Assembly: GCA_028718605.1 (NCBI GenBank)
Contig: JAQULM010000001.1
Location: 337,073 to 401,072, forward strand
Direction: 5' to 3'
Source of the DNA: Patescibacteria group bacterium
GTDB lineage: Bacteria; Patescibacteriota; Patescibacteriia; UBA10025; JAHIVO01
Length of the DNA: 64,000 bases
Part shown: piece by piece, positions 1 through 64,000 of the stretch
How the letters are laid out: each line of letters starts with the position of its first letter
Position numbering within the stretch: position 1 is the stretch's first letter
Program-made: the position numbers and the translations under genes
Notes under the pieces: generated by a model
The model's input: the letters and a program-made list of their open reading frames with translations, nothing else
The model's database searches: none
What the model was told of the DNA's origin: nothing

Positions 1-452
1 CATGCCGGATCGATGACGATGTAGTGGCCGAAACCAACGCTCCATCCCATCTTTTTTCCGTCTTCTGCCGTTGCCGGCGAGCTCGTCGCTTGCATACCGC
101 CGATGACCTCGCCTGATTCGTTCTTCAGGACTTTCAGGTAAAAATCAAAGTTTCTTTCGCTTGCGTCCGTGCTGTTCTCGCGCATTGCGTTTTGCTGGGC
201 TTCGAGGGTATCGACCTCATCCGGATCAAACGTTCTTTCTAGCAAACCGTGGAACTCGCGTGCTTCCGGGGATTCTGGATCCTTTATTTCTTCGAGAAAA
301 AAACGCATCCCATTCTCGCAGGTAATTTCCAGCCGCCCGTCCGGCAAAAGCTCACGGTTGCGGATTTTTCCCTCATTCTGGGAATGTATTTCCTCTGCAA
401 CTTCAGGTGCGTTCTGGCATGTTTCAACGCCCATAACCAATAAATAATATAT

Positions 453-1085
453 TTATGACGCCAGTTCCTGCAGCACACGCAGGTTCTGCCGCACGTCCCC
501 GCCGCCGAATATCGCCGAGCCGACGGTAATATTGAAAACGCCGACTTTCGCGATTTGCTCGATGGTTTCTTTGCTCGCGCCGCCGTCGAGTGCAACCAGG
601 TGGTCCGGGTGCTGGTTGAGAAATTCGTTGATTTTTTCTAATACCTCCGGATGGAACGCCCTGCCCTGGGCTCCGGGCGTAACGCCCATAAAAAGCACAT
701 TGTCGATCGTCTCCGTATAATCCTCGATTGCGGCGAGCGGGGTTTCTGGATTGATCGCCAGCCCCGGCTCGATCTCCATCTGCTTGATCATGCTGATAAG
801 GTCAGCAGGTTCAGGCACTGCCTCAATATGGAAATAGATTCGCTTCCACTGTTCTGGCTGGAAATACGGGAGCCATGCGGCAGGATCCATGACCATGAGG
901 TGCGCTTCGAGCTTATACGGCGCAGTGAGCTGCCCTGCTTCGTCCGCGGTGATAGAAACCGTATCCACGAACTGTCCGTCCATGAAATCAACTTGCGCCA
1001 GGTCAACGAGGCCAGACAGCGCATTGATCTGCGACTGGGCCTTCAGCGCGTCGTTGGTGAGGATCGCCGGGACAATAACGCTCAT
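453..1085 (-). CDS. rpe: ribulose-phosphate 3-epimerase
   Basis: 210-aa ORF with an ATG start (plus-strand 'cat' at 1083-1085). Carries the Rpe hallmarks 'FMDGQFV', 'HLMVMDP' and a C-terminal 'LDGG...VGSAIF' TIM-barrel phosphate-binding region. Its start overlaps the rpiB stop (ATGA). Confidence 0.85.
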   Translation of the reverse strand: MSVIVPAILTNDALKAQSQINALSGLVDLAQVDFMDGQFVDTVSITADEAGQLTAPYKLEAHLMVMDPAAWLPYFQPEQWKRIYFHIEAVPEPADLISMIKQMEIEPGLAINPETPLAAIEDYTETIDNVLFMGVTPGAQGRAFHPEVLEKINEFLNQHPDHLVALDGGASKETIEQIAKVGVFNITVGSAIFGGGDVRQNLRVLQELAS

Positions 1086-1531
1086 ACGCTCCCCCGTTCA
1101 ATTGCTTTAACTTTTTTCAAACGCCGCACCCGGCGCGACTGCCGATCAAACGGTTCCTTCAGCCACGCGCGCGCGATCTTGGCCGCCATCGGGTACGAAA
1201 CAAAGCCCTGCCCGAGGCACAGGACGTTGGTGTCGTCGTGGATGCGCGATGAGCGCGCGTACGCCGGCGTCATCGCGACGATCGCACGCACGCCGTGCAC
1301 CTTATTCGCCGCCATGCACATCCCCGCGCCGTTGTGGCACACCAAAATCCCCCTGCCGCCCGTGCGCGCCACTTTCAGCGCCACGCGTTTCGCGAAATCA
1401 GGGTAATCATCGACCGGATCGAAAACGTCGTTCCCGAGGTCCTCAACAGGTATGCCAATCCGCTGAAAGTACTCGACGAGCTGCCCTTTCAGCTGGAATC
1501 CTGCATGATCGGCTCCGATAAAAACCTTCAT
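1082..1531 (-). CDS. rpiB: ribose-5-phosphate isomerase B (RpiB/LacAB family)
   Basis: 149-aa ORF. N-terminus 'MKVFIGADHAGFQLK' is the RpiB signature and the size is typical. Translationally coupled to rpe. Confidence 0.85.
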   Translation of the reverse strand: MKVFIGADHAGFQLKGQLVEYFQRIGIPVEDLGNDVFDPVDDYPDFAKRVALKVARTGGRGILVCHNGAGMCMAANKVHGVRAIVAMTPAYARSSRIHDDTNVLCLGQGFVSYPMAAKIARAWLKEPFDRQSRRVRRLKKVKAIERGSV

Positions 1532-1612
1532 ACAGATAATAAATCAGTATCTCTTCCTGCATTCACTATACACGATATTCGGGGATATGAAAACTGCGCA
1601 CAGCGTAAAATT

Positions 1613-2308
1613 CTACGCTCCTAAAACAAAGCGCTCAATGACTTTCGTTACTGACGGATGGCACACCGGGCTCGTCACCACCAATGCAATTTCGCGGATT
1701 TCAACCGTGCCGATGGCAGTATCTTTTAACGAACGCACGGCTTCAAAAAACTGCGCGGACGGCTGCTGCGTGAACCGGCACACATTCACGTTCCCGAAAA
1801 AAACGTCCTCGGAGGCGTACTTCTTGTCGTCTGGCACCCCTGCCTGCTTGAGCGCCTGCCGCACGTCAAGCACCAAATCCCGCAGCATTTCATCCGAGTA
1901 CCCGCGTATTGAGATACTCGTTGGCAGCTGAAAAAGGCCATGGAGTTCAATGCTGAAGGGCTGATGCTTCCGTGTGGCATGGTAGAATGCTTGCCGGGCA
2001 TGCTCGACGTCGCGCCCGGAAAACGGCGGCGGATCTGCGGCAAGCCGCACGTTCCGGATCGTCATATGCAGCGAATCGAGAGGATAATAATACTGGCGGT
2101 TGTCTGCCTGCTGCAGTGGCGCGATGACTGACGTGCCAATGGCTTGACTAATGTCCGATGGGATAAAAACGAGGCCGGTCAGGCACCGGCGTGGGTCAGC
2201 GGCGAAGTCGCCCACCGGATCAATGAGCGTTGACGGCGCCCTGCCTTCCTTGAACCCCCGCTCCATGTCCTCGAAGAGCTCAAACTGGCGTTGCTGGTAT
2301 GTTGTCAT
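1613..2308 (-). CDS. hypothetical protein (possible 2H-phosphoesterase-like; single H-x-T-x motif 'HMTI')
   Basis: 231-aa ORF with an ATG start. Its stop/start overlaps the upstream gene (ATGA coupling). No clear family signature; only one H-x-T/S-x motif is visible. Confidence 0.5.
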   Translation of the reverse strand: MTTYQQRQFELFEDMERGFKEGRAPSTLIDPVGDFAADPRRCLTGLVFIPSDISQAIGTSVIAPLQQADNRQYYYPLDSLHMTIRNVRLAADPPPFSGRDVEHARQAFYHATRKHQPFSIELHGLFQLPTSISIRGYSDEMLRDLVLDVRQALKQAGVPDDKKYASEDVFFGNVNVCRFTQQPSAQFFEAVRSLKDTAIGTVEIREIALVVTSPVCHPSVTKVIERFVLGA

Positions 2309-3357
2309 CGCCTCCGGTAGCGTAAGTGGTCGTACCCGAACCGGACAAAATCCTTGAACGTCGTTTTCAGGAACTGGAAATTGTCAAACTCGGACTCGTA
2401 CCCGACGAGCTCAGCAAAACCGACCCCTGAAACGCGCTTGCCTCCGACAGTTGCGTCAATATCCAGCGGCCCTTCCCAGTAATTAATCGTGCCAAACAGC
2501 ATTTCCTGGCGCGGGACAAGCGCATGCGCTTCCATGGAAATTTTCTGGTCAGGAACTGTTATCTTCCACTGGAGCGGATACCGCGCTTTTGTTTTGGGGC
2601 TCTGCCAGTACGGCTTGAGTGGCTGCACGGCGAGCTTCGAACTGTGCGAAACATGGCCGTCGGGATGCACAATGCCCGCGAGGAGCGTTTTCCGGCCGGT
2701 TTTGCCATACTCGATGCACACGAGTTCCATTGAATTTTCCAGCTGTATGGAAAACCACGTCCACTTGTTCTTTTCGTACGGAACATTTGCCCACTGGTGG
2801 TCCATCCAGGACTTGCCGATAACCGAAATCCAGCGGCCCCGCACGCGGATGCGCCCCTTGGTATGCAGATGGGTCAGCGAATAGTAATACGTCGACTTGC
2901 CGTCCGCGAGCCGGATGTAACCCTTGCCCCCTTCAAGGAGCGGCTTCTTTTTCGATTCCAGTTCCAGCTCAAGGTCCTCGGTTTTTATCCAGTACCGCCC
3001 GGGGCGGGTTTCCACCATCTCATGGTTCGTGTACCTGCTGGTTATCAGCGGATTCATATAATTAATAAACAGCAGCTTCTGCCGGAAACTGTCGTTGGAT
3101 ATCAGAGATACGTAATCAATATGCGGCGTGAACCGCTTTGCGCGCACGTCAGTAAGGAGCGAATGCGAAAAGTAATGCATGGCCACGGGCACCGCTTTGA
3201 TAAAAGGAAAGTTGACCTTTTTTATATCCGCCCGAAACAGGCAATCCATGTACGCATACCGGTTGCCCTGGCGGTCCCATACGTTCCCGTTCCAGTACCA
3301 CCATTCGATGGTATGGTCGTGCACCTGCTCGTCTCGTGGAAATCGTACTGGCTTCAT
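2305..3357 (-). CDS. AttH/CrtC-like lipocalin-domain protein (predicted secreted hydrolase/hydratase family)
   Basis: 350-aa ORF. N-terminal 'FPRDEQVHDHTIEWWYWNGNV' matches the conserved P-x-D...H...EWWY motif of the hydroxyneurosporene synthase (CrtC)/AttH family. Confidence 0.6.
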   Translation of the reverse strand: MKPVRFPRDEQVHDHTIEWWYWNGNVWDRQGNRYAYMDCLFRADIKKVNFPFIKAVPVAMHYFSHSLLTDVRAKRFTPHIDYVSLISNDSFRQKLLFINYMNPLITSRYTNHEMVETRPGRYWIKTEDLELELESKKKPLLEGGKGYIRLADGKSTYYYSLTHLHTKGRIRVRGRWISVIGKSWMDHQWANVPYEKNKWTWFSIQLENSMELVCIEYGKTGRKTLLAGIVHPDGHVSHSSKLAVQPLKPYWQSPKTKARYPLQWKITVPDQKISMEAHALVPRQEMLFGTINYWEGPLDIDATVGGKRVSGVGFAELVGYESEFDNFQFLKTTFKDFVRFGYDHLRYRRR

Positions 3358-3555
3358 ATCGCATTTTCAGTAAACTCAATCGGGGATATCGGCCCTGGAC
3401 TTGCCCTATCATTCGAGAGGGCATCCCATCGGATGATGGGATGAACCCACGGCCTCATGCTCCAGGGCACGTCGGCGGTTCCCGTGTCGCCGTGCCCGCG
3501 CTCGCGGCGCCTTGCATGTGTAATCCAACCACTTAACGTATTATCTAGCTTTGGG

Positions 3556-3629
3556 TCGGGGTGCCGGGACTTGAACCCGGGGCCTCATGCACCCCATGCA
3601 TGCGCGCTAGCCAACTGCGCCACACCCCG
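3556..3629 (-). tRNA. tRNA-Pro (anticodon GGG)
   Basis: The reverse complement folds as a cloverleaf. Acceptor CGGGGTG/CACCCCG gives C1:G72 with discriminator A73, both hallmarks of bacterial tRNA-Pro. D-arm GCGC-AGTTGGCTA-GCGC, anticodon stem CATGC/GCATG with loop ATGGGGT (anticodon GGG), T-arm CCGGG-TTCAAGT-CCCGG. CCA is not encoded (CCC follows). Confidence 0.8.
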
Positions 3630-3667
3630 ACCCAAAGCTACATTATTCCAAGGTATATACAGTATAC

Positions 3668-3725
3668 CGATTTAAAAAAGTATGCACAAATGAATAAAGC
3701 CCCCGCTCGAGGTCGATACGGGGGC
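3668..3725 (-). terminator. rho-independent terminator downstream of small ORF 3763..3990
   Basis: Minus-strand hairpin GCCCCCG-(13 nt)-CGGGGGC at 3699..3725, followed on the minus strand by the T-rich tract CTTTATTCATTTGTGCATACTTTTTT. Confidence 0.5.
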
Positions 3726-3762
3726 TTATGCTTGCAGGGAGAACCAGCTGAGGCGCTGGTGG

Positions 3763-3990
3763 TCATGCTTCCGGGTACGTAAGCGTGCACACTGCCTCGA
3801 TGGTGATTTCGGGGCATCGCTCCAATACTAGCAGCGCGGCCTCCCGCGTTAAGCGCAGCTTCACTTCCTGCCACCCGTTGTGCGCGCTGAGCGTCCCGAG
3901 GACGCTTTCAGCGGCTCCGCCATCCATGTGCGTTTCAGCTGGCAACGGGCTGAATCCGGGGCAATTGTCCAACCCTAAACCTTGTTTCAT
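3763..3990 (-). CDS. hypothetical small protein (75 aa)
   Basis: ATG start confirmed. A strong Shine-Dalgarno AAGGAGG sits 4 nt upstream of the ATG on the minus strand. A hairpin plus T-tract terminator follows about 40 nt downstream of the stop. N-terminal 'LDNCPGF' loosely resembles the TusA-like CPxP motif, which is not convincing. Confidence 0.45.
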   Translation of the reverse strand: MKQGLGLDNCPGFSPLPAETHMDGGAAESVLGTLSAHNGWQEVKLRLTREAALLVLERCPEITIEAVCTLTYPEA

Positions 3991-4140
3991 ATGTCCTCCT
4001 TGTTTGACGAACGTGAACGTTGTTTGTTTATGGTATTTCTTTTTTATTTGCGATCATGCAAAGCCTCGACTTCACGTCGGGCGAAGCATACCTATGAGGG
4101 AAAAAGAGCTGATGAGAAAAAACCGAAGGTTTTGTCTCAT

Positions 4141-4167
4141 AAAAAAACCGAGCCGCTTGCCGGCTCG
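4141..4167 (-). terminator. rho-independent terminator (bidirectional-looking) ending the gatC-gatA-RR-ndk transcript
   Basis: Stem CGAGCCG/CGGCTCG with loop CTTGC. On the minus strand it reads CGAGCCGGCAAGCGGCTCG followed by GTTTTTTT. On the plus strand the hairpin is followed by ACTGTATCCTTTTT. Confidence 0.6.
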
Positions 4168-4199
4168 ACTGTATCCTTTTTAAAATCAACTATCCGATG

Positions 4200-4307
4200 C
4201 TACAGCCCAACCAACAAGCCGCTCACAATAATAATAATGCCAATAACAAGCACGGCGCCGATGACGGTGTAGAGTTCGCTTCGAGTTTTTGCTATGCTGT
4301 GCTCCAT
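4200..4307 (-). CDS. possible 35-aa single-TM peptide (MEHSIAKTRSELYTVIGAVLVIGIIIIVSGLLVGL)
   Basis: Short ATG ORF absent from the supplied track because it is under 60 aa. One hydrophobic helix. The canonical terminator lies immediately downstream on the same strand. No SD. Confidence 0.25.
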   Translation of the reverse strand: MEHSIAKTRSELYTVIGAVLVIGIIIIVSGLLVGL

Positions 4308-4361
4308 ATTTAAATTCAGTTTTCCCAAGTGTAGCACACGCGCTGCGGCTGTCAAATACTA

Positions 4362-4958
4362 CTAAAACATGATATCCTCATCGGCGCGCTTGTATGCATG
4401 GATTTCATTTTTCCTGAACCAGAGCTCCTCTTCAAATTTCGCTTCTTCGACATTCCCTGACGCATGAAGCATATTCCGGACCGTCCTGCCTTTGTTATTG
4501 GCGAGGATCGGCGAATCAAGTGAATAGTCACCGCGAATCGTACCCGGCACGGCAAACCGCGGCAATGTATGCCCTACCATCATCCGCACGTTATCGACGG
4601 CATGCAAACCCTGGAGGAGAATCGCGACGACCGGTCCCGAGCTCAGGAAATCCATATTCCACTTGCGGACCATTTTCCCGATTTCATACGGGTCTTTTGT
4701 CCCGAGCTCTTCGTTGGGATCCTTGCCGTATTCTGCGTAGGTCTTCAGCGTCTTGTTGCCGACAGCAGTGAGATAATCTTTGTTGTCGGAGTAATGCTTC
4801 GCAACCATATCAGCATTGACCCAGACCATTTTCATGGCAGCAATCTTCAAGCCGGCTTTTTCGAAACGTGCGATAATTTCCCCGATGAGGCCGCGCTTGA
4901 CCGTATCTGGCTTGAGTAAAATGACCGATCGTTCATTTTGCGGTTCTGGTTTCGCCAT
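4362..4958 (-). CDS. ndk: nucleoside diphosphate kinase
   Basis: 198-aa ORF. 'RSVILLKPDTVKRGLIGEIIARFEKAGLKI' is the NDK N-terminal signature, and 'NMLHASGNVEEAKFEEELWF' corresponds to the active-site His region. It is a longer-than-usual NDK with insertions. Confidence 0.85.
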   Translation of the reverse strand: MAKPEPQNERSVILLKPDTVKRGLIGEIIARFEKAGLKIAAMKMVWVNADMVAKHYSDNKDYLTAVGNKTLKTYAEYGKDPNEELGTKDPYEIGKMVRKWNMDFLSSGPVVAILLQGLHAVDNVRMMVGHTLPRFAVPGTIRGDYSLDSPILANNKGRTVRNMLHASGNVEEAKFEEELWFRKNEIHAYKRADEDIMF

Positions 4959-4962
4959 AGTA

Positions 4963-5397
4963 TTACTCTTTCTGCATTCGTTTGGTTAGGATATATTTCA
5001 CTTTTTCCACAATTTCAGCCGGTGTGTGGTTTGCCTTAATAAAATAATCATCCGCGCCGAGTTCCCTGCCCTTCTCGACGTCTTCTGACTGGCCGAGGTT
5101 GGTGAGGAGGAGGATGTGGGTATTCGACATATTCGGGTCGCTCTTCAGTTCCTTCAGGACGGCAAATCCGTCGAGCTTGGGCATGATGATATCGAGCAGT
5201 ACGAGGTCAGGCTTCTCGCGCTTGGCGACTTCGAGGCCTTTTGCCCCGTCCTCGGCGCGCATGACCTGCAGCCCTTCCTTAGAAAACTTCGTGATATACA
5301 TGTCAGCGAGCATCTTGTCGTCCTCGACGAGAAGAATTTTCGACTGGAATTTGCTGTCTGTGATTCCGGCTAGTTGGGTTTTGGGGGCTGGTGTCAT
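4963..5397 (-). CDS. single-domain response regulator (CheY-like receiver)
   Basis: 144 aa. 'KILLVEDD', 'LVLLDIIMP', 'LLTN', 'YFIKA' are the receiver acidic pocket, phospho-Asp, Thr and Lys positions. No output domain. Paralog of 28865..29254. Confidence 0.8.
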   Translation of the reverse strand: MTPAPKTQLAGITDSKFQSKILLVEDDKMLADMYITKFSKEGLQVMRAEDGAKGLEVAKREKPDLVLLDIIMPKLDGFAVLKELKSDPNMSNTHILLLTNLGQSEDVEKGRELGADDYFIKANHTPAEIVEKVKYILTKRMQKE

Positions 5398-5457
5398 ATG
5401 CGTGGCGTATTGATAAGTATTGGTTACTTTGTATTGTACCGAACGAAAATGCTCATG

Positions 5458-6927
5458 TCAATTGAGCGGAGGGCGCTTCGTATGCCATTCAGTTGCCTGT
5501 TCATAGGCATAGGCAGCGCGGAGAAGCGCGGCTTCATCAAACGGTTTAGCTATAATCTGGAGCCCGACAGGCAATCCCTTGCTCAATCCGCACGGCAATG
5601 AAATCGCGCAAATGCCCCCGATGTTCGCCGGCACCGTATAGATGTCTGATAAATACATAAGGAGCGGGTCGGTAAATTTTTCACCGAGCTTGAACGCTAT
5701 GCTCGGGGATGTCGGCGTTACGAGGCAGTCAACTTCCTTGAATACTCCCTGGAATTCCTTCGCGATGAGCGCCCGCACTTTCTGCGCCTGCACATAGTAG
5801 CGGTCATGGTACCCTGCGGAGAGCGCAAATGTGCCTAAGATAATGCGGCGCTTTACCTCATCGCCAAGCCCACGCGCCCTGGTTTTTTGGTACACCTCCA
5901 TCAAGGTTTTAACTGATGCTGTTTTATCATTCATTGCCGAATACCCGTACCGTATGCCGTCAAACCGGGCGAGATTTGTCGAAACTTCGGACGTGACAGT
6001 CAACTGGTACACCGCGAGTGCGTATTTCGTCAACGGCAAGCTGACGTCCACAACAGCTGCGCCAAGTTCTTTCAGCTTTTCAATCGCCGCGCGCACCGCA
6101 GCCTCGATCTCGGGATCCATGCCCTCAATAAAATATTCCCGCGGCACGCCGATCTTCATGCCCTTAACCCCGCGCTTGAGGCTATCGATGGAAACCGGCA
6201 CGGTATCGGCCGTTGTAGCGTCATGCGGATCCTTTCCGGCAATCGCATTCAATACCGATGCCGCATCCTCAACGGTTTTTGTAAGCGGCCCGATCTGGTC
6301 GAGCGATGACGTCATCGCCATCAAGCCGTACCGTGAAACGCTGCCGTACGTTGGTTTCAGCCCGACAGTGCCGCAGAACGACGCCGGTTGCCGGATCGAG
6401 CCGCCCGTGTCGGTGCCGAGCGCTCCGACGCACAAATCGGCGGCAACCGCTGCTGCAGAGCCGCCCGATGATCCGCCGGGCACGCGTGCCACGTCCCAGG
6501 GGTTCGCGGTCTTCGCAAACGCCGAATTCTCCGTGGATGAACCCATGGCAAATTCATCCAGGTTCGTTTTACCTAAGAATATTGCACCCGCATCCCGCAA
6601 CTTTGTTATTACTGCCGCGTCGTACGGAGCGACATACTTCTGGAGCGTCTTTGAGCCTGCTGTTGTCACGCTACCTTTCTGGCATATTAAATCTTTTATT
6701 GCAATTGGGATTCCGCAGAGTGGGCCTGCCGTGCCGTCCTGTATGCGCATGTCGGCTTCCCGAGCCTGGCGCAGAGCATTTTCGGCATCAACGCGCAGAT
6801 ACGCATGCAGGGTGGGATCATGCTTCTTGATGCGGGCGAGATAGAATTCCGTGAGTTCAACCGAAGACAGCTCCCGTGTCCGGAGCTTCTCCCTCGCTGC
6901 GGCAATGGTAAGATTCTCATTCTTCAT
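5458..6927 (-). CDS. gatA: Asp-tRNA(Asn)/Glu-tRNA(Gln) amidotransferase subunit A
   Basis: 489 aa. The amidase signature 'GGSSGGSAAAVAA' is present and the N-terminus 'LTIAAAREKLRTRELSSVELTE' is typical of GatA. It overlaps the gatC stop. Confidence 0.9.
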   Translation of the reverse strand: MKNENLTIAAAREKLRTRELSSVELTEFYLARIKKHDPTLHAYLRVDAENALRQAREADMRIQDGTAGPLCGIPIAIKDLICQKGSVTTAGSKTLQKYVAPYDAAVITKLRDAGAIFLGKTNLDEFAMGSSTENSAFAKTANPWDVARVPGGSSGGSAAAVAADLCVGALGTDTGGSIRQPASFCGTVGLKPTYGSVSRYGLMAMTSSLDQIGPLTKTVEDAASVLNAIAGKDPHDATTADTVPVSIDSLKRGVKGMKIGVPREYFIEGMDPEIEAAVRAAIEKLKELGAAVVDVSLPLTKYALAVYQLTVTSEVSTNLARFDGIRYGYSAMNDKTASVKTLMEVYQKTRARGLGDEVKRRIILGTFALSAGYHDRYYVQAQKVRALIAKEFQGVFKEVDCLVTPTSPSIAFKLGEKFTDPLLMYLSDIYTVPANIGGICAISLPCGLSKGLPVGLQIIAKPFDEAALLRAAYAYEQATEWHTKRPPLN

Positions 6928-7222
6928 GCTTTTCGTCGCCCATAACTGGTTTTACTTTATTGAGCTTGCCGAACTGCGCCGGAAATTGATCAGTAGAAAG
7001 CGCAGTGTCCTCGATCTGGTCCATCTGGTCGTGGCGCAGTACATTCGAGGAGCGCGTATGGAATGGCACTTCCGAAACAGAGGAAGTGTCGACCTCCTGA
7101 ATTTCCTTCACGTAGTCTAAAATAGAGGAAATTTGGTCGGCAAATAATTCCTTCTCCAGATCAGTGAGCTCAATCCGGGCAAGCGATGCAAGCTTCTCAA
7201 TATCGCGTTCATTCAGTTCCAT
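6917..7222 (-). CDS. gatC: Asp-tRNA(Asn)/Glu-tRNA(Gln) amidotransferase subunit C
   Basis: About 100 aa from the internal ATG (MELNERDIEKLASLARIELTD...), with a GatC-like N-terminus and 'EVDT..V' motif. It lies immediately upstream of and overlaps gatA. The track's longer version adds six residues (MVYFFC) that look spurious. Confidence 0.8.
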   Translation of the reverse strand: MELNERDIEKLASLARIELTDLEKELFADQISSILDYVKEIQEVDTSSVSEVPFHTRSSNVLRHDQMDQIEDTALSTDQFPAQFGKLNKVKPVMGDEKHEE

Positions 7223-7704
7223 ACAGAAAAAGTATACCATTTATGCGGGAGTTTCAACAAACGTAAACGGGCAGAATCCCCAATGCACGTTTTCCGCGCA
7301 TTTGACACCAAAATATTGAGTTGATACTATACGCCCTACCTGCAAAGAAAGGCAAGGTCGAAGACGCCATTCATTTGGCGGCCCGACGTTAGAGTCGGGT
7401 TCCCCCCTCCTTCGGCCTTGCCGTAAACATACCCCAGGCTCAGAAGAACCATATATACTTCGTGCGACGGCATGCTGGTTCATGAACCTGGGGCCCATTT
7501 TTTTATTTACCAAATAAATAAAACGAGTGATCTTCGGTAAAGACGAGCGCGGCCGCAGAATGCCATGCTTGGAGGAAAAAACAATAAAGAGGTTCGCCTG
7601 CAAAAATGGCTTTCTATGTTTCGGGGTCCGGGGGCCGTTTTTTTATTTGTTATTGATTCTCCTGATCCTTTTCTGCCATCTTCCCGCCCTTATAAAAAAT
7701 TGGT

Positions 7705-7797
7705 CCGGAAATTTAGCGAGGAGAAGCGTCCCGAAAAGGGGCCGAACCCACTCAAGCGAAGCGGTCGTGGGTCGGCAGCGACGACGAGCAAATTTCC
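7705..7797. ncRNA. candidate structured RNA or regulatory element (three-way junction), strand undetermined
   Basis: A 9-bp outer stem CGGAAATTT(7705-7713)/AAATTTCCG(7789-7797) encloses hairpin CCC-GAAAA-GGG and a 10-bp bulged stem GCCGAACCCAC/GTGGGTCGGC (7740-7775). The inner flanks AGCGAGGAGAAGCG and AGCGACGACGAGC are near-symmetric. It sits in a 630-nt non-coding gap. Confidence 0.25.
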
Positions 7798-7832
7798 GAA
7801 TATTTTTTTATATCCGGGCGGCGTCTCTTTTC

Positions 7833-7862
7833 CGTCGCTTTTCTGGACGAGCAGAAAAGCGA
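7833..7862 (-). other. perfect 12-bp inverted repeat (GTCGCTTTTCTG-gacgag-CAGAAAAGCGAC) 6 nt after the ligA stop
   Basis: Seen directly in the sequence. It is not followed by a U-tract on either strand, so it is a non-canonical terminator or a protein-binding palindrome. Confidence 0.35.
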
Positions 7863-7868
7863 CAATGC

Positions 7869-9917
<2,049 letters not shown>

Positions 9918-11489
9918 TTAATAGCAGTCGGGAAAAAGTGGCGCTGTCGTAACTTGGTAAAAATCAATCACAACAAGATCACTTGTACCCTCCATCCAGC
10001 CAGTTCCTGAATAGGGAAATGGGTTCTGGATCTGGCCGTACGGATGGTTGGTTACTCGGATTGTTCTGCTCGGATCATCGGCCGACAGTGCTGGATCTCC
10101 AAGCGAAAATGTGTCAGGGATCGTACACGATACCCATTCCACTTCTGTCGAGCTATCCATCTCGCCGACAGCAAGATCATCAATAACGACGGCTACGCCA
10201 TTCACTTCAACTTCAATATCTCTCCCCTTGCAGAGCGTCTCCACAATCGGATCTGGCAGTGGACCGCCGCCGTCACCACACTGATATCCAATCCGCAATG
10301 AGACATAATAGCCGTTTCCTTCCGGTACCGTGTCCGGAATCGGAGCGATAAATCCATAATTTTGCCAGTTGCTTGTTGACACCTCCCCCCAATAACTCTG
10401 CGGCCGTATTTCGCACGTGCCATCGTAGAACTGGCCAGGCGCACCATCCTCCGCCCAACACGCAATGTTAACCGTCCCGTCCGGGCACCACCCTTGCCAT
10501 CCATTCGCCATGCACGTTGCGCATGACGTCGTCTCGAGCGGGCATTGTGGGCCTGCCGCCGTCAACCCCACACTCATTTCCAACGCTCCCGAAGAATACG
10601 TCTGCCTGTTCAAGACAATATCTTTCACGATCTCCCCTTCACTATACAGGACGTAGTCATACAATCCGGCAAGCGGCACCTTCCAGGGCACTGTCGCGGT
10701 GATCGACTGCTTGAAACTCGAAACCTGGCCGACTGAATTGACCGCGATTTCAGACGGAAGGTCTGTTACGCGGTTGCCCTGGCCGTTCTCCGCGTCAAAA
10801 GGGATAACGCTTAAATCAGACAGGTCGCCGGTTTCCGATGACGAAGGCACAGCCTTAAATGCCTTGACGCGCATGCGGTACCCCACGGGCGAGATCGTCG
10901 AAAATACATCGAGCCGGGGAATAATCCACCCACGGCCGGTAATCGGATTGGGCTCGAGGTCGCTCGGCCCGATCGCAATCCGCGTGTTTTCTGAAGGGCC
11001 AATCTGGCCATTCTCATCCCACGCAATCCAGGAAACTTCAGCCCAACTCGCAGGATTATCACCCTCATTCAGTATCTCCACGGACCGAACCGTACTGTCA
11101 GCGAGCGGGTCAATGGCATTATAATAATCAGCCTGCACATACTGGTTCTCTTGAACCGTCTCGTGTTCAATAAACGAGGACGCCATATCGGTCCCGGAAT
11201 TATCATAGGTTGCGCTGCTGTCAAGCGTATCATTCTGCGATCGGATACGGTCGCGTGCCGTTCCGACAGTTTCCGTACCGCTTTCTCGGGTAACGCGTAC
11301 CGTGTACAGGCCACGCTCAACGCCTGATTCAGCGCCATAGAATGCGACGGTCGCATCCGTTGCCATGGTCGTAAGCCTCAATTCATTTACTACAATGATG
11401 GAAATAGTAATCGCGATTGCAGTGATAAATGAAATCACAAGTAGCGCATAGAGCAACACCTGTCCATCTTGTTTATTCAGTACCTTCAT
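9918..11489 (-). CDS. PilX-like type IV pilus minor component (PilX_N-type hydrophobic N-terminus) with large Cys-containing extracellular domain
   Basis: 523 aa with an ATG start. N-terminus 'KQDGQVLLYALLVISFITAIAITISII' resembles the PilX N-terminal domain. It is the last gene of a fimU-pilV-pilW-pilX-ordered block. Confidence 0.5.
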   Translation of the reverse strand: MKVLNKQDGQVLLYALLVISFITAIAITISIIVVNELRLTTMATDATVAFYGAESGVERGLYTVRVTRESGTETVGTARDRIRSQNDTLDSSATYDNSGTDMASSFIEHETVQENQYVQADYYNAIDPLADSTVRSVEILNEGDNPASWAEVSWIAWDENGQIGPSENTRIAIGPSDLEPNPITGRGWIIPRLDVFSTISPVGYRMRVKAFKAVPSSSETGDLSDLSVIPFDAENGQGNRVTDLPSEIAVNSVGQVSSFKQSITATVPWKVPLAGLYDYVLYSEGEIVKDIVLNRQTYSSGALEMSVGLTAAGPQCPLETTSCATCMANGWQGWCPDGTVNIACWAEDGAPGQFYDGTCEIRPQSYWGEVSTSNWQNYGFIAPIPDTVPEGNGYYVSLRIGYQCGDGGGPLPDPIVETLCKGRDIEVEVNGVAVVIDDLAVGEMDSSTEVEWVSCTIPDTFSLGDPALSADDPSRTIRVTNHPYGQIQNPFPYSGTGWMEGTSDLVVIDFYQVTTAPLFPDCY

Positions 11490-11496
11490 ATGGCAC

Positions 11497-12240
11497 CTAA
11501 TAATTGGTGTTCAAAACTTGCCCCTGCAGAATCCGCGACGAAACTGTTGTCTGCATAGATATTGTCCTGCCAGCTACGGGAATTTTTTCATCCGTACTGA
11601 CCGCTGAAAATACGATACGGACTTTTGGCTGGAAATTGTCTCCGTCGGTGTAATATTCACACCGCGTATCTCCTGCAACATCACACCGGTAAGAATCATA
11701 ACCGCTTGCGCAATCACTGTCGTCATCGCAACTTCGCTCGGCAACCGTGCTGAAAGGGTCTGCGCTTGGGGTGATAGAAAAACGCAGCGCCTGGACTTGG
11801 ACGTTGGCGGGAGTTATATTGGCCCACCCCGTACCGCCAATGAGCGCACAATCCCCCAGGTTCACTTCTTCGCAATATTGGACCCCGCTGCCATCGCAAG
11901 CATCGCCAGTCCGGCGGAAAAATACCGACCTGCCTACCTGGTCAGTCAGCGCAAGAATGCAATTATCCGTAGCGGCGGCAGGGTGAAGATCGATCGCCGC
12001 CGGAGTCCCGCTATAAAACGAGTAATCTATTTTACCGAGGCGCACTTCCTGGGCCATGGCTTCAAACAAATACCGCGTATCGCTTTGCAGTTTCTGCTGC
12101 GCGACAGTCCTGCGTTGGGACGCATTGATAATGACGTACACATTGATGACAAGCAAGCCTACCATCACAAAAATTGACAGCGATATGATCATCTCAATAA
12201 GCGTAAACCCAGCGCTGCCTTTCGGCTTCAGGAATCGCAT
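11497..12240 (-). CDS. prepilin-type minor pilin (PilW-like)
   Basis: The ATG at 12240 gives leader MRFLKPKGSAG followed by 'FTLIEMIISLSIFV', a class III prepilin cleavage/methylation motif with Glu+5. The track N-terminus is 11 codons longer. Confidence 0.7.
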   Translation of the reverse strand: MRFLKPKGSAGFTLIEMIISLSIFVMVGLLVINVYVIINASQRRTVAQQKLQSDTRYLFEAMAQEVRLGKIDYSFYSGTPAAIDLHPAAATDNCILALTDQVGRSVFFRRTGDACDGSGVQYCEEVNLGDCALIGGTGWANITPANVQVQALRFSITPSADPFSTVAERSCDDDSDCASGYDSYRCDVAGDTRCEYYTDGDNFQPKVRIVFSAVSTDEKIPVAGRTISMQTTVSSRILQGQVLNTNY

Positions 12241-12280
12241 CAAATTATAGTGGGTGGTATAGTTCGTATTCATCGTACTA

Positions 12281-12904
12281 TTAAATCACCTGCCAATTAT
12301 ACAGCCGGTCTTCGAGCACTTCTTTCGTATGGGAATCACTCTTCGGCCAACGGATCTCTACGAGCACGCGGACGCCGATCTCGGTAGCGTACCCGCTATA
12401 TTCACCGTTACCGCACGTGTCAGTAGTACCGGGATCTGCGATCATTTCCCCATCCGCCCCATCGCCACAAATCGGATTCAAATATACTACACGATAAAAT
12501 TCCGTTGGACTGCCTCCCGGCGCCAGAGCCCCCTGAACATACATGGTGTTATCAAACCAAACTCTGGCGGCAGGATCGGAAAATCCAGTTGACACCACGA
12601 GCTCGGTTGGAGCCGTCGCCCAATTCGGAGGGTCAATCCGCGGAACCGTAACAGCTCCGACAGCCAATCCGCTGTCCCATGACGTGCTCGGCTGCGGATT
12701 GAGCCAGTTGCTATCCCGCATATTACGAGCAATTTCGATCGCCTCACGGGCAAGATTCGAAGCAATGAGCCGATTGCGGCTCTCCTTGGATGCGCGGATG
12801 CTCGTTACGATAAGAACGGCTGTCGCAACGAGCGCAATGACAAGTATGGTAATAGCAACCAGCATTTCTAGAATAGTTTGGCCACGATTGTTGATTTTTC
12901 TCAT
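12281..12904 (-). CDS. prepilin-type minor pilin (PilV/GspH-like)
   Basis: 207 aa. 'MRKINNRG|QTILEMLVAITILVIALVA' is a prepilin-like leader with a hydrophobic helix and Glu at +5. Confidence 0.6.
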   Translation of the reverse strand: MRKINNRGQTILEMLVAITILVIALVATAVLIVTSIRASKESRNRLIASNLAREAIEIARNMRDSNWLNPQPSTSWDSGLAVGAVTVPRIDPPNWATAPTELVVSTGFSDPAARVWFDNTMYVQGALAPGGSPTEFYRVVYLNPICGDGADGEMIADPGTTDTCGNGEYSGYATEIGVRVLVEIRWPKSDSHTKEVLEDRLYNWQVI

Positions 12905-12917
12905 ACATGTATTGGGC

Positions 12918-13646
12918 TTAGAGCGAACATTCCCCCATGCTTTCGCTGATCTGGCCGGAAATTCTGTTGATTACCACCTTCCGGCACACACTTGAAACAT
13001 AGTCGCTCTGAACGAGGATCTCAAGAAGATTAATCGGCTGATCGCTCGCGTCACGCGCCTCGGAACCATTGAGGAAAAAACGGACGCGCCCCTCCGGAGG
13101 CTCGAATGTTACATCGAGCGTGACAGCAGCGGACGGTATGTAGGCATCATTCCCTAATGCAAATTGCGCGAGGTGTATGCCTAACGGCGTCAGGTTCTCC
13201 TCAATCACACTGTAGTTCTCGGCGGAACCGTCATACACACCATTGCCATCAGTATCACCAAATACAATATATCCCTCAGTAGAAGCCATACGAACCCCAT
13301 ACCCGCCGACGGGTACCGATTGCCGGCACTCGCCGTTTGCCCCCGAATCGATCTTGCAGTATTCACTGCTGTTGCATGGATCAAACTCGTGTGCTGTCGA
13401 ATTTGCTCGGCAGAAAAAAATGCTGTTTCCGCCGATAGTATACGTCTGCGCAAGGCGGAACCGTTGCTGCAGTTGCGTGCCTGCTTGGCGGAGATCGTTT
13501 GACTGCTCTCCGCGATGAAAGTTGACCATCACGAGAGTCGTCAGCAAGCTGATCATGGCGAGCACGACGAGGAGTTCGGCGAGCGTAAAGCCGCTTTCGT
13601 CGGCATGGCATGGCTTCTTAAAATGAAATAGCCGTTGTGTACGCAT
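12918..13646 (-). CDS. prepilin-type minor pilin (FimU/PilE-like)
   Basis: 'GFTLAELLVVLAMISLLTTLV' is a canonical prepilin motif. The track start at 13706 is TTG. The ATG at 13646 (MRTQRLFHFKKPCHADESG|FTLAEL) is used and overlaps the last 9 codons of pilD. Confidence 0.6.
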   Translation of the reverse strand: MRTQRLFHFKKPCHADESGFTLAELLVVLAMISLLTTLVMVNFHRGEQSNDLRQAGTQLQQRFRLAQTYTIGGNSIFFCRANSTAHEFDPCNSSEYCKIDSGANGECRQSVPVGGYGVRMASTEGYIVFGDTDGNGVYDGSAENYSVIEENLTPLGIHLAQFALGNDAYIPSAAVTLDVTFEPPEGRVRFFLNGSEARDASDQPINLLEILVQSDYVSSVCRKVVINRISGQISESMGECSL

Positions 13647-14370
13647 CGAGTATTCTGTCTCCAAATATAAAGACGAGGATCGTTGCTGCCGCCAAGAACG
13701 TACCAAATGGCACCTTGCTCTTCCAACCCTTCCTGTGGGATGCGATCAGGCCGACGCCGACGAGTGAACCGAGCACGTATGCCATAAAAAGGGCTATGAG
13801 GAGTTTCTGGTACCCGAGCATCGCCCCCATAACCGCGCCGAGGCGTATGTCGCCGCCGCCGATCCATTTTCCCCGGGAAACCGCATACTGGAGGGAAAAA
13901 AATCCGCCGCCGATCGCTACCCCAATCACCAAGCTGAGAATGCTGATATCAAGGACAAACAGGGACCCGACGATCGCGATGCAAAACGCAGGTATGCTCA
14001 CGCGGTCTAAAATCAAGTAGTACCTCAAATCGTAAACAAAAATTATTATCAGAAGAGAAGCGTAAGCCAGTAATACATAAAATTCTGCCGACAGATCGAA
14101 ACGCCAGTATAATGCGAGGAATGTTAGCGCTGTGCCGATTTCAACGAGCGGATACTGCCAGGATATCCCCTTCCTGCAGTACCTGCATTTCCCCCAAAGC
14201 ATAAAAAAACTGATGACCGGTACGAGATCCCGCCACCCAAGGTCGTGTTTGCAGAGCGGGCAATACGAACGGCCCTTCATAAAGCTTACGCCGGCGTGCA
14301 GACGGTAAATCACGGCATTTAAAAAACTGCCCACCACTAACCCCAAAATGAGTACAAGCGCAACGACCAT
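13618..14370 (-). CDS. pilD: prepilin peptidase (A24 family)
   Basis: 250-aa polytopic membrane protein with the N-terminal 'CPLCKHDLGWRDL...CRYC' tetracysteine zinc motif and the 'GGGD' catalytic region of PilD/A24 peptidases. Confidence 0.85.
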   Translation of the reverse strand: MVVALVLILGLVVGSFLNAVIYRLHAGVSFMKGRSYCPLCKHDLGWRDLVPVISFFMLWGKCRYCRKGISWQYPLVEIGTALTFLALYWRFDLSAEFYVLLAYASLLIIIFVYDLRYYLILDRVSIPAFCIAIVGSLFVLDISILSLVIGVAIGGGFFSLQYAVSRGKWIGGGDIRLGAVMGAMLGYQKLLIALFMAYVLGSLVGVGLIASHRKGWKSKVPFGTFLAAATILVFIFGDRILDAYTTAISF

Positions 14371-14448
14371 AGTACCTCTCAGTATACCAAAAATAGCTCG
14401 AAAAAGGAATGTTCATTCGACATATCGAGCGCCACCATCGTACTTTTT

Positions 14449-14871
14449 TTATCGAATTCCGCTCGGGGAAAGCACGTGCTTGCCTGCGCTGAGGTCCTGG
14501 TACTCCTTTTCAAGCTGAAACGTAACTCCGTATTTGTCAGCCGCGGGAACCTCGCTTACCGTATAGCGGTACTTCCCCGGATCTTTGATTTCAGCAATCG
14601 ACGAAATATACGTTCCCAGATTGCACTGAGACACAACCATTCCCTTTGTGTTGCACCCGCTTTCAGCCGCTCCTTCATAGCTCGCAGTATCACTAAACAG
14701 AAGCTCGAAAGCGGCCTGCACCCGTGCCATATCAGAAAGCCGCATGGCATCACGTGCTTTCGCGCGCTCATTGTTAATGAGGAAAAAAGCGCCCCCGATA
14801 ACGATGCAAAAAACACCGGCTATTATAATTATCGCGGGCAATGAGATCCCTTTCTGTGATGGAACGTGCAT
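14449..14871 (-). CDS. pilin-fold-like membrane-anchored protein (no canonical G-1/E+5 prepilin motif)
   Basis: 140 aa. An N-terminal hydrophobic anchor is followed by 'RAKARDAMRLSDMARVQAAFELLFSD', which mirrors the pilin alpha1-helix continuation (compare 'ARDARRVSDLSQLRLGLALYF' in the adjacent pilin). Confidence 0.45.
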   Translation of the reverse strand: MHVPSQKGISLPAIIIIAGVFCIVIGGAFFLINNERAKARDAMRLSDMARVQAAFELLFSDTASYEGAAESGCNTKGMVVSQCNLGTYISSIAEIKDPGKYRYTVSEVPAADKYGVTFQLEKEYQDLSAGKHVLSPSGIR

Positions 14872-14920
14872 AAGGTATTAAGGTATATGGTATTAAATAT
14901 GGTTCACTCTTAAGGAACGC

Positions 14921-15409
14921 TTAACCCCCTGGTAATGTATCGCATGACGCCGATTCACCGAAAACACCAGTGGAATAAAAAAACCGGGATGTATAATTCA
15001 CGCTTTCCTTATAAAAACACAAGATATAGTTCCGGTGTTCAAGCGTCTCGTTTGTATCATAGAAATAATGATAGTTGGCGTTATTGATCGGGTCGATGAT
15101 ACGACGTCCAAGATGCACAGGAACGAGCGGGTTACCAATCTCTGAAAAAACCGATCCATCGACTCCCGCATTACTCAGGTCCGGCCCGTTACCGCCGTTT
15201 GCGACGGGTGTAGGATACGCCTTGTGATCTTCGAAGTAGAGTGCGAGCCCGAGCCGAAGTTGGGAAAGATCTGAAACGCGCCGCGCATCACGCGCGGACT
15301 CATTCGCATCGCGGAGGCTGGTAAGCCCCATAACGGCAAGGATGCCGATAATCGCGATAACAACGAGCAATTCGATGAGCGTGAAACCGCGGTGAGATTT
15401 GGATACCAT
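14921..15409 (-). CDS. type IV pilin (PilA-like)
   Basis: 162 aa. 'MVSKSHRG|FTLIELLVVIAIIGILA' is the canonical class III signal with F+1 and E+5, followed by 'ARDARRVSDLSQLRLGLALYF'. It has its own promoter upstream. Confidence 0.8.
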   Translation of the reverse strand: MVSKSHRGFTLIELLVVIAIIGILAVMGLTSLRDANESARDARRVSDLSQLRLGLALYFEDHKAYPTPVANGGNGPDLSNAGVDGSVFSEIGNPLVPVHLGRRIIDPINNANYHYFYDTNETLEHRNYILCFYKESVNYTSRFFYSTGVFGESASCDTLPGG

Positions 15410-15436
15410 ATAAACAATTATATCGACTATACGGTT

Positions 15437-15464
15437 ATTATAGCGTAGCCGAAACCAGCGTCAA
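15437..15464 (-). promoter_or_regulatory. sigma70-like promoter for pilin 14921..15409 (-35 TTGACG, 16-nt spacer, -10 TATAAT)
   Basis: Read on the minus strand as TTGACGctggtttcggctacgcTATAAT, about 28 nt upstream of the pilin ATG. Confidence 0.35.
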
Positions 15465-15476
15465 TCAACAGAGTAA

Positions 15477-18434
15477 CTACTCAGTTTGCGCATCCGAATA
15501 TTCTTCCGGCGGCTGATAAGCTTTATCAAACATGGCGGCTTCCCCAAAATGCTTCGCCGCGCTCTCAGTATCCCCGAGTGAATCATAGATATGCCCGAGC
15601 CTGCCATGAAGCAACCCAATCTCATACAGTATCTCCTCTCTATCCTGCACGACCCAAATCTGCGAATCGCGAAGCGATGGATCATACCGTGAAACTGCAT
15701 CCTCGAGCAGTACGCGCGCCTCCTCGATTCGGTCGCTGTACGCGTAGGCAGAAGAAAGTAAAAAGTACAGCACTGGCTTGCCGATAGGGTTCAGCTCAAT
15801 CCCCCGCTTCAAATACCGTTCAGCCGCCGCGTAGTCTTTGGCGAGAAGATAGTAACGGCCAAGGCGTTCGTACGGTCTCCAGTCATGGCTGCTGAGGCTG
15901 ATCGTCCGCTCAAATTCTGAAACGAACAGTTGCCGGTACAACGATACGTTCTGGGCATCCGTCGCGAGGTAGTACGCCTGCGCAAGGCCGTAGTGTAAGT
16001 CGTAATTCAATGGGTCCAGGCGCTGCGCAGTCTTCAGCGATGAGAGTGCGGCATCGTACTCGAGATCTTCCATCTGGCGGATGCCGGCGGTCTGCAATGT
16101 TGATGAGGCGAACAGCAATAAACCGCCGAGCATGCCAAGGGCAGCCATGGCGGGAAGGGCCGTGCGGACCGCGCCGCTATAAACTGCGCCGACCGCTCCG
16201 CGTGAAATTGCTGGCTGTTCTCGCCCACGCTGGATTAGAAATAGTTTATACACGCATCCGAGGGTTATAAAAAAAATGATTAGGTTGGTCGGGAACTGCC
16301 AATCAAGTTCCACGAAACCGTGCGTCAGCGCGCCGAGGAGCCCCATGCTCAATCCAAGCATGAGCGCCTGGTCAGTTTTTCGCGTTAGCTGATGGATCTG
16401 CCGCAAACTGGCACCAATGACAAAAAGAATTGATCCGACAAACCAAACAAATACAATACCGCCAACGATCCCCAATTCTGTAAAAAATTTCAGGTATATA
16501 TTATGCGGATCAATGGAATAATAACGGATATCTGTGAGGTACTGGCGGTACAAAATTTTATACGTCTCGAGCCCCGTGCCAATGATCGGGTGGTCGCGGA
16601 ACGAATCAAGCGCACCCTGCCAGAAATGAAGTCGTGCCGTAACCGCATTTTCTTCCGGAGTTTCGGATGAAAAACCGACATCAGCGGCAACAGTAGACGG
16701 CGCAGTACCGGTCTGCCCGGCCTGGGCTTGTGCCTCCTTGACCTGTACCAACGCCCAGCGGCCCGCAACCACGATCAGCGCAATCATCCCAATAGTCAGG
16801 ATAGTGCGAAGTATCTTGCGCTTGCGCTGTATTGAAAAAAATAGTACCACCCCAAGCGGCACGATGCTCGATAACCATGCCCCGCGTGAATATGTCAGCA
16901 CAAAAGTAAGCGTGAAGAGCGCCATCAGTGCGCCATAAGCTATCCGGCGCTTGGTTGTTTCCGCAAAAAGAAGGAATGAAAACGCAAGCGGCAAAGCGTA
17001 CAGGAGAAATCCCGCAAACGGATTATGCTGATAAAACGTCGAAATCGCGCGCAGGTACCCGAAAAACTGCGTTTGGAGAAAAAAGTAAATTCCGATAATT
17101 GAAAGTATGACAGCGAGCAGTACGATAAGCGCGCCGATTTTCTGCGCTTCGGCGTGGGACGTAATAAGGTACACGGTGCCGAAAAACAGCGCAAGGTACG
17201 GCACCCAATGCATGAATGCGGCATAGCTGTCGTACGGCGATACCGAATAGAGTATTGAAGCAAGCATTACTAAGAGAAGAAGCGCAAGCGGAAGTATAAT
17301 ATTGAATCGGAATGGAATCTTCCCCTGCAGGGGTTGCTTCCCTGACCGGATGACGAAAAACAGAAACGCGAACGCCATGACGAATATAAACGTCTGGGCG
17401 AAGAGGTCGCGGCCACCGGTAAAAAAGCTCGGCACGATCGCGACAAGCGCGAGCATGATGACGGACATGAGCTCACGTGCGTTCTTGATTTCGAGGAAAT
17501 AGTACAGGACCCCGAACCCCAAGGCGAATGCCCGGCCGATGATGAAAAATGGTGCGAGGGCACCCTCGATGAACCCGACTCGAAACCCGCGGACTGTCAG
17601 CGGCATAACCAGGGCGATGAGTATTGCTACTTCAGCAATCAGGGCATACCGGACTTCCGGAATCAACGGCAAGACTACGGCAGTGAGGCATGTACCGAAA
17701 AATCCAATAATCTGTGCTTTCAGTGTCTGCGGGGTATAGGAATCACGTAATAGTTTCCTCGGATAGTTTTTATACACGTCCATCCGCCAGTACGAACGCC
17801 AGAACTTTATCCGAAGGTAATCCATGAACTTTGTAGGATGATCGTGGTATACGATAGCACTCCGGGTAAAAACGATTCGGTGTTGTTTTTCAGATAACTT
17901 ATATGCGAGTTGCACATCCTCACTCATCCGCAATTTTTCGTCAAATCCCTCAAGCGAACGGAAAACTTCCGCGCGAATCGCGCCCGCCGAGAAATCCATG
18001 AAATCCAGGCCTTTTGAGCGGGCCATTTTGTCATACCGCTCCTCAAACTCCACCTGCACGAGCCGCGCAACGATACCGGGCTGTTTTGTCCGATACACGC
18101 CCTTGACTGCTTGTACCGACGCATCGGCGAACGGCTTCGCCATTTCCTCGGCCCACTGCCTGTCGGCCTCACAATCAGCATCGATAAAAAGAAGGATATC
18201 ACCACTTGCTTGGCGTGCCCCACAATTCCGTGCAGCTGCAGGTCCCCGGTTCGGCTCGCGGCAGTACCGGACACCAGAAAACTTTCGGACTACCCGCGCC
18301 GTAGCATCAGAAGAGCCATCGTCGATGACGATAATCTCGTATCTGTCTCGGGGGAGCGTCTGATGGAAGAGCGACTTCAGGCACCGTTCAATAGTCCTTT
18401 CGCCGTTAAATACTGGGACAATTATGGAAATCAT
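15477..18434 (-). CDS. fusion protein: GT2 glycosyltransferase + polytopic Wzy_C (O-antigen ligase/polymerase-like) domain + C-terminal TPR repeats; candidate O-oligosaccharyltransferase
   Basis: 985 aa. The N-terminus 'ISIIVPVFNGERTIERCL...YEIIVIDDGSSD' is a GT2 domain. About 12 TM helices follow, containing 'TYSRGAWLSS' and 'RLHFWQGALDSFRDHPIIGTGLETY', which are the Wzy_C family motifs. The C-terminus carries TPR-like repeats ('YDLHYGLAQAYYLA', 'YERLGRYYLLAKDYAAAERYLKRGIELNP'). Its ATG overlaps the upstream GT stop (TAATG). Confidence 0.75.
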   Translation of the reverse strand: MISIIVPVFNGERTIERCLKSLFHQTLPRDRYEIIVIDDGSSDATARVVRKFSGVRYCREPNRGPAAARNCGARQASGDILLFIDADCEADRQWAEEMAKPFADASVQAVKGVYRTKQPGIVARLVQVEFEERYDKMARSKGLDFMDFSAGAIRAEVFRSLEGFDEKLRMSEDVQLAYKLSEKQHRIVFTRSAIVYHDHPTKFMDYLRIKFWRSYWRMDVYKNYPRKLLRDSYTPQTLKAQIIGFFGTCLTAVVLPLIPEVRYALIAEVAILIALVMPLTVRGFRVGFIEGALAPFFIIGRAFALGFGVLYYFLEIKNARELMSVIMLALVAIVPSFFTGGRDLFAQTFIFVMAFAFLFFVIRSGKQPLQGKIPFRFNIILPLALLLLVMLASILYSVSPYDSYAAFMHWVPYLALFFGTVYLITSHAEAQKIGALIVLLAVILSIIGIYFFLQTQFFGYLRAISTFYQHNPFAGFLLYALPLAFSFLLFAETTKRRIAYGALMALFTLTFVLTYSRGAWLSSIVPLGVVLFFSIQRKRKILRTILTIGMIALIVVAGRWALVQVKEAQAQAGQTGTAPSTVAADVGFSSETPEENAVTARLHFWQGALDSFRDHPIIGTGLETYKILYRQYLTDIRYYSIDPHNIYLKFFTELGIVGGIVFVWFVGSILFVIGASLRQIHQLTRKTDQALMLGLSMGLLGALTHGFVELDWQFPTNLIIFFITLGCVYKLFLIQRGREQPAISRGAVGAVYSGAVRTALPAMAALGMLGGLLLFASSTLQTAGIRQMEDLEYDAALSSLKTAQRLDPLNYDLHYGLAQAYYLATDAQNVSLYRQLFVSEFERTISLSSHDWRPYERLGRYYLLAKDYAAAERYLKRGIELNPIGKPVLYFLLSSAYAYSDRIEEARVLLEDAVSRYDPSLRDSQIWVVQDREEILYEIGLLHGRLGHIYDSLGDTESAAKHFGEAAMFDKAYQPPEEYSDAQTE

Positions 18435-19300
18435 TACGGTATAGTTTTTAGCACAGCACGGTAGTCTATTAATTCCCCGCTCTCTGGCAAGCGCCGTATG
18501 CCGAGTTCAAGCCGCAGTGCCGCACGAACGATGGCGCAGCTTGCTCTGCTGCGGTACTGGTAAAAAAAACGCAGGAGTCCGATCCGCTGGTTAATAAACT
18601 TATTATAGCGTTTTTCGGGCGTTTTACCTAAATCATGATGCATGACTGTTGCGTCCGGGCAATACCCGACCTGCCATCCTGCGCGGCGCATGCGGTAGCA
18701 TAGTTCAACATCCTCCATGTACATGAAATACCGCTCGTCAAACATGCCGGCGCGCTGGAGCGCCGTCCGGCGGATCAGCATGCACGACCCGGCAACCCAA
18801 TCCGGATACTGAATATGCGAATACACCGGCGCGCGCCGCTCAAAATATACAGGGACTACTGCATTGATAACCGGGATACGGTCTCCGATTAGTTTTAATA
18901 CCGTGGGAAAACGGCCGATCGAATGCTGCAACGTACCGTCGGGGTTTTCGAGCCGTGCGCCTGCAACACCCACGGCCGGATGCGAACGCAAAAATTCAAG
19001 GAGCGCATCAACAGCACCCTCTTTAACAACCATGTCCGTATTCAACAGGAGGACAAATTCTCCTTCAGACGACCGGATGCCCTGGTTGCATGCACGCGCA
19101 AAACCAACGTTCTCGCTGTTTCGTATGCATAAAACGCTCGGCAATTTCTCAAGCCCGGCAGCCGTGCCATCTGTCGAGTTATTGTCTACGGCGATAATCT
19201 GGGTGTCAATTTTTTCCGTCGCGCGCATGACAGACTCGAGGAACGGGACGATATACCGCGCAGAGCTGTGTGTTACAAAAATGATTGAAAGAGTACGCAT
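18434..19300 (-). CDS. GT2-family glycosyltransferase
   Basis: 'LSIIFVTHSSARYIVPFLESV...IIAVDNNSTDGT' is a GT2 N-terminus with a DxD-type region. The track start at 19330 is GTG. The ATG at 19300 overlaps the upstream stop (ATGA). Confidence 0.75.
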   Translation of the reverse strand: MRTLSIIFVTHSSARYIVPFLESVMRATEKIDTQIIAVDNNSTDGTAAGLEKLPSVLCIRNSENVGFARACNQGIRSSEGEFVLLLNTDMVVKEGAVDALLEFLRSHPAVGVAGARLENPDGTLQHSIGRFPTVLKLIGDRIPVINAVVPVYFERRAPVYSHIQYPDWVAGSCMLIRRTALQRAGMFDERYFMYMEDVELCYRMRRAGWQVGYCPDATVMHHDLGKTPEKRYNKFINQRIGLLRFFYQYRSRASCAIVRAALRLELGIRRLPESGELIDYRAVLKTIP

Positions 19301-20274
19301 CAGGAGTCTATGGAAAAATTCTCTTGCCACTCTCGGAATTGAGAGCTTCCTAACCGGTTCAGTTTCGCAACTAAAGCGCGCTTTCTCAACATCGCCGGGA
19401 GGAAACGAAGAACACTTAACTTGATCCGTGTATGCATCACAGCGCGCTCGAATACAGTGCCAGCAGTGCTCTGGTATGTCACTGGATTCCGCAGTGCACG
19501 CGGCCAGAGCGCGATTGGGTACAGCTTGATCGCCGAAAAAACCCTGTTCCGTCCCGAATAAAAACGCTTCCTGTTATCCCTCCACTGTGACGTGGTAGCG
19601 GACACCTTGTGGTACACCACCGCGGTGGGAATGAACATACATTTCCACCCAGCAAGCCGTATGCGTAATCCTAAATCTGAATCCTCGATGTAAGCAAAAT
19701 GGTCACTGTCAAAATAGTCATCGCCGAGTTTGGATTCCTCCAGCGCCTCCCTGCGATACAGTGCGGCGGCGGCGCACGCGGTCAGACACTCTTCTTTCTT
19801 GAAAAACGTATCAGATTTACCGTGCCCTCGCGGCCCGACTTTCAGGCTGCCGCGGTAATAAAAATCGCCCGCAGAATCAACGATCGTGCGGTTATCGAAA
19901 TACAGCAGTTTGCTCGCGCACACGCCAATCCTTGGATCAGCATCTGCGGCAGATACCAGTTCAGAAAGCCAGTTCTCCTTAACCTCCGTGTCGTTGTTTA
20001 AACATACGACGTACCGGCACCCTGGATCCTCGAGCGCTCGCCGGATACCAACATTATTACCTTCAGCAAAGCCAAAATTTTTTCCCGTTTCAATTATCTG
20101 AACATTGGAAAATTTCTCGCGAACATAGGCGGCTGAACCGTCAGTCGAACCGTTATCAACGAATAGTACCTCGAAGTCTTTATATGTTTGGAGATAAACA
20201 CTCGATAGGCACGTCTGCAGATGCTCGAGACCATTCCAATTTAAAATTATAATAGATACTCGAGCACTATTCAT
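19300..20274 (-). CDS. GT2-family glycosyltransferase
   Basis: 324 aa. 'VSIIILNWNGLEHLQTCLSSVYLQTYKDFEVLFVDNGSTDGS' is the GT2 signature. Confidence 0.75.
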   Translation of the reverse strand: MNSARVSIIILNWNGLEHLQTCLSSVYLQTYKDFEVLFVDNGSTDGSAAYVREKFSNVQIIETGKNFGFAEGNNVGIRRALEDPGCRYVVCLNNDTEVKENWLSELVSAADADPRIGVCASKLLYFDNRTIVDSAGDFYYRGSLKVGPRGHGKSDTFFKKEECLTACAAAALYRREALEESKLGDDYFDSDHFAYIEDSDLGLRIRLAGWKCMFIPTAVVYHKVSATTSQWRDNRKRFYSGRNRVFSAIKLYPIALWPRALRNPVTYQSTAGTVFERAVMHTRIKLSVLRFLPAMLRKRALVAKLNRLGSSQFREWQENFSIDS

Positions 20275-20422
20275 GAATCGTCTCCGTTAACATTTATCTG
20301 CTGACCAATTAAAATATGCATGCGTTTTAAACAATCGAGTACTGGATTTTTTATAAAAATGTTACGTATCAATAGTACCTCTCAATTCGACTAATATCAA
20401 GGTTTACAGTGATGCGATTTCA

Positions 20423-20452
20423 TTGAATCATGCACTTGTATATGTTATAAAT
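20423..20452 (+). promoter_or_regulatory. sigma70-like promoter for 20508 gene (-35 TTGAAT, 17-nt spacer, -10 TATAAAT)
   Basis: TTGAATcatgcacttgtatatgtTATAAAT sits in the AT-rich divergent intergenic region 20275..20507. Confidence 0.3.
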
Positions 20453-20507
20453 AGAACATGCCGAAACTTTAATTGCTGTTTACCGACAATCTGACACAAA
20501 TAAAAGA

Positions 20508-22268
20508 ATGGATAACTTTTTCTATAAAATCATACGATATCTTTACTGGAGACTCCGCTGGTTGCTCAGTAAATGTAAGGCACTTTTTTTTCAAGTATTT
20601 GCGAACCAGAACAAGGAGCCCCGATATAAATACCATAAACGATTAATTCCTCGGGCAGCGATCGAGGCATTAGCGGCCCAGCCGAAAATATCAGTTATCA
20701 TGCCTGTCTTTAATATCGATTTGAAGTGGCTGAATAAAGCCATCAACTCGGTTAAAAATCAATCATACGCGAATTGGGAGCTGTGTATTGCCGACGATTG
20801 TTCAACAAATGAAAAAACCGTGCGCTTCCTAAAAAATATTCAGGACCAGCGCATACGAATTGTTTTTTTAAAAAAGAACGCCGGAATAGCAGCCGCTTCA
20901 AATGAAGCTTTGAAGCTCGCTTCAGGGGAATATGTCACTTTCCTTGATCATGATGACGAACTTACGCCAGATGCTTTATACGAAGTAGCGAAAAAAATTA
21001 ATGAAACCGGCGCTGAATTAATATACTCAGACGAAGATAAAATTACACCCAGCGGAACGTATATCGATCCGCATTTCAAACCAGACTACTCCCCCGATTT
21101 ATTACTTTCCCAAAATTACATTTGCCATCTATCAGCATACAAGAAACGAATCATCGATGCCCTTGGTGGATTGCGACGTGGCTTCGATGGATCGCAAGAC
21201 CATGATTTGCTGTTGAGGTTTACCGAAAAAACTGCTGCAATATCACATATTTCAAAAGTGCTCTACCACTGGAGAGCAGTCCCGGGATCAGTTGCCCACA
21301 CCTTCTCCTCGAAATCATATGCCTGGGAAGCGGGCCAAAGGGCATTGCAGGAAGCATTGTATAGAAGAAATATTGGCGGTACGGCATTCAGAGGCAAATT
21401 CCCAGGCACGTATCGAATAAAGAGAACCATAAAGAAAAAACCCTTAATCAGCATTATCATTCCGTTTAAAAATCACGTCAGTGAATTAAAAAAACTAATA
21501 CACTCGATCACAACGAAATCAACGTACGATAATTTTGAAATTATTGGCATTGATAATAACAGCACAGAACAAGAAACGATCGATTTTATCAAAGCGATAC
21601 AAAAACAGGATGCGAGAATAAAAATATTCGCCGACAACGCCCCGTTCAACTACTCTCGGCTCAATAATTATGGTGCTTCACGCGCACGCGGGGAACATCT
21701 CCTACTACTGAATAATGATACCGAAATTATCTCCCCCGACTGGATAGAGCGCTTGCTTTGCCATTCACAGCGGGACGAAGTAGGAATTGTGGGTGCAAAA
21801 CTTTACTATTTCAACAACACGATCCAGCACGCAGGAATCATTATTGGAATCGGCGGCGTTGCGGGGCACCCGCATAAATTTCTCGATAAAAAACAGCGTG
21901 GCTACATGTGTAGGCCTCATTTGACGCAGAACGTATCAGCAGTTACAACCGCATGCGCTATGATAAAAAGTTCCCTGTACAAGCAACTGGGGGGGCTGGA
22001 TGAAAAAAACCTGCCAATCGCGTTTAATGATGTTGATTTCTGTTTAAGGCTCCGCGAAAAAGGTTACCTGAATATTTTCACTCCCGAATGCGAGCTCTAC
22101 CATTATGAATCAAGGTCAAGGGGGCAGGAAGATTCTCAGGAAAAGAAGGACCGCTTCGCCGGTGAAGTCCGCTTTATGCAAAAACGACATCAGGCAATAG
22201 TAAGTGCTGGCGACCCCTACTACAACCCGAACCTCACCTTGGAAAATGAAAACTTTTGGTTGAAGTAA
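20508..22268 (+). CDS. two-domain GT2 glycosyltransferase (tandem GT2 modules)
   Basis: 586 aa. The first GT2 module is 'ISVIMPVFNIDLKWLNKAINSVKNQSYANWELCIADDCST' and the second is 'ISIIIPFKNHVSELKKLIHSI...FEIIGIDNNSTEQET'. Confidence 0.75.
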   Translation: MDNFFYKIIRYLYWRLRWLLSKCKALFFQVFANQNKEPRYKYHKRLIPRAAIEALAAQPKISVIMPVFNIDLKWLNKAINSVKNQSYANWELCIADDCSTNEKTVRFLKNIQDQRIRIVFLKKNAGIAAASNEALKLASGEYVTFLDHDDELTPDALYEVAKKINETGAELIYSDEDKITPSGTYIDPHFKPDYSPDLLLSQNYICHLSAYKKRIIDALGGLRRGFDGSQDHDLLLRFTEKTAAISHISKVLYHWRAVPGSVAHTFSSKSYAWEAGQRALQEALYRRNIGGTAFRGKFPGTYRIKRTIKKKPLISIIIPFKNHVSELKKLIHSITTKSTYDNFEIIGIDNNSTEQETIDFIKAIQKQDARIKIFADNAPFNYSRLNNYGASRARGEHLLLLNNDTEIISPDWIERLLCHSQRDEVGIVGAKLYYFNNTIQHAGIIIGIGGVAGHPHKFLDKKQRGYMCRPHLTQNVSAVTTACAMIKSSLYKQLGGLDEKNLPIAFNDVDFCLRLREKGYLNIFTPECELYHYESRSRGQEDSQEKKDRFAGEVRFMQKRHQAIVSAGDPYYNPNLTLENENFWLK

Positions 22269-22333
22269 TTCCAGTTTCTGCACCAAAAATCCAGGATCGG
22301 CTATAATCCCGGTTAATTATATACTACTAACAT

Positions 22334-23221
22334 TTACTTTTTCTTTTGAAACGGTATTTTTGTTTTTACTTTGTGCAAGAATGTAGCAATTTTCCAGCTT
22401 CGGGAATTGTAAATAGTTTGAATTTCAGCTTCAAGCTTGCCCATTTTTTGCTGAGCGCGCGCGCGTTCTTGCTGAAGCTCAAACACCTGCGCGTCCAATC
22501 TATTGAGCTTCGTGCCGTCGCCAATAACAATCGAGCTGCGAACCGTCTGACCGATCGGCTGTTTGCTGCATACGCCGAGAATGTATCGATGCTGCTCGGG
22601 ATTCTGGCTCACGGACCTATACACATCGATGTTCTTGATGCAGGCATCAGTCTTCTCCTGCAATTGATCTTCCGAAGAGATACCATCGCTTATAATATTG
22701 TTTTGATAGAAAAAACATAGGTGGGGGAAATACTGCGCGAGAAATGCTTTAAATCCCTGCAACGTAAATTCCTTTTTATGGAACTGGTTTCCTGAAGGAT
22801 AGACGGGCACGTTGGGGGTTGAAATTATCAGCATTCCCGCATCTTTCAAGACGCGCCGCACTTCCTTCAAAAAAACGTCTTGGCCTCCGAAATGTTCGAT
22901 TGTTTCGAACGAAACGACGATATCGACTGAATGGTCATCCAAAGGGATTGCATGGGCGTCGCCTACGAGATACCGGGTTCGTGCTGTTGAATAGGTCTTG
23001 TTAGAATAGCGGATAGCTTCATCTGAAGAGTCAACACCAATAACCCTCGCAGCGCCATGATCTGCCAAGTATTTCGACCCGTACCCGCTGCCGCAGGCGA
23101 TATCGAGGACTGTTTTATTTTTTACAAATTGGGCAGCAAAAGCATAACGAGCTATATGCTCCAAATAATAAGGCTCCTCTTTATCAAATTCTGGGATCAT
23201 ACGCTCACCCGTTGATTTCAT
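22334..23221 (-). CDS. class I SAM-dependent methyltransferase with C-terminal coiled-coil
   Basis: 'VLDIACGSGYGSKYLADHG' is the glycine-rich SAM-binding motif I, and 'IVVSFETIEHF' is the post-I region. The C-terminal roughly 60 aa ('LNRLDAQVFELQQERARAQQKMGKLEAEIQTIY') is predicted coiled-coil. The track start at 23236 is TTG; the ATG at 23221 is used. Confidence 0.7.
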   Translation of the reverse strand: MKSTGERMIPEFDKEEPYYLEHIARYAFAAQFVKNKTVLDIACGSGYGSKYLADHGAARVIGVDSSDEAIRYSNKTYSTARTRYLVGDAHAIPLDDHSVDIVVSFETIEHFGGQDVFLKEVRRVLKDAGMLIISTPNVPVYPSGNQFHKKEFTLQGFKAFLAQYFPHLCFFYQNNIISDGISSEDQLQEKTDACIKNIDVYRSVSQNPEQHRYILGVCSKQPIGQTVRSSIVIGDGTKLNRLDAQVFELQQERARAQQKMGKLEAEIQTIYNSRSWKIATFLHKVKTKIPFQKKK

Positions 23222-23222
23222 A

Positions 23223-23915
23223 CTACGCTTTATCAATGATGAAAATATACCGCAATGGCACTCCTGAATTGAATAATGAAAATAGTGGATTAAAAAATGT
23301 AAAACTCTTCATTGTTTTATGAGCGAAAAATCTCGGGAATCTGAATTGCATCGTAATTAAATAATACCATATACGGATGTTTGCATTCTTTTTTATTTGT
23401 ATGCGCAATGAATCGCCTCCCGCAGTGCTTTTGATATAGTGGATAATTTCGTCTCGATCCGGATGACCATACTTGAGATGCTGGTCGAGCATCTCGAGCT
23501 TTTCAACATGATGCCCGTAGTAATAATCTCCAAACCTTTTTACCATCTTCCAGCCTTCGCGTCCACATGGCACTGCCAAGATTATTCTTTTCTTTGTAAC
23601 GCGTATCAGCTCTCCAATCATTGCTTTCTTGTCTGCCGGTTTTTCGATATGCTCGATGGCGTCAACGCAAATTGAAATATTGAAAAAATTATCTGGATAC
23701 TGAAGATTCGTTCCGCGAGATCTTACGTTTGTAACATTTGGCAGAGTACTCCCGCTTTCGATAAAATCATAATTAATGAATTTGCATTCAGGCATCAATT
23801 CTCCGATTCCGCCGAGGACCCCACCCCCTACTTCTAACACCTCCTGCCTCCGATAATCGGCAACTTCTCGGATTGCCTTGACGACAGGAATATACCGCTG
23901 TAATGTATCGAGCAT
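23223..23915 (-). CDS. SAM-dependent methyltransferase-like protein
   Basis: 230 aa. 'VLEVGGGVLGG' is motif I-like and 'CVDAIEHIEKP...LIRVTKKRIILAVP' are Methyltransf_11/23-like motifs. Confidence 0.6.
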   Translation of the reverse strand: MLDTLQRYIPVVKAIREVADYRRQEVLEVGGGVLGGIGELMPECKFINYDFIESGSTLPNVTNVRSRGTNLQYPDNFFNISICVDAIEHIEKPADKKAMIGELIRVTKKRIILAVPCGREGWKMVKRFGDYYYGHHVEKLEMLDQHLKYGHPDRDEIIHYIKSTAGGDSLRIQIKKNANIRIWYYLITMQFRFPRFFAHKTMKSFTFFNPLFSLFNSGVPLRYIFIIDKA

Positions 23916-23921
23916 ATATTT

Positions 23922-25103
23922 TTAAAACCTCCACGTATACGGGAACTGAATAAAGCCGAAATACTTTTTTTGATTTTCATTTGCGATATAAAATCGGAAA
24001 ATTCTTTCAACTCTGTCAAAAATCAAATCTCCGCTTTTGTCGGCGACTGCAGGCGTAACATAGTACATGCCATCGAGGAACGGGTTGTTTTGGATAATAA
24101 ACTCAACCTGTTTTTCACCCTCAACTTTTTCTACCACCAAATGGTCGATGCCCATATTGATGCCTGAAAGCAGTAAGCCCTGCTCGTTTGCAAACTCTAA
24201 GCCAAAAATGACGTTATGCACTGCCCGATTTGTTTTACAAAAAATTTTGATGCGTATTGTTTCACCCGTTTTAAAAGTTTTTTTCTCCTCACCTTGCTCA
24301 TTAGAAAAAGCTACTTTAGTAATATAAATCCCGCTTGTCGCCCGTGCCTCGATATTTTCTGGCGTCGTGTCAGTAAATGATTGGCCATATGCAGTAATCA
24401 TCTCCCTCGGTTTTCCGATATTTTTCACCTTTCCGCCCTCAATAAATACAACGCGATCACAAAATCTTTCGATCGAACCCAAATCGTGGCTTACGAAAAT
24501 AATGGTCTTTTTCTCGCGCTTTAGCCTATCAAATGTGTTGAAGCATTTTCTCTGGAAATCTGCATCCCCAACCGCTAAGACTTCGTCGACGAGCAAAATA
24601 TCAGCGTCTGACTGTATTGCCGTAGAAAACGCAAGCCGTACCTGCATACCTGAAGAAAAGTTCTTCAGCTTCTGGTCTACAAAGTTTTCAAGTTCTGCAA
24701 ATTTAATAATGCTATCGAACTTCTGATCGATCGCCGTGCGCGATAGTCCAAGAATTGCTCCATACAGGTACACATTCTCCCGCGCCGTCAAATCTGGTTG
24801 AAAACCTACGCCAAGTTCAAGGAAGGGGGCTATCGAACCAAGTACGGCAATTCTGCCAGAATTCGGCTGCAAAATCCCAGCGATAATTTTTAAAAGCGTT
24901 GATTTTCCGGATCCATTGCGGCCGATGATTCCGAGAAATTCCCCCTCCCTCACACTGAATGAAACTTCCCGAAGCGCATGAAACTGTTCATAGGTGCGGT
25001 GACTGAATGCGCTCACAAAATACTCCTTGAGCGTGGTTTTACGTTCATGGGGGATTTTGAAAACCTTAGTTATTTTATTTATTTCAATAATCGTTTCGAC
25101 CAT
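23922..25103 (-). CDS. wzt: polysaccharide ABC exporter ATP-binding protein with C-terminal carbohydrate-binding extension (Wzt/TagH-like)
   Basis: Walker A 'GIIGRNGSGKSTLLKIIAGI', ABC signature 'FSSGMQVRLAFS' and Walker B 'ILLVDE' are present. A roughly 150-aa C-terminal extension (residues about 250-400) matches the Wzt terminal-residue-binding domain. The track start is TTG; the ATG at 25103 (MVETIIEINKITKVF) is used. Confidence 0.85.
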   Translation of the reverse strand: MVETIIEINKITKVFKIPHERKTTLKEYFVSAFSHRTYEQFHALREVSFSVREGEFLGIIGRNGSGKSTLLKIIAGILQPNSGRIAVLGSIAPFLELGVGFQPDLTARENVYLYGAILGLSRTAIDQKFDSIIKFAELENFVDQKLKNFSSGMQVRLAFSTAIQSDADILLVDEVLAVGDADFQRKCFNTFDRLKREKKTIIFVSHDLGSIERFCDRVVFIEGGKVKNIGKPREMITAYGQSFTDTTPENIEARATSGIYITKVAFSNEQGEEKKTFKTGETIRIKIFCKTNRAVHNVIFGLEFANEQGLLLSGINMGIDHLVVEKVEGEKQVEFIIQNNPFLDGMYYVTPAVADKSGDLIFDRVERIFRFYIANENQKKYFGFIQFPYTWRF

Positions 25104-25146
25104 ACACTTTCTTTTCTTCTCAACCAAGATTGGCTTGGAACACGTA

Positions 25147-25875
25147 TTAGACTTTCTTTAATAATAATACAATATTTATCTCATATAAGTTCGAATCGAG
25201 TATTATAAAATTAGAAAGCTCCCGCTGCAACCATTGCATGAAGGCCATGAATGATTGATAGTCCCAAACATGCACGTGAATGCTTGCTTGCCCGCGATAC
25301 GCCCCTTCGCATTGGAACGTGTCAGTAATCTCATTAACCGTCACCATAAAATCCTCGTAGTGACCACGCGAAACACTCGTGGTTTTCTGATTAAAATCAT
25401 CCTGCAAATGCTGCAGCGGAGTGCGCTGCCGGTTTTTGTCAAACGTGAAACGCTTGTCAGGAACTACGATATACACCATGCCTCCCTTTTTAACGACCCT
25501 GAGCCATTCCTGTATCGCGCTCCCAGGGTCCGGAAGGTGCTCAAGCAAGTGCGAGTTACACACAAAATCAAGTGAATTATCTGGAATCGTGTCGAGATTC
25601 TGGGCGTTGCAGATATAATCCACATGTATAATTTTATCATTGGGGACATTCTTATGCGGCTTATAAATCTCTTTCAATTTCTCCGTGCTTGCTACATCAA
25701 CATACCGCATCATCGTATTTGAATTAATAGGAAATGGTGACGCAAGCGCACCAATTTCAATTCCTTCCCCAGAAAAATGATCATGCACGAATTCTTTCCA
25801 ATTCGGTCCAATAATTTTATAACTTCCAACCAACCGTTCTCGCCATTTATTGAGTAACGCCTGAATACGTCTCAT
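25147..25875 (-). CDS. SAM-dependent methyltransferase (Methyltransf_11-like)
   Basis: 242 aa. 'LDFVCNSHLLEHLPDP' and 'LRVVKKGGMVYIVVP' are typical class I methyltransferase motifs. Confidence 0.65.
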   Translation of the reverse strand: MRRIQALLNKWRERLVGSYKIIGPNWKEFVHDHFSGEGIEIGALASPFPINSNTMMRYVDVASTEKLKEIYKPHKNVPNDKIIHVDYICNAQNLDTIPDNSLDFVCNSHLLEHLPDPGSAIQEWLRVVKKGGMVYIVVPDKRFTFDKNRQRTPLQHLQDDFNQKTTSVSRGHYEDFMVTVNEITDTFQCEGAYRGQASIHVHVWDYQSFMAFMQWLQRELSNFIILDSNLYEINIVLLLKKV

Positions 25876-25925
25876 TTGAAAGGCTTTCGGTTATTTTTTT
25901 ATTACACGATCCCGAATAATTCACG

Positions 25926-26693
25926 CTATAAATCCTCAGCAAAATACGGCTCCCGTTTTTTAAACACGAGGTACCCGACAACGAATAGTGCGATTGCCAT
26001 AAAGAATGATGCGATAACTCCCTTCAAATCAGGGGCAATTCCATAAATAACGACGTCCCGTGAATATTTTATAATCCGTGTCATCGGGTTCATGAAATAC
26101 CAGAAATGGTATTTCGCGGGAATCATGCTCATAGAGTAAATAATCGGCGTCGCCCAAAAACCGATCTGAAGCATGACCTCCCAGATATGGGACAGATCGC
26201 GGACTTTTATATTCAATGCGGAGATGAGCAGCCCAAGCCCCGTGGTGATCAAATAAAGTTCAAGCAGAAGGAGCGGAAATAATACTACGGTCGCGTGTAC
26301 CGGAACGCCGCTGGCAATAAAAAAAATCATAAACACGATAAGATTCAGGAAAAGCGTAATCAGGGAAGTAACCGTGGAGGCAACCACGATAATGGTGCGC
26401 GGGAATGACACGCGTGCAATCAAACCGCCTTTGTTCACCAAATTACTGATAGCGGTAGTCGTGCCTTCAGCGAGGTACCCCCAGAGAATAACGCCAAGCA
26501 GCAAATACAGGTTGTACTGCGCAATATCGAACCGCATGAATACAGAAAAAACCAAATACAAGACGCCGAAAAGGAGGAGCGGCTTTACCAGTGACCACAG
26601 GTACCCGAGCACGGATCCCTGGTACCGGAGCTTGAAATCCGCGATGGCAAGTTCGCGCACCAGGTTCCAGTATCGTTGGCGTTTTATCGTCAT
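25926..26693 (-). CDS. wzm: ABC-2 type polysaccharide exporter permease
   Basis: 255 aa with six TM helices. 'ADFKLRYQGSVLGYLWSLVKPLL' is the Wzm/ABC-2 N-terminal signature. It lies immediately upstream of the methyltransferase and wzt genes. Confidence 0.8.
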   Translation of the reverse strand: MTIKRQRYWNLVRELAIADFKLRYQGSVLGYLWSLVKPLLLFGVLYLVFSVFMRFDIAQYNLYLLLGVILWGYLAEGTTTAISNLVNKGGLIARVSFPRTIIVVASTVTSLITLFLNLIVFMIFFIASGVPVHATVVLFPLLLLELYLITTGLGLLISALNIKVRDLSHIWEVMLQIGFWATPIIYSMSMIPAKYHFWYFMNPMTRIIKYSRDVVIYGIAPDLKGVIASFFMAIALFVVGYLVFKKREPYFAEDL

Positions 26694-26728
26694 GATGCGA
26701 AAATGGAGAATACTGTTTCGTAATTCCT

Positions 26729-26757
26729 ATTGTACCACTGTAATAACCGTTTTTCAA
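26729..26757 (-). promoter_or_regulatory. sigma70-like promoter for wzm-MT-wzt-MT-MT operon (-35 TTGAAA, 17 nt, -10 TACAAT)
   Basis: Read on the minus strand as TTGAAAaacggttattacagtggTACAAT, about 36 nt upstream of the wzm ATG. Confidence 0.35.
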
Positions 26758-26798
26758 CGGTATCATCCGCCGTAGCGCTCCACGAAGGCGAACAAATT

Positions 26799-26834
26799 CA
26801 AAAAGTGCCTGCACATTCTATGAGGCACTTTTTG
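26799..26834 (-). terminator. rho-independent terminator after pilin 26872..27372
   Basis: Stem AGTGCCT/AGGCACT (26804-26810/26823-26829) with a 12-nt loop. On the minus strand it is followed by TTTTTGAATTTG, and on the plus strand by TTTTT as well, so it is bidirectional. Confidence 0.55.
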
Positions 26835-26871
26835 ATATGGAATAACTTACCTTCTACTTACTTGCCAAGTC

Positions 26872-27372
26872 CTATCCGCAAGTTCCTGCATCTGGAGAAT
26901 TGTCTCCGGACGTACCGTCAGACTTGATCCAGAAGTGTGTACTGCCGTCGCCGCCCTCGAGCGGTGTTGTCAGCACAAAGTCCTGCCAATCCTCACCAAC
27001 AGCTCCACAGGTTTGGTACGTATAGTGGTTGGTCGCATCATTGACCGGATCCTCCACCGCTTTACTAATATACTCACTGCAGATCGGATTCGCAGCTAGG
27101 TCGGTCGTACAGTCAGTATTGAAGATCGAGCCGTCTGCGTCCTGAACAGTGCTCACATCACCATCGTCAGTTACATCAGACGGATACGCATTTTGATGAT
27201 CATCAGCATACAGCACCAGCGCGGTCTTGACCTGTGAGAGGTCGGACTTTCTGGTTGCGTCGCGCGCCTTTTCACGGGCGCCGTTCAACGCGACCAAGCC
27301 GATGGTTGCCAAGATACCGATGATGGCAATAACGACCAATAACTCAATAAGGGTGAAACCTTTCCTTCTCAT
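26872..27372 (-). CDS. type IV pilin (PilA-like; probable major pilin)
   Basis: 'MRRKG|FTLIELLVVIAIIGILATIGLVALNGAREKARDATRKSDLSQVKTALVLY'. The ATG at 27372 has a strong SD (AGGAGGTGA) 7 nt upstream. The track N-terminus adds 25 codons with no support. The gene has its own promoter and terminator. Confidence 0.85.
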   Translation of the reverse strand: MRRKGFTLIELLVVIAIIGILATIGLVALNGAREKARDATRKSDLSQVKTALVLYADDHQNAYPSDVTDDGDVSTVQDADGSIFNTDCTTDLAANPICSEYISKAVEDPVNDATNHYTYQTCGAVGEDWQDFVLTTPLEGGDGSTHFWIKSDGTSGDNSPDAGTCG

Positions 27373-27565
27373 TTCCTCTTCACCTCCTCTCGTGACCCAG
27401 GAACACGAGCACGCACTCTCCGCATATGCTGGCTGTTCACAGATCACGGATCCGAAATTGATCCGTGGGCTGCCAGTGCGAAACGATATGCTTCCCGTAG
27501 TATTCCCGAGGGATATTACTTATTAAAAGAAAAGAACGATGAAGTAGTACCCAAAGTATAAAATA

Positions 27566-27594
27566 ATAGTATCACATTTTCGGGCAAAAGTCAA
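27566..27594 (-). promoter_or_regulatory. sigma70-like promoter for pilin 26872..27372 (-35 TTGACT, 17 nt, -10 TACTAT) with roughly 185-nt leader
   Basis: Read on the minus strand as TTGACTtttgcccgaaaatgtgaTACTAT. The leader contains an 8-bp hairpin CACGGATC-cgaaatt-GATCCGTG at 27440..27462. Confidence 0.4.
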
Positions 27595-27627
27595 TGTACA
27601 ACACCCACTTTTCCACAGCATTTTCGC

Positions 27628-28833
27628 CTATATCGCGCCTGATAAGTTGTATATCGGAAGGATGATTGCCGTTACCAGAAAGCCGACGGCGATGCCGAGA
27701 ATGACCATAATCACCGGCTCGATCAGGGCTGTCAAGTTTTTCAATGAATTTTCAAGTTCCCTCGTATAAAAATCAGCGACTTTCATCAGTATCCGGTCAA
27801 GCTGGCCGGATTGCTCTCCGACGACCATCATCTGCGAGAGCATCAGGGGCACGTCTTTGCTTTTCATGAACAGCGTGGTGATGGACGACCCCCCCTCAAC
27901 CACCCGAATCGTTGCCTTGGTCAAGTCTTGATAAATAGTATTGCCGATAACATCTGCCACAATATCGAGCGACCGTGTCAACGGCACGCCGGAGGTGAGC
28001 AGGGTCGAGAGCGAACGTGCAAAGCGCGCTAAATACATTCTGGTGAAAATTGCACCGACTATCGGTACGCGAATTTTCATCTTATCGATGACGTGCTGGC
28101 CAGCCGCGGTCTTTTTATACGACCGGAAACCAACGACACAGCCAGCGACGATTGCGGAAATAATCCACCAGTAATTCCGGATTACATCGCTGAACCCGAT
28201 CAGGATTTTCGTCGGCAGGGGCAGGGCAACGCCGCCGGCCGTGAGAATTTCCGTGATTTGGGGCAGAACAAAGATGACCATCATCACGCCGACGCCAAGC
28301 AAGGCGCAAAAAATGAACGCGGGGTAGATCATCGCGCCTTTTGCCTTGCCGCGCATGTCATAATCCTTTTCCTGCTGGTCCGCGAGATAGTCGAGGATTT
28401 CGTCCAACCGTCCGGTGGTTTCTGCGGAACGGACCATCTGTATGAAAAAATTGCCGAATTCCTTCGGGTACTTGCCGAGCGCTTGCGACAGCTTCGCGCC
28501 GCCGTCAACTTCATCCGCAACGTCAGAGATAATCCGCTCGAACTGTTTATTTTGCGTCTGCCGCGCCAGCACCTTGAGCGCCCGGACAAGCGGGACATTC
28601 GACGTCATCATGACTGAGATCTGCCGTGCGAAGACAACAATATCTTTCGGCTTCACGCGACTGCCGACCTGGAAGCCCTTGAGGAACGGCAACGCATGAT
28701 GCTCTTTCAGTGATACAATAAACAACTGCTTGTCACGCAGAATTCCGTACGCGATATTTTCGCTCGGCGCGACCACGACGCCGCTGATCAGGTCGCCACC
28801 TGGATTCCGTGCTTTATAACTATACTCGGCCAT
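27628..28833 (-). CDS. pilC: type IV pilus assembly platform protein (GspF/PilC family)
   Basis: 401 aa. The duplicated T2SSF domain architecture and three TM segments are typical of PilC. Confidence 0.9.
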   Translation of the reverse strand: MAEYSYKARNPGGDLISGVVVAPSENIAYGILRDKQLFIVSLKEHHALPFLKGFQVGSRVKPKDIVVFARQISVMMTSNVPLVRALKVLARQTQNKQFERIISDVADEVDGGAKLSQALGKYPKEFGNFFIQMVRSAETTGRLDEILDYLADQQEKDYDMRGKAKGAMIYPAFIFCALLGVGVMMVIFVLPQITEILTAGGVALPLPTKILIGFSDVIRNYWWIISAIVAGCVVGFRSYKKTAAGQHVIDKMKIRVPIVGAIFTRMYLARFARSLSTLLTSGVPLTRSLDIVADVIGNTIYQDLTKATIRVVEGGSSITTLFMKSKDVPLMLSQMMVVGEQSGQLDRILMKVADFYTRELENSLKNLTALIEPVIMVILGIAVGFLVTAIILPIYNLSGAI

Positions 28834-28864
28834 AGAATATCTTGGGTTTGGATAAGTAAAAAGT

Positions 28865-29254
28865 TTACTTGCGCATGATGCCCTTCATCTTCGTGACAAC
28901 TTCAGATGGCATGAAATGCGCCTTGATCAGGTAATCAGATGCGCCAAGATCGAGGCCCTTCTGGACATCATCGCGCTGTCCCAAATTCGTCAGAAGAATC
29001 ACGGGGACATCTTTCGTGCTCGAATCCTCCTTCAAGCTCTTCAATACGTCAAATCCGCTCATTTTCGGAAGCACGACATCGAGTAAGATTATATCCGGGT
29101 TATGCTCTTTTGCGAGCCGCAAGCCCTTTTCGCCATCCGACGCAAGCTGCACGTCGAATCCTTCCAGGTTGAGCTTCGTGACGTACATGCCGGCGAGAAA
29201 TTCATCGTCCTCGACGAGCAAAATTTTAATTTTTTTTACTTTTGTGTCTGCCAT
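28865..29254 (-). CDS. single-domain response regulator (CheY-like receiver) embedded in pilus operon
   Basis: 129 aa. 'KILLVEDDEF', 'IILLDVVLP', 'LLTN', 'YLIKA'. About 55 percent identical to 4963..5397. It lies between pilB and pilC. Confidence 0.8.
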   Translation of the reverse strand: MADTKVKKIKILLVEDDEFLAGMYVTKLNLEGFDVQLASDGEKGLRLAKEHNPDIILLDVVLPKMSGFDVLKSLKEDSSTKDVPVILLTNLGQRDDVQKGLDLGASDYLIKAHFMPSEVVTKMKGIMRK

Positions 29255-29295
29255 ATGCCTTCTTGCGTTAATGATAGTTATTGAATGCGAATTAT

Positions 29296-31044
29296 TTACT
29301 CTTTGGTCACCCGGAGAATCTCTGCCAAGGAAGTCTTGCCTTCAAGCGCCTTCAGCAATCCATCCTGGAGCATGGGGACCATATTCTGGCGTTTGGACGC
29401 ATTGCGTATTTCATCGATTGTCGGATTGGTGACACAAACTTTTTTCAAGTCTTCGTCCATTTCCAGAATCTCATTAATTAACAATCGGCCTTTGTACCCC
29501 GTCTGTTCGCAGCGAACGCATCCTTTTCCTTCATGGAATACGAGCTTGTCTGGTTTTTTGCCCAAACGCTCCACCATGATCGCTTCAGGAATTATCTCAA
29601 GATATTTCCGCACTTCTTTCTCGAGCTCGGCTGGCAACGTAGTCTCCTTCTGGCAGTACGGGCAGAGGCGCCGCACAAGCCGCTGTGCTGCAACGGTCGA
29701 TAGCGAAGCGGTGATAAGAAAAGGCTCGATCTTCATGTCAATAAGCCGCGGGATCGCCCCGAACGAATCGTTCGTGTGGAGCGTCGATAGTACGAGATGC
29801 CCTGTCAGTGCGGCATGCACCGCTAGTTCCGCAGTTTCATTATCACGAATTTCGCCAACCATGATCACGTCAGGGTCCTGCCGGAGGATCGAACGCAACC
29901 CAGCGGCAAACGTCAGTCCCACCTCGGGCCTGATCTGGGATTGGTTCACGCCATTAATATAGTACTCAACAGGGTCTTCCAGGGTGACGATATTGATGGA
30001 TTCATCATTTAAAATTGTAAGCAATGCGGATAGCGTCGTGGACTTGCCTGAGCCAGTCGGACCAGTAAGTAAAATCATGCCGACGCTCTTTTCAACCGAT
30101 GCCTGCATGACCTTCAGGTCTCTGCCTTCAAAACCCAGTTTTTCCAGGTCGAGCACAACTGCTGCACGATCCAAAATACGCATCACTACTTTTTCGTTGG
30201 TGAAGAGCGGCAAGGTCGACACACGATAATCAATGATGCGGCCGTCCCATTCCGTTCGGAAACGCCCATCTTGCGGTATGCGGGTTTCATCGAGCTTTAA
30301 ATTTGAGAGCACCTTGATGCGGGCGACAATGGCAGAATGCACATACCGCGGCAAGACAAGAGATGTATGCAGTACGCCGTCCACGCGGTACCTGACTCTC
30401 GTCTCATTTTCAACCGGCTCAATATGGATATCCGACGCATTGCCCTCGACTGCATGTTTGAGGATGACTGAAACCATCTTCGATACCGGCGCGCTCTTTA
30501 CCACCTTGTCGGCCGTCTTCTCGCCCTCGAGTATCTCATCAGCGGCCGTTTTCTGCGACTGGTCTGCGCCAGCGAGCGCTTCTTCAACCTCGGCGCCGAG
30601 TGTCGCATACTGCTTTGAGGCATACCGAAAACCGCTCGCAGAAATGATGGAGTATTTCACCTTGAAACCATGCTCGCGTGCCAGGAATTCCACCGCCTCG
30701 ATCGCTTTAAAATCGCTCGGGTCTTCCATCGCAATGCTGACGTCAATCCCCGCTTTTTCAAAAGCGACAACATGGTAGTTCTGGGCGAGTTCACGCGGGA
30801 TGATATTCAGGACAGTCTGCGATATCGTTTTGCCGAAGAGATCGATATACGGAACGCCGAGCACGTCAGCCCGCGCTTTTGCCACATCCTCTTCTGATAT
30901 GAGGCCGCGCTGTATCGCCATTTCGGCGACTTCATTCTCGTCCTGGGTACGCTGGCGGAGCTCATCGATCCGGTCAGAAGAAATCACCCCCCGCTCCAAA
31001 AGGAGGTTCAAGAGAGATGGTTTGTTTGTAATGCTGGAATCCAT
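29296..31044 (-). CDS. pilB: type IV pilus assembly ATPase (GspE/PilB family)
   Basis: Walker A 'LLTGPTGSGKSTTL', Asp/His boxes, a tetracysteine 'CPYC...CVRC' motif and an N-terminal GSPII-like domain. The track's first 57 codons are Arg-rich junk. The ATG at 31044 (MDSSITNKPSLLNLLLERGVIS...) is used. Confidence 0.9.
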   Translation of the reverse strand: MDSSITNKPSLLNLLLERGVISSDRIDELRQRTQDENEVAEMAIQRGLISEEDVAKARADVLGVPYIDLFGKTISQTVLNIIPRELAQNYHVVAFEKAGIDVSIAMEDPSDFKAIEAVEFLAREHGFKVKYSIISASGFRYASKQYATLGAEVEEALAGADQSQKTAADEILEGEKTADKVVKSAPVSKMVSVILKHAVEGNASDIHIEPVENETRVRYRVDGVLHTSLVLPRYVHSAIVARIKVLSNLKLDETRIPQDGRFRTEWDGRIIDYRVSTLPLFTNEKVVMRILDRAAVVLDLEKLGFEGRDLKVMQASVEKSVGMILLTGPTGSGKSTTLSALLTILNDESINIVTLEDPVEYYINGVNQSQIRPEVGLTFAAGLRSILRQDPDVIMVGEIRDNETAELAVHAALTGHLVLSTLHTNDSFGAIPRLIDMKIEPFLITASLSTVAAQRLVRRLCPYCQKETTLPAELEKEVRKYLEIIPEAIMVERLGKKPDKLVFHEGKGCVRCEQTGYKGRLLINEILEMDEDLKKVCVTNPTIDEIRNASKRQNMVPMLQDGLLKALEGKTSLAEILRVTKE

Positions 31045-31063
31045 GCGGGTATAAACTGTTTTT

Positions 31064-31987
31064 TTAAAACGCCGGCTGGAACGGATTGAGGCGGTACGGC
31101 GTCGCGAGGATATTCCTCGACGACTCATTATTGCTGGTATCAACGCTCGTGACCGTATAAAAATAGGGAGTGTTTGAATCAACCGTATCAAGATACGACG
31201 TTGCGGTTGGTACATAATCTTCCGCCTTTTTCGGCCAGATCAGTGACCCGACAACACCTTGCTGTTCAGAACGGTATATCCGCACGAGTGCAAAATCAGA
31301 ATTCTGCGGCGGTAACCATGAAACAAGGATCCCCCTCTCGGTACTCTGCACGGTGACATTCAGTGGGGCATCGGGCGCAATACGATCAGTCGGCACTCCG
31401 CTCGTCGGTTCCTTGTTGCTGGACTCAGATTCACCGGCTTCGCTCGAGAGTGCGGTCCGAACAATGTATGAGTACTGCTGCCCATTTTTCAGCGGAACAT
31501 CGGACGCCTGATCATGCCACTCGTCACGAAAACTCATGACGGCACCGGGAACCGGCGACGTCAATTCCTGGTAGTAGATAGGGTGCGCCGTTTTCTCATC
31601 GCCGACCGCTCGATAAATACGTAGAGCGTTAAAATTTATATATTTCGGCAGCTCCCATGTAATGACGAGCTGGCTCCCTACCTTCGTATCAGTAACGGTA
31701 ACATTCAGCGGTTGGAGCGGCTTCGTGGAATCGAGCTTGATCCCTTCAAGCTGATTTGTAAAACCAGAAAATGGCACCTTGGACAGGCTGTAGTACTGCG
31801 GATCTTTGAATATCTGGTCGTCAACGTCAAATGTTAGCGTTTGCCCTGAACCTGCATCGTCTACGACAATAGGGGCTACTGCGGGATTCGGGCCGGCGTT
31901 CTTGAAGTATGAATTGTATACCATATACCCCCCTGCAATAATCAGTACACCAAGAACTCCGAGAAGGGTTAGCGTCCTTTTTGACAT
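31064..31987 (-). CDS. membrane-anchored protein with two fibronectin type III-like domains (pilus-operon component of unknown role)
   Basis: The ATG at 31987 has SD GGCGGTGA upstream. MSKRTLTLLGVLGVLIIAGG is a signal anchor. Two FN3-like repeats follow ('PLNVTV...LVITWELP...ALRIYRA' and 'PLNVTVQ...ILVSWLPP...ALVRIYRS'). Confidence 0.55.
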   Translation of the reverse strand: MSKRTLTLLGVLGVLIIAGGYMVYNSYFKNAGPNPAVAPIVVDDAGSGQTLTFDVDDQIFKDPQYYSLSKVPFSGFTNQLEGIKLDSTKPLQPLNVTVTDTKVGSQLVITWELPKYINFNALRIYRAVGDEKTAHPIYYQELTSPVPGAVMSFRDEWHDQASDVPLKNGQQYSYIVRTALSSEAGESESSNKEPTSGVPTDRIAPDAPLNVTVQSTERGILVSWLPPQNSDFALVRIYRSEQQGVVGSLIWPKKAEDYVPTATSYLDTVDSNTPYFYTVTSVDTSNNESSRNILATPYRLNPFQPAF

Positions 31988-32023
31988 TTTTTCACCGCCG
32001 ATCTGCATATGCATCCGAGATAA

Positions 32024-32602
32024 TTATTGATAGTACGTTGTGAGATTGAGCGTATAGTCAGACGAAGCCGGATTATAAGAAAACGTACGGAGCTCCATGA
32101 GCGGCAGCTGTGATGTCATCTCGTCCAGAAATTGCTTCACGTTCGCGTATGTGCTCAGGCCACCCACGACAACGATAATATTCATCTGTTGGATGGCGCC
32201 GCCTGCGGTTGCGGGAGCGATATTTGCGGTGAGCGGCCCCACGTCAATGCTCTTCACGTCCAGCCCATTTTTCAGTAAAAATGATTTTAACTCGATGACA
32301 ATCGACGGAATTTGGTCTTGCCGCGGAAGGAGTGTCTGCATACTCCGGACATCATCATACGTCAGGTCCGCATAACGTTTTTCCAGCTTCTTGAGGCGTG
32401 TAAGCGTTTCGCTTCTGTCGATAAGCAGCTGTTCCTTGCCTTCCAGGTCACTCACGCCGATCTCGTTGATATCGGCGAGCGTATCCTTGATAAAGAGCAC
32501 ATACCCCGTACCCAGAACTGCGAGTACGACACCGATCGAAATATATACGAAATACTTCGTGAACCCGACAATTATTTTTCTTTTTACCACTGAAGGTTTC
32601 AT
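32024..32602 (-). CDS. pilO: type IV pilus assembly protein PilO-like
   Basis: 192 aa with a single N-terminal TM helix, a coiled-coil segment and a C-terminal periplasmic-type domain. It is positioned immediately after the pilN-like gene. Confidence 0.7.
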   Translation of the reverse strand: MKPSVVKRKIIVGFTKYFVYISIGVVLAVLGTGYVLFIKDTLADINEIGVSDLEGKEQLLIDRSETLTRLKKLEKRYADLTYDDVRSMQTLLPRQDQIPSIVIELKSFLLKNGLDVKSIDVGPLTANIAPATAGGAIQQMNIIVVVGGLSTYANVKQFLDEMTSQLPLMELRTFSYNPASSDYTLNLTTYYQ

Positions 32603-32607
32603 AGGCG

Positions 32608-34656
32608 CTATCTGCTGTAGTAAAAAATTGTTGGATAAATCAGGAGGTCAACGGTAAACTGGACGGGGCGATCACTGCCTGTTTGTTTAGCATCGCTTGT
32701 TCCCGCCGTATCTTGCTGGAATCCAATGAGCGAGATCGTCGCGGACTGTACGAAATCACTTGCTCGCTGGAACACGTACAGCTGCTTAACCGCCGCTTCG
32801 TACGTTTTTCCTACCGCAGTGACTTGAACAGTGCCATTCACGTCAACCGTCAATGTCGTGAGGTATACGTCAGGAATCGTATTTTGCTCAAGTTTCGTAA
32901 AGATTTTCGACCAGTAGACATGGTTCGCGAGAAGTTTCCGAATGCCTGCGACGCGGGCGTTGAATTGGTTTACCTCGTCTTGGATCTTTGAATGCTTCGT
33001 GATCTCCGTCTCTTTACTCTGTATCTTGCTCTCGACATCACTGATCTGTGTCGTGATGTTATTGTGGTAAAAATTGGTCCAGAGCCAACCGCCAAACACG
33101 AGAGCGCACGTGACAATAATAAATAGTACGAGGTAGAGCACTTTTGAAATTGGAATTTCCTGCTCGACGATTTCTTCTGGGACGAGATTAACCTCCCAAT
33201 CAAACGGTTTCACCCGCAGAGACGCATCTGCTGGTTGGGTGAGGCTGATTGACTCATCCCCTTTCTTCTGCCGTAAAAGCGGAGGGACATGCATCCGGTC
33301 GTGCGCTTCACTATGCCCGCGTTTTTCAGTTGAACGGGGGTACACCATACCGACAGTCTCTGGTGCGCCTGCATGATGCATTTCTCTGGCATCAGGTGAC
33401 GCGGGAGGCGGCGGAGGCATCAAGCGTTCTGGCATACCGGCATGCTTCAATGCTGGCTGCTCACCAACCAGCGGCACGCGAGTGTGAGCCTGAGCATGCG
33501 TATGCTTTCCGAATAAGCCAATTATTTTTTTCCACAGGCGTTTGAGCCAATTGTCTTTCTTCGGGAGTGCAGCTTCCAGCCCATGCCGAAGATCAGGCAA
33601 CGGTGGAGGCGGCGCTGGCGGCACGCGCAGCGGCGCCGATGGGACGGCTGGCTTCACAGCTGGCGGCGGGGTAACCATTCGCGGCGCAGCCGGTTTCTGG
33701 ATTACTGGCATGGTATGCAATAGAGAAGGCGCTGCCATTGCTGCAGCTGGCTTCACCGCCGATGGCTGTGGACGCAGAGGTGATGGCAACGGCGCTGGTC
33801 GTATTGGCTCAGCCGGAATCTGAGGTGCTGGCGGCATTGGCACCCGCGTCTCGGTCTGAGCGTGAAACATTTCAGGGACGTGTGGCTTCTGCGGTGCCGA
33901 TGGTGCTGCCGGGACAGTGGGCTGAGGCTTTTTCTTCGTACTGAAAATCCGTTTCAACCATGCGACAAACCGCTGCCACCCGGTAACACGCTTGGGTGCG
34001 GGTATAAGGGCAGGGACGCGCGATTCCAGCATCGCGTGAAGTTTCGGTTCAACAACTGGAAATCCATCCTTTGTATAAACCAATCGTTTTGGCGGTATCG
34101 GAACCTGCGGCTCCTGCGGAGGTTCCTGGCGAGTAACTACCTGGACGATATCACCATTACGCGGTTTTCGTGGAGCAAGCACTGGCATCACTTTCTCGGC
34201 TCGGACGGATGAGTATTTCGGAAATTGGCTGGCGGGACCCCCAGAAATTGGTGCGTGTACAATCGTCGGTTGCACTGGCTGCCTCTTTCCGAATAACCTG
34301 CTCCAGAACGAACCGCCCTGGTGCGCCTTTTTCTTCACGACGAGCGCTGGCTTCGGGGCGACATACGATACAGTCGGTTTCAGTGACGGCCGCTGCTTTA
34401 CGTACGTAATTTTTTCCGTCAGCAGGATTTTCTTCTCGGGCATCTGCCGCAGTGGCGCGCCCTCCTCAATCGTTTGTTTCGGTTTCTGGAATGCTCCTTT
34501 GAAAAACGTCAAAACACCAGCTGTATGTTTGACCGGCTTTTGATCGGGCCTTCGCTCTCCCGGGACGGGTCCGGTGAGCTCAATCCGAGGAGATACAAGC
34601 TGTTTTTCTCTTTTTATTTTTGCTTTTTCCTCGCTGGGGAGGAGATTGATCGCCAT
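32608..34656 (-). CDS. pilN: PilN-like protein with roughly 480-aa proline-rich insertion
   Basis: N-terminus 'MAINLLPSEE' is the PilM-binding INLLP motif. A long Pro/Ala/Lys-rich low-complexity region follows. The single TM helix 'VLYLVLFIIVTCALVFGGWLW' and a PilN-like C-terminal domain come only after that. Confidence 0.7.
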   Translation of the reverse strand: MAINLLPSEEKAKIKREKQLVSPRIELTGPVPGERRPDQKPVKHTAGVLTFFKGAFQKPKQTIEEGAPLRQMPEKKILLTEKITYVKQRPSLKPTVSYVAPKPALVVKKKAHQGGSFWSRLFGKRQPVQPTIVHAPISGGPASQFPKYSSVRAEKVMPVLAPRKPRNGDIVQVVTRQEPPQEPQVPIPPKRLVYTKDGFPVVEPKLHAMLESRVPALIPAPKRVTGWQRFVAWLKRIFSTKKKPQPTVPAAPSAPQKPHVPEMFHAQTETRVPMPPAPQIPAEPIRPAPLPSPLRPQPSAVKPAAAMAAPSLLHTMPVIQKPAAPRMVTPPPAVKPAVPSAPLRVPPAPPPPLPDLRHGLEAALPKKDNWLKRLWKKIIGLFGKHTHAQAHTRVPLVGEQPALKHAGMPERLMPPPPPASPDAREMHHAGAPETVGMVYPRSTEKRGHSEAHDRMHVPPLLRQKKGDESISLTQPADASLRVKPFDWEVNLVPEEIVEQEIPISKVLYLVLFIIVTCALVFGGWLWTNFYHNNITTQISDVESKIQSKETEITKHSKIQDEVNQFNARVAGIRKLLANHVYWSKIFTKLEQNTIPDVYLTTLTVDVNGTVQVTAVGKTYEAAVKQLYVFQRASDFVQSATISLIGFQQDTAGTSDAKQTGSDRPVQFTVDLLIYPTIFYYSR

Positions 34657-34786
34657 AATGGCTTTTTTTGTTTTGGGATTGCGCGGAACAATCCTTCACT
34701 ATTTCGAATACGACCTTATACCCTGCTGGCGGTAAAGGCCTGTAAACCTTACGTGAAGATGGTTTATTTTTTTGGTTTACACCTTT

Positions 34787-34815
34787 ATTTTAGCACATTT
34801 AAATGAGAAAGTCAA
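34787..34815 (-). promoter_or_regulatory. internal sigma70-like promoter between pilM and pilN (-35 TTGACT, 17 nt, -10 TAAAAT)
   Basis: Read on the minus strand as TTGACTttctcatttaaatgtgcTAAAAT, within an unusual 273-nt pilM-pilN gap. A terminator-like hairpin CCCATCGC-GGTGA-GCGGCGGG plus TCTTTTGTT lies just upstream at 34833..34863 on the minus strand. Confidence 0.4.
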
Positions 34816-34929
34816 TACTTTTCCTAATAATTAACAAAAGACCCGCCGCTCACCGCGATGGGCAAATTTTAATCCAACAAATTGTATTCGAACACCGCCG
34901 CACCGGCGCAAGATGCTCTGGTGCAAGTA

Positions 34930-36078
34930 CTACACGATTTCGCGCATCGCGAGGCCGACTGCAACTGCAAGGCGCGGTCCGAGCTGGCGGAGCATCGTAT
35001 CGATTTCAACGGGATGGATCACGCGCGCCCATGGATCGCCGATGTACGTCTTGATATTGAAAACTTTTTCGATGCTCTCAGTAAAGTTCCCGAGGAAAGC
35101 CGAGCCGCCCGTCAGAATAATCTTTGAAACTGTTTTCTTGTGTTGGCCCTGGTAGATATTCAAGATATAGCGCACCTCGTTGACAACGGAATTAATCACA
35201 TACCGCACCGGCTGCGGAAGCTTGTCGATTGACGTGCCGGCAAAGGAACCGCCCATATCATGCTTAAACTGCTCAGCTGCGTGCTCTGGCAAACCCATGG
35301 ACTCTGCAAGGGACTTCGTCACCGATTTACCGCCGAGGTCGATGCTTCGGTGGAGCATCGGCACGTTGTCCGCAAAAATGCTGATGCTGGTCGCCTGGCT
35401 TCCAACGTCTATCACCATCACCGGATTCCGGTCATTGCCGACCAATGATCGCTGCAGGGAAAAAGACTCTGTCTCCAGCCCCACCAATTGCAGCCCCACA
35501 TCCCGGAATAATTCTACATACCGGTTCACCATTTCCTTCGGAGCAGCGGTCAAGAGCACTTTGATGTTGCCTTTCTGGATCATGCCAACCTTTTCGCTTT
35601 CCTTTGATTCTTTCTCTTCTTTCTTATCCTTTTTCGCTTTCTTGCCGGATGCGTCCCCCTCCGCGGCTGTTTTCGCCTGCTTACTGTCCTTTGCGTCTGT
35701 ATCTTGCCCCAGCACTTCCCAGTCGAGAATCATCTCCTCGAGCGGAATCGGCACAAACTTCTTCGCCTCCCAGCGTACGGCGGAAATCAAATCCTTCCTG
35801 CTCATTGCCGGCAAACTGATGATAGAGCTGAACACACTATAGCTCGGCAGAGCAGCAACCGTCTTATCGGTTGAAACGCGCGACCGTTTGATGAGCTCTT
35901 TGAGGTGCACGGCGACAGCGTTCCGCGCTTCAGCGCTCGTATCTTTGATAATGCTGTATGCGCCCTCGACAAAACCATAGGTCACCAACTGCGGCCGGTT
36001 GCCGACGTTTTTCAATTCGACGATTTTGATGCTCGGCCCGCCGAGATCAACTCCGAGATAGTTTAATTTCTTTGCCAT
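34930..36078 (-). CDS. pilM: type IV pilus assembly ATPase-fold protein PilM
   Basis: 382 aa. 'LGVDLGGPSIKIVEL' is the actin-like phosphate-1 motif. It has a K/E-rich roughly 40-aa insertion ('GKKAKKDKKEEKESKESEK'). Confidence 0.85.
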   Translation of the reverse strand: MAKKLNYLGVDLGGPSIKIVELKNVGNRPQLVTYGFVEGAYSIIKDTSAEARNAVAVHLKELIKRSRVSTDKTVAALPSYSVFSSIISLPAMSRKDLISAVRWEAKKFVPIPLEEMILDWEVLGQDTDAKDSKQAKTAAEGDASGKKAKKDKKEEKESKESEKVGMIQKGNIKVLLTAAPKEMVNRYVELFRDVGLQLVGLETESFSLQRSLVGNDRNPVMVIDVGSQATSISIFADNVPMLHRSIDLGGKSVTKSLAESMGLPEHAAEQFKHDMGGSFAGTSIDKLPQPVRYVINSVVNEVRYILNIYQGQHKKTVSKIILTGGSAFLGNFTESIEKVFNIKTYIGDPWARVIHPVEIDTMLRQLGPRLAVAVGLAMREIV

Positions 36079-36098
36079 GGATATACGTTGAAGTTTAT

Positions 36099-39000
36099 TT
36101 ACGGAACCACACGCTGATAAACGGGAAGCGCCTTCGAGAAGTCTGACAAACCAGGCGGCGTATTCGCCAGCACCCTTCCATCATAGACGATTTGTTCCGC
36201 AGCAGCAAGGTCTTTGAGGTATGTACGATCAAAATTGAAACCTTTCGCTACCAGCAAACCTGATACTTTCAGGGGCACTACATAATCAACTTCAAGAACG
36301 GTCCTGGTTACTTCACTGATCCCCCGGTATTCGCCAGCTCCTACCGTTTCCGGATCGCGCCGCAGCCGAATCGTTGGTTCGGTAAATCCAGCAACTCCTG
36401 GCTGATACAGATCGCGGCTGATGAATGTTTCGATAAGATCAGCAATATCAGACGTGACAATCGTGCTCCCCGTAGGCCAATCGCCCGCAGCTATGGTCTG
36501 CGCTTCTTCAGACGTTGCTCTATCAAGCGGCAAGTCGAACGGATTACCACCGTCAAACGTGCCCGGAAATCCATCTAATAACCCCTGCCGCACCTCGAAA
36601 CCTGCACTCCCTAAACCGCAGATCGTGCTTCTCAGGGAGGCCCGCTTGATATCTGCATTCTTCGGCAGGTCAAACTCGCGGAAGCGGAAAAAATCACGCT
36701 CCGTGTCACTATACGACCCGAACCGCATACAGTCATCGAGCGTATCTGCGTTGTAGAACGGTTCGAAGGCAACCGCATCATCCAATTCATCCACGATGGG
36801 ACGCGTGACGCGCTGCGGCGCGTAATCAATGACGAGCTGCGGTTCGTTCCCTGTTACGGGATCATCCCACGCACGGGCGATCGCTAACTCATCATTGGCC
36901 GCGGTCCCTTCGTTCAGCATGAGGCCAATTGCATTGCCTGCAGCATACTCAGGCATGTCGATAAACCGTTGTACCAAACTTTTAATATCAGGGGATGTAT
37001 TCTGCGCATTTGCCTGCCAGTCCGCCATCGGGAAGCTTATGCTGTTCGTCGTGTCGAGATTATAGATATTCGCTGGATCATTCCCATAATTCGCGCTGTC
37101 AAACGTGGCGACGTTTGTCGAGTCAATGAGATAAATCCGTGAATTAAAGTCACCTGCCGATACCCCGTTTCCCGTAAGCCTCAAATACGCGTGGATAATC
37201 TCAGAGCCCGCTGGGATGTCGAGAGGGAATCGCAGGAAACCACGGTATGTTGCAGTCGCATCCTTGCCGATTCTAATGGTTGTGCCAAGTGTCATATTGA
37301 CGCTATCCGAACTCACGTCAGTATCATCAGTGCTGGACTCGATGACTTCCTCGGCGGGAACTAAACGACCGGTACTGGTTACGCCGTCCTCTTCTGGCGT
37401 TGCCGGATTGTCAATCGCGACAAACGCACCACCCAAATCAGTAACGAACGGGTCGATATAGATATTGCCGCGGACAATGAACGCCGCTGACGGCATTTCA
37501 CTTACATTCTCGAGGCCAGTCTCATCATAGGTAATATTTGCCCGAATTTCGAGGTCACCGTCTATCACGAAGAGTCCGCCCCCGGTCGTTCCACTGGCGG
37601 CGGTGCCTTTCATGAACTCCATTGGATTTGAAATCACATACCGCGTATCAGCTCCATGGAAATAATACACCGTACCATCGAGAACTGGTTGGATTGCAGA
37701 CGGTGATAATGCTGCGCTCGCGCTGATATCAACGATGCCGCTTCCTCCGCCGCTACTCATATCTTCCACGACCGGATTGCCGTACCGATTCAATCCGTCG
37801 CCATCACTGTCATCGGTCAGCCGGCCAACATTAATACGGTCGAGCACGTCTTCGCCGAGCGGGTATCCGGTACCAGTAATCAGCGGCTCGAATCCTGTTT
37901 GGTAATATCCGCTCGTCGGCCGTCCTGTCTCGGTCCCACTGTAATACCCGGGAATGCCCGAAATGCTTTCTTCGCCTTCTTGGCCTGACGTAATGAGGAA
38001 TGTGCTCGTGTATGACCCAGAGCCGCGTGCCGGAGGCGCGAGTTCGACCGTCGTGCCCGCATAAATATCGCTGAACATCGTCTGCACCCACGGGATGCCG
38101 AGAAGCGCAGTTGCAGGCATGAATTCCACCCAGCCAACGCCCGCCTGGCGTACGCCGGGGAACCACTTCGTGAACATCAAGTCGCTACTCGCGCACACAT
38201 ATGCCCGGTATACCCGTTCGAGGCATTGGGGGTAGGCCTCGTCAGTACATACGCTTACGTCATTCGCGGCTAGTAACGAACCAGTCGCCCTGCTCCGCTT
38301 ATCAACCCGAAGGTCGGTAGAATCTTGTCGGCCGATGAAATACACGTACGGATTCGCAATGACAACATCGTACGCAGCCCATCCGCCCCAATCAAGAACG
38401 GTACCCGCTCCACCATTGCCCCAGTCCATGCTAACACCGCATGCACCGTCGGTACACAACGCGCCCGTCGATTTCAAACGCTTCTCGAGATACCAGCCAC
38501 GGCTCGTGCAGCCTGTGGCAGGATCGCACGTCTCGCCGGCAATATACATCATGTCCCCGTCGAGCGCGATTGCATGTGCATCCTCAGTACTGGCACCGAC
38601 ATCAACACTGATTGTACCCGCAGGATCACCGTTTGCACCGCCGAATCCAGATACCAGCTCGCCACGTTTCATATCCCGCTTCTCGAGATGCCATCGTCCA
38701 TTCTCGGCCTGGGAATCGCTGCCGGAAATATACAGATACGTTCCATCCGTCGTAATGCTGAAATTATCACCGTCAACAAGGCCGGCATTCGCTCCAGTCA
38801 AAAACCCGGTGCCATTGCCGAACATCGGATCGAGCTTGCCCGTGGAGAGCAGCCGCTTTTCGATGCGCCACCGGCCGCTGCCGAAGTTCGTACCGTCATA
38901 ATTTTCGTACCCGATGACGTACATATGCAAGCCACTGATAACGATATCAGAAGCGCTTGCGAACCGGCCGGCAATGTACGCCGAGGTCACGACGCCGTCA

Positions 39001-42000
39001 CTATCAAACGTAGTATCGAGCGCGCCGGTCGTCAGCAACCGCTTTTCGATGCGCCAGCTCGTCGGGCTGGCGGGATTGAACGTCCGGCCAACGAGGTACA
39101 TAGACGTACCGTCAATCGCAATGCCGTACGCCGCATCACCGCTGCTGCTATAAAGTCGTCCAGTCCCATTAAAAGCGCCTGCTGTGCAAGCGGCAACCCC
39201 ATTGCACAAGTCACCGGTCGTTTTATTCCGTTTCTCAACAAACCAGTAGTCATCGAGAGGCTGCGCTGGTGTATTATTGTCGCGGATCCCTGAAATGTAT
39301 AAATAATTTGCGTCAACAGCAACATCATACGCAATCCACGTATCAGCCCCTCCTGAAATATGCCCATCGCCGTCAAAATCTGTAACAAGATCGCCGTTAT
39401 TGAGCCATCGCTTCTCGATCCACCAATTGTCTGCTTCGGTACTCCCAACCGTATACAGGTACGTCCCGTCGCTGGCAGCTGCGCGTCCCTGGGAGCTCTC
39501 AATGCCACCCTCAACGACCTGCCCGCCTGTGCCGAATGCAGAGCAATCGCGGGTGCTGAACTTGGTCTCGTCCCAAATAACGTTCTGGTTGCCCCAACGG
39601 TCGAGCTTCAGCATCGGGCCTTCGGACGGTTGAGTGTTTGATTCATACACGTTGTAGTATGGCGTCGCAGGATTTGATACCGCCTGTGTGCTGTACGCAG
39701 CAGTCACCCATCCGCCTGCACCACCATTGGCAGCGGGATCCCACTGCCGGAATCGGATATTCGCTGCTTCATTGGCATACCCCGAATCATAGTCCCCCCA
39801 TACCACTTCAGGGATATTATTCGCATCAAGCACGAGGGAAACTCGGCGCCCATAATAGCCTTGATTAGTATTCACCTGTAAATTCGTACGATCATCCCCA
39901 CTCATCGTAACCCATGCCCCTGCTCCAGAATCCCACCTGCGTAATAGGACTGCCGCCGGATCAAGCCATGCGATATACGGTACGCCTGATGTGCTCACGG
40001 CGAGTGAGGGCCGTGCCCCGTCAGGCAGCCAGTTTGCATCAGCGCCGGTCGGGTATGGCGATCCAGCGGGCCCAATATCGGCATTCACCGACACGTCTTC
40101 TCCTGATAAACCCGCAGTAACGTCATCGCTTGCTGTTACCCATCCGCCAGCGCCTGCATTCGCGTCCCCGTTCCAGCGACGGTAGAATATCTGATGGTTC
40201 ACTGCCGTGATATCCTGTTCCCAGGCAATGTGGGGCGTATCGCCATCAAGCGCGAGAGTCGGCATTCCTTTTGAGTCAGTCGGCGTACCGCTTACGTCAA
40301 GATTTGCTGAATTATTATTCATCGGAATCCAACCTGATCCCAAATCCTGCTTATAATTGATTGCCGAGGGCTCTCCCGGTATGCCAGCCCAGGGCCCTGT
40401 CCGATACACGATATGCTTGGTGCCAGACGCACCGATCTTGATCATGGGTGTTTGCGCAGGTGACGCTTGGAATAATTGGGTAATCCAATCTTCCGTTTCA
40501 GGATCCCAATATGTGTAATAGAGCGTGCCTCCCTCGCGCATATTATCGAGACCACCATCCTGCCACGCGATGTGCGGATCACCACTCGGATCAAGAGCGA
40601 GAGATATGGATAAAACGCCTTCCGCCGCACTCGTCACGCGTAAATTCGCAGCACTGCCCGGCGAATCGAATGCGTCACCCGATGCCGTTACCCATCCGCC
40701 TGAAACGAGTTTTGCATAGTACACTTCGTTTCGACCCGTATCAGGATCGATTCCGATCCACGCGACATGCTGGTTTCCGCTCCGATCAACCTCGAGCACT
40801 GCATTCGAACCCTTCAGCGGTCGGCGCGCAAGTCCGCTTCGCGTGACCTTTTCAGGTTCAAGCCATCGAGAATATATATTGAGGTCCGAATGTTCCGCGT
40901 CCCATCCCCACCCGAGCAAGCTGTACAGCTGAATCTCATTGGGATTGACGTCGGGATCGCCAAGGAATTGCTGGGAATCGATTTCAACGCCGGTCACTGT
41001 ATACGGTCCCGCTGTGCCTGCGCTGTTATCATACTGGCCACCGAGCTTAATCCAGCCCCAGTTACATGGCTCCGTCCCGCCTGTATGGCCGCAGGTCGTA
41101 TTCTCCCCGGCTTGCTTCACAGCGACGAGGCGCGCCCACCCCGTAACCTCGTGCGTCGTGCCATTGAAGTTGGCTGTCGCATACGGCCGACACTCGCCGG
41201 AAACAAGGCATGCGTCGCCGGTTTGACACGTCTCATAAATGCACTTCGGCTGCTCATCGCCGATAATCGGACACATTGAAATATCGGACTCTGTGCATTC
41301 AATATCACGATCACTGGAACAAACGCCGTACCGCTGGCCCGCTGCGCCGGTTGTGGTATAACAATACCCATACAAAACATTGCCGGGAGGCGTACCAGCG
41401 ACAGTAACACCAGCACTCGCCTCTTCTGCGGTCGTATCGATACATGTGTTCCCGGTACCGCATTCTGAGTCACCCGCACACCCGCGTTGGGAATCATTCG
41501 AACACACGCCTTCGAACAAGCTGATCCATCCGATTCCAACGCTGCTCGTAACGAAGTCTTTGCGGATGACTGACGTATAATACGGTGCTCCGCCACCGCC
41601 ATTATTCGCAATCCATACCGCATCATCCCCGAATACTGATTGCTGGGGACTGTTAAACTGGGGATTAGCCGCGCCGAGATTGGTATATGTCCTGACAAGC
41701 TGCCTCGTACGGATATCGATTTGATATATCTGGCTATCGGTCTGGTTATTGACCCACATGTACTTGCCGCTCGACGAAATGCCGGACATTGCCTGGCCGC
41801 CCGATGTCAGCACAATATTTGCAACCACCGCTCCCGCGCGATCCATGACAGTAACGCCATTGGTACGCGTTACCCAGATATTCGTGCCGTCGGAAGCGAT
41901 TCCCTCTAACATTGAATTCCCGATGGAATAACTCGCCACAGAGCCATCCACAATCGAAATGCGCGATACAGTGATGTCCCCGTTATTCGGCACCCAGACG

Positions 42001-45000
42001 TACCCCTGATCGTACCTCAACCAGTACGGATTGCTGCTCACGGCACACCGTGTCGGTGCGCCCGTAGGGACCGTGCCGTTACAGTTCAGCTCAGTACTAT
42101 CGCTCGTACGGATCCGGGCAACATTCGCCGTGTTGAAATTGGACACCCACAGGTCCCTGCCGTCGAACGTGATACCCCATGGCTGGCATACATCCGAACC
42201 GCATCCGGAAAGCTGCACCGACCCGCCCTGCCCGATAGGCGCAGCGGTATGTGTGACAGGATCAACTTTTAATACAATCCCGTCTTTCTTGCTGGCAATC
42301 CATAGGTAACCGTCTGCATACACGATCCCCTGCAGGTAGCAGTCCGCTGATGTGCATATTTCATACTCACCGGCAAGCGAAGCGTCTGCAGTGCGGAACT
42401 GGAGTAGCCGCCTGTTCTCGCGTGTCGTTACCCAGACATAGGGACCGCCGGGCGTATCTGAGTCGTACTCGACGCCGTTACCGGAGCCGTATGACTGTTC
42501 CCCTGCGGCAAGTGCCCGCCAGCTGTCCGCCAGGGCCTGTCCCGATGCCGACCACCCATATCCCTCGAGCGGATTGATATCGCGCTGCTCGTCGAAATCG
42601 GTATTAAGGCCCCAGTGCTTCCCGATCGAACAGCTATAATCGGTCTGGTCGTAACGATTCAGGCAGTTCATCGACACCCATCCGAGTGTCGAAGACCACG
42701 CCCATCCTACAATATTATTTTTTACGAGGAATAATGTCGCTTCGCTCCCGAATGCAGTCGCGAGCGAATCCTCATTCTCCGCCTTTACCTTGTAGTCATA
42801 TTTCAAGGACGCCTCAAGCCCCTCGATGATAGTGCCATCAAGATCTGTGCGCCAGTTGGGGCCGCTGGTTGCGTCGCAGGTGCCCCCATTACAATCAGCG
42901 CTGGTTGCGCAACTCGTGCCTGGTTTCGTTCCGCCGACGCAAGCTTTTGACTCGCGCACTGCCCAATGGCCTGACGTATCCCCGTCAACGCAGTCTTGGC
43001 TCGGGAACCAGTCAGCTCCATTGAATATGCAGTCCGCTTTATTCGTCTGCCAGTCGTCCTCCGAACAATACCCCCAGTCATCCGCGAGAGCAGCTTCACA
43101 GTCCGTCTCGTTCGTGAAGGCAGGGTTGCCGCACACACCCCAGTTGACCGTTGTCCTGCCGTCATTCAACCCGTCGTAGCCATCCGGGAATAAATATTTC
43201 GAATTCATTGTTCCGCCATCGTTGTACCGCGACACACAAACTGCATACTTCGTTATCGCCGGATTTTCATCCGAATCGCGCAGCGTCAACCTGACTGACG
43301 ACCCGCTTACCTGCCGCAACAACGGCCGAACCGGCGTATTCGCCCGCGTATACGCACACACGGGAGTATCAGGTTTGCTGGCAGTAATGTCATTCGTCCC
43401 ATCGGCGGCTGAACCAGTGCGATTCCGCGCCTGTACTTGGTAGCAGTATTCCACGTTCGGCACGAGACTGCTGTCAATGACTTGATTGCCGGTAGGGCGG
43501 CCAAAGCTTGTAAAGCCAGACTGCGCGCCGGCGCCTGAATGGCCGAGCGTTTCAAAAAATCGAATGCCGGAACTTCCGATCCCAATGTTTGAAAATGTCC
43601 CGAGTGCACGAACGATCATACTCGTCGGAGTGATATTCGCGGGCGGTATCTCGATGCCTGTCGCAGCCTCGATCGAATTCGCGGCTGATCCAATCGGAGA
43701 ACACTGCCCTTCACGCTCCCTGCTGTCTACGCCACATGCATACAGGTTATACGAAGCATTTGCTGCCATTGTCGTACATCTGCCCCCGCCGTCACAATCC
43801 CCGTCCACTGCGCAACTCGTTCCTTCTTCGGTGCCGCTAACGCAGACCCCTGTTTGCTTGCAGGTCCTGGCGATACTGTCCCCGCATGGCGGATTGCTCG
43901 TGCTGTAATGGTAATGGTCGACGGCCGTGCCAGCAGACTGGGTCCAGGACCAGTACAGCGGATATGTCGGCCCTGCCTCGATCGGATTGTTGGTGTGTAT
44001 CGGCCTCCCCGGAACGCACGGGGGGAGCGTGTCGGTTGCATTCCGAGTATAGTCGGATTCGAGCGTGCCCGATATACCCGCCGCCGCACTGATACGGATG
44101 TATTGCGTCGCTGCACTGCATGCCAGGCTCCGGAATGAAAGAGAAGTCCCGTCCGAAATCTGGTTCCAGACATTTGAATACTGGGTGCCGGTCGAATTGT
44201 CGTATGGCCGGATATTCGTCCATGTGGTTCCGTTAACCGAATACTGGTATTTATAGTATGCGCCTGCTGGGTTAGCTGACGAATCACTGAACGTCGTATT
44301 GCAGTAATACCCACGCGCTAAACTGTAATTGCATGCGATCGACGGATCATCCGGCGGCATCAGTGGCATGCATTCTACAACCTTCGGATAATCCGCCGGC
44401 CAATTGACAAAATATGGATCTCCACTGGGAAACGCATCGCCGTCCGGAAAATTATACGCAGCGTCCTCACCAACCTTATCTTCAAAATTCCTGCTAATTG
44501 ACCGGAACGTGAAGCATTTTCCAGGGCTGAAATACTCTTTTAATTCACGGGGTTCGCTGGATGACCAACCGCAGGAACACCATGGGCATGCACTTGCATA
44601 CGACTTACCCCAATCCGGGATGCGGGGCATGCCGCTGGTCGACTGCTCAGGAGAACATTCGCCGAAAAAGTACGTTTGCCCTTCATCATTTGTCACGGCA
44701 AACGCATAGTCGGTGCTCGATGGATTGTCAGGATATAAACCCGTGCCGGTATTCAGGTACACCTCGATCGATCCAGACGTGACGTCGCCGATCGTCATTG
44801 GCTGGGGATTTCTTGCCCGGCTATACCCCCACGCCCAGTCATTGTCCCAGTACACGTCCCCAACCGGATCCTGGTTATACTCCGGGCTCCGCAAGCTATC
44901 CCGGGAAAATAAACTTACCCCATATTGGCTATTTGGCGCTATGGCGGTTGCCGCTGTTTCGCCGGTGAGTGTCAGGGTGCCCGCACCGCACTGATAAACG

Positions 45001-47327
45001 CTCGAAACCCCCCCAAACAGTACTATCCAGCTAGTATTGGTTATATAGCCGCCGGGCGCTTGGTAGAGCGGAGGCGGGGTGCGGAACGGCGCGCCGAGCG
45101 TCGCCGCACTGCCCGACGGTGTGTTATTGAACGCAACGCCGTACCCGCTGAATTGGTCAAACTCACCGTAGACACCGATGTTATACTCGGTTGTCGACGG
45201 ATTCGTGTTCTGCGGCGGGTGGATAAAATCAAAACCACATCCTACCACGATATTATTCCACCGGGACGAACCGACCGTCGTGGGATATTCGCGGACGCAA
45301 CATTTTTGTCCGGCATCCAGATCGGCTTGCGTGCATGCAGTCCCCTGGCCGAGGTGATCGACGCCATCATATTCGCAATCGAGCGCTTCAAACTCATCAC
45401 TACTGCATTCAGACTTGCAGGTTATCCCTGCCTTGTGGAAATTATACGGCGCTGCCGCGGTCGTTTGGGATACCGTCGTGCTGTACGGTGAGTAGCCGCT
45501 CGAGGCATGCGTTGACCGCACGCGGAAATACTGCATCGAATTTGGAATTAACCCTGAAACCGTCACTGAACACTTTGTCCCGTCATCATACCCAGCCGCA
45601 GTCGTGTTGCACGTCGCCAGGCAGTTGGTCCCGCACGACTGGTCCGTGAACGTCCCGGTCGGTATGGTATACGTGGCTGGATCTGGGCTGGGATTGAAAT
45701 TATTTTCAGTGTCGTACTGGAGCTGCCAGCCGGTTTCATCATTATTATTGTCGAACCATTCAAGTGTTTGTGACGAGTAATTATTCGCCGCCGGCGTCAG
45801 GACGGACAGCGTCGGCCGGCGGTACACCAGTACCGTCAGCGAAGGCCTCAGCGCTGCCGTCGCCGTCCGCACATTATACGTGTAGAAACCGCGATAACAC
45901 CAGTCAGCACTCGACTCGCCGCCAGAAGTGGGAATGTCATCTTCGCGCAGCACAATCTGTGTCTGATTGAACTGTGAAATCGCAGAACTTGGTATGGGGA
46001 TTGAGCGCAGGCAACTTGCCGGCGTACTGGTGCACGTAGCATTGCTCGTCGGCAAACCGGTAGAATTTAATGTCACTTTATTCCCCATCGAGCCTGTCGT
46101 TGTCCAGAGCGCCTGGGCAACCGCGGGAGTCGGCGGCGAAACCCATGAAGACCATGCGTCCGCTCCGGAAAAAGCGGAGATATAGTTGCCGGTTCCCCAA
46201 CTGCAATACGAGCCCGTGTAGTACCGATACATGTAGACATTAAACGTTCCACCAAAAATCTCAGCTTGGTCAAACACATTTAAATTTGACGTGGAAAAGC
46301 TGAATAACGAACGCAGTGCGCCATCAGGGGAAACCATGCTCAGCTCGCGCGCGTCACGCTGCGATGTTAAGGTTACGTCAGACAAATCCCTGAGAGAATA
46401 GCGCAGTAGAACCGGGTACCCATAATATTCACGGAACAGCTCGCCGCTATCGTTGCTTGGCTGCTGTGAAGCTGTATTGTATGTATAGGTAAAATCGACC
46501 ACCACAGGCAGGGTTGCTGTTGTGAGCCATTCAGCACCCTCCTGGTCGATCACCTTAGTAATGTCATAGCCGCTTTCCGCTTTCGTAATCTCATAATGCA
46601 AGCCAAAACTTTGGTTCCCGGGATTGTCCCGCTCGTACATGACCGGGCGGGGCATGTTAAACACGCGGTTTTTCGTAGTACTGTCATGGAAGCTGACGCT
46701 CCCGTCCTTTTCCTCGCGGAAGTAGATCCCCTGCAGTTCGACGTGCTGCGTAATCGATTGCGCAGCTTCGGGCTTGGTGATAACCGCTTCCTCGATAAGA
46801 CTGTCAGCCGTCACGGTATACTTCGCGTCAACCCCGTCATAAATGTCCGGGTAGGTCACCGTATTGCCCTCGGCAACAGCCTGAACTGTTTTCGGCTCCT
46901 TGAACCCAAATGTGACGCCCCGATCCCCGGGGATCGAATACTTGATCATGCCGTCAGCTGCACTGGCGCCCCGGTAGTATGTTTTGAACGCGTTCGTCGT
47001 GTTTTCGTACGCAAACTCGCCGGTCGTTTCGCGTATCGTCGTGTCGATTTCTGCATACCGGCCTTCCGGCGTCTTGTACTGCGCGTTGCCGGAGTAGAAG
47101 GTGATGGCGTTTTTTTCGCTGTCGTACGGTTTCTCAACATAATTCAGCGCGGAATCCTTGACCAAACTATCCAGCTCGAGCTCGGGGTTGGGCAGTTCAG
47201 GCGTAATCTCCTGGGCCGGCTCATGGGTGCGCTGCCAGACCACGAGGAGCAGGCCGCCGCCGAGCACAGCGCTTGCCGCAACGATGAATAATGCGAGAAG
47301 TATTCTTTTTGTCACTTTTTCATGCAT
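36099..47327 (-). CDS. giant secreted/cell-surface repeat protein (3742 aa) with beta-propeller-like, delta-60-like and WVT-SGD repeats
   Basis: ATG start with a signal anchor 'ILLALFIVAASAVLGGGLLLVVW'. It contains FDGxxLWV/YVWV-type repeats, repeated 'RRW(N/D)xxxGxWVTxSGD' units, about six 'W(R)IEKRLxxTGxLDxxFG' units, and Cys-rich and FN3-like segments. A 20-nt gap separates it from pilM. Confidence 0.8.
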   Translation of the reverse strand: MHEKVTKRILLALFIVAASAVLGGGLLLVVWQRTHEPAQEITPELPNPELELDSLVKDSALNYVEKPYDSEKNAITFYSGNAQYKTPEGRYAEIDTTIRETTGEFAYENTTNAFKTYYRGASAADGMIKYSIPGDRGVTFGFKEPKTVQAVAEGNTVTYPDIYDGVDAKYTVTADSLIEEAVITKPEAAQSITQHVELQGIYFREEKDGSVSFHDSTTKNRVFNMPRPVMYERDNPGNQSFGLHYEITKAESGYDITKVIDQEGAEWLTTATLPVVVDFTYTYNTASQQPSNDSGELFREYYGYPVLLRYSLRDLSDVTLTSQRDARELSMVSPDGALRSLFSFSTSNLNVFDQAEIFGGTFNVYMYRYYTGSYCSWGTGNYISAFSGADAWSSWVSPPTPAVAQALWTTTGSMGNKVTLNSTGLPTSNATCTSTPASCLRSIPIPSSAISQFNQTQIVLREDDIPTSGGESSADWCYRGFYTYNVRTATAALRPSLTVLVYRRPTLSVLTPAANNYSSQTLEWFDNNNDETGWQLQYDTENNFNPSPDPATYTIPTGTFTDQSCGTNCLATCNTTAAGYDDGTKCSVTVSGLIPNSMQYFRVRSTHASSGYSPYSTTVSQTTAAAPYNFHKAGITCKSECSSDEFEALDCEYDGVDHLGQGTACTQADLDAGQKCCVREYPTTVGSSRWNNIVVGCGFDFIHPPQNTNPSTTEYNIGVYGEFDQFSGYGVAFNNTPSGSAATLGAPFRTPPPLYQAPGGYITNTSWIVLFGGVSSVYQCGAGTLTLTGETAATAIAPNSQYGVSLFSRDSLRSPEYNQDPVGDVYWDNDWAWGYSRARNPQPMTIGDVTSGSIEVYLNTGTGLYPDNPSSTDYAFAVTNDEGQTYFFGECSPEQSTSGMPRIPDWGKSYASACPWCSCGWSSSEPRELKEYFSPGKCFTFRSISRNFEDKVGEDAAYNFPDGDAFPSGDPYFVNWPADYPKVVECMPLMPPDDPSIACNYSLARGYYCNTTFSDSSANPAGAYYKYQYSVNGTTWTNIRPYDNSTGTQYSNVWNQISDGTSLSFRSLACSAATQYIRISAAAGISGTLESDYTRNATDTLPPCVPGRPIHTNNPIEAGPTYPLYWSWTQSAGTAVDHYHYSTSNPPCGDSIARTCKQTGVCVSGTEEGTSCAVDGDCDGGGRCTTMAANASYNLYACGVDSREREGQCSPIGSAANSIEAATGIEIPPANITPTSMIVRALGTFSNIGIGSSGIRFFETLGHSGAGAQSGFTSFGRPTGNQVIDSSLVPNVEYCYQVQARNRTGSAADGTNDITASKPDTPVCAYTRANTPVRPLLRQVSGSSVRLTLRDSDENPAITKYAVCVSRYNDGGTMNSKYLFPDGYDGLNDGRTTVNWGVCGNPAFTNETDCEAALADDWGYCSEDDWQTNKADCIFNGADWFPSQDCVDGDTSGHWAVRESKACVGGTKPGTSCATSADCNGGTCDATSGPNWRTDLDGTIIEGLEASLKYDYKVKAENEDSLATAFGSEATLFLVKNNIVGWAWSSTLGWVSMNCLNRYDQTDYSCSIGKHWGLNTDFDEQRDINPLEGYGWSASGQALADSWRALAAGEQSYGSGNGVEYDSDTPGGPYVWVTTRENRRLLQFRTADASLAGEYEICTSADCYLQGIVYADGYLWIASKKDGIVLKVDPVTHTAAPIGQGGSVQLSGCGSDVCQPWGITFDGRDLWVSNFNTANVARIRTSDSTELNCNGTVPTGAPTRCAVSSNPYWLRYDQGYVWVPNNGDITVSRISIVDGSVASYSIGNSMLEGIASDGTNIWVTRTNGVTVMDRAGAVVANIVLTSGGQAMSGISSSGKYMWVNNQTDSQIYQIDIRTRQLVRTYTNLGAANPQFNSPQQSVFGDDAVWIANNGGGGAPYYTSVIRKDFVTSSVGIGWISLFEGVCSNDSQRGCAGDSECGTGNTCIDTTAEEASAGVTVAGTPPGNVLYGYCYTTTGAAGQRYGVCSSDRDIECTESDISMCPIIGDEQPKCIYETCQTGDACLVSGECRPYATANFNGTTHEVTGWARLVAVKQAGENTTCGHTGGTEPCNWGWIKLGGQYDNSAGTAGPYTVTGVEIDSQQFLGDPDVNPNEIQLYSLLGWGWDAEHSDLNIYSRWLEPEKVTRSGLARRPLKGSNAVLEVDRSGNQHVAWIGIDPDTGRNEVYYAKLVSGGWVTASGDAFDSPGSAANLRVTSAAEGVLSISLALDPSGDPHIAWQDGGLDNMREGGTLYYTYWDPETEDWITQLFQASPAQTPMIKIGASGTKHIVYRTGPWAGIPGEPSAINYKQDLGSGWIPMNNNSANLDVSGTPTDSKGMPTLALDGDTPHIAWEQDITAVNHQIFYRRWNGDANAGAGGWVTASDDVTAGLSGEDVSVNADIGPAGSPYPTGADANWLPDGARPSLAVSTSGVPYIAWLDPAAVLLRRWDSGAGAWVTMSGDDRTNLQVNTNQGYYGRRVSLVLDANNIPEVVWGDYDSGYANEAANIRFRQWDPAANGGAGGWVTAAYSTQAVSNPATPYYNVYESNTQPSEGPMLKLDRWGNQNVIWDETKFSTRDCSAFGTGGQVVEGGIESSQGRAAASDGTYLYTVGSTEADNWWIEKRWLNNGDLVTDFDGDGHISGGADTWIAYDVAVDANYLYISGIRDNNTPAQPLDDYWFVEKRNKTTGDLCNGVAACTAGAFNGTGRLYSSSGDAAYGIAIDGTSMYLVGRTFNPASPTSWRIEKRLLTTGALDTTFDSDGVVTSAYIAGRFASASDIVISGLHMYVIGYENYDGTNFGSGRWRIEKRLLSTGKLDPMFGNGTGFLTGANAGLVDGDNFSITTDGTYLYISGSDSQAENGRWHLEKRDMKRGELVSGFGGANGDPAGTISVDVGASTEDAHAIALDGDMMYIAGETCDPATGCTSRGWYLEKRLKSTGALCTDGACGVSMDWGNGGAGTVLDWGGWAAYDVVIANPYVYFIGRQDSTDLRVDKRSRATGSLLAANDVSVCTDEAYPQCLERVYRAYVCASSDLMFTKWFPGVRQAGVGWVEFMPATALLGIPWVQTMFSDIYAGTTVELAPPARGSGSYTSTFLITSGQEGEESISGIPGYYSGTETGRPTSGYYQTGFEPLITGTGYPLGEDVLDRINVGRLTDDSDGDGLNRYGNPVVEDMSSGGGSGIVDISASAALSPSAIQPVLDGTVYYFHGADTRYVISNPMEFMKGTAASGTTGGGLFVIDGDLEIRANITYDETGLENVSEMPSAAFIVRGNIYIDPFVTDLGGAFVAIDNPATPEEDGVTSTGRLVPAEEVIESSTDDTDVSSDSVNMTLGTTIRIGKDATATYRGFLRFPLDIPAGSEIIHAYLRLTGNGVSAGDFNSRIYLIDSTNVATFDSANYGNDPANIYNLDTTNSISFPMADWQANAQNTSPDIKSLVQRFIDMPEYAAGNAIGLMLNEGTAANDELAIARAWDDPVTGNEPQLVIDYAPQRVTRPIVDELDDAVAFEPFYNADTLDDCMRFGSYSDTERDFFRFREFDLPKNADIKRASLRSTICGLGSAGFEVRQGLLDGFPGTFDGGNPFDLPLDRATSEEAQTIAAGDWPTGSTIVTSDIADLIETFISRDLYQPGVAGFTEPTIRLRRDPETVGAGEYRGISEVTRTVLEVDYVVPLKVSGLLVAKGFNFDRTYLKDLAAAEQIVYDGRVLANTPPGLSDFSKALPVYQRVVP

Positions 47328-47348
47328 ACGGACGGTACGCCGTGAAAA

Positions 47349-49820
47349 TTAAAGCTCAGCACACGAAAAACTTTGGATCTTGCTCGATGAATCTAAAATA
47401 ATTCCCTTGATGAATGTCCCCGTTTGGCAATTAAACGACCCCGTGCCTGATACATTGACCGAGGATTCCGAGCCCCATTCATTGTTCGCCACTTTCAGGT
47501 CGGCTCCGACTGATACGTGGCCGCTCCGGGCGCACGTCCCGTCCCAGCTCGACTGGCCGAGCAAATTCTGGCAGTCACTGGCTGCCTCGCACGGCCGCGA
47601 ATAAAAATACATATTATTATAAAAGCAAACCGCTTGCGTATTAATATCAGCGGTACCGGTTATCTTGATATTGCCCTTCTGCACCGCGCTATTGAGGCTA
47701 TCGACATTGCATGTCTGGCCAGACGGGCAATTGGCACTATACATGCATTCCTCATACGGCGATCCGCCTGAGCATGTCCCAATATTATCTTTCAAATTAA
47801 CGACGCTGCTCGTACTCGTAAATGCGCTGCCCGTGCCTGCATAGATGCGGATGACCGACGTTCCGCTGTCCGAGGCATTCGTCGACCATATATACGTCCC
47901 GTCAAAAAGAGCACGCCAGGGGTGGAAATTCGTCGTGACTGTCTTGCCCAAGAAATCGGTATCCCGCAAGACGCATTGCCAGTCGTTACTGATACTTGTG
48001 CAATCAATATCATTGTGGCAGCTCTGCGTTGGGCCGTTACCAGTTGTATTGCAGAAACCAGCGTAACAGCTCCAACCAGCTCCATGGGCGGCAACGCAAT
48101 CCGCATCCGTCCTGCACTGGCCATTGTCAATGCGCGTACAGAGGCCCGAACGGATATCTGGTGAAAGCCGGAGCACGGTTCCATTTGTCGCTCCCGCAAC
48201 GCTCGTGTCATTCAATGTAACTAGCCATAAATTCGATCCCGTATAGACGATGCCTTTTGGCTCATGCCCATGATATTCGGTCCCCAGCCTGAGATCGAGA
48301 CGCGGATGGTCCGGGTCGTCGGGATTCTCGGCCCACAATCGTGTCAAGCGCTGCGTATTCCACCCCGAAACCCAAATGTATTCTCCATCAAACGTCATCG
48401 CGTCAGGGTACATGCTATTTGCGGCCCAGGTGCGCGCCTGGTGCTCCGGATCCGGCGTATTCGGGTCTTCAGCCCATAGCCGGATAACACGGTGCCCTGG
48501 TGGATCGTAATTATGCACTCCAACCCACATGTATTCCCCGTCAAACGCAAACGCACGCGGAGTATCGCCGTCGTCCGGGAGGGTATAAGTAATTCTATCA
48601 GCTGTATTCTCGGCATCGACACGGACAATGCTGCCAACTCCACCACCCTGGACCGCAGCGAAAATATATTTATGGGCGTTCAGGGTTGCGACTCCCACCG
48701 AATAAACATAATACGTACCGGCGGCTGCGCTGACCTGCACTGACTCGAGCGTTTCGCCGGACGTGCTCACGCGGATAAGGTATCCATCCTCGGTACCAGC
48801 CCAAATGTCTTTGCCGTCAAAGGCCATCCCATACAAGCGCGGGTGAGTTCCGCCGACGCTGTACGAAGCGACTTCAACACCATCAGATGCACGCAACTTA
48901 AATAGGTTTTTGCTGCGGTTCGCGCCCATGGTTCCGTAATAATCCGTATTGACCCAGATATACGTCCCATCAAAAACAGCCCTGCCATAATCGCCCGTAT
49001 CCACTGAAGTGTAGAACGGTCCGGACATTTGTCCCGCAGTGAACGGGACCGCTGAATATTGTATCGCGCTCGGTGCGAACCGCTTGGAAACCACGTCAGT
49101 GCCGGCACCGAGCATGCCATCAAAATATCCCGCCCATCCATTCGGCTTATTCTTCCCGTAGACCGCCGCTGCGTCTGCGGCTTCGGTTACCGCGTAGATC
49201 CCGTACCCCGACGCGCTCTCGCCGCGCACGCCCACGTTCGCATCGCTGACGCCGTACACCGCCCAGCCGTCCGCGCTCTCACGATACCCGTACACGCCCG
49301 CATCGGCCGCCATGCCTGCGTCACCGACAATCCCGCTCCCTGAACTGCTTATAGCCTGCACGGGAACATCCGTTGCACCCGCGACTTCCACCGTGCCGCC
49401 GTCAACTTTCAACTTTGTGTTCGGAGTCCATACGTCCGTGCCGATGCCTACCCACGACTGAACGCTATTCGCATACAGCGTGTCGCCGTCAACACGCAAC
49501 GTGTCTGCATACGTATACTCAGTTGAAAATTTCGCTCCAGGTCCTTCCACGTCGAGCGGCTTTTCCGACGTAAAGATCAGCGAGCTTTCCTCGGTGATGC
49601 CATAATCCGGATCGATCTTCAAGTACCCGCTCTTTGCCTGGTCTTCTGCGCCGGCCGTCAACGGCTGGTAAAAAACACCGGCAGGCGGCGGGGCTTTCGG
49701 CTCGATCCACTCTGCGAGCGCTACCCGTGCGCCAAACGCAACCCCAATGCCAATGACAAGCGCAACGCACAGGAGCGCCTCTCGAGTTATTCGTGAAAAT
49801 TTTCCTCGCAGCTGTTTCAT
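47349..49820 (-). CDS. large secreted beta-propeller repeat protein (823 aa from ATG 49820)
   Basis: Signal peptide 'LLCVALVIGIGVAFGARVALA'. It carries the conserved N-terminal module shared with the 1950- and 691-aa proteins and at least six 'FDG(T/E/K)YIWV...V(I)R(L/I)' repeats. The track N-terminus overlapped the upstream gene; the ATG at 49820 removes that overlap. Confidence 0.75.
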   Translation of the reverse strand: MKQLRGKFSRITREALLCVALVIGIGVAFGARVALAEWIEPKAPPPAGVFYQPLTAGAEDQAKSGYLKIDPDYGITEESSLIFTSEKPLDVEGPGAKFSTEYTYADTLRVDGDTLYANSVQSWVGIGTDVWTPNTKLKVDGGTVEVAGATDVPVQAISSSGSGIVGDAGMAADAGVYGYRESADGWAVYGVSDANVGVRGESASGYGIYAVTEAADAAAVYGKNKPNGWAGYFDGMLGAGTDVVSKRFAPSAIQYSAVPFTAGQMSGPFYTSVDTGDYGRAVFDGTYIWVNTDYYGTMGANRSKNLFKLRASDGVEVASYSVGGTHPRLYGMAFDGKDIWAGTEDGYLIRVSTSGETLESVQVSAAAGTYYVYSVGVATLNAHKYIFAAVQGGGVGSIVRVDAENTADRITYTLPDDGDTPRAFAFDGEYMWVGVHNYDPPGHRVIRLWAEDPNTPDPEHQARTWAANSMYPDAMTFDGEYIWVSGWNTQRLTRLWAENPDDPDHPRLDLRLGTEYHGHEPKGIVYTGSNLWLVTLNDTSVAGATNGTVLRLSPDIRSGLCTRIDNGQCRTDADCVAAHGAGWSCYAGFCNTTGNGPTQSCHNDIDCTSISNDWQCVLRDTDFLGKTVTTNFHPWRALFDGTYIWSTNASDSGTSVIRIYAGTGSAFTSTSSVVNLKDNIGTCSGGSPYEECMYSANCPSGQTCNVDSLNSAVQKGNIKITGTADINTQAVCFYNNMYFYSRPCEAASDCQNLLGQSSWDGTCARSGHVSVGADLKVANNEWGSESSVNVSGTGSFNCQTGTFIKGIILDSSSKIQSFSCAEL

Positions 49821-49825
49821 AGTAT

Positions 49826-52800
49826 CTATAAGTCTCGGCATTGTAATTGGCTCCCTGGTCCGCTCCGGTTGTACCAAACGTCGTACGCCATGCATTTGTT
49901 GCATTCACCATTAGAATCGTTGTAGTATTCGCACTGCGGAAATGCATCTGGGCAATCTGCGTTGGAATCATCGCTCGCGCAGATATGCCCGCCGCCACAA
50001 CCCAGCGCATCCTCTATTGTTCGCTCCCACCATACGACATGCGTCCACCCGAGGCTATCAATCGCCACCTTTGGCGCGCCCGACTGCAGGGTCGGCGTCT
50101 GGCTGACATTTACATTCGGGTCAGCAAAACCACTGCCAGAATTGCCAGAAAGAGTCACCCAGTTGGTGCCGTTCCACCAGCGGTAGTACACTTCCCGCGG
50201 GCTGCCGCCCACTCCCGTATTATCTGTATACGCAATATGCGGCTGGTTGTTTACGATACGAACGGACGGGAAGAACGACCACGGGTCGGTACTGTCGTTA
50301 ACCCGCAGGTTCGTGCTGTTCGTCTGGCCGGTAACAGTCACCCAGTTGGTGCCGTTCCACGTCCGGTAAAAAATATACTGCCAGTCCACCCAGGCAATAC
50401 CCGGCGTATTATCGGAATACAGGCTGAGTGCGGAATATTTTGCGGAAAAATTGGTTGGCGGTTCGCCTGCTCCGAGTATATTCGCCACATTTTCATTGAC
50501 CTTGACGTTTGCACCGGCGGTTCCGGGTGTTGCATCACCGCTGATAGTCACCCAGCTGGTGCCGTTCCACCGCCGGAAATAAATCTGGCTGTAATCGCCG
50601 GCCGCTCCGTGCCTCCCTTCGGTCCAAACAATATTGGGCCGTTGATTTGGCGCTTCATTGCCGAGTGCGAGCATAGGATATTCTGATCGCTCAGTGCTAT
50701 AATCAGTGCCCGTGTTGCTTACGACAAGATTTGCGTCAAGCCTCGTATCGGCCCACGTCCCTCCTGTGCCCCAGGCACCGGATACCGTTACCCATGCGCC
50801 GTCGCCACCGTTGGCGGCAGGATCCCACCGCCGGTAAGAGATCTCATTATCATTTGGATTGGGTTCATCCGTATCAGTAGACATAAACGCAATATGCGGT
50901 ATCCCATCCCTGTCTACCTTCAGCGAAGGATTATACCCCCCGCCGACAGTCAAACCGCACCGCTCGAGGGTCGGGTAGCTCGGATAATCATCGCAGTAAC
51001 TCCAGTCAAAAACTGTATTCGGCTCCCCCCGCGCGCCCCGCGGTACATTCTGCGCTGTTTCCCACTGGCCACCATTCTCATCCGGATCCCAGCGCAGGTA
51101 GTACATCCCGCCGCCCTCGTTAACCCAGGTAACGTGGGGATTATTATCAGCGTCAAGCGCGAGTGTGGGAGTGCTCGCTCCTGGTTCTGCGGAAGAGTCA
51201 TCTTCGGTTTCTAAACAATTCGAAACATTGGTAATTTGATCGATTCCGCTCGGATCGTATTCCTGGCCGGCAGCATTTTCCCAGCGGTTGTCCTCGCTGT
51301 CCCACCGCACATACAATACTTCGAACGAATGCTCCCCGTCGTCCTGCACACACGTTGGATCCAAGTTAACCCATGCGATCCTGGGATCTCCGTCTGACCC
51401 TATCTCAATAGACGGCCCGTTGTACTTGCTCTCCACACTATCACGCGCCGCACCATCAGTACGACTTACGTTTTGTGCGGTATCCCACCTCGGTACGCTC
51501 GATAGAGTGATGCCTTTCGCGAACTCACCGGCAACGCAGCTATCACCGAAATAGCTCATGTCATCACTTGTACCCCCCCAGGCATTTGCAGACACAACGA
51601 GGTCACCCTCACACGTCCCTGCGCCGCACTCGCTGTCCTGCGTACACGCGACATCCGCGTTGTTGCTGCAATGGCTCAGCACTGTGAGGTCATTGCCGAA
51701 TGAAGCTGTCCCTGCGATAGAAATCGCACCTTGCTGGATATTCCTGTCAGATATGCCTGATAGGTACACCGAACTTGCAAGATCCGATGGCCGGTCCGTG
51801 CCGCCTGCCTGGAACTTGCGGAGCGTGTACTTGTCAGAGCTCCCGTCGAGAGCGGTGTGGCAGCTGCCCGCGAGCCAAACAGAGCTCCCGTCATACACGA
51901 GCCCGACTGCGCCACAGTAGTCGCCGAAATCAACGCTCTCTTTGGTCTCGCCCGTGGCGGCACTCATTCTCGTCAGATGCATATCATTGGACGACGTTTC
52001 CTCGCTGGTATCAGCTGCGCTCGAGCAGCCAGGATCCGGCTGGCCGGAACAGCCCGGCGATCCCACGGCGCCATCGTAATCGCACAGCCCATTGCCGTCA
52101 TTGTCTATGCCATCAGCGCATTCAATATCCGTCGTGGTGCCATAGTAATCGCTGCTGTCACCCTCGTGCAAGTCGTACGGATCCTGGCATTGCGGATCCG
52201 GCGGCAAACTATTACAACCGCCATAATCGCACGTCCCATCACCATCATTATCAATCTCGTCAGCACACTCGCGATGATTATTCCAGTCAAATGAAGAATT
52301 ATGCGCTGCCCACACATACGTACCGTCAAACAAAAGCTGGTCCACGCGCGCATAGACAATATTTTGAATATTTTGAGAAATACACGTACTGCTCGAACCG
52401 CAATCAATGTTCGAACACTCTCCGGGTGCCGTGCAATCCGCGTCAGATGCGCAGTAAAGATTCGTATTGGTGCAACGGCCTGGCTCAGTATATATCTTGG
52501 ATTTGCCGGCAATCGGGCAGGTCATTGTGCCGTCGCTGCACCCGAGCAGATCAATCTTATAGATTGCGTATCCCTGGCTATCCGCGTACCGCAGGCCGAG
52601 CCACGCGTACGTACCATCATATACGATCGCTTGGATGTTCCCCGCGAGCGCCTCGGGCAGCACTTTGTACGGCCCGGTGACTGCGCCGGTTGCAATGTTA
52701 ATTCTTGACAGGCTATCGGCACCTGTTGCCGTATCCGAGCGGGTTGTATGTGAAAACCATGCGTACCCATTTGCGATCATGAGCTTGTTTGGCTCTTTGA

Positions 52801-55678
52801 GGCTGCCGCCGGCAGTATAGGAAGAATACTCCGTGACCGTGCAGGTACCGGGGCTGCCGGCAACGCACGACTGGAGATCTACTTTCTGCACTTTATTGTA
52901 ATTATCCTGCGCCAGCCATAGGTTGCGGCCGTCAAAGCCGATATCGGAGCCGCTGCTCCTGGTAAGGGGCAAAACCCAATTATATTTTCCAATGACTGAT
53001 CCATCCCGCGGATCAATTTTCACGAGCATCTCGGCAGCTGACGCATCTTGAATAACCCAAACGTAGGTACCGTCAAAAAATGCGTACTTCGGATCATTCA
53101 CGTTCCCGTAGTCGCCAACTTTCGTACCGTCAGCGGCACGATACGCGCTAATGCTGTCCGCGTAGTTATTCGTTACCCAAATATTCGTCCCGTCAAACGC
53201 GATATCGCTCCGCGTCGTACCCTTAATCGAAAACGCTGTCGTGGTATATGGACTATTAATTTTACTCCGCGCGACCGTACCCGCGTACAACTGGGTCGTC
53301 CAAACATATGGCCCGCCTTTCGTCACACGGTCAAAATCAAAACCCCACACACCGCCGCTGAGGGGATAGGTGTGGTCGACAGTCTCTGATCCAATAGTAA
53401 ACTTTGTGATTTGCTCAGTGCCATAATTAGAAGCTACCCAGAGGAACGGACCGCCGCTCGAAACTGAATCGTACATAACCTGCGTATTCCCATATCCGTA
53501 TTGTGAATTGCTCGCATACAAGTACTCTTCGGCGATCAAGCCGGTTGCATTATTAAACCTGCCGAACCCCCGGAATGTGCCGGGTTGCCTACCCGAAGGA
53601 TTATGTGCAACCCAGAGCTGGTTATTCACGGGATCGTACGCCAGATCTGCATTGCCGCGGGCTGGTCCGGTGCAATAGTAATCCTGCAACGAGGCATTCA
53701 GAGGATCGGCTGCATTAATTTTACCGATACCTTCACCCACCGAAGCGGCCGAATACAGCGGACCGGAAGAAAACCAAATAGTCGTACCGTCAAATTCAAT
53801 GCCTGCCGCCATGCCAAACGGCCGCACGACGAGGCGCTCGTCATCATCGGGTCCGACATAATTTGCATTGCCGGGTACCGGATCATAGGGGCTCGATCCG
53901 GGCGTCGCTGTTGATAAATTACATTCAATATCAGGTGCTTTCCATGTATTACCGCATCCGCTCAAGCACGTTGCCTGGGTTGTGCAGTCGGCATCCGTGC
54001 AGGTCGTGCCGTCCCAGGTGCCTCCGGTGCACGTACCGCACTGCGCTTGGGTACACGCCTCGATGCTACATGTACCACCCCGCCATTCTGGAACAAAACC
54101 ATACTTATCAGCGCCGGCAGCAAGGCATGTTGCCTCATCGGTATACGTTTGATCAGTGCACGTACCCCCGGTCCACGCCGCCGCCGCATTGGCCGCCGTA
54201 CAAGCAGCCTGATCCGGAACACTGTCAAACACGCATAAGCCCGAATCGATATTCCCGTCAGCATCATTATCGAGCAGGTCAGTGCATTGATTGCCGACTT
54301 GCGACTGGCTTGAATACCGGTCCTGGTCAAGCGTTACGCATTGGCTGCGTGTGATCGGCGGAATCTCAACATACGTGCCGTAATCAGCGCTCGATTCATT
54401 GACGTTCAAGCGCGAAATGCTGTACGATTCGCCGATCTGATTTGCAGTCCAGATGTACGGGCCGCCTGCAGTTGCATCATCGTATACAAGATCCATCGCG
54501 TAGTTTCCGATCCCTGGGGCGTCCGCGGTCCAAAAATTCAAAATTTCAGGATTATTGGCATCCGGCGTAATCCGTGTCACTGCAGGATCCCACCAGCTCA
54601 AACCGCCATCCAGCCAGATGTAGCCATCTGCATAAATCATATTTGAAAAGCCATGGTTCGTTCGATCCACCGCTTCGCCATACACGGGACCGTATGGCTC
54701 AAACTCATTGATCAGCTGGCCGTTCACCGGATCGATGACAAATATCGCCGAGTCGTCAAAGTTCGCTACCCACACGTACCCATTGACATAGAGCACTGAT
54801 TCCGGCTCTGTGTTGCGGGCCGGCTCAATCTTCTCAAGCTCCCAGTTTGCGCTGTAGGGAACTGTAGAATATGACATGTCTGACTGGACAAATTTCCGGC
54901 CGGTGACATGCTCGGAACCGTACAAACGCTGTGCGAAATAGCCTGCCCAGGCACCGAGCCCTTTTGCGCTCGCGTATACGCCGGCAACAACATTAGTGCC
55001 AGGAATGGCTTCCCCAGCAGATTCGCCAGACACCGCGGACGCGGAAACGCTCTCAGCCATGATGCCCACGCCACCACCCGCATTCAGCCCCCACACGCCA
55101 GGGCCGGAAACGCTTGAGCCGTATACGGACGCCGCTGATGCGGCAGACGATGAGCCATAGACGCCATAACTCGCGTCCGAAGCTGCGTAGAGTGCGCTGC
55201 CAGTGCTTATCGGGCTTGCAGTGCTGCCGACGCGAAGCGTCCCATTCACAATATCGACAAGCGCCATCGGCGCATCAGTACCAATTCCAACCCGATTAAA
55301 TTCCGGCTGGACGTACAAAGTATCCGTATCGACTATGAGGGTACCGCTGCCTGACACATTTTCGCTTGCTGGTATCTCCAATGTCGTCATGGATACCGGG
55401 CGCGGACCGTGGACTTCAAGCGGATAGCTGATGCTCGGGAGGGGGTCAGCGGGATTATACAGGGGGTCGAGAAGAAGGCGCCCTTTCTTCGCCTGTGAAT
55501 CTGGTCCGATATTTATCGGCGCGTATATATTGCCCTCTGGCGCTGGCGCAGTCGGTTCTTGCCACTGTGCATGCACAATGTGCGACCCTGCGATGAATGC
55601 AATCACGATAAACGAAAAGCCTATGCACGTGAGCGCGGTTTTTGTGCTGCGCCGAAATGTAAGCGTAATTTTTTTCAT
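49826..55678 (-). CDS. giant secreted repeat protein (1950 aa from ATG 55678) with beta-propeller repeats, Cys-rich DNDGDG metal-binding-like blocks and WNGTxWVT repeats
   Basis: The track start at 55702 is TTG; the ATG at 55678 (MKKITLTF...) is used. Signal peptide ends 'HIVHA'. It has the shared N-terminal module, 'FDGT(N/Y)(I/V)WV' repeats, 'C.D.IDNDGDG.CDY' blocks and four 'RWNGTxWVTxSG' units. Confidence 0.8.
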   Translation of the reverse strand: MKKITLTFRRSTKTALTCIGFSFIVIAFIAGSHIVHAQWQEPTAPAPEGNIYAPINIGPDSQAKKGRLLLDPLYNPADPLPSISYPLEVHGPRPVSMTTLEIPASENVSGSGTLIVDTDTLYVQPEFNRVGIGTDAPMALVDIVNGTLRVGSTASPISTGSALYAASDASYGVYGSSSAASAASVYGSSVSGPGVWGLNAGGGVGIMAESVSASAVSGESAGEAIPGTNVVAGVYASAKGLGAWAGYFAQRLYGSEHVTGRKFVQSDMSYSTVPYSANWELEKIEPARNTEPESVLYVNGYVWVANFDDSAIFVIDPVNGQLINEFEPYGPVYGEAVDRTNHGFSNMIYADGYIWLDGGLSWWDPAVTRITPDANNPEILNFWTADAPGIGNYAMDLVYDDATAGGPYIWTANQIGESYSISRLNVNESSADYGTYVEIPPITRSQCVTLDQDRYSSQSQVGNQCTDLLDNDADGNIDSGLCVFDSVPDQAACTAANAAAAWTGGTCTDQTYTDEATCLAAGADKYGFVPEWRGGTCSIEACTQAQCGTCTGGTWDGTTCTDADCTTQATCLSGCGNTWKAPDIECNLSTATPGSSPYDPVPGNANYVGPDDDERLVVRPFGMAAGIEFDGTTIWFSSGPLYSAASVGEGIGKINAADPLNASLQDYYCTGPARGNADLAYDPVNNQLWVAHNPSGRQPGTFRGFGRFNNATGLIAEEYLYASNSQYGYGNTQVMYDSVSSGGPFLWVASNYGTEQITKFTIGSETVDHTYPLSGGVWGFDFDRVTKGGPYVWTTQLYAGTVARSKINSPYTTTAFSIKGTTRSDIAFDGTNIWVTNNYADSISAYRAADGTKVGDYGNVNDPKYAFFDGTYVWVIQDASAAEMLVKIDPRDGSVIGKYNWVLPLTRSSGSDIGFDGRNLWLAQDNYNKVQKVDLQSCVAGSPGTCTVTEYSSYTAGGSLKEPNKLMIANGYAWFSHTTRSDTATGADSLSRINIATGAVTGPYKVLPEALAGNIQAIVYDGTYAWLGLRYADSQGYAIYKIDLLGCSDGTMTCPIAGKSKIYTEPGRCTNTNLYCASDADCTAPGECSNIDCGSSSTCISQNIQNIVYARVDQLLFDGTYVWAAHNSSFDWNNHRECADEIDNDGDGTCDYGGCNSLPPDPQCQDPYDLHEGDSSDYYGTTTDIECADGIDNDGNGLCDYDGAVGSPGCSGQPDPGCSSAADTSEETSSNDMHLTRMSAATGETKESVDFGDYCGAVGLVYDGSSVWLAGSCHTALDGSSDKYTLRKFQAGGTDRPSDLASSVYLSGISDRNIQQGAISIAGTASFGNDLTVLSHCSNNADVACTQDSECGAGTCEGDLVVSANAWGGTSDDMSYFGDSCVAGEFAKGITLSSVPRWDTAQNVSRTDGAARDSVESKYNGPSIEIGSDGDPRIAWVNLDPTCVQDDGEHSFEVLYVRWDSEDNRWENAAGQEYDPSGIDQITNVSNCLETEDDSSAEPGASTPTLALDADNNPHVTWVNEGGGMYYLRWDPDENGGQWETAQNVPRGARGEPNTVFDWSYCDDYPSYPTLERCGLTVGGGYNPSLKVDRDGIPHIAFMSTDTDEPNPNDNEISYRRWDPAANGGDGAWVTVSGAWGTGGTWADTRLDANLVVSNTGTDYSTERSEYPMLALGNEAPNQRPNIVWTEGRHGAAGDYSQIYFRRWNGTSWVTISGDATPGTAGANVKVNENVANILGAGEPPTNFSAKYSALSLYSDNTPGIAWVDWQYIFYRTWNGTNWVTVTGQTNSTNLRVNDSTDPWSFFPSVRIVNNQPHIAYTDNTGVGGSPREVYYRWWNGTNWVTLSGNSGSGFADPNVNVSQTPTLQSGAPKVAIDSLGWTHVVWWERTIEDALGCGGGHICASDDSNADCPDAFPQCEYYNDSNGECNKCMAYDVWYNRSGPGSQLQCRDL

Positions 55679-55682
55679 AATG

Positions 55683-57758
55683 CTAGAGCGGCCGGCATTC
55701 AATTTTCGTCACCCTGCCAGATGCATCCACCGATATATCCGTAAGGAAGTGCCCGGTTGGGCACGTTTGCGTCGAATTCCCAGGAAAAGGATTAATCCCA
55801 TCGCCAAGAGTGTCTCCTACGGTTTCTCCGCCCCACACATTATTCTGTGCGCTCAGATCACCATCCGCGATAAAGCCCATCCCGACTGTCGCCGACCCAT
55901 CGATCGAGAAAGAGCCTTTCTGCTCAGTGAGCGGATCAATGTTCTGGAGAGTGAGTGTTCCACTCAAATCCGTGGTGCCATACCCAACGCCTGAGTACCT
56001 CTTCGTCAGCCCGGTTGGTCCCGAAACCCAGAGAGACGATCCGTCAAAGCGCATACCCGTTGGGCTGAACCCGAGTGAAAATGTCTCCCGATCATTCGGA
56101 TCGGCGGCCTTGAGCGCTGAAAGCGTCCCGGTGCCTGCATCCGCAGTCCAAATATGCACGCCGTCAAAGGCGATCGCAACGGGCGAATCACTAGTGGCGA
56201 ACGACCCATACGGAACCGGGACCGGGAAACACCCGCCGAGATCCTCACTGCTTCCGCCGACACAGTCGGAATTGACCGCGCATGATTTCCAGTCGAGCGT
56301 AGAAGGATCTTTCAGGGAGCATATCCTGCTCCCAGAAAGGTAAAATCGCGTCACTGAATCGTCAGCCCCATTGGTAACCCAGTAATACGCATTGTCATAA
56401 AAAATATCAGTCGGGCTATTGCCGATGACATTCTGGTAGATTGCCGCATCGGCCGACGAAGGGTTGAGCGCAACGACATACCCACCGTCATCGCCTGACG
56501 CGATTGCGTACAGCATATCGCCATTATAAATAATTCGGCCAACCTGCACGTCTTCAGGGGTAACCTCAACGATTCCCCCTGCGACAAGCCCGCAGTTTGG
56601 CGTATCCGCATCGTAGCGGATTTTTACGATCACCCCTTCACCGGTATCTGCCGTCGCCGTTACCCAGTAAAAACGGTTTAATTCGTGATCTTGCACCGTA
56701 CCCTGGCCGCTGAATGCGATTCCACGAGGATCTGACACGGAAATCGATGTTAGGTCAAGCGAGCAGCGTACATCACCTGACACCGGATCGATTCTGCGTA
56801 CGGTATTATCCGCAGCAACTGCCCAGAGGGCGGTGCCATCATAGATCACGTCTGCCACTTCCCCGCCAAATGAAACATCGAGGAGAGAAAAACCATCGGG
56901 AACCCGTACCTTCATAAGCGTATTCCCTCGGCTCAGCCACACGTTGGTACCATCGTAGTAGCGTACCGTGTTCGGGCCAATCGTAAGATCCATGAGCTCT
57001 TGGCCAACAGTATAGGAGACCATGGAACTCTGGAGCTGTGTCGGGACAAATTTCGCGCCCACCACATCACGCGACGACTCGAGGAGTCCCCCAAAATAAC
57101 CGGCCCATAAGCCAGCGGTATTCTCATTCGTGCCATAGATAGCATACCCACTGTCGCTGAATGCACCGATTGCACTGTATAAATATCCAGTGTTTTCGCC
57201 CGACACCGGTGTGTTCAGGGGATTCACTGCCCAAATGCCATAATTATCCTCCCCATATGCCACTCCCCGAACTCCGGATTCCGTTCCAGTTCCCTTTATT
57301 GCCTCAGTTTCGGTACTCTCAGCATGCACGCCTTCCCCCGCCGCATTATCAACCGTCATCGGGCCGCCACTCACCTCTAGTTTGCTCCCGTCGAGCCCTA
57401 AGCACGGGCCGATACAAACCCGATTTGCCTCTGGGTCAACATATAAGGTATCACCGCTCTCGCTCACCTTCAGCTTCTGATCAATGATGGCTTGATTGAT
57501 CTGGGCGCCTTCCCCTTGGACCTCAAGCTGGTATTTAAATGGTCCCGATGCATCGTTGGTGCCGAGCCGAAGCGCGCCAGTCTTCACCTGATTGTCATCC
57601 CCGATCGTGATATACGGAACAGTGTTATCTCCAGGCGGGGCAGCAGTTGGGGTATCCAGCGCAGCAGATACGCCCACGGCGATTGACAGCCCAAGTACGC
57701 CGAAACAAAAAAATAGGCAAAAATATGCCGATCTATTGATTTTTTGCCTATTCTTCAT
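55683..57758 (-). CDS. large secreted beta-propeller repeat protein (691 aa from ATG 57758)
   Basis: The track start at 57779 is GTG. The ATG at 57758 (MKNRQKINRSAYFCLFFCFGVLGLSIAVGVSA) gives a signal peptide. It has the shared N-terminal module and 'YDGTNVWL', 'YDGTALWAV', 'FDGVHIWTA', 'FDGSSLWVS' repeats. Confidence 0.75.
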   Translation of the reverse strand: MKNRQKINRSAYFCLFFCFGVLGLSIAVGVSAALDTPTAAPPGDNTVPYITIGDDNQVKTGALRLGTNDASGPFKYQLEVQGEGAQINQAIIDQKLKVSESGDTLYVDPEANRVCIGPCLGLDGSKLEVSGGPMTVDNAAGEGVHAESTETEAIKGTGTESGVRGVAYGEDNYGIWAVNPLNTPVSGENTGYLYSAIGAFSDSGYAIYGTNENTAGLWAGYFGGLLESSRDVVGAKFVPTQLQSSMVSYTVGQELMDLTIGPNTVRYYDGTNVWLSRGNTLMKVRVPDGFSLLDVSFGGEVADVIYDGTALWAVAADNTVRRIDPVSGDVRCSLDLTSISVSDPRGIAFSGQGTVQDHELNRFYWVTATADTGEGVIVKIRYDADTPNCGLVAGGIVEVTPEDVQVGRIIYNGDMLYAIASGDDGGYVVALNPSSADAAIYQNVIGNSPTDIFYDNAYYWVTNGADDSVTRFYLSGSRICSLKDPSTLDWKSCAVNSDCVGGSSEDLGGCFPVPVPYGSFATSDSPVAIAFDGVHIWTADAGTGTLSALKAADPNDRETFSLGFSPTGMRFDGSSLWVSGPTGLTKRYSGVGYGTTDLSGTLTLQNIDPLTEQKGSFSIDGSATVGMGFIADGDLSAQNNVWGGETVGDTLGDGINPFPGNSTQTCPTGHFLTDISVDASGRVTKIECRPL

Positions 57759-57840
57759 TAGAAAATGCACACCTTTCACGGTATGTTACATTACCTAAAA
57801 ATAGAATTGTACCCCCACGATTGCCACGAGGAGAAGCCGT

Positions 57841-57869
57841 TTGACAAAACAGCTGTTTGCTACAATAAT
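57841..57869 (+). promoter_or_regulatory. candidate promoter for 57924 gene (-35 TTGACA; -10 TACAAT at 14 nt or AATAAT at 17 nt)
   Basis: A consensus TTGACA at 57841-57846 in the divergent intergenic region. The spacing to the best -10 is ambiguous. Confidence 0.25.
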
Positions 57870-57923
57870 TAATGTACACGTCAGGCGTTTGAGTGTAATC
57901 ATTGTACCATATTTTTGGGCCAA

Positions 57924-58448
57924 ATGTCAATCAACGAAAAAATCGAAAAAACACCTACCGAGCAGCGCCTTAAGTATGCTATGCTTGGGTCCCTTATCAT
58001 TGTAACGTTGGTTGTCGGCGTCAGCCTTGCGAGCTATTACTACGGGAAACGGGCGACCTCAGAACTCGCGAAGTCCCCCATCCCGGTCATTGACGTTTCG
58101 ACAGTCTCAAAACAGCGTGTCCTCGGCGCGGCGATGTATAGTTGGCAGGGAACGGTTGTCGAACGAAACGGTTCAGCATTGAGCTTCAAGGCCTCTACAA
58201 AAAATGATGATGGGTCTCCGAGGGAAGCAAACCTCATCGCAACGATAAATGATGCCACGGAGCTCCTCCAATGGAATCTCACGACGTCCGCCGCACCAAG
58301 CCAAAACACAAGCACGAAGCAGCCAATCTCGCTCGATGATATCAACCCGGGTGTACAAGTCCTCGTCCAAGCAACAAATGATGCCAACAGCGATGGCGAA
58401 GTCCAGGCAGAAAGAATTTTAGTGCTCACAACGCCAACGGCCCCATAA
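57924..58448 (+). CDS. hypothetical membrane-anchored protein
   Basis: The track start at 57915 is TTG; the ATG at 57924 (MSINEK...) is used. There is one TM helix 'AMLGSLIIVTLVVGVSLASYYY' and no recognisable family. Confidence 0.45.
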   Translation: MSINEKIEKTPTEQRLKYAMLGSLIIVTLVVGVSLASYYYGKRATSELAKSPIPVIDVSTVSKQRVLGAAMYSWQGTVVERNGSALSFKASTKNDDGSPREANLIATINDATELLQWNLTTSAAPSQNTSTKQPISLDDINPGVQVLVQATNDANSDGEVQAERILVLTTPTAP

Positions 58449-58502
58449 TCACCCCCTGTTAACCATCGTAACATTTATTACTATTAATCATTATTAAAAA
58501 GT

Positions 58503-59060
58503 ATGGGAACAACGACAATCATCATTCTCGTCGCCATCGTAGCCGTCGTACTGTGGTTCATCGCAGTCTACAACGGCCTCATCAAGCTCAGGAACCAGAC
58601 CGATGAAGCATGGTCAGACATCGACGTCCAGCTCAAACGGCGATATGACCTCATTCCGAATCTCGTAGAAACCGTAAAAGGCTATGCAAAACACGAACGC
58701 GAACTTTTTGAAAAAGTTACGCAAGCGCGATCCGCAGCGATGGGTGCGCAAAGCATCGAGGAAAAAGGCAAGGCTGAAGACATGCTGTCTGGCACTCTCA
58801 AGAGCCTTTTCGCGATTGCGGAGAATTACCCGCAGCTACGTGCAAATGAAAACTTCCTGAAACTGCAGGACGAGCTCTCGGATACCGAGAACAAAATCCA
58901 GGCAGCGCGCAGATTCTACAACGGAAACGTCAGGGATTTCAATACGAAGATCCAGGTTTTCCCGAATAACATGATCGCCGGGATGCTTGGATTCAAGAAA
59001 TATGAATTCTTCCAGCTCGAAGAAGCCGCGGCAAAAGAACCGGTCAAGGTACAGTTCTAA
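58503..59060 (+). CDS. lemA: LemA family protein
   Basis: 185 aa. An N-terminal TM helix is followed by 'YNGLIKLRNQTDEAWSDIDVQLKRRYDLIPNLVETVKGYAKHE', the LemA signature. Confidence 0.85.
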   Translation: MGTTTIIILVAIVAVVLWFIAVYNGLIKLRNQTDEAWSDIDVQLKRRYDLIPNLVETVKGYAKHERELFEKVTQARSAAMGAQSIEEKGKAEDMLSGTLKSLFAIAENYPQLRANENFLKLQDELSDTENKIQAARRFYNGNVRDFNTKIQVFPNNMIAGMLGFKKYEFFQLEEAAAKEPVKVQF

Positions 59061-59127
59061 TATTTTTCTACTGGCGTAATAACCATCCCAGCGCGCCCTC
59101 TCGTACGGTGCGCTGGGTTCGAAACAA

Positions 59128-60018
59128 ATGGCTACAATCTACACTCACATCGCTGCAAGCAAACGCCGCTCTCTCATACTCCTTCTCTGCACCTTTGCTG
59201 TCCTCATCGCGATCGGATATACGATTGATTATGTCGAAGGAAGCGGCGGATACTTCTGGGTATTCATTGCATTCATATATGCCCTTATGAGTGCCCTTAT
59301 CGGCTACTACTCTGGAGATAAAATCGCTCTCTGGACCTCAGGGGCAACGCCGGTTACGAAAGAACAGAATGCATACGTAGTGCGGATGGTTGAAAATCTG
59401 GCAATCACGGCTGGCCTACCGATGCCAAAAGTGTATATAATCCCCGACGACGATATCAACGCGTTTGCGGCTGGGCGGGATCCGCAGCATGCCTCTGTCG
59501 CAATCACGCAGGGCGCGATCCAGAAACTGCAGAATGAGGAGCTCGAAGGCGTGATCGCACATGAGCTGTCGCACGTCGGAAATTATGACATCCGGTACAT
59601 GACACTCGTCATCGTTCTCGTCGGCACGATCATGATGCTCTCGGATATCTTCTGGAGAACAAGATTTATTGGCGGCAGGCGCAGCGGCGGGAGTAACCGG
59701 GGCAACGCCGGGGGAATCCTGCTCATTATCGGCCTCGCACTCCTTATACTATCGCCGATTGTCGCACAGCTTATACGCATGGCGATTTCCAGAAAGCGTG
59801 AATACCTCGCAGATGCATCAAGCGCTCTTCTGACGCGATACCCTGAGGGCCTCGCCCGGGCGCTTGAAAAAATCCGCGACCAGGGAGCGCGCATAGAACG
59901 GGCTACCAACTCAACCGCGCACCTCTACATCGCAAACCCGATGTCAAAAGGCTTAAGCGGGCTTTTCTCGACCCACCCACCGATTGATAAACGAATCGCA
60001 GCGCTCCGGCAAATGTAA
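59128..60018 (+). CDS. htpX: M48-family zinc metalloprotease HtpX
   Basis: 296 aa. 'HELSHV' is the HExxH zinc motif. It has the four-TM topology and is conserved as a lemA-htpX pair. Confidence 0.85.
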   Translation: MATIYTHIAASKRRSLILLLCTFAVLIAIGYTIDYVEGSGGYFWVFIAFIYALMSALIGYYSGDKIALWTSGATPVTKEQNAYVVRMVENLAITAGLPMPKVYIIPDDDINAFAAGRDPQHASVAITQGAIQKLQNEELEGVIAHELSHVGNYDIRYMTLVIVLVGTIMMLSDIFWRTRFIGGRRSGGSNRGNAGGILLIIGLALLILSPIVAQLIRMAISRKREYLADASSALLTRYPEGLARALEKIRDQGARIERATNSTAHLYIANPMSKGLSGLFSTHPPIDKRIAALRQM

Positions 60019-60067
60019 GTGATAATGTGCAAGGAACCCATCCAGTTCGATTAATCAAGTTAAAACC

Positions 60068-60205
60068 ATGACACCCGAAAAACCTGAACTCGAAACAGAG
60101 GTAGTTACGAAAGTTGCGACATCGACAAAGATTGCACTTGGCATCGCGATTGTCGCTGGCGTCGGTGCTGTTATTGCGATCACGTTCGGATTGTTCAGTT
60201 CGTAA
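60068..60205 (+). CDS. possible 45-aa single-TM peptide
   Basis: ATG ORF MTPEKPELETEVVTKVATSTKIALGIAIVAGVGAVIAITFGLFSS, under the track's 60-aa cutoff, with one hydrophobic helix. Support is weak. Confidence 0.25.
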   Translation: MTPEKPELETEVVTKVATSTKIALGIAIVAGVGAVIAITFGLFSS

Positions 60206-60273
60206 CTCCACTATCGCGGAATCGCGCAGTAAAATGTTTGGCTCTTCTTTTCGGCGAACGGTTTGCCTAACGA

Positions 60274-60302
60274 TTGACAAAACCACGTTTTTTTGCTAAA
60301 AT
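60274..60302 (+). promoter_or_regulatory. sigma70-like promoter for 60333 gene (-35 TTGACA, 17 nt, -10 TAAAAT)
   Basis: TTGACAaaaccacgtttttttgcTAAAAT, followed by an A-rich leader with no SD. Confidence 0.45.
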
Positions 60303-60332
60303 AAAGCCATACAATAACAAAAAACAAAAACT

Positions 60333-63158
60333 ATGGACACAAAAAACGGGATTACCCAGTGGCTCGCGCAAGCACGGCAAGCTGGTCTTAGTAATGAGCA
60401 AATCTCGGGGCAGTTAAAAGCTGCGGGCTGGAGTACCGAGCAGATCAACCAAACGCTCCATCCTCTTCCGCTCATACCATCTGCGCATGATATTGCCGAG
60501 CATATCAGCCCAACAAAATCCCGAAAGCGCATTTCAAAAAAAACTGCGGTTTTAGTATCTGTCGGGGCGTTTGTGCTGCTGCTCATCGGCGGTGGCGTTT
60601 TTGCGTACATGAAAGGATACCTGCCGCTGCCATTCCTGTCGAAAGACGCGCAAGACCTGCTCATGAAATCATTCACCAAGCTCGGGCAGGCAAAGAGCGG
60701 CGAAGTCGGGTTCACGTTTGAAGTTGTGGCCGAAGACCGCGCCGAAGGGCTCGAACCAATCGCCATGGAAAATTCATCGGAGGACACGCCCAGCGAAAAA
60801 GCCTCACAAAATGCGCAGCTGAACTCCGATGCTTCGCAAATACGGACCGGGCTCGTCTTGTACGCGGACGACAATCAATCTACCTACCCCGCAACGTTGG
60901 CCCCACTCGCACCGGCTTATTTATCGAAGCTTCCCACGCAACCGGACAACAAACCATTCGTGTACACGGTCGCGGCTGACAAAAAATCATACACGCTCTC
61001 GTTCAGTTGCGTCACGGGTGACGTCAAAACCGGAACATTTGACAGCGAGGGTAACTCAACAATGTGCACGTCCTCTAGTGACACGGCCTTTGACGTCTCA
61101 ATGCTTTCCTATGTTGATGAATTGGTGAATGCCCTGCCGACCGACCTTCGGATATTCGGTGATATTACAGTATTCATGAATTACGCAAAGGATGCAAAAG
61201 AGGAACAGCAGGGCATCGTTACGGCAAAAGGAGGCTACAGCTCAAGCGGCATGACAGTAAGCATTGACGGAGAAGTCCGAATCAAGAACGGAAAAACGTA
61301 TGCAATCATACGAGAATTTCCGAGCTTCTTCATGGCGGATATCAGCGCTATCAGCAACAAATGGATTGAATATGACCCGGATGAAAACTCCTCCTTAGAC
61401 TCGTTCGATTTCCAGGATATTACAAACAGTTTCACTTCCGGGCTGCCTGCGATGGAGGACGAAAACGTGAAAAACAAACTGAAAGCGGAAATCGTCCCCC
61501 TTACAACCACCGCGTTTGATACCGGATTATTCACCGCAGTACGCGATGGATCAGAAACGCTGAATAACCATCCGACACATAAAGTAAAAATCACAATAGA
61601 TCCGAGTAAAATTCCCGCATTCGCAGAAAAATACCGCGCAGGCGCAAAAGAACGTAACGCTGATCTCTCGAGTGATGCCCTGAAGCCTATCACCAAGGTC
61701 ATCGATGCGATGAATAAGCCGGAAGTTATCACACAGCTCACGGAATTTTTTAAGAACGTACATCTGACCGCATGGATCGACCAATCGGGAAATGACATGC
61801 GTAAGCTTACCGCGACCGTCATCATCGTTCCCCCGGATAAATACGAAAAGTTCAATGAAAAACAGGTCCGTTTCACGATCGGCTTCACGTTCGACCATCT
61901 CGGCGAGCAGCCCTCGGTCGACGTGCCGAACGATACCATATCGGCCGATGAAGCTGAGCGGCTTCTGAGCGGAAAAACGGTTGAAGAACAACAGTTCGAG
62001 AAGCAGCGCCGCGCCGTGGACAGCATCCGATCAGCGCTCGGTCAGTACTATCAGATAAAACAAACGTACCCGGAGAATCTCAACGACCTGCTCGAAAACA
62101 GGCCCGCTGCGACGAACAGCAACACAAACTCCAACAATTTCTACAGCGCAAAAAAAACAGTACCGACTGATGCGTATTCGAGTAAATCATTCGCCTACGC
62201 TTCAACGGGCAGCGATTATACCCTGACCTATACTATAAAATTTCCCACGGGGACGTCTGAAAACTCGTACACCCTCGACTATTACAAAGGAATGTATGTG
62301 GACGGGACGAACACGGCCACTAAAAATTTCCTCTCAAAAGAAGCAGAGGCCAACAAGGATAGCGATAACGACGGCCTTTCTGATACCGAAGAAACACGGT
62401 ATGGGACAAACAAGTATTTGAGAGACACGGATGGCGACGGGTACACAGACAAGGAGGAAATTGATGCTGGCTACGATCCACTGACAAGGTCCTCCAGCAG
62501 CAGCAGCAACGTCAACACCACCGTCCCCCTAACAGCTCTGCCCGAAGCATATCTCAATACCCAAAACCACCATTACCCTGAATCATCCGGAACGGTCAAC
62601 ATCCCAATATCACTCACCACGTCCTCATCAGAGGACGTTTCTGTAGAATACAACATCGTCGGCGGCGAAGCGACGAATGCGGTAGATTATTCATTGCCCG
62701 TGCACGGAACCGTCACTATTCCTGCCAACGCAAAGGAAGCCCAGTTAAGCTTTCAAATTATCGACGATACTGACGTTGAGGCAGGTGAAAGTATTATTAT
62801 TGAGCTGGTGGATGCTGAAAATGCTCAGGTTATCCGATCGAATAAACAATACCGAAAAACAATTATCATTGAAACAAGTGATGGCCCGGAACCGTATTGC
62901 ACCGATTCAGACGGTGGCAATGTCTACGATGTGTTCGGTGAAGTCAAGTATTTTGTATACGGTCATAACGAAGAATGGTCATTTCCTGATACATGCCGGG
63001 AGGAAAAAAATGGTACAAACGTAACGAGCGGGCAATATATCGTTGAACAAAATTGCTACGGATCACAGGGATCCAACCAACCCAATACATCCGGATCAGC
63101 GAGCATCGTAGAATGCCCCGGCGGTTGTTTAAATGGTGTCTGCGCAGGCAAGGATTAG
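60333..63158 (+). CDS. large membrane-anchored surface protein (941 aa) with Calx-beta-like domain and thrombospondin-type-3-like Asp-rich Ca-binding repeats
   Basis: The N-terminal roughly 40-aa 'WLAQARQAGLSNEQI' module is followed by a TM helix. 'DSDNDGLSDTEETRYGTNKYLRDTDGDGYTDKEEIDAGYDPL' is a TSP3-like motif. 'VEYNIVGGEATNAVDYSL...IIDDTDVEAGESIIIELV' is a Calx-beta motif. The C-terminus is Cys-rich. Confidence 0.8.
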   Translation: MDTKNGITQWLAQARQAGLSNEQISGQLKAAGWSTEQINQTLHPLPLIPSAHDIAEHISPTKSRKRISKKTAVLVSVGAFVLLLIGGGVFAYMKGYLPLPFLSKDAQDLLMKSFTKLGQAKSGEVGFTFEVVAEDRAEGLEPIAMENSSEDTPSEKASQNAQLNSDASQIRTGLVLYADDNQSTYPATLAPLAPAYLSKLPTQPDNKPFVYTVAADKKSYTLSFSCVTGDVKTGTFDSEGNSTMCTSSSDTAFDVSMLSYVDELVNALPTDLRIFGDITVFMNYAKDAKEEQQGIVTAKGGYSSSGMTVSIDGEVRIKNGKTYAIIREFPSFFMADISAISNKWIEYDPDENSSLDSFDFQDITNSFTSGLPAMEDENVKNKLKAEIVPLTTTAFDTGLFTAVRDGSETLNNHPTHKVKITIDPSKIPAFAEKYRAGAKERNADLSSDALKPITKVIDAMNKPEVITQLTEFFKNVHLTAWIDQSGNDMRKLTATVIIVPPDKYEKFNEKQVRFTIGFTFDHLGEQPSVDVPNDTISADEAERLLSGKTVEEQQFEKQRRAVDSIRSALGQYYQIKQTYPENLNDLLENRPAATNSNTNSNNFYSAKKTVPTDAYSSKSFAYASTGSDYTLTYTIKFPTGTSENSYTLDYYKGMYVDGTNTATKNFLSKEAEANKDSDNDGLSDTEETRYGTNKYLRDTDGDGYTDKEEIDAGYDPLTRSSSSSSNVNTTVPLTALPEAYLNTQNHHYPESSGTVNIPISLTTSSSEDVSVEYNIVGGEATNAVDYSLPVHGTVTIPANAKEAQLSFQIIDDTDVEAGESIIIELVDAENAQVIRSNKQYRKTIIIETSDGPEPYCTDSDGGNVYDVFGEVKYFVYGHNEEWSFPDTCREEKNGTNVTSGQYIVEQNCYGSQGSNQPNTSGSASIVECPGGCLNGVCAGKD

Positions 63159-63176
63159 TTAATCAACATTTGATTC

Positions 63177-64000
63177 ATGGATCATCGTGAACTATTACAC
63201 TGGCTCCGGGAAGCTCGCGCGCAGGGGCTTTCCGACATGGACATCCAGCGGCACCTCCACGATGCCGGCCTCTCCCATAGGCAAATCAATATCCTCCTCG
63301 TCAACGGGTACGTCCCGATCGGCGAGAGCGAATCAATGCTGGATACCGTCGAGGTAGAGCGCGCTCTAACCCTTCCCCAGGCACGTATCATTTTCCGGGA
63401 GTCCTCCAAAATTTTCAAACAGCGGGCGGGAACATTCATGGCCATTTCGTTCTTTTTTGCTATCCCCTTCGTTCTGATGTTAACTATTTGCGCGCTTGTA
63501 TTGAGCTCCCTTTTCAGCACATCCGGCGACACAACCGGGTACAGCACGCTTGATCTCACCGATGGAACGCTCATTGTCCTGCTTGGACTGGCCGTGGGAA
63601 CCGGAATCATTGGTAGCTTCATAGTTGCGTGGTTTCAGAGCGCTATCACGATGGTCATCACCAACCCCGGCGGAGCGCAAACCCACGGCACAATTATCAA
63701 AAAATCATGGCGCCATATCCGTTCCGTCTGGTTGACCGTGCTCCTCGCAACGGCAGTAGCAATCGGCGGTACGGTGCTCGCCGTTATCCCTGGTATTGTG
63801 TTTGCGGTGGAATATGCGTTTGTAATATTTATTGCGATAACCGATGGCGTCGGGGGTTCGAAGGCGCTTATGGCAAGCAGACACTATTCACGACGCGCCA
63901 TCCTCCCTCTTATGAGCAGATTTGGAATCCTCCTTGTGCCGCTTGTTGCGCTTGTTAGCCTGCTGGGATGCGGAACGGCTTCATTATCCTCGCATATTTC
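63177..64000 (+). CDS. polytopic membrane protein (partial, continues past window end) sharing N-terminal module with upstream 941-aa protein
   Basis: The ATG at 63177 opens a reading frame that runs to the window end without a stop. It is absent from the track because no stop is present. 'LLHWLREARAQGLSDMDIQRHLHDAGLSHRQIN' aligns with the N-terminus of 60333..63158. Several TM helices follow. Confidence 0.55.
   Translation, partial: MDHRELLHWLREARAQGLSDMDIQRHLHDAGLSHRQINILLVNGYVPIGESESMLDTVEVERALTLPQARIIFRESSKIFKQRAGTFMAISFFFAIPFVLMLTICALVLSSLFSTSGDTTGYSTLDLTDGTLIVLLGLAVGTGIIGSFIVAWFQSAITMVITNPGGAQTHGTIIKKSWRHIRSVWLTVLLATAVAIGGTVLAVIPGIVFAVEYAFVIFIAITDGVGGSKALMASRHYSRRAILPLMSRFGILLVPLVALVSLLGCGTASLSSHI

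Follow-up and report, generated by a model that had tools for sequence, protein, structure and literature searches.

ABC-transporter-dependent protein glycosylation has, to our knowledge, hitherto been known only for Gram-positive S-layers. The system closest to the locus described here is this S-layer glycosylation, encoded by the slg clusters of Geobacillus stearothermophilus NRS 2004/3a and Paenibacillus alvei (Wzm/Wzt, WsaE, WsaB/WsfB). There a lipid-linked polymer is assembled with multi-domain glycosyltransferases in an ABC-transporter-dependent manner and capped at its non-reducing end by a methyltransferase. The O-oligosaccharyltransferase (O-OTase) has a Wzy_C domain, with a C-terminal TPR domain in WsfB and a separate TPR partner in the case of WsaB, and the low-GC cluster adjoins the gene of the target protein (PMC2943079). 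Wzy_C enzymes also include the pilin-modifying PglL family, in which 21 of 31 homologs adjoin pilin genes, an arrangement recognised as predictive of the substrate. The catalytic residues are R215/R288/H338 in E. coli WaaL and R224/R298/H349 in PglL. The PglL_A motif (PF15864) distinguishes PglL from WaaL; within Wzy_C as a whole, protein OTases and lipid or polysaccharide ligases are not separable by sequence (PMC3643930).

The DNA analysed here, referred to as the window, is a stretch of 64,000 nucleotides from the MAG of an ultra-small, uncultured member of the Patescibacteria. Type IV pili are conserved in Patescibacteria; cultivated Saccharibacteria use them to bind their hosts and in competition. 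Pilin glycosylation in Patescibacteria has so far been guessed only from site predictors (PMC11623550). A first-pass annotation of the window had proposed that its pilins are O-glycosylated. Wzy_C homology and linkage to pilin genes support this proposal, which we now favour with modest confidence.

A glycan island between two pilin genes

Nine glycan genes are enclosed by two prepilin genes identified with Pfam, pilinA and pilinB (Table 1). They encode a 985-aa GT2-Wzy_C-TPR fusion, GT2 glycosyltransferases of 298 and 324 aa, a tandem GT2 of 586 aa, Wzm, Wzt, and proteins of 300, 242 and 230 aa. As the first-pass annotation had it, PilD and minor pilins lie on one flank of this block and PilC and PilB on the other. 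The PilC/PilB side also has a response regulator gene. The tandem GT2 gene is the only one in the island on the forward strand. GC content is 0.39–0.45 over approximately 20–26 kb, compared with approximately 0.52 in the flanks, with a break inside the island at approximately 20.3 kb. No signs of mobile elements (direct or inverted repeats, tRNA, integrase) were found at the island borders. Giant anchored proteins are encoded just past PilM in the window.

Table 1. Positions in the window, strand and basis of assignment for features of the pilus locus and the island
Feature	Position	Strand	Basis
PilD prepilin peptidase	13618..14370	-	A24_N_bact 110 bits, Peptidase_A24 52 bits
p140, pilin-like, without prepilin cleavage motif, beside PilD	14449..14871	-	seen directly in sequence
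pilinA, second prepilin, immediately downstream of fusion gene	14921..15409	-	N_methyl 37.5 bits
Best sigma-70-like promoter match of the region, in 67-bp gap upstream of pilinA	15437..15464	-	TTGACG-16-TATAAT, 11/12
Fusion residues 777-985: TPR domain, predicted extracytoplasmic	15480..16106	-	
Fusion residues 331-776: WaaL-fold Wzy_C membrane domain and one extra transmembrane helix	16107..17444	-	
Fusion residues 1-330: GT2 catalytic domain, interface helix (KFWRSYWRM), first membrane helices	17445..18434	-	Glycos_transf_2 122 bits
GT2_298, second conserved glycosyltransferase	18434..19330	-	Glycos_transf_2 80 bits
GT2_324 glycosyltransferase	19300..20274	-	Glycos_transf_2 103 bits
Tandem two-module GT2, 586 aa	20508..22268	+	two Glycos_transf_2 stretches, 180.7 bits
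Terminator-like hairpin after 300-aa methyltransferase gene	22312-22291		
300-aa methyltransferase, heptad-repeat helix and basic C-terminal motif NSRSWKIATFLHKVKTKIP	22334..23236	-	Methyltransf_11 84 bits
230-aa protein, possible methyltransferase	23223..23915	-	Methyltransf_11 19.1 bits, below 21.2 cutoff
Wzt, ABC ATPase with C-terminal carbohydrate-binding domain	23922..25127	-	ABC_tran 85.6 bits, Wzt_C 72.9 bits
Class I SAM methyltransferase, 242 aa	25147..25875	-	Methyltransf_11 43.8 bits
Wzm, ABC-2 permease of glycan exporter	25926..26693	-	ABC2_membrane 51.3 bits
Promoter-like site upstream of Wzm	26757-26729		
pilinB, prepilin adjoining PilC	26872..27372	-	N_methyl 36.7 bits
PilC platform protein, anchor and query of the synteny survey	27628..28833	-	T2SSF 206 bits

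Both bracketing genes encode type IV pilins, as had been claimed. They carry the class III signal G/FTLIE (leaders MVSKSHRG/FTLIE in pilinA and MRRKG/FTLIE in pilinB) followed by a hydrophobic N-terminal helix, and PilD is encoded in the locus. PilinB is probably the major pilin. Of the neighbours of the module it is the most constant, with orthologs in all ten related module-bearing loci, and these keep the C-terminal motif LESP..W..G.G.[ST][GDE][DE]..C. Orthologs of pilinA were found in loci L004, L008, L023 and L070–L072 and are absent from L005 and L019, and p140 has orthologs, 51–61% identical, in every locus of the clade that reaches that far. No C-terminal serine acceptor like that of TfpO was found in the pilins, whose last residue is G, N, P, C, D, F or L. 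An internal G-x-[ST] loop is conserved and is a candidate glycosylation site. Pilins of loci that have the module do not differ in Ser/Thr content from those of loci that lack it.

Each pilin gene had also been credited with a promoter of its own. This is plausible for pilinA, given the match of 11/12, but the match for pilinB is only 9/12, and promoter-like sites in the region are no more numerous than expected by chance.

A WecA/WbaP-type primer enzyme had been reported missing, and this was upheld by a scan of 46 ORFs of the window, including every long ORF outside the pilus locus and the island, in which no match to Bac_transf or Glycos_transf_4 was obtained. Neither a primer enzyme nor a Wzx-type flippase was found in the window or in any of the related islands. 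The five modules without a transporter are thus also without an identified flippase.

The fusion protein, the exporter and the methyltransferases

The reading of the 985-aa protein as a GT2-Wzy_C-TPR fusion withstood HMM searches. Its Wzy_C match (Pfam, residues 503–663) scores 83.4 bits against a gathering cutoff of 31.7, which places it in the Wzy_C/WaaL-fold superfamily (PF04932), and it has the polytopic fold of WaaL-like proteins. It had further been described as of the PglL/TfpO type. That label is valid at the superfamily level only, since the PglL_A motif PF15864 gave no match in the fusion protein; neither did PF11846 (E ≤ 0.01). The gene does lie where a PglL-type gene would, directly upstream of a pilin gene (pilinA) and outside an LPS locus.

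A full-length AF2 model made from seven orthologs was poor (pLDDT 63), and Foldseek searches with it matched the GT2 domain only. Re-modelling of residues 320–985 with 41 homologs overcame this. In the 41 Wzy_C homologs R601 is invariant, and R517 and H644 are present in at least 90%. The three residues agree with the catalytic Arg/Arg/His of WaaL and PglL in order and spacing, a comparison made along the chain and not by superposition. All three are at outer-face positions in the predicted topology, which puts the TPR domain on the same, outer side of the membrane as the catalytic loop.

The N-terminus of the fusion is 43% identical over 338 aa to that of protein P0008, which downstream of its GT2-membrane module consists of CoA_binding_3 and Bac_transf, a WbaP-type primer enzyme. 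The occurrence of so similar a module joined to WbaP-type primer enzymes suggests that the GT2 module of the fusion probably acts on a polyprenyl-PP-linked sugar.

Two other roles for the fusion protein were considered and rejected. A function as Wzy polymerase or IctB does not fit the ABC-type pathway, and the IctB score is 55 bits against a cutoff of 366. Ligation to LPS in the manner of WaaL was set aside since CPR bacteria in general, as far as we know, are without LPS, and a WaaL-type lipid acceptor is therefore taken as absent. Lipid A/LPS biosynthesis genes are missing from one CPR genome that has been studied (PMC5220378).

The remaining glycosyltransferases are, as first described, two single GT2 enzymes and one tandem enzyme. 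GT2_324 has orthologs, 45–65% identical, in nine of the ten module-bearing loci other than the window, including L003, L023 and L070–L072; L006 has only a weak match (24%). GT2_298, whose gene shares one base with the start of the fusion gene, scores 71.8 bits against the rhamnosyltransferase family TIGR01556, below the cutoff, and has orthologs in L003, L004, L006 and L008. The closest solved relative of the tandem GT2 is the two-domain chondroitin polymerase (2z86/2z87, E 1.2e-23), and the enzyme is a candidate for the glycosyltransferase that polymerises the chain.

The island encodes both a Wzm permease and a Wzt with the C-terminal carbohydrate-binding extension that had been noticed at the outset. 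Wzm is 57–74% identical to its counterparts in five other islands and scores 59 bits, below the cutoff, against the NCBIfam galactan Wzm/RfbD family. Residues 18–395 of Wzt (NCBI gene call beginning at 25103) align to the full-length ABC-transporter chains 7k2t/8dku, carbohydrate-binding domain included (E 9e-62); we take these chains to be Aquifex aeolicus Wzt. The top NCBIfam matches of Wzt are teichoic-acid exporters.

Of three SAM methyltransferases proposed, those of 300 and 242 aa were recovered with Methyltransf_11, but the 230-aa protein fell short of the cutoff; against the MftM oligosaccharide methyltransferase it scored 21.5 bits. The coiled-coil tail ascribed to the 300-aa enzyme (NCBI gene call beginning at 23200) agrees with a heptad score of 0.75, heptad periodicity being its sole basis, and the tail motif is common to the L006 ortholog.

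The first-pass annotation had likened the export pathway to WbdD/Wzt, with a methyl group terminating the chain. The coiled-coil methyltransferase showed no similarity to WbdD in a PDB search (E ≤ 1e-3). The distribution of the enzymes agrees with the proposed logic: methyltransferases are present in all six islands with Wzm/Wzt and in none of the five without. In three islands a methyltransferase is fused to Wzt, where it replaces Wzt_C. The chain end of the Und-PP-glycan would probably be methyl-capped before ABC export, as far as gene content can indicate, although the methyltransferases could instead modify internal residues.

Distribution of the pilin-flanked module

A GT2 gene and a Wzy_C-TPR gene lie between pilin genes in every related pilus locus with a PilC at least 64% identical to that of the window. 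The fusion gene occupies the slot between pilinB and pilinA/p140 in five of the seven genomes that carry it, the window included. A second Wzy_C-TPR lineage, only 21–25% identical to the fusion, is found together with a GT2_324 ortholog in this slot, again flanked by pilin genes, in each of the four additional loci checked (L023, L070–L072). These four loci contain the two-gene module only, with one glycosyltransferase and no exporter, and their Wzy_C proteins are 38–65% identical to one another. The ABC transporter accompanies the fusion form in six of seven loci and the stand-alone form in none of four. The prediction that orthologous islands would be linked to pilin genes was therefore borne out, with two exceptions. 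In L003 and L006 (54% and 37% identical) the whole island from Wzm/Wzt to the fusion gene lies beside a Zincin_1 gene, and no pilus genes were found within 10 kb. Pilin adjacency is thus not obligatory. Type IV pilus genes neighbour the island in the window and in eight other loci; these share one backbone, and so are not fully independent observations. A neighbour-joining tree of the fusion proteins was close to a polytomy and did not distinguish whether the L003 island left the pilus locus or never entered it.

In approximately 15 more distant loci, with PilC 40–49% identical, there was no glycan module. One of these, L030, has a gene of the TMEM260-like/PMT_2 protein O-mannosyltransferase family among its pilin genes, in the same slot. 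A search of contigs with GT2 linker patterns yielded mostly GT2-only relatives from DPANN archaea and Desulfovibrio, and three full-length fusion loci, L007–L009, of which only L008 was new (L007 is L004, and L009 is L006). The distant Wzy_C or Wzy_C-TPR loci L020–L022 are linked to neither pilus nor ABC genes, and are uninformative for the clade. The ancestral form in the clade would have been the two-gene module, adding a short glycan, and we propose that the island in the window is an expanded, laterally exchanged, low-GC version of it.

Proposed pathway, alternatives and known systems

The reading that we consider the best, and slightly more likely than not, is that the island directs O-glycosylation of pilins with a polymer that is exported by the ABC transporter and probably methyl-capped. 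Undecaprenyl-PP-sugar would come from a priming phosphoglycosyltransferase whose gene would lie elsewhere, and on it GT2_324, GT2_298 and the GT2 module of the fusion would build a conserved reducing-end adaptor at the inner membrane face. The tandem GT2 would then elongate the repeat polymer. At least one methyltransferase would modify, and probably cap, the chain end, and the finished chain would be recognised by the carbohydrate-binding domain of Wzt and exported by Wzm/Wzt. In the last step, which is partly shown, the WaaL-fold Wzy_C domain would take the glycan off its lipid carrier and attach it to Ser/Thr of a pilin at the outer face, while the extracytoplasmic TPR domain would hold the protein acceptor. 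The acceptor would mainly be a pilin, most likely pilinB and possibly also pilinA, to judge from gene neighbourhood.

It is unlikely, in our view, that the Wzy_C domain instead joins the polymer, once exported, to the wall or to a glycolipid of the membrane, as in a lipoglycan or secondary wall polymer, with the pilus locus serving just as a permissive, hypervariable insertion site for surface-structure genes. Lipid-acceptor ligases do have the same, by sequence indistinguishable fold (PMC3643930). The low GC and variable gene content recall O-antigen and wall-polysaccharide loci, Wzt most resembles teichoic-acid exporters among NCBIfam models, and the L003 and L006 islands are not linked to pili. 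However, the minimal modules of L023 and L070–L072 better suit a short protein-linked glycan, the corresponding slot in L030 holds an unrelated gene of a protein O-mannosyltransferase family, and the slot is retained across deep divergence. A ligase-fused extracytoplasmic TPR domain, moreover, typifies the protein OTases WsfB and TfpW (PMC2943079; 10.1101/2020.04.19.049825), whereas the solved WaaL chain has only 403 residues and no C-terminal TPR domain.

General protein O-glycosylation is quite unlikely. Here the Wzy_C-TPR protein would mainly decorate surface proteins other than pilins, for example an S-layer or the giant anchored proteins, and pilins would be at most one substrate among many, as for Neisseria PglL. 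The islands of L003 and L006 fit such a role, as do four very large surface proteins (3742, 851, 1958 and 698 aa) that have no Pfam annotation and are encoded in the window at a distance of 9–30 kb; the known system nearest in gene content targets an S-layer protein (PMC2943079), and TPR domains are generic protein binders. Against this, the GT2 and Wzy_C-TPR module stays between pilin genes down to 38% identity while other features of the neighbourhood vary, a position for which general glycosylation has no evident need, and in none of the loci examined does the island have an S-layer-type gene next to it.

Two unrelated systems, in which GT2_324, GT2_298 and the fusion, of native GC, add a short pilin glycan and the low-GC Wzm/Wzt, methyltransferase and tandem GT2 genes form an exopolysaccharide export cassette that was acquired separately and has another end-point, are very improbable: the GC break, the opposite strand of the tandem GT2, the apparent promoter-like site and terminator-like hairpin of the low-GC block and the existence of modules without any ABC block are in keeping with them, but the ABC block and the fusion gene move together outside the pilus locus (L003, L006), the transporter occurs with the fusion ligase in six of seven loci and with the stand-alone form in none of four, and an ABC-exported Und-PP-glycan needs a ligase; neither the scanned ORFs of the window nor the Pfam tables for the islands contained a second one (Wzy_C or LCP).

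On pilin O-glycosylation, a broader reading can be offered tentatively, as one that may well not hold in all its parts. A clade of Patescibacteria including Kerfeldbacteria may have hard-wired glycosylation into the type IV pilus operon, the pilin-GT2-ligase-pilin module having been repeatedly expanded by lateral exchange into an O-antigen-like hypervariable cassette that gives 'serotypes' of the host-finding filament. GT2-WaaL-TPR proteins might then be a new class of O-OTase that joins an early cytoplasmic step to the final extracytoplasmic transfer, and the Wzt-methyltransferase fusions a new coupling of capping to export. If pilins of the clade do carry a variable, capped polymer encoded in the locus, this would point to a specific factor that determines host range and phage evasion of uncultivated episymbionts, and ABC-transporter-dependent protein glycosylation would extend to pili. 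New O-OTase scaffolds (WaaL fold and TPR, with or without GT2) would be available for glycoengineering. A GT2 and a Wzy_C-TPR gene between pilin genes make a simple genomic marker that can be surveyed across metagenomes.

Among known systems, E. coli O8/O9a has its primer gene outside the cluster, as the island would. The O8/O9a pathway (WbdA/B/C, WbdD, Wzm/Wzt, WaaL) further resembles the island in its primer-adaptor-polymer-cap logic, in a Wzt with a cap-binding C-terminal domain and in a terminating methyltransferase with a coiled-coil region (PMC3482155, PMC9445017). The island methyltransferase, however, has no similarity to WbdD beyond the class I fold, and its coiled coil is of approximately 35 residues and not a long ruler; CPR bacteria are not known to have a lipid A-core acceptor, and the island ligase carries a TPR domain and a GT2 domain.

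TfpW of Pseudomonas aeruginosa Pa5196 is likewise a polytopic membrane glycosyltransferase encoded directly beside pilA; it attaches a homopolymer to pilin, and its C-terminus forms a large TPR domain in the periplasm (10.1101/2020.04.19.049825). It differs in having an ArnT/Emb-like GT-C fold and in polymerising from single lipid-P-Araf units outside the membrane, whereas the 985-aa protein is of the WaaL fold and would be expected to hand over a chain already assembled on Und-PP. With the PglL family (Neisseria/Acinetobacter) and TfpO/PilO (Pseudomonas) the island shares a membrane enzyme of the Wzy_C type that has the conserved Arg/Arg/His and whose gene adjoins a type IV pilin gene in the same orientation. 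Unlike these, the island enzyme has no PglL_A motif and is fused to a GT2, and the island pilins have no C-terminal Ser acceptor. As donors, PglL and TfpO usually use single units of the Wzx/Wzy pathway that LPS or capsule loci provide, whereas the island would supply a dedicated, ABC-exported polymer in situ.

The slg clusters remain the nearest counterpart, with the same combination of ABC export, methyltransferase, multi-domain glycosyltransferase and TPR-bearing Wzy_C enzyme in a low-GC cluster next to a structural gene. They differ from the island in four respects: the adjoining structural genes here encode type IV pilins and not an S-layer protein, the primer enzyme (WsaP/WsfP in slg) is missing from the cluster here, a GT2-membrane module is joined to the OTase, and the host is a Patescibacterium.

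The island and its flanking pilus genes

A match to the window is contig JAQTSE010000005 from a Patescibacteria (CPR) metagenome-assembled genome (GCA_028711455.1). All the gene positions of the first-pass annotation were borne out, and the genes of the locus lie on the minus strand, the tandem GT2 alone being on the plus strand. Pfam searches detected all the domains it had named, among them Wzy_C (83.4 bits; cutoff 31.7) and Wzt_C (72.9 bits), except that the 230-aa protein described as a methyltransferase fell below threshold (19.1 against 21.2 bits). GC content drops from about 0.52 to 0.39–0.45 over about 20–26 kb. The best sigma-70-like match of the region (11/12) lies in the 67-bp gap ahead of pilinA, another (10/12) precedes wzm, and a terminator-like hairpin lies downstream of the 300-aa methyltransferase gene, the total numbers of such sites being not above chance. 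Neither a Bac_transf nor a Glycos_transf_4 domain was found among the 46 window ORFs scanned, so the earlier caveat that the primer enzyme is missing from the window stands.

Positions and order of features in the window and in related loci (L numbers) from other genomes and metagenomes
Feature	Position	Strand	Remarks
PilB, response regulator, PilC		-	Block 1, high-coordinate end, listed high to low
Stand-alone response-regulator receiver gene	28865-29254	-	PilC/PilB interval
pilinB	26872-27372	-	Directly after PilC
Wzm, 242-aa methyltransferase, Wzt, 230-aa protein, 300-aa methyltransferase		-	Island, pilinB half
Basic tail motif NS(R/P)S(W/F)(K/R)IA..LH(K/R)V	22334-22400; L006 5306-6154	- (window)	Conserved end of coiled-coil methyltransferase
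Tandem GT2 (586 aa)		+	Between 300-aa methyltransferase and GT2_324
GT2_324, GT2_298, 985-aa protein		-	Island, pilinA half
pilinA	14921-15409	-	After 985-aa protein
p140	14449-14871	-	Hydrophobic N-terminal helix, then pilin alpha1-C motif ERAKARDAMRLSDMARVQAAFELL
p140, PilD, three minor pilins, 523-aa protein, LigA		-	Block 2, low-coordinate end
682-aa ORF	32608-34656	-	Upstream of PilO gene
Four very large proteins (3742, 851, 1958, 698 aa)	36099-57779	-	Consecutive, after PilM
941-aa protein	60333-63158	+	T2SSG, TSP3, Calx-beta domains
918-aa protein	L006 14866-17622		Asn/Thr-rich repeats
Small Zincin_1 metallopeptidase gene	L003 12965-13342; L006 14000-14356		Beside both non-pilus-linked islands
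TMEM260-like/PMT_2 gene, 606 aa	L030 12941-14761		GT-C protein O-mannosyltransferase family, 116 bits; among three pilin genes
Minimal pilin-GT2-Wzy_C/TPR-pilin module	L023 7270-10258; L070, L071, L072 about 6900-10000		Wzy_C proteins 38-65% identical mutually, 21-25% to the fusion protein
Wzt-methyltransferase fusion, 460 aa	L004 2313-3698; L007 3168-4553; L008 3925-5307		ABC_tran + Methyltransf_11

The pilin-like protein p140 lacks the G↓FTLIE prepilin cleavage motif, and is kept beside PilD in every clade locus extending that far. The response-regulator gene is present in nearly all related loci covering its interval, down to a PilC identity of 40%, and a handful of the remotest loci (e.g. 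L037 and L049) lack it. At the position expected for PilN, the 682-aa ORF has a proline-rich low-complexity N-terminal region of about 450 residues and no Pfam match. The four very large proteins beyond PilM are membrane-anchored or secreted, gave only weak fn3, BNR and DUF6454 matches, and could serve as adhesins or as other targets of glycosylation. In the 941-aa window protein and the 918-aa L006 protein a pilin-like globular domain is internal or C-terminal, without a prepilin signal.

The 985-aa fusion protein

A GT2 domain whose DDGS and DADC motifs are both intact, an interface helix (KFWRSYWRM) and the first of the membrane helices make up residues 1–330. Over 338 residues this module shares 43% identity with the N-terminal part of a homolog, P0008, which continues with CoA_binding_3 and Bac_transf domains, making it a WbaP-type priming phosphoglycosyltransferase; in other relatives the fusion partner is an LPG_synthase_TM domain. 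Because some lineages have this module joined to the first enzyme of a polyprenyl-PP pathway, and the present protein has it joined to a ligase, the module probably acts on the lipid-linked sugar at the inner membrane face.

The Wzy_C domain spans residues about 331–757, and the predicted model of residues 320–985, built with 41 homologs, is confident (pLDDT 91.4, pTM 0.91). Among these homologs R601 is invariant and R517 and H644 occur in at least 90%; the three are ordered and spaced as are the catalytic Arg/Arg/His residues of WaaL and PglL (PMC3643930). The first-pass label of PglL/TfpO-type Wzy_C holds at superfamily level: no PglL_A motif was detected, by which criterion the protein falls outside the PglL family, and the pilins lack a C-terminal serine of the TfpO type. 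Hydropathy and the positive-inside rule give cytoplasmic loops with 1–5 K/R at 363–376, 425–434, 492–497, 537–544, 674–689 and 735–757, a pattern that would place outside the cell both the catalytic loop (564–654) and the TPR domain (777–985), the latter reached via an extra transmembrane helix (758–776).

Conservation of the module between pilin genes

The fusion protein has few full-length orthologs: they were found in six other genomes, all Patescibacteria, at 37–55% identity. In four of these (L004=L007, L005=L024, L008=L025 and L019) the gene lies between pilinB and pilinA/p140, as in the window, within a common backbone of PilB, response regulator and PilC on one side and PilD, minor pilins and LigA on the other. 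In the remaining two, L003 (54%) and L006=L009 (37%), the whole island, Wzm/Wzt through fusion gene, adjoins a Zincin_1 gene, and no pilus genes occur within 10 kb; the shared neighbour suggests either a second insertion site in common or the ancestral location. The island ends are constant, with Wzm/Wzt on the pilinB side and GT2_324, GT2_298 and the fusion gene on the PilD side; the centre is low in GC and different in every genome.

A metagenome scan with PilC as anchor returned 47 loci. The module, consisting of GT2 and Wzy_C-TPR coding sequence, follows pilinB wherever PilC is at least 66% identical and the sequence reaches far enough. In about 15 loci with PilC 40–49% identical, pilin is followed directly by PilD, one exception being L030, where an unrelated protein-glycosylating family occupies the slot in a cousin lineage. 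In L023 the slot is filled by no more than a GT2_324 ortholog and a Wzy_C-TPR protein of 653 aa, which has just 21–25% identity to the fusion protein. This stand-alone type forms a larger Patescibacteria family (35 clusters). Three more of its members were examined (53%, 41% and 38% identity with the L023 protein; one is from Kerfeldbacteria), and all showed the same arrangement of pilin, GT2, Wzy_C-TPR, pilin, p140 and PilD. A glycosyltransferase and a WaaL-fold/TPR enzyme are kept between pilin genes through deep divergence, a non-orthologous gene having taken the place of the ligase gene at least once.

The pilinB C-terminal motif LESP..[FYW]W..G.G.[ST][GDE][DE]...C occurs in every locus that bears the module and in no module-less relative, a pattern confounded by phylogeny. 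Its W..G.G.[ST][GDE][DE] segment near the C-terminal cysteine is a candidate acceptor loop for glycosylation.

Proposed chain assembly, export and transfer

Wzt aligns through residues 18–395, its C-terminal carbohydrate-binding domain included, with full-length chains of a solved ABC transporter, Aquifex aeolicus Wzt (7k2t/8dku; E 9e-62). The tandem GT2 has the two-domain chondroitin polymerase as its nearest solved relative and so fits the role of chain builder. About five heptads and a basic motif, NSRSWKIATFLHKVKTKIP, form the C-terminal end of the 300-aa methyltransferase; the motif is common to its L006 ortholog and may serve as a tail that binds a membrane or a partner. A PDB search with this methyltransferase gave no match to WbdD. 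Methyltransferase domains were present in all six islands with Wzm/Wzt (window, L003, L004, L006, L008 and L019); the five modules that lack the transporter (L005, L023 and L070–L072) have none. In L004 (=L007) and L008 the Wzt ATPase is fused to a methyltransferase domain and Wzt_C is absent, an arrangement that may couple capping directly to export; L003 also has a weak match to an APH-type kinase. The transporter accompanies the ligase in 6/7 loci of the fusion form and 0/4 of the stand-alone form. These counts, which are not phylogenetically independent, tie the blocks together.

The two islands lying away from pilus genes would suit a lipoglycan or wall polymer with the WaaL-like enzyme as ligase, and protein oligosaccharyltransferases and ligases are indistinguishable by sequence (PMC3643930). 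Against this stand the minimal two-gene modules, the fusion of the ligase to TPR, the GT-C gene occupying the module's slot in L030 and the joint travel of transporter and fusion gene, and we regard such a polymer as unlikely. The same evidence bears on both sides of a general protein glycosylation system with main targets other than pilin, which appears somewhat less probable again. Two independent systems side by side, judged on the same points, are the least credible reading. Pilin O-glycosylation with an exported, probably methyl-capped polymer, as first proposed from the window, is supported as the most likely reading, comparative genomics being the decisive part.

The most likely scheme has five steps. 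A primer enzyme encoded elsewhere would start an Und-PP-sugar, on which the conserved GT2s, that of the fusion protein among them, would build a conserved adaptor. The tandem GT2 would then polymerise the chain; methylation would complete it, and Wzt would recognise it for export by Wzm/Wzt. Finally, the WaaL-fold domain would move the chain onto pilin that the TPR domain holds outside the cell. Domains, fold, conserved residues and gene neighbourhoods are shown; acceptor, cap, step order and topology are inferred.

None of the papers searched links O-antigen-ligase genes to pilins in Patescibacteria/CPR, and a recent Saccharibacteria pilus study terms pilin glycosylation unconfirmed. By position, the module resembles pilin-adjacent PglL, TfpO and TfpW (PMC3643930; 10.1101/2020.04.19.049825). 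In gene content, the nearest counterpart is the S-layer glycosylation system of Geobacillus and Paenibacillus, in which Wzm/Wzt, a methyl-capping multi-domain glycosyltransferase and a Wzy_C oligosaccharyltransferase with TPR adjoin the target gene (PMC2943079).

Follow-up and report, generated by a model that had tools for sequence, protein, structure and literature searches.

One gene in the window (the whole 64-kb stretch of DNA analysed, which comes from an uncultivated, ultrasmall bacterium of the Patescibacteria) appears to encode a single bifunctional membrane enzyme, in which a cytoplasmic GT2 glycosyltransferase module is joined to an outward-facing ligase and a TPR tail, a rare variant of known enzyme types. 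From its sequence features and genomic surroundings, we lean towards the view that this fusion protein is a two-faced enzyme of an ABC-transporter-dependent surface-glycan pathway with pilin as the likely acceptor. The fusion protein probably starts and finishes the sugar coat of type IV pili. Features of the gene, its product and its neighbourhood are listed in Table 1.

Table 1. Coordinates of the fusion gene, the segments of its product and the neighbouring genes.
Feature	Position (nt)	Strand	Residues, motifs or basis
GT2-ligase-TPR fusion gene	15477..18434	minus	985-aa ORF, ATG start, zero internal stops
Cytoplasmic GT-A (GT2) catalytic domain	17835..18434	minus	residues 1-200; D38-D39, D85-x-D87, E172-D173 conserved
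Membrane part of GT2 module	17490..17834	minus	residues 201-315
WaaL/Wzy_C-type ligase (oligosaccharyltransferase) domain, 12 helices	16218..17486	minus	residues 317-739
Third catalytic residue R517 (SRGAW)	16882-16884	minus	in register with WaaL R215
Large external loop (predicted)	16500..16745	minus	residues 564-645; R601, G619-T-G621, D642-P-H644-N
13th transmembrane helix	16095..16175	minus	residues 754-780; hydropathy and flanking charges; helix 754-789 in model
TPR array, ~5 helical hairpins, predicted extracytoplasmic	15525..16082	minus	residues 785-970
Prepilin, 162 aa, candidate acceptor	14921..15409	minus	N_methyl E 1.4e-9, TIGR02532; MVSKSHRG/FTLIE
Downstream pilus block	11497..14871	minus	140-aa pilin-like ORF 14449-14871, PilD 13618-14370, three minor pilins; Pfam, NCBIfam
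Two upstream GT2 genes	18434..20274	minus	298-aa ORF 18434-19330; 324-aa ORF 19300-20274; Pfam
Variable low-GC cluster part	20508..26693		Pfam; GC; locus comparison
Double-GT2 gene	20508-22268	plus	Pfam
Methyltransferases (Methyltransf_11/25)	22334-23236 and 25147-25875		Pfam
230-aa ORF	23223-23915
Wzt ATPase (ABC_tran) with Wzt_C carbohydrate-binding domain	23922-25127		Pfam
Wzm permease (ABC2_membrane)	25926-26693		Pfam
Upstream pilus block	26872..36078	minus	second pilin 26872-27447, PilC, response regulator, PilB, PilO-like, PilM; Pfam

The fusion gene closes a glycan cluster within a pilus operon

The fusion gene closes a Wzm/Wzt ABC-transporter glycan cluster with methyltransferases. Its start codon overlaps the stop of the preceding GT2 gene (TAATG), in agreement with the translational coupling noticed in the preliminary description. 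In L001, L003, L009, L010 and L019 the fusion is immediately preceded by orthologues of the two upstream GT2 genes (42-64% identity), and the 298-aa type is also found in L002 and L007; both genes are conserved partners of the fusion. The gene content of the cluster varies between related loci, Wzm/Wzt being absent from the locus in L004, and GC is 0.41-0.43 in its variable part compared to 0.51-0.56 in the flanks. In total, the cluster comprises two or three methyltransferases and four GT2 domains besides that of the fusion. Giant surface proteins are encoded near it.

This content matches a methyl-capped, Wzm/Wzt-exported and Wzy_C-ligated S-layer glycan pathway (PMC2943079). The components of the methyl-capped ABC-transporter pathway (E. 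coli O8/O9a type; slg type) that were found are Wzm, Wzt with Wzt_C and methyltransferases, and among the window ORFs scanned there was no match to Wzx, a second Wzy_C protein or Polysacc_synt. The initiating phosphoglycosyl transferase of this pathway type (Bac_transf, Glycos_transf_4) was absent from the 64-kb window and may be encoded elsewhere in the genome. In such a pathway the neighbouring soluble GT2 enzymes would extend the chain, the methyltransferases would cap it, and Wzm/Wzt, with the carbohydrate-binding domain of Wzt, would export the lipid-linked polymer.

Pilus genes flank the cluster on both sides. A pilin gene immediately downstream on the same strand had been described before, and a prepilin gene was indeed found there, separated from the fusion gene by a gap of 67 nt that contains a promoter-like site (15437-15464, TTGACG-16-TATAAT, 11/12 positions matched). 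In L001, L009, L011, L020 and L021 the next gene after the fusion is a prepilin orthologue; the fragments L011, L020 and L021 comprise the C-terminal end of the fusion gene and then the same pilin, the 140-aa ORF, which is conserved by synteny among related loci, and PilD. The order PilB, response regulator, PilC and pilin before the glycan cluster recurs in L004, L005 and L009. The proposed link to pilin holds for most loci, as the cluster lies inside a pilus operon in the window and in L001/L010, L004, L005 and L009, but it is not universal, since the fusion occurs without pilus genes nearby in L002, L003 and L008.

The neighbouring type IV pilin is the most likely acceptor. Since Gly or Pro, not Ser or Thr, is the C-terminal residue of these pilins, the acceptor site would be internal. 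Patescibacteria rely on type IV pili for host attachment, and pilin glycosylation in these bacteria has only been guessed from sequence predictors (PMC11623550). Alternatively, the same chemistry may serve another or many surface proteins, as in general O-glycosylation of the S-layer or PglL type, with the pilus locus as a favoured insertion site of a mobile glycan island. This would fit the low GC and variable gene content of the cluster, the three loci lacking pilus genes, the giant surface proteins encoded nearby and the precedent of PglL as a general OTase (PMC9829042). However, at least six loci have the cluster at one and the same insertion point, between the pilin/PilC and pilin/PilD blocks, with fusion proteins that are only ~50% identical, and an unfused relative (P0123) also adjoins a pilin, so that we consider another or a general acceptor unlikely, though worth keeping in mind.

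The GT2 module probably acts early on a lipid-linked glycan

Pfam matched Glycos_transf_2 (PF00535) to residues 3-127 (E 2.4e-35, 122.4 bits versus a cut-off of 23.3) and Glyco_tranf_2_3 to residues 2-208. The module has a GT-A three-dimensional fold, and its DxD motif D85-A-D87 is kept in 20/20 sequences, as is the catalytic base motif E172-D173 in 19-20 of 22 (on the GT2 catalytic Asp/Glu base see PMC12595478). An interface helix (203-223, with K210..R213..W216) is followed by the invariant motif DSYTPQTLK (231-239) and by helices a (236-254), b (261-286) and c (288-315), the last with a near-invariant G300-R301. The processive synthases HAS and BcsA were the best structural matches in fold comparison, with high similarity. 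Unlike the PcManGT/HAS/BcsA class, the module has no QxxRW motif (residues 205-222 read DYLRIKFWRSYWRMDVYK) and no full channel, with only three helices after the GT2 domain compared to at least six in processive synthases. Its shape is 'minimal cellulose-synthase-like', and the interface helix together with two to three of the hydrophobic helices is predicted to hold it at the membrane.

All curated NCBIfam models left the module under their cut-offs (best: MftF, 133 versus 280 bits; EpsD, 122 versus 370 bits). Its stand-alone homologues, which were found in lipid-linked glycan clusters, likewise stayed under the MftF and EpsD cut-offs. In the nearest relatives (40-50% identity), the GT2 counterpart is joined to Bac_transf, an initiating phosphoglycosyl transferase, and this suggests that the module acts at an early step, not the last; most likely it would add an early sugar to a polyprenyl-(pyro)phosphate-linked primer.

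The GT2 module could instead build the acceptor, e.g. a membrane glycolipid, to which the ligase would add the polymer after a flip, yielding a membrane-anchored lipoglycan. The only characterised GT-ligase fusion, WadA, works in this manner and uses Wzm/Wzt (PMC9938171); moreover, Glyco_transf_21, a ceramide/lipid glucosyltransferase family, also matches the module (26.9 bits versus a cut-off of 21.7; Pfam), and three loci are devoid of pilus genes. In contrast, the phosphoglycosyl transferases fused to the nearest GT2 homologues imply donor-side action, the cluster is embedded in pilus operons at most loci, and TPR tails have been described for protein-targeting OTases (PMC2943079). Glycolipid synthesis by the GT2 module thus seems rather improbable to us.

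The membrane domain carries the catalytic residues of a ligase

As expected from the preliminary description, the middle region was assigned by Pfam to Wzy_C (PF04932; residues 503-663, profile positions 2-149 of 149, E 1.8e-23), well above cut-off (83.4 versus 31.7 bits). Both motifs quoted there as typical of WaaL, PglL and Wzy_C proteins are present in the translation, namely YSRGAWLS at 515-522 and R601-LH-FW...F612...P616..G619TG621...Y625. In the hhalign register with a single sequence, E. coli K-12 WaaL, R517, R601 and H644 correspond to R215, R288 and H338; we regard this register as convincing, but not the weak hhalign score itself (E 0.049). R517 is kept in 40/40, R601 in 41/41 and H644 in 40/41 sequences. 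The WaaL residues R215, R288 and H338 are essential and also conserved in PglL (PMC3643930), and their role is documented further in PMC9829042. The model has the 12-helix WaaL fold with the large external loop predicted between helices 9 and 10, and fold comparison of the membrane domain with solved structures ranked WaaL first. The conserved Arg and His residues and the external catalytic loop, proposed as a check on the ligase assignment, thus have their counterparts here. From their predicted external position, R517, R601 and H644 would serve to release the completed glycan from its lipid carrier and attach it to the acceptor.

The ligase domain gave zero matches to PDB chains as a single sequence and only noise as a 6-sequence profile; among solved structures, WaaL emerged from fold comparison alone. 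It scored far below cut-off for WaaL proper (NF012031 RfaL, 42.5 versus 277 bits) and for the IctB 'bicarbonate transporter' family (TIGR00947, 55 versus 366 bits). The PglL_A motif (PF15864), defined as flanking Wzy_C (PMC3643930), had no match at E <= 0.01 in the fusion protein, and we saw no genes for an LPS core in the 64-kb window.

The Pfam Wzy_C family includes polymerases, processive synthases top the structural matches of the GT2 module, and TIGR04370, a repeat-unit polymerase family, matched weakly (20 bits). The domain might accordingly be a Wzy-type polymerase, or the GT2 module and the membrane domain together a polymerising and translocating synthase. However, neither a Wzx flippase nor a chain-length regulator was found, and the ABC exporter with its cap-binding Wzt_C and the capping methyltransferases imply cytoplasmic polymerisation (PMC2943079). 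As QxxRW is lacking, three helices after the GT2 domain are too few for a channel and the closest solved structure is that of a ligase, we judge a polymerase or synthase function very improbable.

Predicted topology places the two active sites on opposite membrane faces

The AlphaFold model of the whole 985-aa protein was built from 54 sequences (pLDDT 93.0, pTM 0.86). A first model from 6 sequences was discarded (pLDDT 63), its Foldseek search having given TPR and GT2 matches only. TPR_2 and TPR_19 matched residues 787-917 (E 9e-10; Pfam). Because the 13th helix returns the chain across the membrane, the TPR array is predicted to lie outside the cell, based on hydropathy and on loop charges under the positive-inside rule. 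There it could hold the acceptor or the polymer, which is consistent with the previously suggested acceptor recognition; precedents for a TPR that is C-terminal or adjacent are known from WsfB, PglL and WsaA/WsaB (PMC2943079).

Three antiparallel membrane helices are reported for PcManGT (PMC10569066). Were helices a, b and c each to span the membrane here, the ligase would be flipped with respect to GT2; the arguments against this arrangement, from charges and one-residue helix junctions, are only indirect.

It had also been proposed that the fusion couples the last sugar addition to transfer. This is unlikely, since the predicted active sites lie on opposite membrane faces (GT2 cytoplasmic, R601/H644 loop external), the Wzm/Wzt exporter of the same cluster operates between the two steps, and the Bac_transf-fused relatives suggest an early step. 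A possible benefit of the fusion could rather be that initiation proceeds only where the ligase is present, which would keep carrier lipid from being trapped. Tentatively, one may go further and picture a self-contained 'start-and-finish' pilin polysaccharyl-transferase, whose GT2 module commits the carrier lipid and whose TPR-guided ligase puts a long methyl-capped polymer on the pilin. L004 might hint at a more radical arrangement, in which a GT2 'half tunnel' and the ligase bundle pack together as a single conduit that works without Wzm/Wzt; this idea is highly doubtful.

The fusion is genuine and rare

The three-part composition and domain order given in the preliminary description were borne out by the Pfam matches and by a full-length alignment, which is collinear with P0002-P0005 and P0007 (37-54% identity). 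Six or more independent assemblies, obtained from different samples, share this architecture at 37-55% identity. Collinear relatives from separate assemblies, used in place of read mapping, imply that the fusion is real. An assembly error or frameshift fusing two genes, to which the wide occurrence of both halves as separate proteins and the joint at residues 312-317 might have pointed, is refuted by the intact fusion in these independent loci and by the conserved residues that bridge the joint, and retains virtually no probability. The plus-strand reading of 15477-18434 was rejected, its translation being riddled with stops. An identical protein (P0001) bears 'MAG: glycosyltransferase [Patescibacteria group bacterium]' as its sole annotation.

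Each half occurs commonly on its own; fusions of the two are very rare. Scans of genome and metagenome collections gave only 5 and 7 loci, mostly duplicates. Out of 185,579 species and 1.84 billion protein clusters, the family is known from a handful of genomes. The TPR part is split off in L008. In L007, an unfused locus, the neighbouring 262-aa GT2 proved orthologous to the upstream 298-aa GT2 rather than to the fused module, and no direct case of a split-gene (Rosetta-stone) counterpart of the GT2-ligase pair was seen there. The stand-alone relative P0249 is surrounded by housekeeping genes. A limited literature search, which does not prove absence, retrieved no paper on a GT2-Wzy_C-TPR protein or a Patescibacteria O-OTase.

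Significance

A variable glycan cluster wired into a pilus operon, with its own ligase at the end, is a concrete and testable candidate for pilin glycosylation. If the start-and-finish reading is true, Patescibacteria would have their first described system for protein O-glycosylation, the enzyme would be the first oligosaccharyltransferase to contain a cytoplasmic glycosyltransferase of its own, and the swappable low-GC glycan genes would allow serotype-like variation of the host-binding filament of these episymbionts. Furthermore, an O-OTase for long ABC-transporter-exported polymers could serve bioconjugate production. As the family is tiny and the organisms are uncultivated, the impact depends on heterologous reconstitution.

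Comparison with known systems

PglL, PglS, TfpO (PilO) and TfpM transfer Und-PP-linked glycans to type IV pilins (PMC3643930, PMC9829042). Like the fusion, they have a Wzy_C domain in which the essential Arg, Arg and His are the same, but they comprise 420-620 aa without a cytoplasmic GT. In PglL and PglS the C-terminal periplasmic part is larger, and glycans are attached at internal sites (PMC3643930, PMC9829042). TfpO and TfpM, of 420-470 aa and encoded downstream of pilA, need a C-terminal Ser or Thr (PMC9829042), whereas the ligase and TPR parts described here amount to ~670 aa, the gene precedes that of the pilin, and the last residue of the pilin orthologues is G or P. TfpW of Pseudomonas aeruginosa group IV pili, encoded beside pilA and proposed to be multifunctional, has a periplasmic C-terminal TPR (bioRxiv 10.1101/2020.04.19.049825). 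The fusion resembles it as a membrane glycosyltransferase with a C-terminal TPR whose gene adjoins a pilin gene; however, TfpW has a GT-C fold, uses polyprenyl-P-arabinofuranose, is unrelated to Wzy_C and lacks a cytoplasmic GT2.

In the slg clusters of Geobacillus stearothermophilus and Paenibacillus alvei, the S-layer O-OTases WsaB/WsfB carry out the final Wzy_C transfer to protein (PMC2943079). Common to these clusters and ours are the monoderm setting, Wzm/Wzt export, a methyl-capped polymer, a Wzy_C final step and low-GC central GT genes (PMC2943079). The TPR is likewise C-terminal (WsfB) or encoded by a separate adjacent gene (WsaA), the latter as in L008. In contrast to the fusion, the slg O-OTases have no fused GT, their acceptor is an S-layer protein and the cluster lies outside a pilus operon.

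Characterised systems had been thought to keep glycosyltransfer and ligation in separate proteins. WadA of Brucella contradicts this, being a bimodular O-antigen ligase with an N-terminal cytoplasmic GT25 and a C-terminal GT121 ligase, with sites on both membrane faces and Wzm/Wzt export (PMC9938171, PMC10920833). The fusion similarly joins an N-terminal cytoplasmic GT to a C-terminal 12-helix ligase domain. It has no match to Glyco_transf_25, the GT type of WadA (PMC10920833); WadA's GT25 has no membrane helices of its own, whereas the GT2 module has an interface helix and three hydrophobic helices. WadA also lacks a TPR, and its GT makes the lipid A-core acceptor, while the GT2 relatives of the fusion point to the donor side. 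We know of no lipid A in Patescibacteria. The single known two-sided GT-ligase case would thereby be extended to another GT family, another envelope and probably a protein acceptor, and a second type beside WadA suggests that such fusions arise repeatedly.

The GT2-Wzy_C-TPR fusion is a conserved but very rare protein

The preliminary description had read a single 985-aa ORF with a three-part GT2/Wzy_C/TPR make-up in this region. The ORF begins with ATG on the minus strand and contains 0 internal stops, and stop codons occur throughout the plus-strand reading of the same interval. All three domain families scored far over the curated Pfam cut-offs, multiple TPR families being matched (see table). 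Both ligase motifs proposed earlier, YSRGAWLS (residues 515-522) and R601..FW..F..P..GTG..Y625, were found, as were the TAATG overlap of the preceding GT2 gene's stop with the start codon of the fusion and, 67 nt past the fusion on the same strand, a pilin gene with the canonical prepilin sequence MVSKSHRG/FTLIE. The fusion is real and its domain assignment is correct.

Features of the window (nucleotides) and of the fusion protein (residues)
Feature	Position	Strand	Remarks
140-aa ORF	14449-14871	-	between pilin and PilD
Pilin	14921-15409	-	
Sigma-70-like site	15437-15464	-	TTGACG-16 nt-TATAAT, 11/12 positions
Fusion ORF	15477-18434	-	985 aa
298-aa GT2	18434-19330	-	listed from GTG
324-aa GT2	19300-20274	-	
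Double-GT2 gene	20508-22268	+	low-GC block; inverted relative to the rest
Two methyltransferases, 230-aa ORF			low-GC block
Wzt ATPase			low-GC block; Wzt_C carbohydrate-binding domain
Wzm permease			low-GC block
Second pilin ORF	26872-27447	-	listed from GTG
Giant ORF	36099-47327	-	3742 aa
Giant ORF	49826-55702	-	1958 aa
941-aa ORF	60333-63158	+	
Glyco_tranf_2_3	residues 2-208		Pfam
Glycos_transf_2	residues 3-127		Pfam, 122 bits
Helix a	residues 236-254		short loop to b
Helix b	residues 261-286		
Helix c	residues 288-315		single-residue breaks to b and d; near-invariant G300-R301
Helices d to o (12)	residues 317-739		
Wzy_C	residues 503-663		Pfam, 83 bits
13th helix	residues 754-780		followed by TPR
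TPR families	residues 787-917		Pfam

The identical NCBI protein (P0001) is labelled merely 'MAG: glycosyltransferase [Patescibacteria group bacterium]'. Five further proteins with 37-54% identity, equal length and the same domain order aligned end to end with the fusion, with residues invariant in each of the three parts as well as across the joints. These relatives derive from different samples and assemblies, which rules out the artefactual joining of two genes considered in the preliminary description. An exhaustive HMMER search with a full-length fusion profile, run on 1.84 billion cluster representatives, retrieved the complete fusion in just a few clusters (P0003, P0007 and P0121) as well as the fragments P0006 and P0122; P0251 and P0267 are possibly further complete fusions. 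The same search matched many stand-alone proteins of 310-376 aa spanning profile positions 1 to ~311, and ~20 of 630-730 aa spanning positions 313-321 to ~970. Since stand-alone proteins match either half, the sequence comparisons indicate two widespread modules joined at residues 312-317, one a GT2 that brings membrane helices of its own and the other a Wzy_C+TPR protein. Pattern scans yielded 5 fusion loci in one genome per species for 185,579 species and 7 in 241 million metagenome records, mostly duplicates of one another. At one locus (L008) the TPR part is encoded as a separate overlapping gene, and thus the ligase/TPR joint is breakable too. The fusion is conserved yet very rare.

A variable glycan cluster is inserted within a type IV pilus operon

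The whole glycan cluster lies within a type IV pilus operon, with PilM, a PilO-like gene, PilB, a response regulator, PilC and a pilin on one flank, and a pilin, a 140-aa pilin-like ORF, PilD, three minor pilins and then LigA on the other. The insertion point is identical in the related loci L001/L010, L004, L005 and L009. The fragments L011, L020 and L021 each carry the C-terminal end of the fusion gene and, after it, the same pilin, 140-aa ORF and PilD. In L002/L012, L003 and L008 the fusion is present without pilus genes, with Wzm/Wzt in two of these three loci. The 5.7-kb contig L011 (CAZBNI010000064.1) is binned as 'uncultured Gammaproteobacteria'. Judging by its gene order and by 46-69% identity to the window, it is probably a mis-binned Patescibacteria contig.

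Upstream of the fusion, two GT2 genes are located on the same strand, and beyond them the GC content falls to 0.41-0.43 at 20000-26000, compared to 0.51-0.56 in the flanks. Gene content of this block differs in every related locus, and the fusion and the 324-aa and 298-aa GT2 genes persist despite this variability. The block resembles a serotype-type cassette exchanged horizontally. No Wzx flippase, second Wzy_C protein or phosphoglycosyl transferase was found among the window ORFs scanned. L004 has no Wzm/Wzt within the locus. The unfused relative P0123 (35% identity) lies in the order Wzm-Wzt-GT4-[Wzy_C]-GT2-PGT-pilin, and other relatives are found in clusters of the Wzx type or surrounded by housekeeping genes. 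In L001 (313-1698) the Wzt ATPase ends in a methyltransferase domain, where the Wzt of the window has Wzt_C. The GTG from which the 298-aa GT2 ORF is listed falls within the end of the 324-aa GT2 gene. With the ATG of codon 11 (nt 19300) as start, the overlap would be with the stop of that gene, and overlapping stop/start junctions would chain the three consecutive GT2 genes.

Several further features of the window were noted alongside. The 140-aa ORF occupies the same place in all pilus-linked loci (52-69% identity). It matched no Pfam family and lacks a G/FTLIE cleavage motif, and it has a hydrophobic N-terminal segment and a pilin-like 'ARDAxRxSD' stretch; it may code for a pilin-like protein of an atypical kind. 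The 67-nt gap between fusion and pilin contains a near-consensus sigma-70-like site, and so the pilin may be served by a strong promoter of its own despite following the glycan operon. In the second pilin ORF the prepilin motif RRKG/FTLIE is at ~residue 26, so that an internal Met is probably the true start; its C-terminal tail is Ser-, Thr-, Asp- and Gly-rich. The two giant ORFs upstream of pilM gave sub-threshold fn3 and BNR matches and hardly any recognisable domain, and presumably encode surface proteins. The 941-aa ORF, combining a T2SSG pilin-like segment, bacterial TSP3 repeats and a Calx-beta domain, could encode a large minor pilin or tip adhesin.

Structure, catalytic residues and predicted topology

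A first structure model built from 6 sequences was poor (pLDDT 63). Once trimmed relatives of the GT2 module and relatives of the Wzy_C(+TPR) part had been added, giving an alignment of 54 rows (A3), the model reached pLDDT 93.0 and pTM 0.86. Its central domain matched WaaL (7tpj_B; 18.2, 352/403), and its N-terminal module matched Chlorella virus hyaluronan synthase (28.7, 304), Xenopus HAS1 (26.0, 296), PcManGT (24.8, 275) and BcsA (24.2, 290). These fold matches imply a membrane-GT2 build of GT-A domain, interface helix and membrane helices for the N-terminal module. The QxxRW motif is absent from the GT2 module, and just three helices trail its catalytic domain.

Searched by sequence alone, the ligase domain gave no usable match among PDB chains. 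Profile alignment to E. coli K-12 WaaL, in a clear register with weak statistics, paired R517, R601 and H644 with R215, R288 and H338. These WaaL residues are reported to be important and are also conserved in PglL (PMC3643930); TfpM likewise requires the His (PMC9829042). When 35 more distant Wzy_C relatives are counted together with the fusion family, the three residues are conserved in 40/40, 41/41 and 40/41 sequences, respectively. The GT2 motifs D39, D85xD87 and E172-D173 are as well conserved, and the module carries a conserved, family-specific DSYTPQ motif. Judged by these residues, both halves look catalytically competent.

Topology was predicted from hydropathy, loop charges and the helices of the model. 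The GT2 domain is predicted to be cytoplasmic, with a strongly basic stretch ahead of helix a. The basic loops of helices d to o would face the same side as the GT2 domain, and the acidic loop 564-645 (82 residues) the opposite side. Since both the GT2 domain and the basic loops have to be cytoplasmic, the number of crossings between them must be even, and helix c, which is more amphipathic than helix a or b, is therefore provisionally read as in-plane or re-entrant, for which the interface helices of BcsA provide the comparison. Given such a helix c, the ligase loop and the TPR would be outside the cell. For PcManGT, three antiparallel membrane helices have been described (PMC10569066).

Proposed early and final steps of glycan synthesis on one polypeptide

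The gene set is that of an ABC-transporter-dependent glycan pathway. A polyprenyl-carried polymer would be assembled in the cytoplasm and capped through methylation, the cap would be recognised by the Wzt C-terminal domain, Wzm/Wzt would export the polymer, and the Wzy_C enzyme would transfer it outside the cell. Such a pathway needs no Wzy polymerase, which argues that the Wzy_C domain is a terminal ligase. The exact GT2 step is less certain. The closest homologues of the GT2 module, with 40-50% identity across residues 1-250/325, are parts of fusions with the initiating phosphoglycosyl transferases (Bac_transf), and stand-alone homologues occur in lipid-linked glycan clusters; this places the module at an early step, on a carrier-lipid-linked primer. 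The coupling of the last sugar addition to transfer proposed earlier is unlikely, as the two sites are on opposite faces with export between them. Instead, one polypeptide would combine an early cytoplasmic and the final external step. The fusion could fix the stoichiometry and co-localise the committing and finishing steps, which would keep scarce carrier lipid out of dead-end intermediates.

The pilin is the best candidate acceptor, given how often the cluster is embedded in the pilus operon; this role is plausible though unproven. Its orthologues lack a terminal Ser/Thr, which excludes a TfpO/TfpM-type C-terminal site. They share a G-GPDLS loop just past the N-terminal helix, in the region where Neisseria PilE is modified; its Ser, at ~mature position 71, is only a lead as a glycosylation site. 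Internal-site OTases have larger C-terminal periplasmic domains (PMC9829042), in agreement with the TPR of the fusion. Given the loci without pilus genes, the acceptor may instead be other surface proteins or, in the manner of WadA, a glycolipid.

Comparison with known systems

The fusion belongs with GT2 and WaaL-type ligases at superfamily level. Specific tests failed for WaaL proper, PglL (no PglL_A motif), TfpO/TfpM, the WadA type (GT25 test), Wzy polymerase, IctB and processive synthases. Literature searches found no description of a three-part GT2-Wzy_C-TPR protein, of a fusion between a ligase and a membrane-anchored GT2 from this subfamily, or of an O-OTase system in Patescibacteria, for which sequence-based prediction is so far the only evidence of pilin glycosylation (PMC11623550). 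The fusion is worth testing for glycobiologists or students of Patescibacteria pili.

The Geobacillus stearothermophilus S-layer glycan is made by the same kind of ABC-transporter-dependent pathway, with the Wzy_C O-OTase WsaB and the TPR protein WsaA encoded adjacent to each other (PMC2943079). In Paenibacillus WsfB and Neisseria PglL, TPR is part of the enzyme itself, at the C-terminus (PMC2943079), so that the Wzy_C+TPR combination is already known. Contrary to the preliminary description, glycosyltransferase and ligase do not always remain separate in characterised systems: Brucella WadA joins a cytoplasmic GT25 domain (residues 1-266) to an O-antigen ligase (267-703), whereas the glycosyltransferase of the fusion is a GT2. 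The parts and the principle of the fusion are already known.

Follow-up and report, generated by a model that had tools for sequence, protein, structure and literature searches.

What kind of surface glycan system is encoded where the two genes of a Wzm/Wzt exporter are interleaved with three methyltransferase genes in a Patescibacteria group bacterium (GCA_028718605.1)? An initial annotation had proposed a methyl-terminated polymer whose length may be set by a coiled-coil ruler. We analysed a window of 64,000 nucleotides, meaning the whole stretch of DNA under study, in which ORFs of at least 150 aa were scanned and three small ORFs at 453-2308 were left out. Five ORFs were found on the minus strand in the order wzm, MT1, wzt, MT2, MT3, in agreement with the order first described. 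Gene spacing is operon-like from wzm to MT3; the genes follow one another closely, with a promoter-like site before the first and a terminator-like hairpin behind the last:

26729..26757, minus strand: promoter-like site 5' of wzm (TTGAAA-17-TACAAT with an upstream TG, 10/12 matches)
25926..26693, minus strand: wzm, ABC-2 type permease of a glycan exporter, 255 aa (Pfam ABC2_membrane, 1.4e-13)
25147..25875, minus strand: MT1, class I SAM methyltransferase between wzm and wzt, 242 aa (Methyltransf_11, 4e-11)
23922..25127, minus strand: wzt, ABC ATPase with a C-terminal carbohydrate-binding domain (ABC_tran, 6e-24; Wzt_C PF14524, 3.4e-20)
23223..23915, minus strand: MT2, divergent class I SAM methyltransferase, 230 aa (Methyltransf_11, 2e-3, under the cut-off)
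22334..23221, minus strand: MT3, candidate chain terminator, methyltransferase with a C-terminal heptad helix (Methyltransf_11, 1e-23)
22291..22312, minus strand: terminator-like hairpin 3' of the MT3 stop (CCGGGATTATAGCCGATCCTGG then ATTTTTGG)

Promoter-like sites are no more numerous across the region than expected by chance, and it is solely the position of this one before wzm that is suggestive. The most likely start of Wzt is ATG 25103, from which it has the 393 aa of the public record. The MT2 stop TAG (23225-23223) is followed by 1 nt and then by ATG 23221, which is most likely the MT3 start and is where homologues open with MKxTGERM. From this codon MT3 is 295 aa long, within a whole ORF of 22334..23236.

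Homology and context identify Wzm and Wzt as an exporter. Wzm matched the NCBIfam galactan Wzm model at 4.5e-16, under its cut-off. In 46 related loci wzt is immediately preceded by a homologue of wzm, and here the two share an operon with one gene between them. The Wzt translation shows the Walker A sequence GRNGSGKST, the SSGM signature and ILLVDE. Its closest solved relative is the WzmWzt exporter of Aquifex aeolicus (8DKU, 7K2T, 6O14, 8DKY; PMC9445017), with residues 18-395 aligning over both domains with the Wzt of 8DKU at 9e-62, and the next-best matches are TagH/TarH and RfbE. The extension of about 150 aa that had been claimed beyond the nucleotide-binding domain was found to measure 146 aa:

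23925..24362, minus strand: Wzt carbohydrate-binding domain, residues ~256-401 (18-domain profile against the PDB)

The Wzt_C PF14524 match to Wzt scored 72.9 bits, the cut-off being 30.4. When the 18-domain profile was compared with the whole PDB, only Wzt carbohydrate-binding domains were matched, namely those of Aquifex (8DKY/6O14, 4e-21), Klebsiella O12/Raoultella (5HNO, 5e-10) and E. coli O9a (2R5O, 6e-10), the last being the comparison that the initial annotation had proposed. On these alignments the domain is a relative of the solved cap-binding domains and falls into one family with them, and a jelly-roll beta-sandwich fold is predicted for it from homology. The hinge residue Tyr247 is invariant among 23 homologues, and N324, an Asn that is a sugar-ring ligand, is almost invariant.

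The Aquifex domain binds 3-O-methyl-Man/Rha caps, the 3-O-methyl pocket being lidded by a Trp, W362 (PMC9445017). Three pocket residues are conserved, Aquifex N313, T346 and A348 corresponding to N324, T358 and A360 of Wzt; five are changed (W362 to R372, L300 to E311, H350 to A362, H355 to S and V380 to G), and the trap loop is shorter by 2 aa. Because W362, H350 and L300 are replaced and the loop is shortened, ligand specificity probably differs between this protein and Aquifex Wzt. Wzt cap-binding domains diverge according to cap. The proposal of a methyl-terminated glycan is supported by the homology of the cap-binding domain and weakened by the loss of the Aquifex methyl-pocket residues. 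As a separate observation, 'DW' is kept at the Aquifex W362 site in many CPR homologues.

All three SAM methyltransferases named by the initial annotation are genuine class I enzymes, and each scored below the curated cut-offs of UbiE, rRNA and other such non-carbohydrate families. Fold matches for MT1 and MT3 gave generic class I neighbours, with none pointing specifically to sugar substrates. The invariants of the MT1 family alignment are GxGxExG, D60, LEH, PDxRxxFDxxRxxT and HxH, and the AF2 model (pLDDT 91) has a complete Rossmann methyltransferase fold. Two of the three genomic contexts read for MT1 homologues are polysaccharide clusters, one a wzm/wzt cluster with five methyltransferases (L085) and the other a Wzx-flippase cluster (L087); the third (L086) is outside any glycan cluster. 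In loci L036, L040, L046 and L064, genes like MT1 also separate wzt from the MT3 homologue. An exhaustive search gave 999 representatives of the MT2 family at E<1e-3. Since 34/34 aligned members match Methyltransf_11 (best 9e-14), MT2 is a genuine divergent member of the class; its family invariants are G30, D50, D85 and E88-H89, and its homologues P0220 and P0221 adjoin GT genes. Three methyltransferases exceed what one cap requires. As MT1-type enzymes are also found in a Wzx-type cluster, and as some clusters hold five methyltransferases, MT1 and MT2 could equally well serve in internal O-methylation.

The candidate terminator is MT3. Its AlphaFold (AF2) model has a pLDDT of 86.9, with a methyltransferase core at residues 1-238 and no kinase domain, and comparison with the PDB by sequence and by fold returned generic class I methyltransferases, with no WbdD among the matches listed. 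A wzt gene lies within 10 kb of the MT3 homologue in 48 of 80 genome loci; in 27 of the 80 genomes the homologue is directly 3' of wzt, and in 23 of these 27 Wzt is at least 370 aa long, with a C-terminal extension. In about 30 of the 80 loci the homologue is instead the N-terminal domain of an MT-coil-GT-GT fusion, an arrangement that occurs in Clostridia, Proteobacteria and Chloroflexota. Adjacency to wzt together with the coil-GT fusions gives the published terminator signature (PMC11231755); the strategy is recognised by a coiled-coil protein that bears the terminator at its distal end, and orthologues are known with and without attached GT modules (PMC11231755). As 11 of the 48 linked wzt genes encode no binding domain (that of the L011 fusion among them), a cap checkpoint is not strictly needed by an MT3-type methyltransferase. 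Two helices follow the methyltransferase core:

22409..22516, minus strand: MT3 heptad helix, residues 241-276 in 300-aa numbering (single 36-residue AF2 helix, block pLDDT 87-95)
22358..22402, minus strand: MT3 C-terminal basic helix with the S..W[KR] motif, SRSWKIATFLHKVKTK (75/120 closest homologues)

A coiled coil of about 60 aa had been claimed at this end of MT3. The heptad helix is indeed present, at a length of ~36 residues, and what follows it 3' is a separate basic helix of 15 residues (279-293). Eight of the ten a/d positions (L244 L247 V251 L254 R258 A261 M265 L268 I272 I275) are hydrophobic, and one more is Ala. The crude heptad score is equalled by 18-37% of shuffles, and support for the coil is therefore taken from the AF2 helix and from family conservation. 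Within the family, the spacing from STPN to S..W[KR] runs from 115 to 239 residues; scaled from the spacing of 139 that goes with the 36-residue helix, this corresponds to a coil segment of ~12 to 135 residues with a mode of ~35. Several fusions show longer coil-like regions, as judged by a crude heptad scan only. The S..W[KR] motif is found ~20 residues from the C-terminus in 75 of the 120 closest homologues, and also at the coil-GT junction in some fusions. The basic helix of MT3 has a net charge of +5, and its amphipathic (hydrophobic) moment is not above that of shuffles. In WbdD of E. coli O9a the C-terminal domain (460-708) comprises 249 residues and holds predicted coiled-coil motifs (PMC3482155). 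The MT3 coil, at ~36 aa or ~5 nm, is far shorter, so the WbdD-like ruler first suggested becomes a conjecture, and we consider it doubtful that the helix is a true length ruler.

The surroundings of the operon supply further parts of a glycan pathway, and neither the polymerase and ligase candidates nor the low-GC island and its setting in a pilus locus had figured in the initial annotation:

20000..26300, strand not applicable: low-GC island with GT2-GT2, MT3, MT2, wzt, MT1 and wzm (36-46% GC vs 50-55% in the flanks)
20508..22268, plus strand: GT2-GT2, 586 aa, candidate polymerase, convergent with MT3 (two Glycos_transf_2 domains, 2.8e-53)
18434..19330 and 19300..20274, minus strand: two single-module GT2 genes, candidate primer/adaptor transferases (Glycos_transf_2, 1.9e-22 and 1.8e-29)
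15477..18434, minus strand: GT2-Wzy_C-TPR fusion, 985 aa, candidate ligase or O-oligosaccharyltransferase (Glycos_transf_2 2.4e-35, Wzy_C 1.8e-23, TPR 9e-10)

The island sits within a type IV pilus locus. Its GT2-GT2 protein shares 48% identity, over 526 aa, with residues 426-933 of a Dehalococcoidia MT-coil-GT2-GT2 protein (L011), the N-terminal methyltransferase of which has 41% identity to MT3. Judged by these identities, GT2-GT2 and MT3 are orthologous to the polymerase half and the methyltransferase-coil half of the fusions. Because of the 48% identity to the GT half, terminator and polymerase are taken to be split at this locus, where methyltransferase, coil and GT are not one polypeptide and are encoded by two genes on opposite strands. 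The GT2-Wzy_C-TPR gene has a GC content like that of the host, and its matches to the NCBIfam O-glycosylation ligase and RfaL models are under cut-off; a Wzy_C membrane domain with TPR is here encoded beside glycan genes, as in WsaB/WsfB/PglL-type O-glycosylation. Rhamnosyltransferase subfamily matches of the single-module GT2 pair are likewise under cut-off. No initiating phosphoglycosyl transferase or sugar-nucleotide genes were found among the scanned ORFs of the window. Neighbours of the module include pilins and giant surface proteins; adjacency to pilins was seen in none of 19 other CPR loci.

Our reading, to which we give a probability of about 0.6, is that the segment at 20.0-26.7 kb was acquired laterally and serves to make an ABC-transporter-dependent surface glycan by a polymerase-terminator-checkpoint route. 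The type of module and its export checkpoint are very probable from sequence comparison, the role of MT3 as a terminator adding a methyl cap is favoured by a little, and a methyl cap as such is plausible. GT2-GT2 would work at the cytoplasmic face, where it would extend a repeat polymer from a polyprenol-linked primer, while the ~5-nm heptad helix would oligomerise MT3 and keep it away from the polymerase, and the basic S..W[KR] helix would anchor or dock it. O-methylation of the non-reducing terminal sugar by MT3 would stop growth, and recognition of the capped terminus by the Wzt binding domain would lead to ATP-driven export via Wzm. Outside the membrane, GT2-Wzy_C-TPR, as a member of the Wzy_C family, would move the chain onto an acceptor; MT1 and MT2 would place extra methyl groups on the cap or methylate internal residues.

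It is also conceivable, but rather unlikely, that the methyltransferases decorate the chain and do not end it. All three would then act on internal residues or sugar-nucleotide precursors, the kinetics of polymerase and exporter would set length, and the Wzt C-terminal domain would bind another cap, perhaps an anionic one given Arg372, or the backbone. The five-methyltransferase cluster (L085) would fit this, as would MT1 homologues in a Wzx-flippase cluster without a cap checkpoint (L087) and outside glycan clusters (L086), the 11 of 48 MT3-homologue pairings in which Wzt has no binding domain, and the Arg in place of the Aquifex methyl-pocket Trp. It accords poorly with the extended wzt immediately 5' of an MT3-family gene in 23 of 27 adjacent cases, with the joining of the family by coils to GT modules, which is the published terminator signature (PMC11231755), and with WsaE, whose N-terminal methyltransferase, encoded at the equivalent gene position, makes a terminal cap (PMC2943079).

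That MT3 is a terminator but not a ruler is a real possibility, if not the one we would back; its short helix would only oligomerise or dock it, and the terminator:polymerase ratio would set length stochastically. A helix of ~36 aa is the modal length, by motif spacing, among the 120 closest and mostly free-standing homologues, longer coil-like regions being seen in several fusions in the crude heptad scan, and chain length in E. coli O9a is, in work cited by PMC11231755, also shaped by stoichiometry. Against this, in all characterised systems of this type the terminator is held apart from the polymerase by the coil, which imposes a minimum length (PMC11231755), and coil length varies widely across the MT3 family, as expected if it were tuned. 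Very improbable, finally, is a TagGH-like exporter of a teichoic-acid-type wall polymer, with the methyltransferases acting on non-glycan substrates. TagH models are the top NCBIfam matches of the nucleotide-binding domain (5e-57), the CPR host is monoderm-like, and a homologous cluster in Moranbacteria (L001) includes a Glyphos_transf gene; yet the TagH score is 194 against a 538-bit cut-off, the C-terminal domain is Wzt_C with no TagH extension, neither a glycerol-/ribitol-phosphate transferase nor a cytidylyltransferase was found among the scanned window ORFs, and the polymerase candidate is GT2-GT2.

The polymerase-terminator-checkpoint reading can be set beside several known systems. The slg cluster of Geobacillus stearothermophilus NRS 2004/3a (wzm-wzt-wsaE plus WsaB) resembles this locus in its monoderm host, in a gene directly after wzm/wzt with an N-terminal methyltransferase, which in slg makes the O-methyl chain cap, in a Wzy_C-family transferase (with TPR in WsfB of P. 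alvei), and in low GC, which suggests lateral transfer (PMC2943079). The slg Wzt has been proposed to bind the methylated end, and wzm, wzt and wsaE overlap in this Gram-positive S-layer glycan system (PMC2943079). Compared by description, WsaE fuses a methyltransferase with two rhamnosyltransferase modules, whereas MT3 and GT2-GT2 are separate and convergent; two additional methyltransferases are interleaved with wzm and wzt here, and rml genes and an S-layer gene were not seen.

The WbdD(O8)-WbdA-Wzm/Wzt system of E. coli O8/K. pneumoniae O5 and WbdD of O9a (PMC3482155, PMC11231755) share with the locus a free-standing terminator (here the candidate MT3) in which the methyltransferase comes first and is followed by a helical region and a tail without catalytic function. 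In both cases the polymerase is a separate protein of several modules and Wzt has a binding domain, which checks the cap in WbdD systems. O9a WbdD has a kinase domain, which MT3 lacks, and a C-terminal domain of 249 residues against ~36 aa for the MT3 helix, and the host here is without LPS. In K. pneumoniae O7, ORF6 (MT-kinase-CBM-coiled coil-GT2-GT2) likewise combines a methyltransferase, a coil and two GT2 modules; its cap is methyl-phosphate, and its orthologues may stop where the coil ends (PMC11231755), which is also the case for MT3. MT3 and GT2-GT2 are connected to this architecture by the fused L011 relative, although MT3 has neither the 223-aa kinase-like insert nor the Ig-like module. 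WbbB-Wzt of K. pneumoniae O12/Raoultella terrigena (5HNO) also has a cap-dependent export checkpoint and a coiled-coil terminator-polymerase, and the binding domains are homologous (5e-10), but its cap is beta-Kdo added via a GT99 module, not methyl, and all modules are on one polypeptide. The locus thus represents a known kind of system, "polymerise, cap, check the cap, export", with no new mechanism, and one so far undescribed in CPR.

The initial annotation had read the minus strand as wzm, MT1, wzt, MT2 and MT3, and all five open reading frames were found in that order. The genes and the putative signals around them are as follows, with Pfam E values in brackets.

26800-26833, minus strand: inverted repeat AAAAAGTGCCT ... 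AGGCACTTTTT with a 12-nt loop, directly 3' of a pilin stop codon
26757..26729, minus strand: promoter-like site TTGAAA-17-TACAAT, between the start of wzm and a hairpin located 3' of the pilin gene upstream
25926..26693, minus strand: wzm, ABC-2 permease (ABC2_membrane, 1.4e-13)
25147..25875, minus strand: MT1, methyltransferase (Methyltransf_11, 4e-11)
23922..25127, minus strand: wzt, ABC ATPase with a C-terminal carbohydrate-binding domain (ABC_tran, 6e-24; Wzt_C, PF14524, 3.4e-20, 72.9 bits, cut-off 30.4)
23223..23915, minus strand: MT2, methyltransferase (Methyltransf_11, 2e-3 only)
22334..23236, minus strand: MT3, methyltransferase (Methyltransf_11, 1e-23)
22312..22291, minus strand: terminator-like hairpin 3' of MT3

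The packing of the five genes is operon-like. Only one base separates the MT2 stop codon TAG (23225-23223) from ATG 23221, and translation of MT3 from this codon gives MKSTGERM..., the same opening as in MT3 homologues. Wzt probably starts at ATG 25103, which gives a protein of 393 aa as in the public record. Since consensus promoter sites are not over-represented across the region, only the positions of such sites count. The inverted repeat at 26800-26833, passed over by the terminator scan because of its long loop, is likely a terminator that keeps transcription of the pilin gene apart from that of the wzm operon.

Among solved structures, the nearest to the whole Wzt protein is Wzt of Aquifex aeolicus (8DKU, 7K2T), which aligned with residues 18-395, covering both domains, at an E value of 9e-62. 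When the binding domain alone (residues 256-401) was compared with the PDB using phmmer, only marginal matches to the Aquifex domain were obtained (E 0.4-0.5). A profile was then built from 18 domains, with the window domain as the first row and the others taken from 17 Wzt genes of related loci, and a search of the whole PDB with this profile matched Wzt carbohydrate-binding domains exclusively: Aquifex 8DKY/6O14 (4e-21), Klebsiella O12/Raoultella 5HNO (5e-10) and E. coli O9a 2R5O (6e-10). The likeness to domains of the 2R5O type, which the initial annotation had proposed as a check, therefore holds at the sequence level, and on this evidence the extension is certainly a Wzt carbohydrate-binding domain, a certainty that applies to the family and not to the ligand. 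The Aquifex domain holds 3-O-methyl-mannose or 3-O-methyl-rhamnose caps, with Asn313 as the ring contact and Leu300, Thr346, Ala348 and Trp362 forming the methyl pocket (PMC9445017). Residues were mapped through the alignment, in which the chain index equals the published number plus one. Asn324, Thr358 and Ala360 of the window protein keep their Aquifex counterparts, while Trp362 is changed to Arg372, His350 to Ala362, Leu300 to Glu311, His355 to Ser365 and Val380 to Gly391, and the trap loop is 2 residues shorter than in Aquifex. Tryptophan is kept at the Trp362 position in 8 of the 18 aligned domains, and several of these 8 belong to CPR genomes; the window has 'DR' there.

A predicted model of MT3 (pLDDT 86.9) consists of a class I methyltransferase core (residues 1-238), a 36-residue helix (241-276) and a 15-residue basic helix (279-293). 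Heptad spacing in the long helix is clean, with L244, L247, V251, L254, R258, A261, M265, L268, I272 and I275 at the a and d positions. The coiled coil of about 60 aa that had been described at this end thus exists as a heptad helix, but it is only about 36 aa (about 5 nm) long in the model, the rest being a separate tail helix. The heptad heuristic is unspecific (shuffled whole proteins still score a segment in 37% of cases, and shuffled tails in 18%) and was not used alone. In the tail (residues 278-293, nt 22358-22405) an S..W[KR] motif closes the coil; 75 of the 120 closest homologues have it, some 20 residues before the C-terminus, and it recurs at the junction of coil and glycosyltransferase in some fused relatives (loci L007, L018, L019, L048 and L079). 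Coil cap, docking site and membrane contact are candidate roles for it. The spacing from the catalytic STPN to this motif ranges from 115 to 239 residues in the family, and its mode, 139, is the spacing in the window. A WbdD-like amphipathic membrane anchor was considered for the tail and is not supported, because the C-terminal helix shows no significant hydrophobic moment. Among the listed PDB neighbours of MT3 obtained with the single sequence, a profile and Foldseek, only generic class I methyltransferases appear and WbdD is absent, although a weak similarity is possible. Methyltransferases that affect chain length are also known from P. aeruginosa (PA5457 and PA5459).

The candidate polymerase is a two-module glycosyltransferase gene, GT2-GT2 (20508..22268, plus strand), which converges with MT3 just outside the region covered by the initial annotation. 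About 30 of the 80 MT3 relatives collected are N-terminal domains of proteins of 500-1660 aa, and all seven fusions scanned have an N-terminal methyltransferase, approximately 170-400 unannotated residues and two glycosyltransferase modules (GT2-GT4, GT4-GT2 or GT2-GT2); one of the seven has a second methyltransferase domain. Four of the seven fusions could be evaluated by a crude heptad scan, which placed coil-like segments in their unannotated stretch, L007 being the exception. MT3 shares 41% identity with the methyltransferase half of the Dehalococcoidia fusion L011, and GT2-GT2 shares 48% identity over 526 residues with its GT2-GT2 half (426-933). Because each matches one half of that fusion, the window is read from these alignments as encoding in two proteins what relatives carry as a single methyltransferase-coil-polymerase. 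In ABC-transporter-dependent systems the terminator lies at the distal end of a coiled-coil protein, the polymerase modules are either fused to it (K. pneumoniae O7 ORF6, O12 WbbB) or separate (O3/O9a WbdD with WbdA, O4), and orthologues can stop after the coiled coil (PMC11231755). MT3 and GT2-GT2 fit this paradigm, and their split layout resembles that of E. coli O8/O9a, with a minimal coil in the window. [quoted passage not shown]

The 80 MT3-relative loci were obtained by a scan of one genome per species, in which open reading frames were called and searched with the window proteins. Many phyla are represented, among them CPR with at least 19 genomes, and also Chloroflexota, Firmicutes, Actinobacteria and Proteobacteria. 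A Wzt-type ATPase (E<1e-40) lies within 10 kb of the MT3 homologue in 48 loci, and in 27 the homologue starts between -100 and +150 nt from the wzt stop on the same strand. Wzt is at least 370 aa long in 23 of these 27, and the C-terminal extension is therefore present. In eight further loci wzt is separated from the MT3 homologue by just one gene, about 700-830 nt long; the intervening gene is MT1-like in four loci (L036, L040, L046 and L064), so the two-methyltransferase arrangement is recurrent. Separate look-ups of single loci agree with this picture: locus L003 has the order wzm, wzt(Wzt_C), methyltransferase, with Wzy_C close by, and in L001 Wzt_C is 7 kb away from the methyltransferase. 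The wzm-wzt-MT triad is carried by dozens of CPR genomes. The binding domain is absent from 11 of the 48 linked Wzt proteins, L011 among them. In Dehalococcoidia/Chloroflexota (L011, L018, L019 and L024), MT-coil-GT2-GT2 fusions or MT3-like genes are paired with a short Wzt of 256-274 aa lacking this domain, and termination may proceed without an export checkpoint in those lineages.

Taken together, homology and gene context identify, with a probability of about 0.85, a module in which a Wzm/Wzt exporter bearing a domain of the cap-binding type is combined with a polymerase of two modules and a methyltransferase-coil protein from a wzt-coupled family. GT2-GT2 would build the chain on a lipid-linked primer; MT3, forming oligomers through its heptad helix, would methylate the non-reducing end and halt growth; the Wzt domain would recognise this terminus and license export; and a Wzy_C enzyme would join the chain to an acceptor outside the membrane. 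A teichoic-acid exporter was also considered, and was rejected on the basis of the Pfam and NCBIfam scans and the binding-domain profile.

The main rival to a capping role assigns some or all of the methyltransferases to the decoration of internal residues. Locus L085 (JGI 3300044836 contig, 195 kb; locus coordinates 1-9000) carries wzm-wzt(Wzt_C), GT2s, dTDP-sugar genes and five separate methyltransferase genes, an extreme multiplicity that speaks for decoration, not capping, as the role of many such enzymes. MT1 is modelled as a complete methyltransferase fold (pLDDT 91) with invariant GxGxExG, LEH, PDxRxxFDxxRxxT and HxH residues, and Foldseek with this model gave generic neighbours (Coq5, PE N-methyltransferase, RebM) that hold no clue to substrate; the sequence and fold neighbours listed for MT1 and MT3 are likewise generic class I enzymes, the sugar O-methyltransferases RebM and AtmM appearing equally with Coq5, PE N-methyltransferases and others. 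MT2 looked orphan-like in a word-indexed homologue search, which gave only 3 proteins, whereas an exhaustive search found 999 representatives at E<1e-3, and 34 of 34 aligned members match Methyltransf_11. None of the curated NCBIfam models (UbiE, UbiG, BioC, rRNA methyltransferases) came near its cut-off for the methyltransferases, and the concern raised at the outset, that these might be non-carbohydrate enzymes of UbiE or rRNA type, was therefore not borne out. Positive support for a sugar substrate has to come from genomic context. Of three contexts read for MT1 relatives, two are glycan clusters (one wzm/wzt with five methyltransferases, one Wzx-type), and MT2 relatives adjoin glycosyltransferases. 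On balance we lean towards MT3 being a methyl-capping terminator, and consider it doubtful that its helix is a true length ruler. Against these stronger claims stand the Aquifex methyl pocket, which is not conserved in the aligned window Wzt, the linked Wzt proteins that have no binding domain, the presence of three methyltransferases where a cap needs fewer, and the shortness of the MT3 helix compared with the 249-residue C-terminal domain of WbdD, which holds predicted coiled-coil motifs (PMC3482155).

The module lies within a low-GC island surrounded by pilus and putative surface-protein genes, as follows.

11497-15409 and 26872-36078: type IV pilus locus around the glycan cluster (four pilin-like genes with N_methyl motifs, PilD, pilin, PilC, response regulator, PilB, PilO, PilM)
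13618-14370: PilD
15477-18434, minus strand: GT2-Wzy_C-TPR fusion, 985 aa (N-terminal GT2, multi-span Wzy_C of O-antigen ligase/PglL type, C-terminal TPR)
about 20000-26300: low-GC island (GT2-GT2, MT3, MT2, wzt, MT1 and the 3' part of wzm), 36-46% GC against 50-55% in the flanks, with a sharp change
26872-27447: further pilin, start probably an internal Met just before RKGFTLIE
28865-29254: CheY-like response regulator
36099-47327, minus strand: giant ORF, 3742 aa, 80 Cys
49826-55702, minus strand: giant ORF, 1958 aa, 53 Cys
60333-63158, plus strand: 941-aa protein with a T2SS-G/pseudopilin-like segment, bacterial TSP3 repeats and a Calx-beta domain

One edge of the island is an AT-rich divergent intergenic region of 233 nt (20275-20507). 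The low GC content suggests lateral acquisition of the whole terminator-polymerase-exporter module; S-layer glycan clusters are low-GC as well (PMC2943079). The GT2-Wzy_C-TPR gene and two GT2 genes directly beside the island have host-like GC. This unusual three-part fusion is a candidate ligase or O-oligosaccharyltransferase, and could combine the addition of a sugar with ligation of the glycan. Among window ORFs of at least 150 aa, three small ORFs at 453-2308 excepted, neither an initiating phosphoglycosyl transferase nor a gene for a sugar-nucleotide pathway was found. Both giant ORFs are acidic, contain about 17% Ser+Thr and have an N-terminal membrane anchor or signal; they have no Pfam match at 1e-4 and are possible surface adhesins or glycoprotein acceptors. 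The 941-aa protein may be a pilus-associated adhesin.

Pilin genes were not found near wzm-wzt-MT3 in 19 other CPR loci, where the one regex match was not a convincing prepilin. A conserved linkage between pilus and glycan was therefore rejected, and the link is specific to the genome of the window and weak as an argument for pilin glycosylation. It is improbable, in our estimation, that the full scheme applies, in which a Wzm/Wzt-exported methyl-capped polymer is moved by GT2-Wzy_C-TPR onto type IV pilins or the giant Cys-rich proteins, the split MT3/GT2-GT2 pair is held together by the S..W[KR] tail, and the Arg372 domain reads a cap unlike methyl, methyl-phosphate or Kdo. If true, it would represent a polymer-glycosylated pilus encoded as one locus in an ultra-small, LPS-free CPR bacterium.

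All components of the module and its overall logic were already known, and the known mechanism is unchanged. What the locus adds is that the polymerase-terminator-checkpoint route, known so far from work on E. coli, Klebsiella, Aquifex and Gram-positive S-layer systems, has spread into Patescibacteria by lateral transfer. No paper mentioning Wzt in Patescibacteria was found in the literature searched, and the presence of the module in CPR appears to be undescribed there, yet it is common in CPR genomes and unsurprising after lateral transfer. For glycobiology, MT3 provides a compact free-standing candidate terminator (295 aa) with a minimal coil, its pairing with GT2-GT2 can be set against the L011-type fusion as a natural split-versus-fused comparison, and the Trp to Arg variant of the binding domain is material for the study of cap specificity. 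For CPR biology, the locus likely points to a long-chain surface glycan, and cell-surface chemistry presumably governs the attachment of CPR episymbionts to their hosts.
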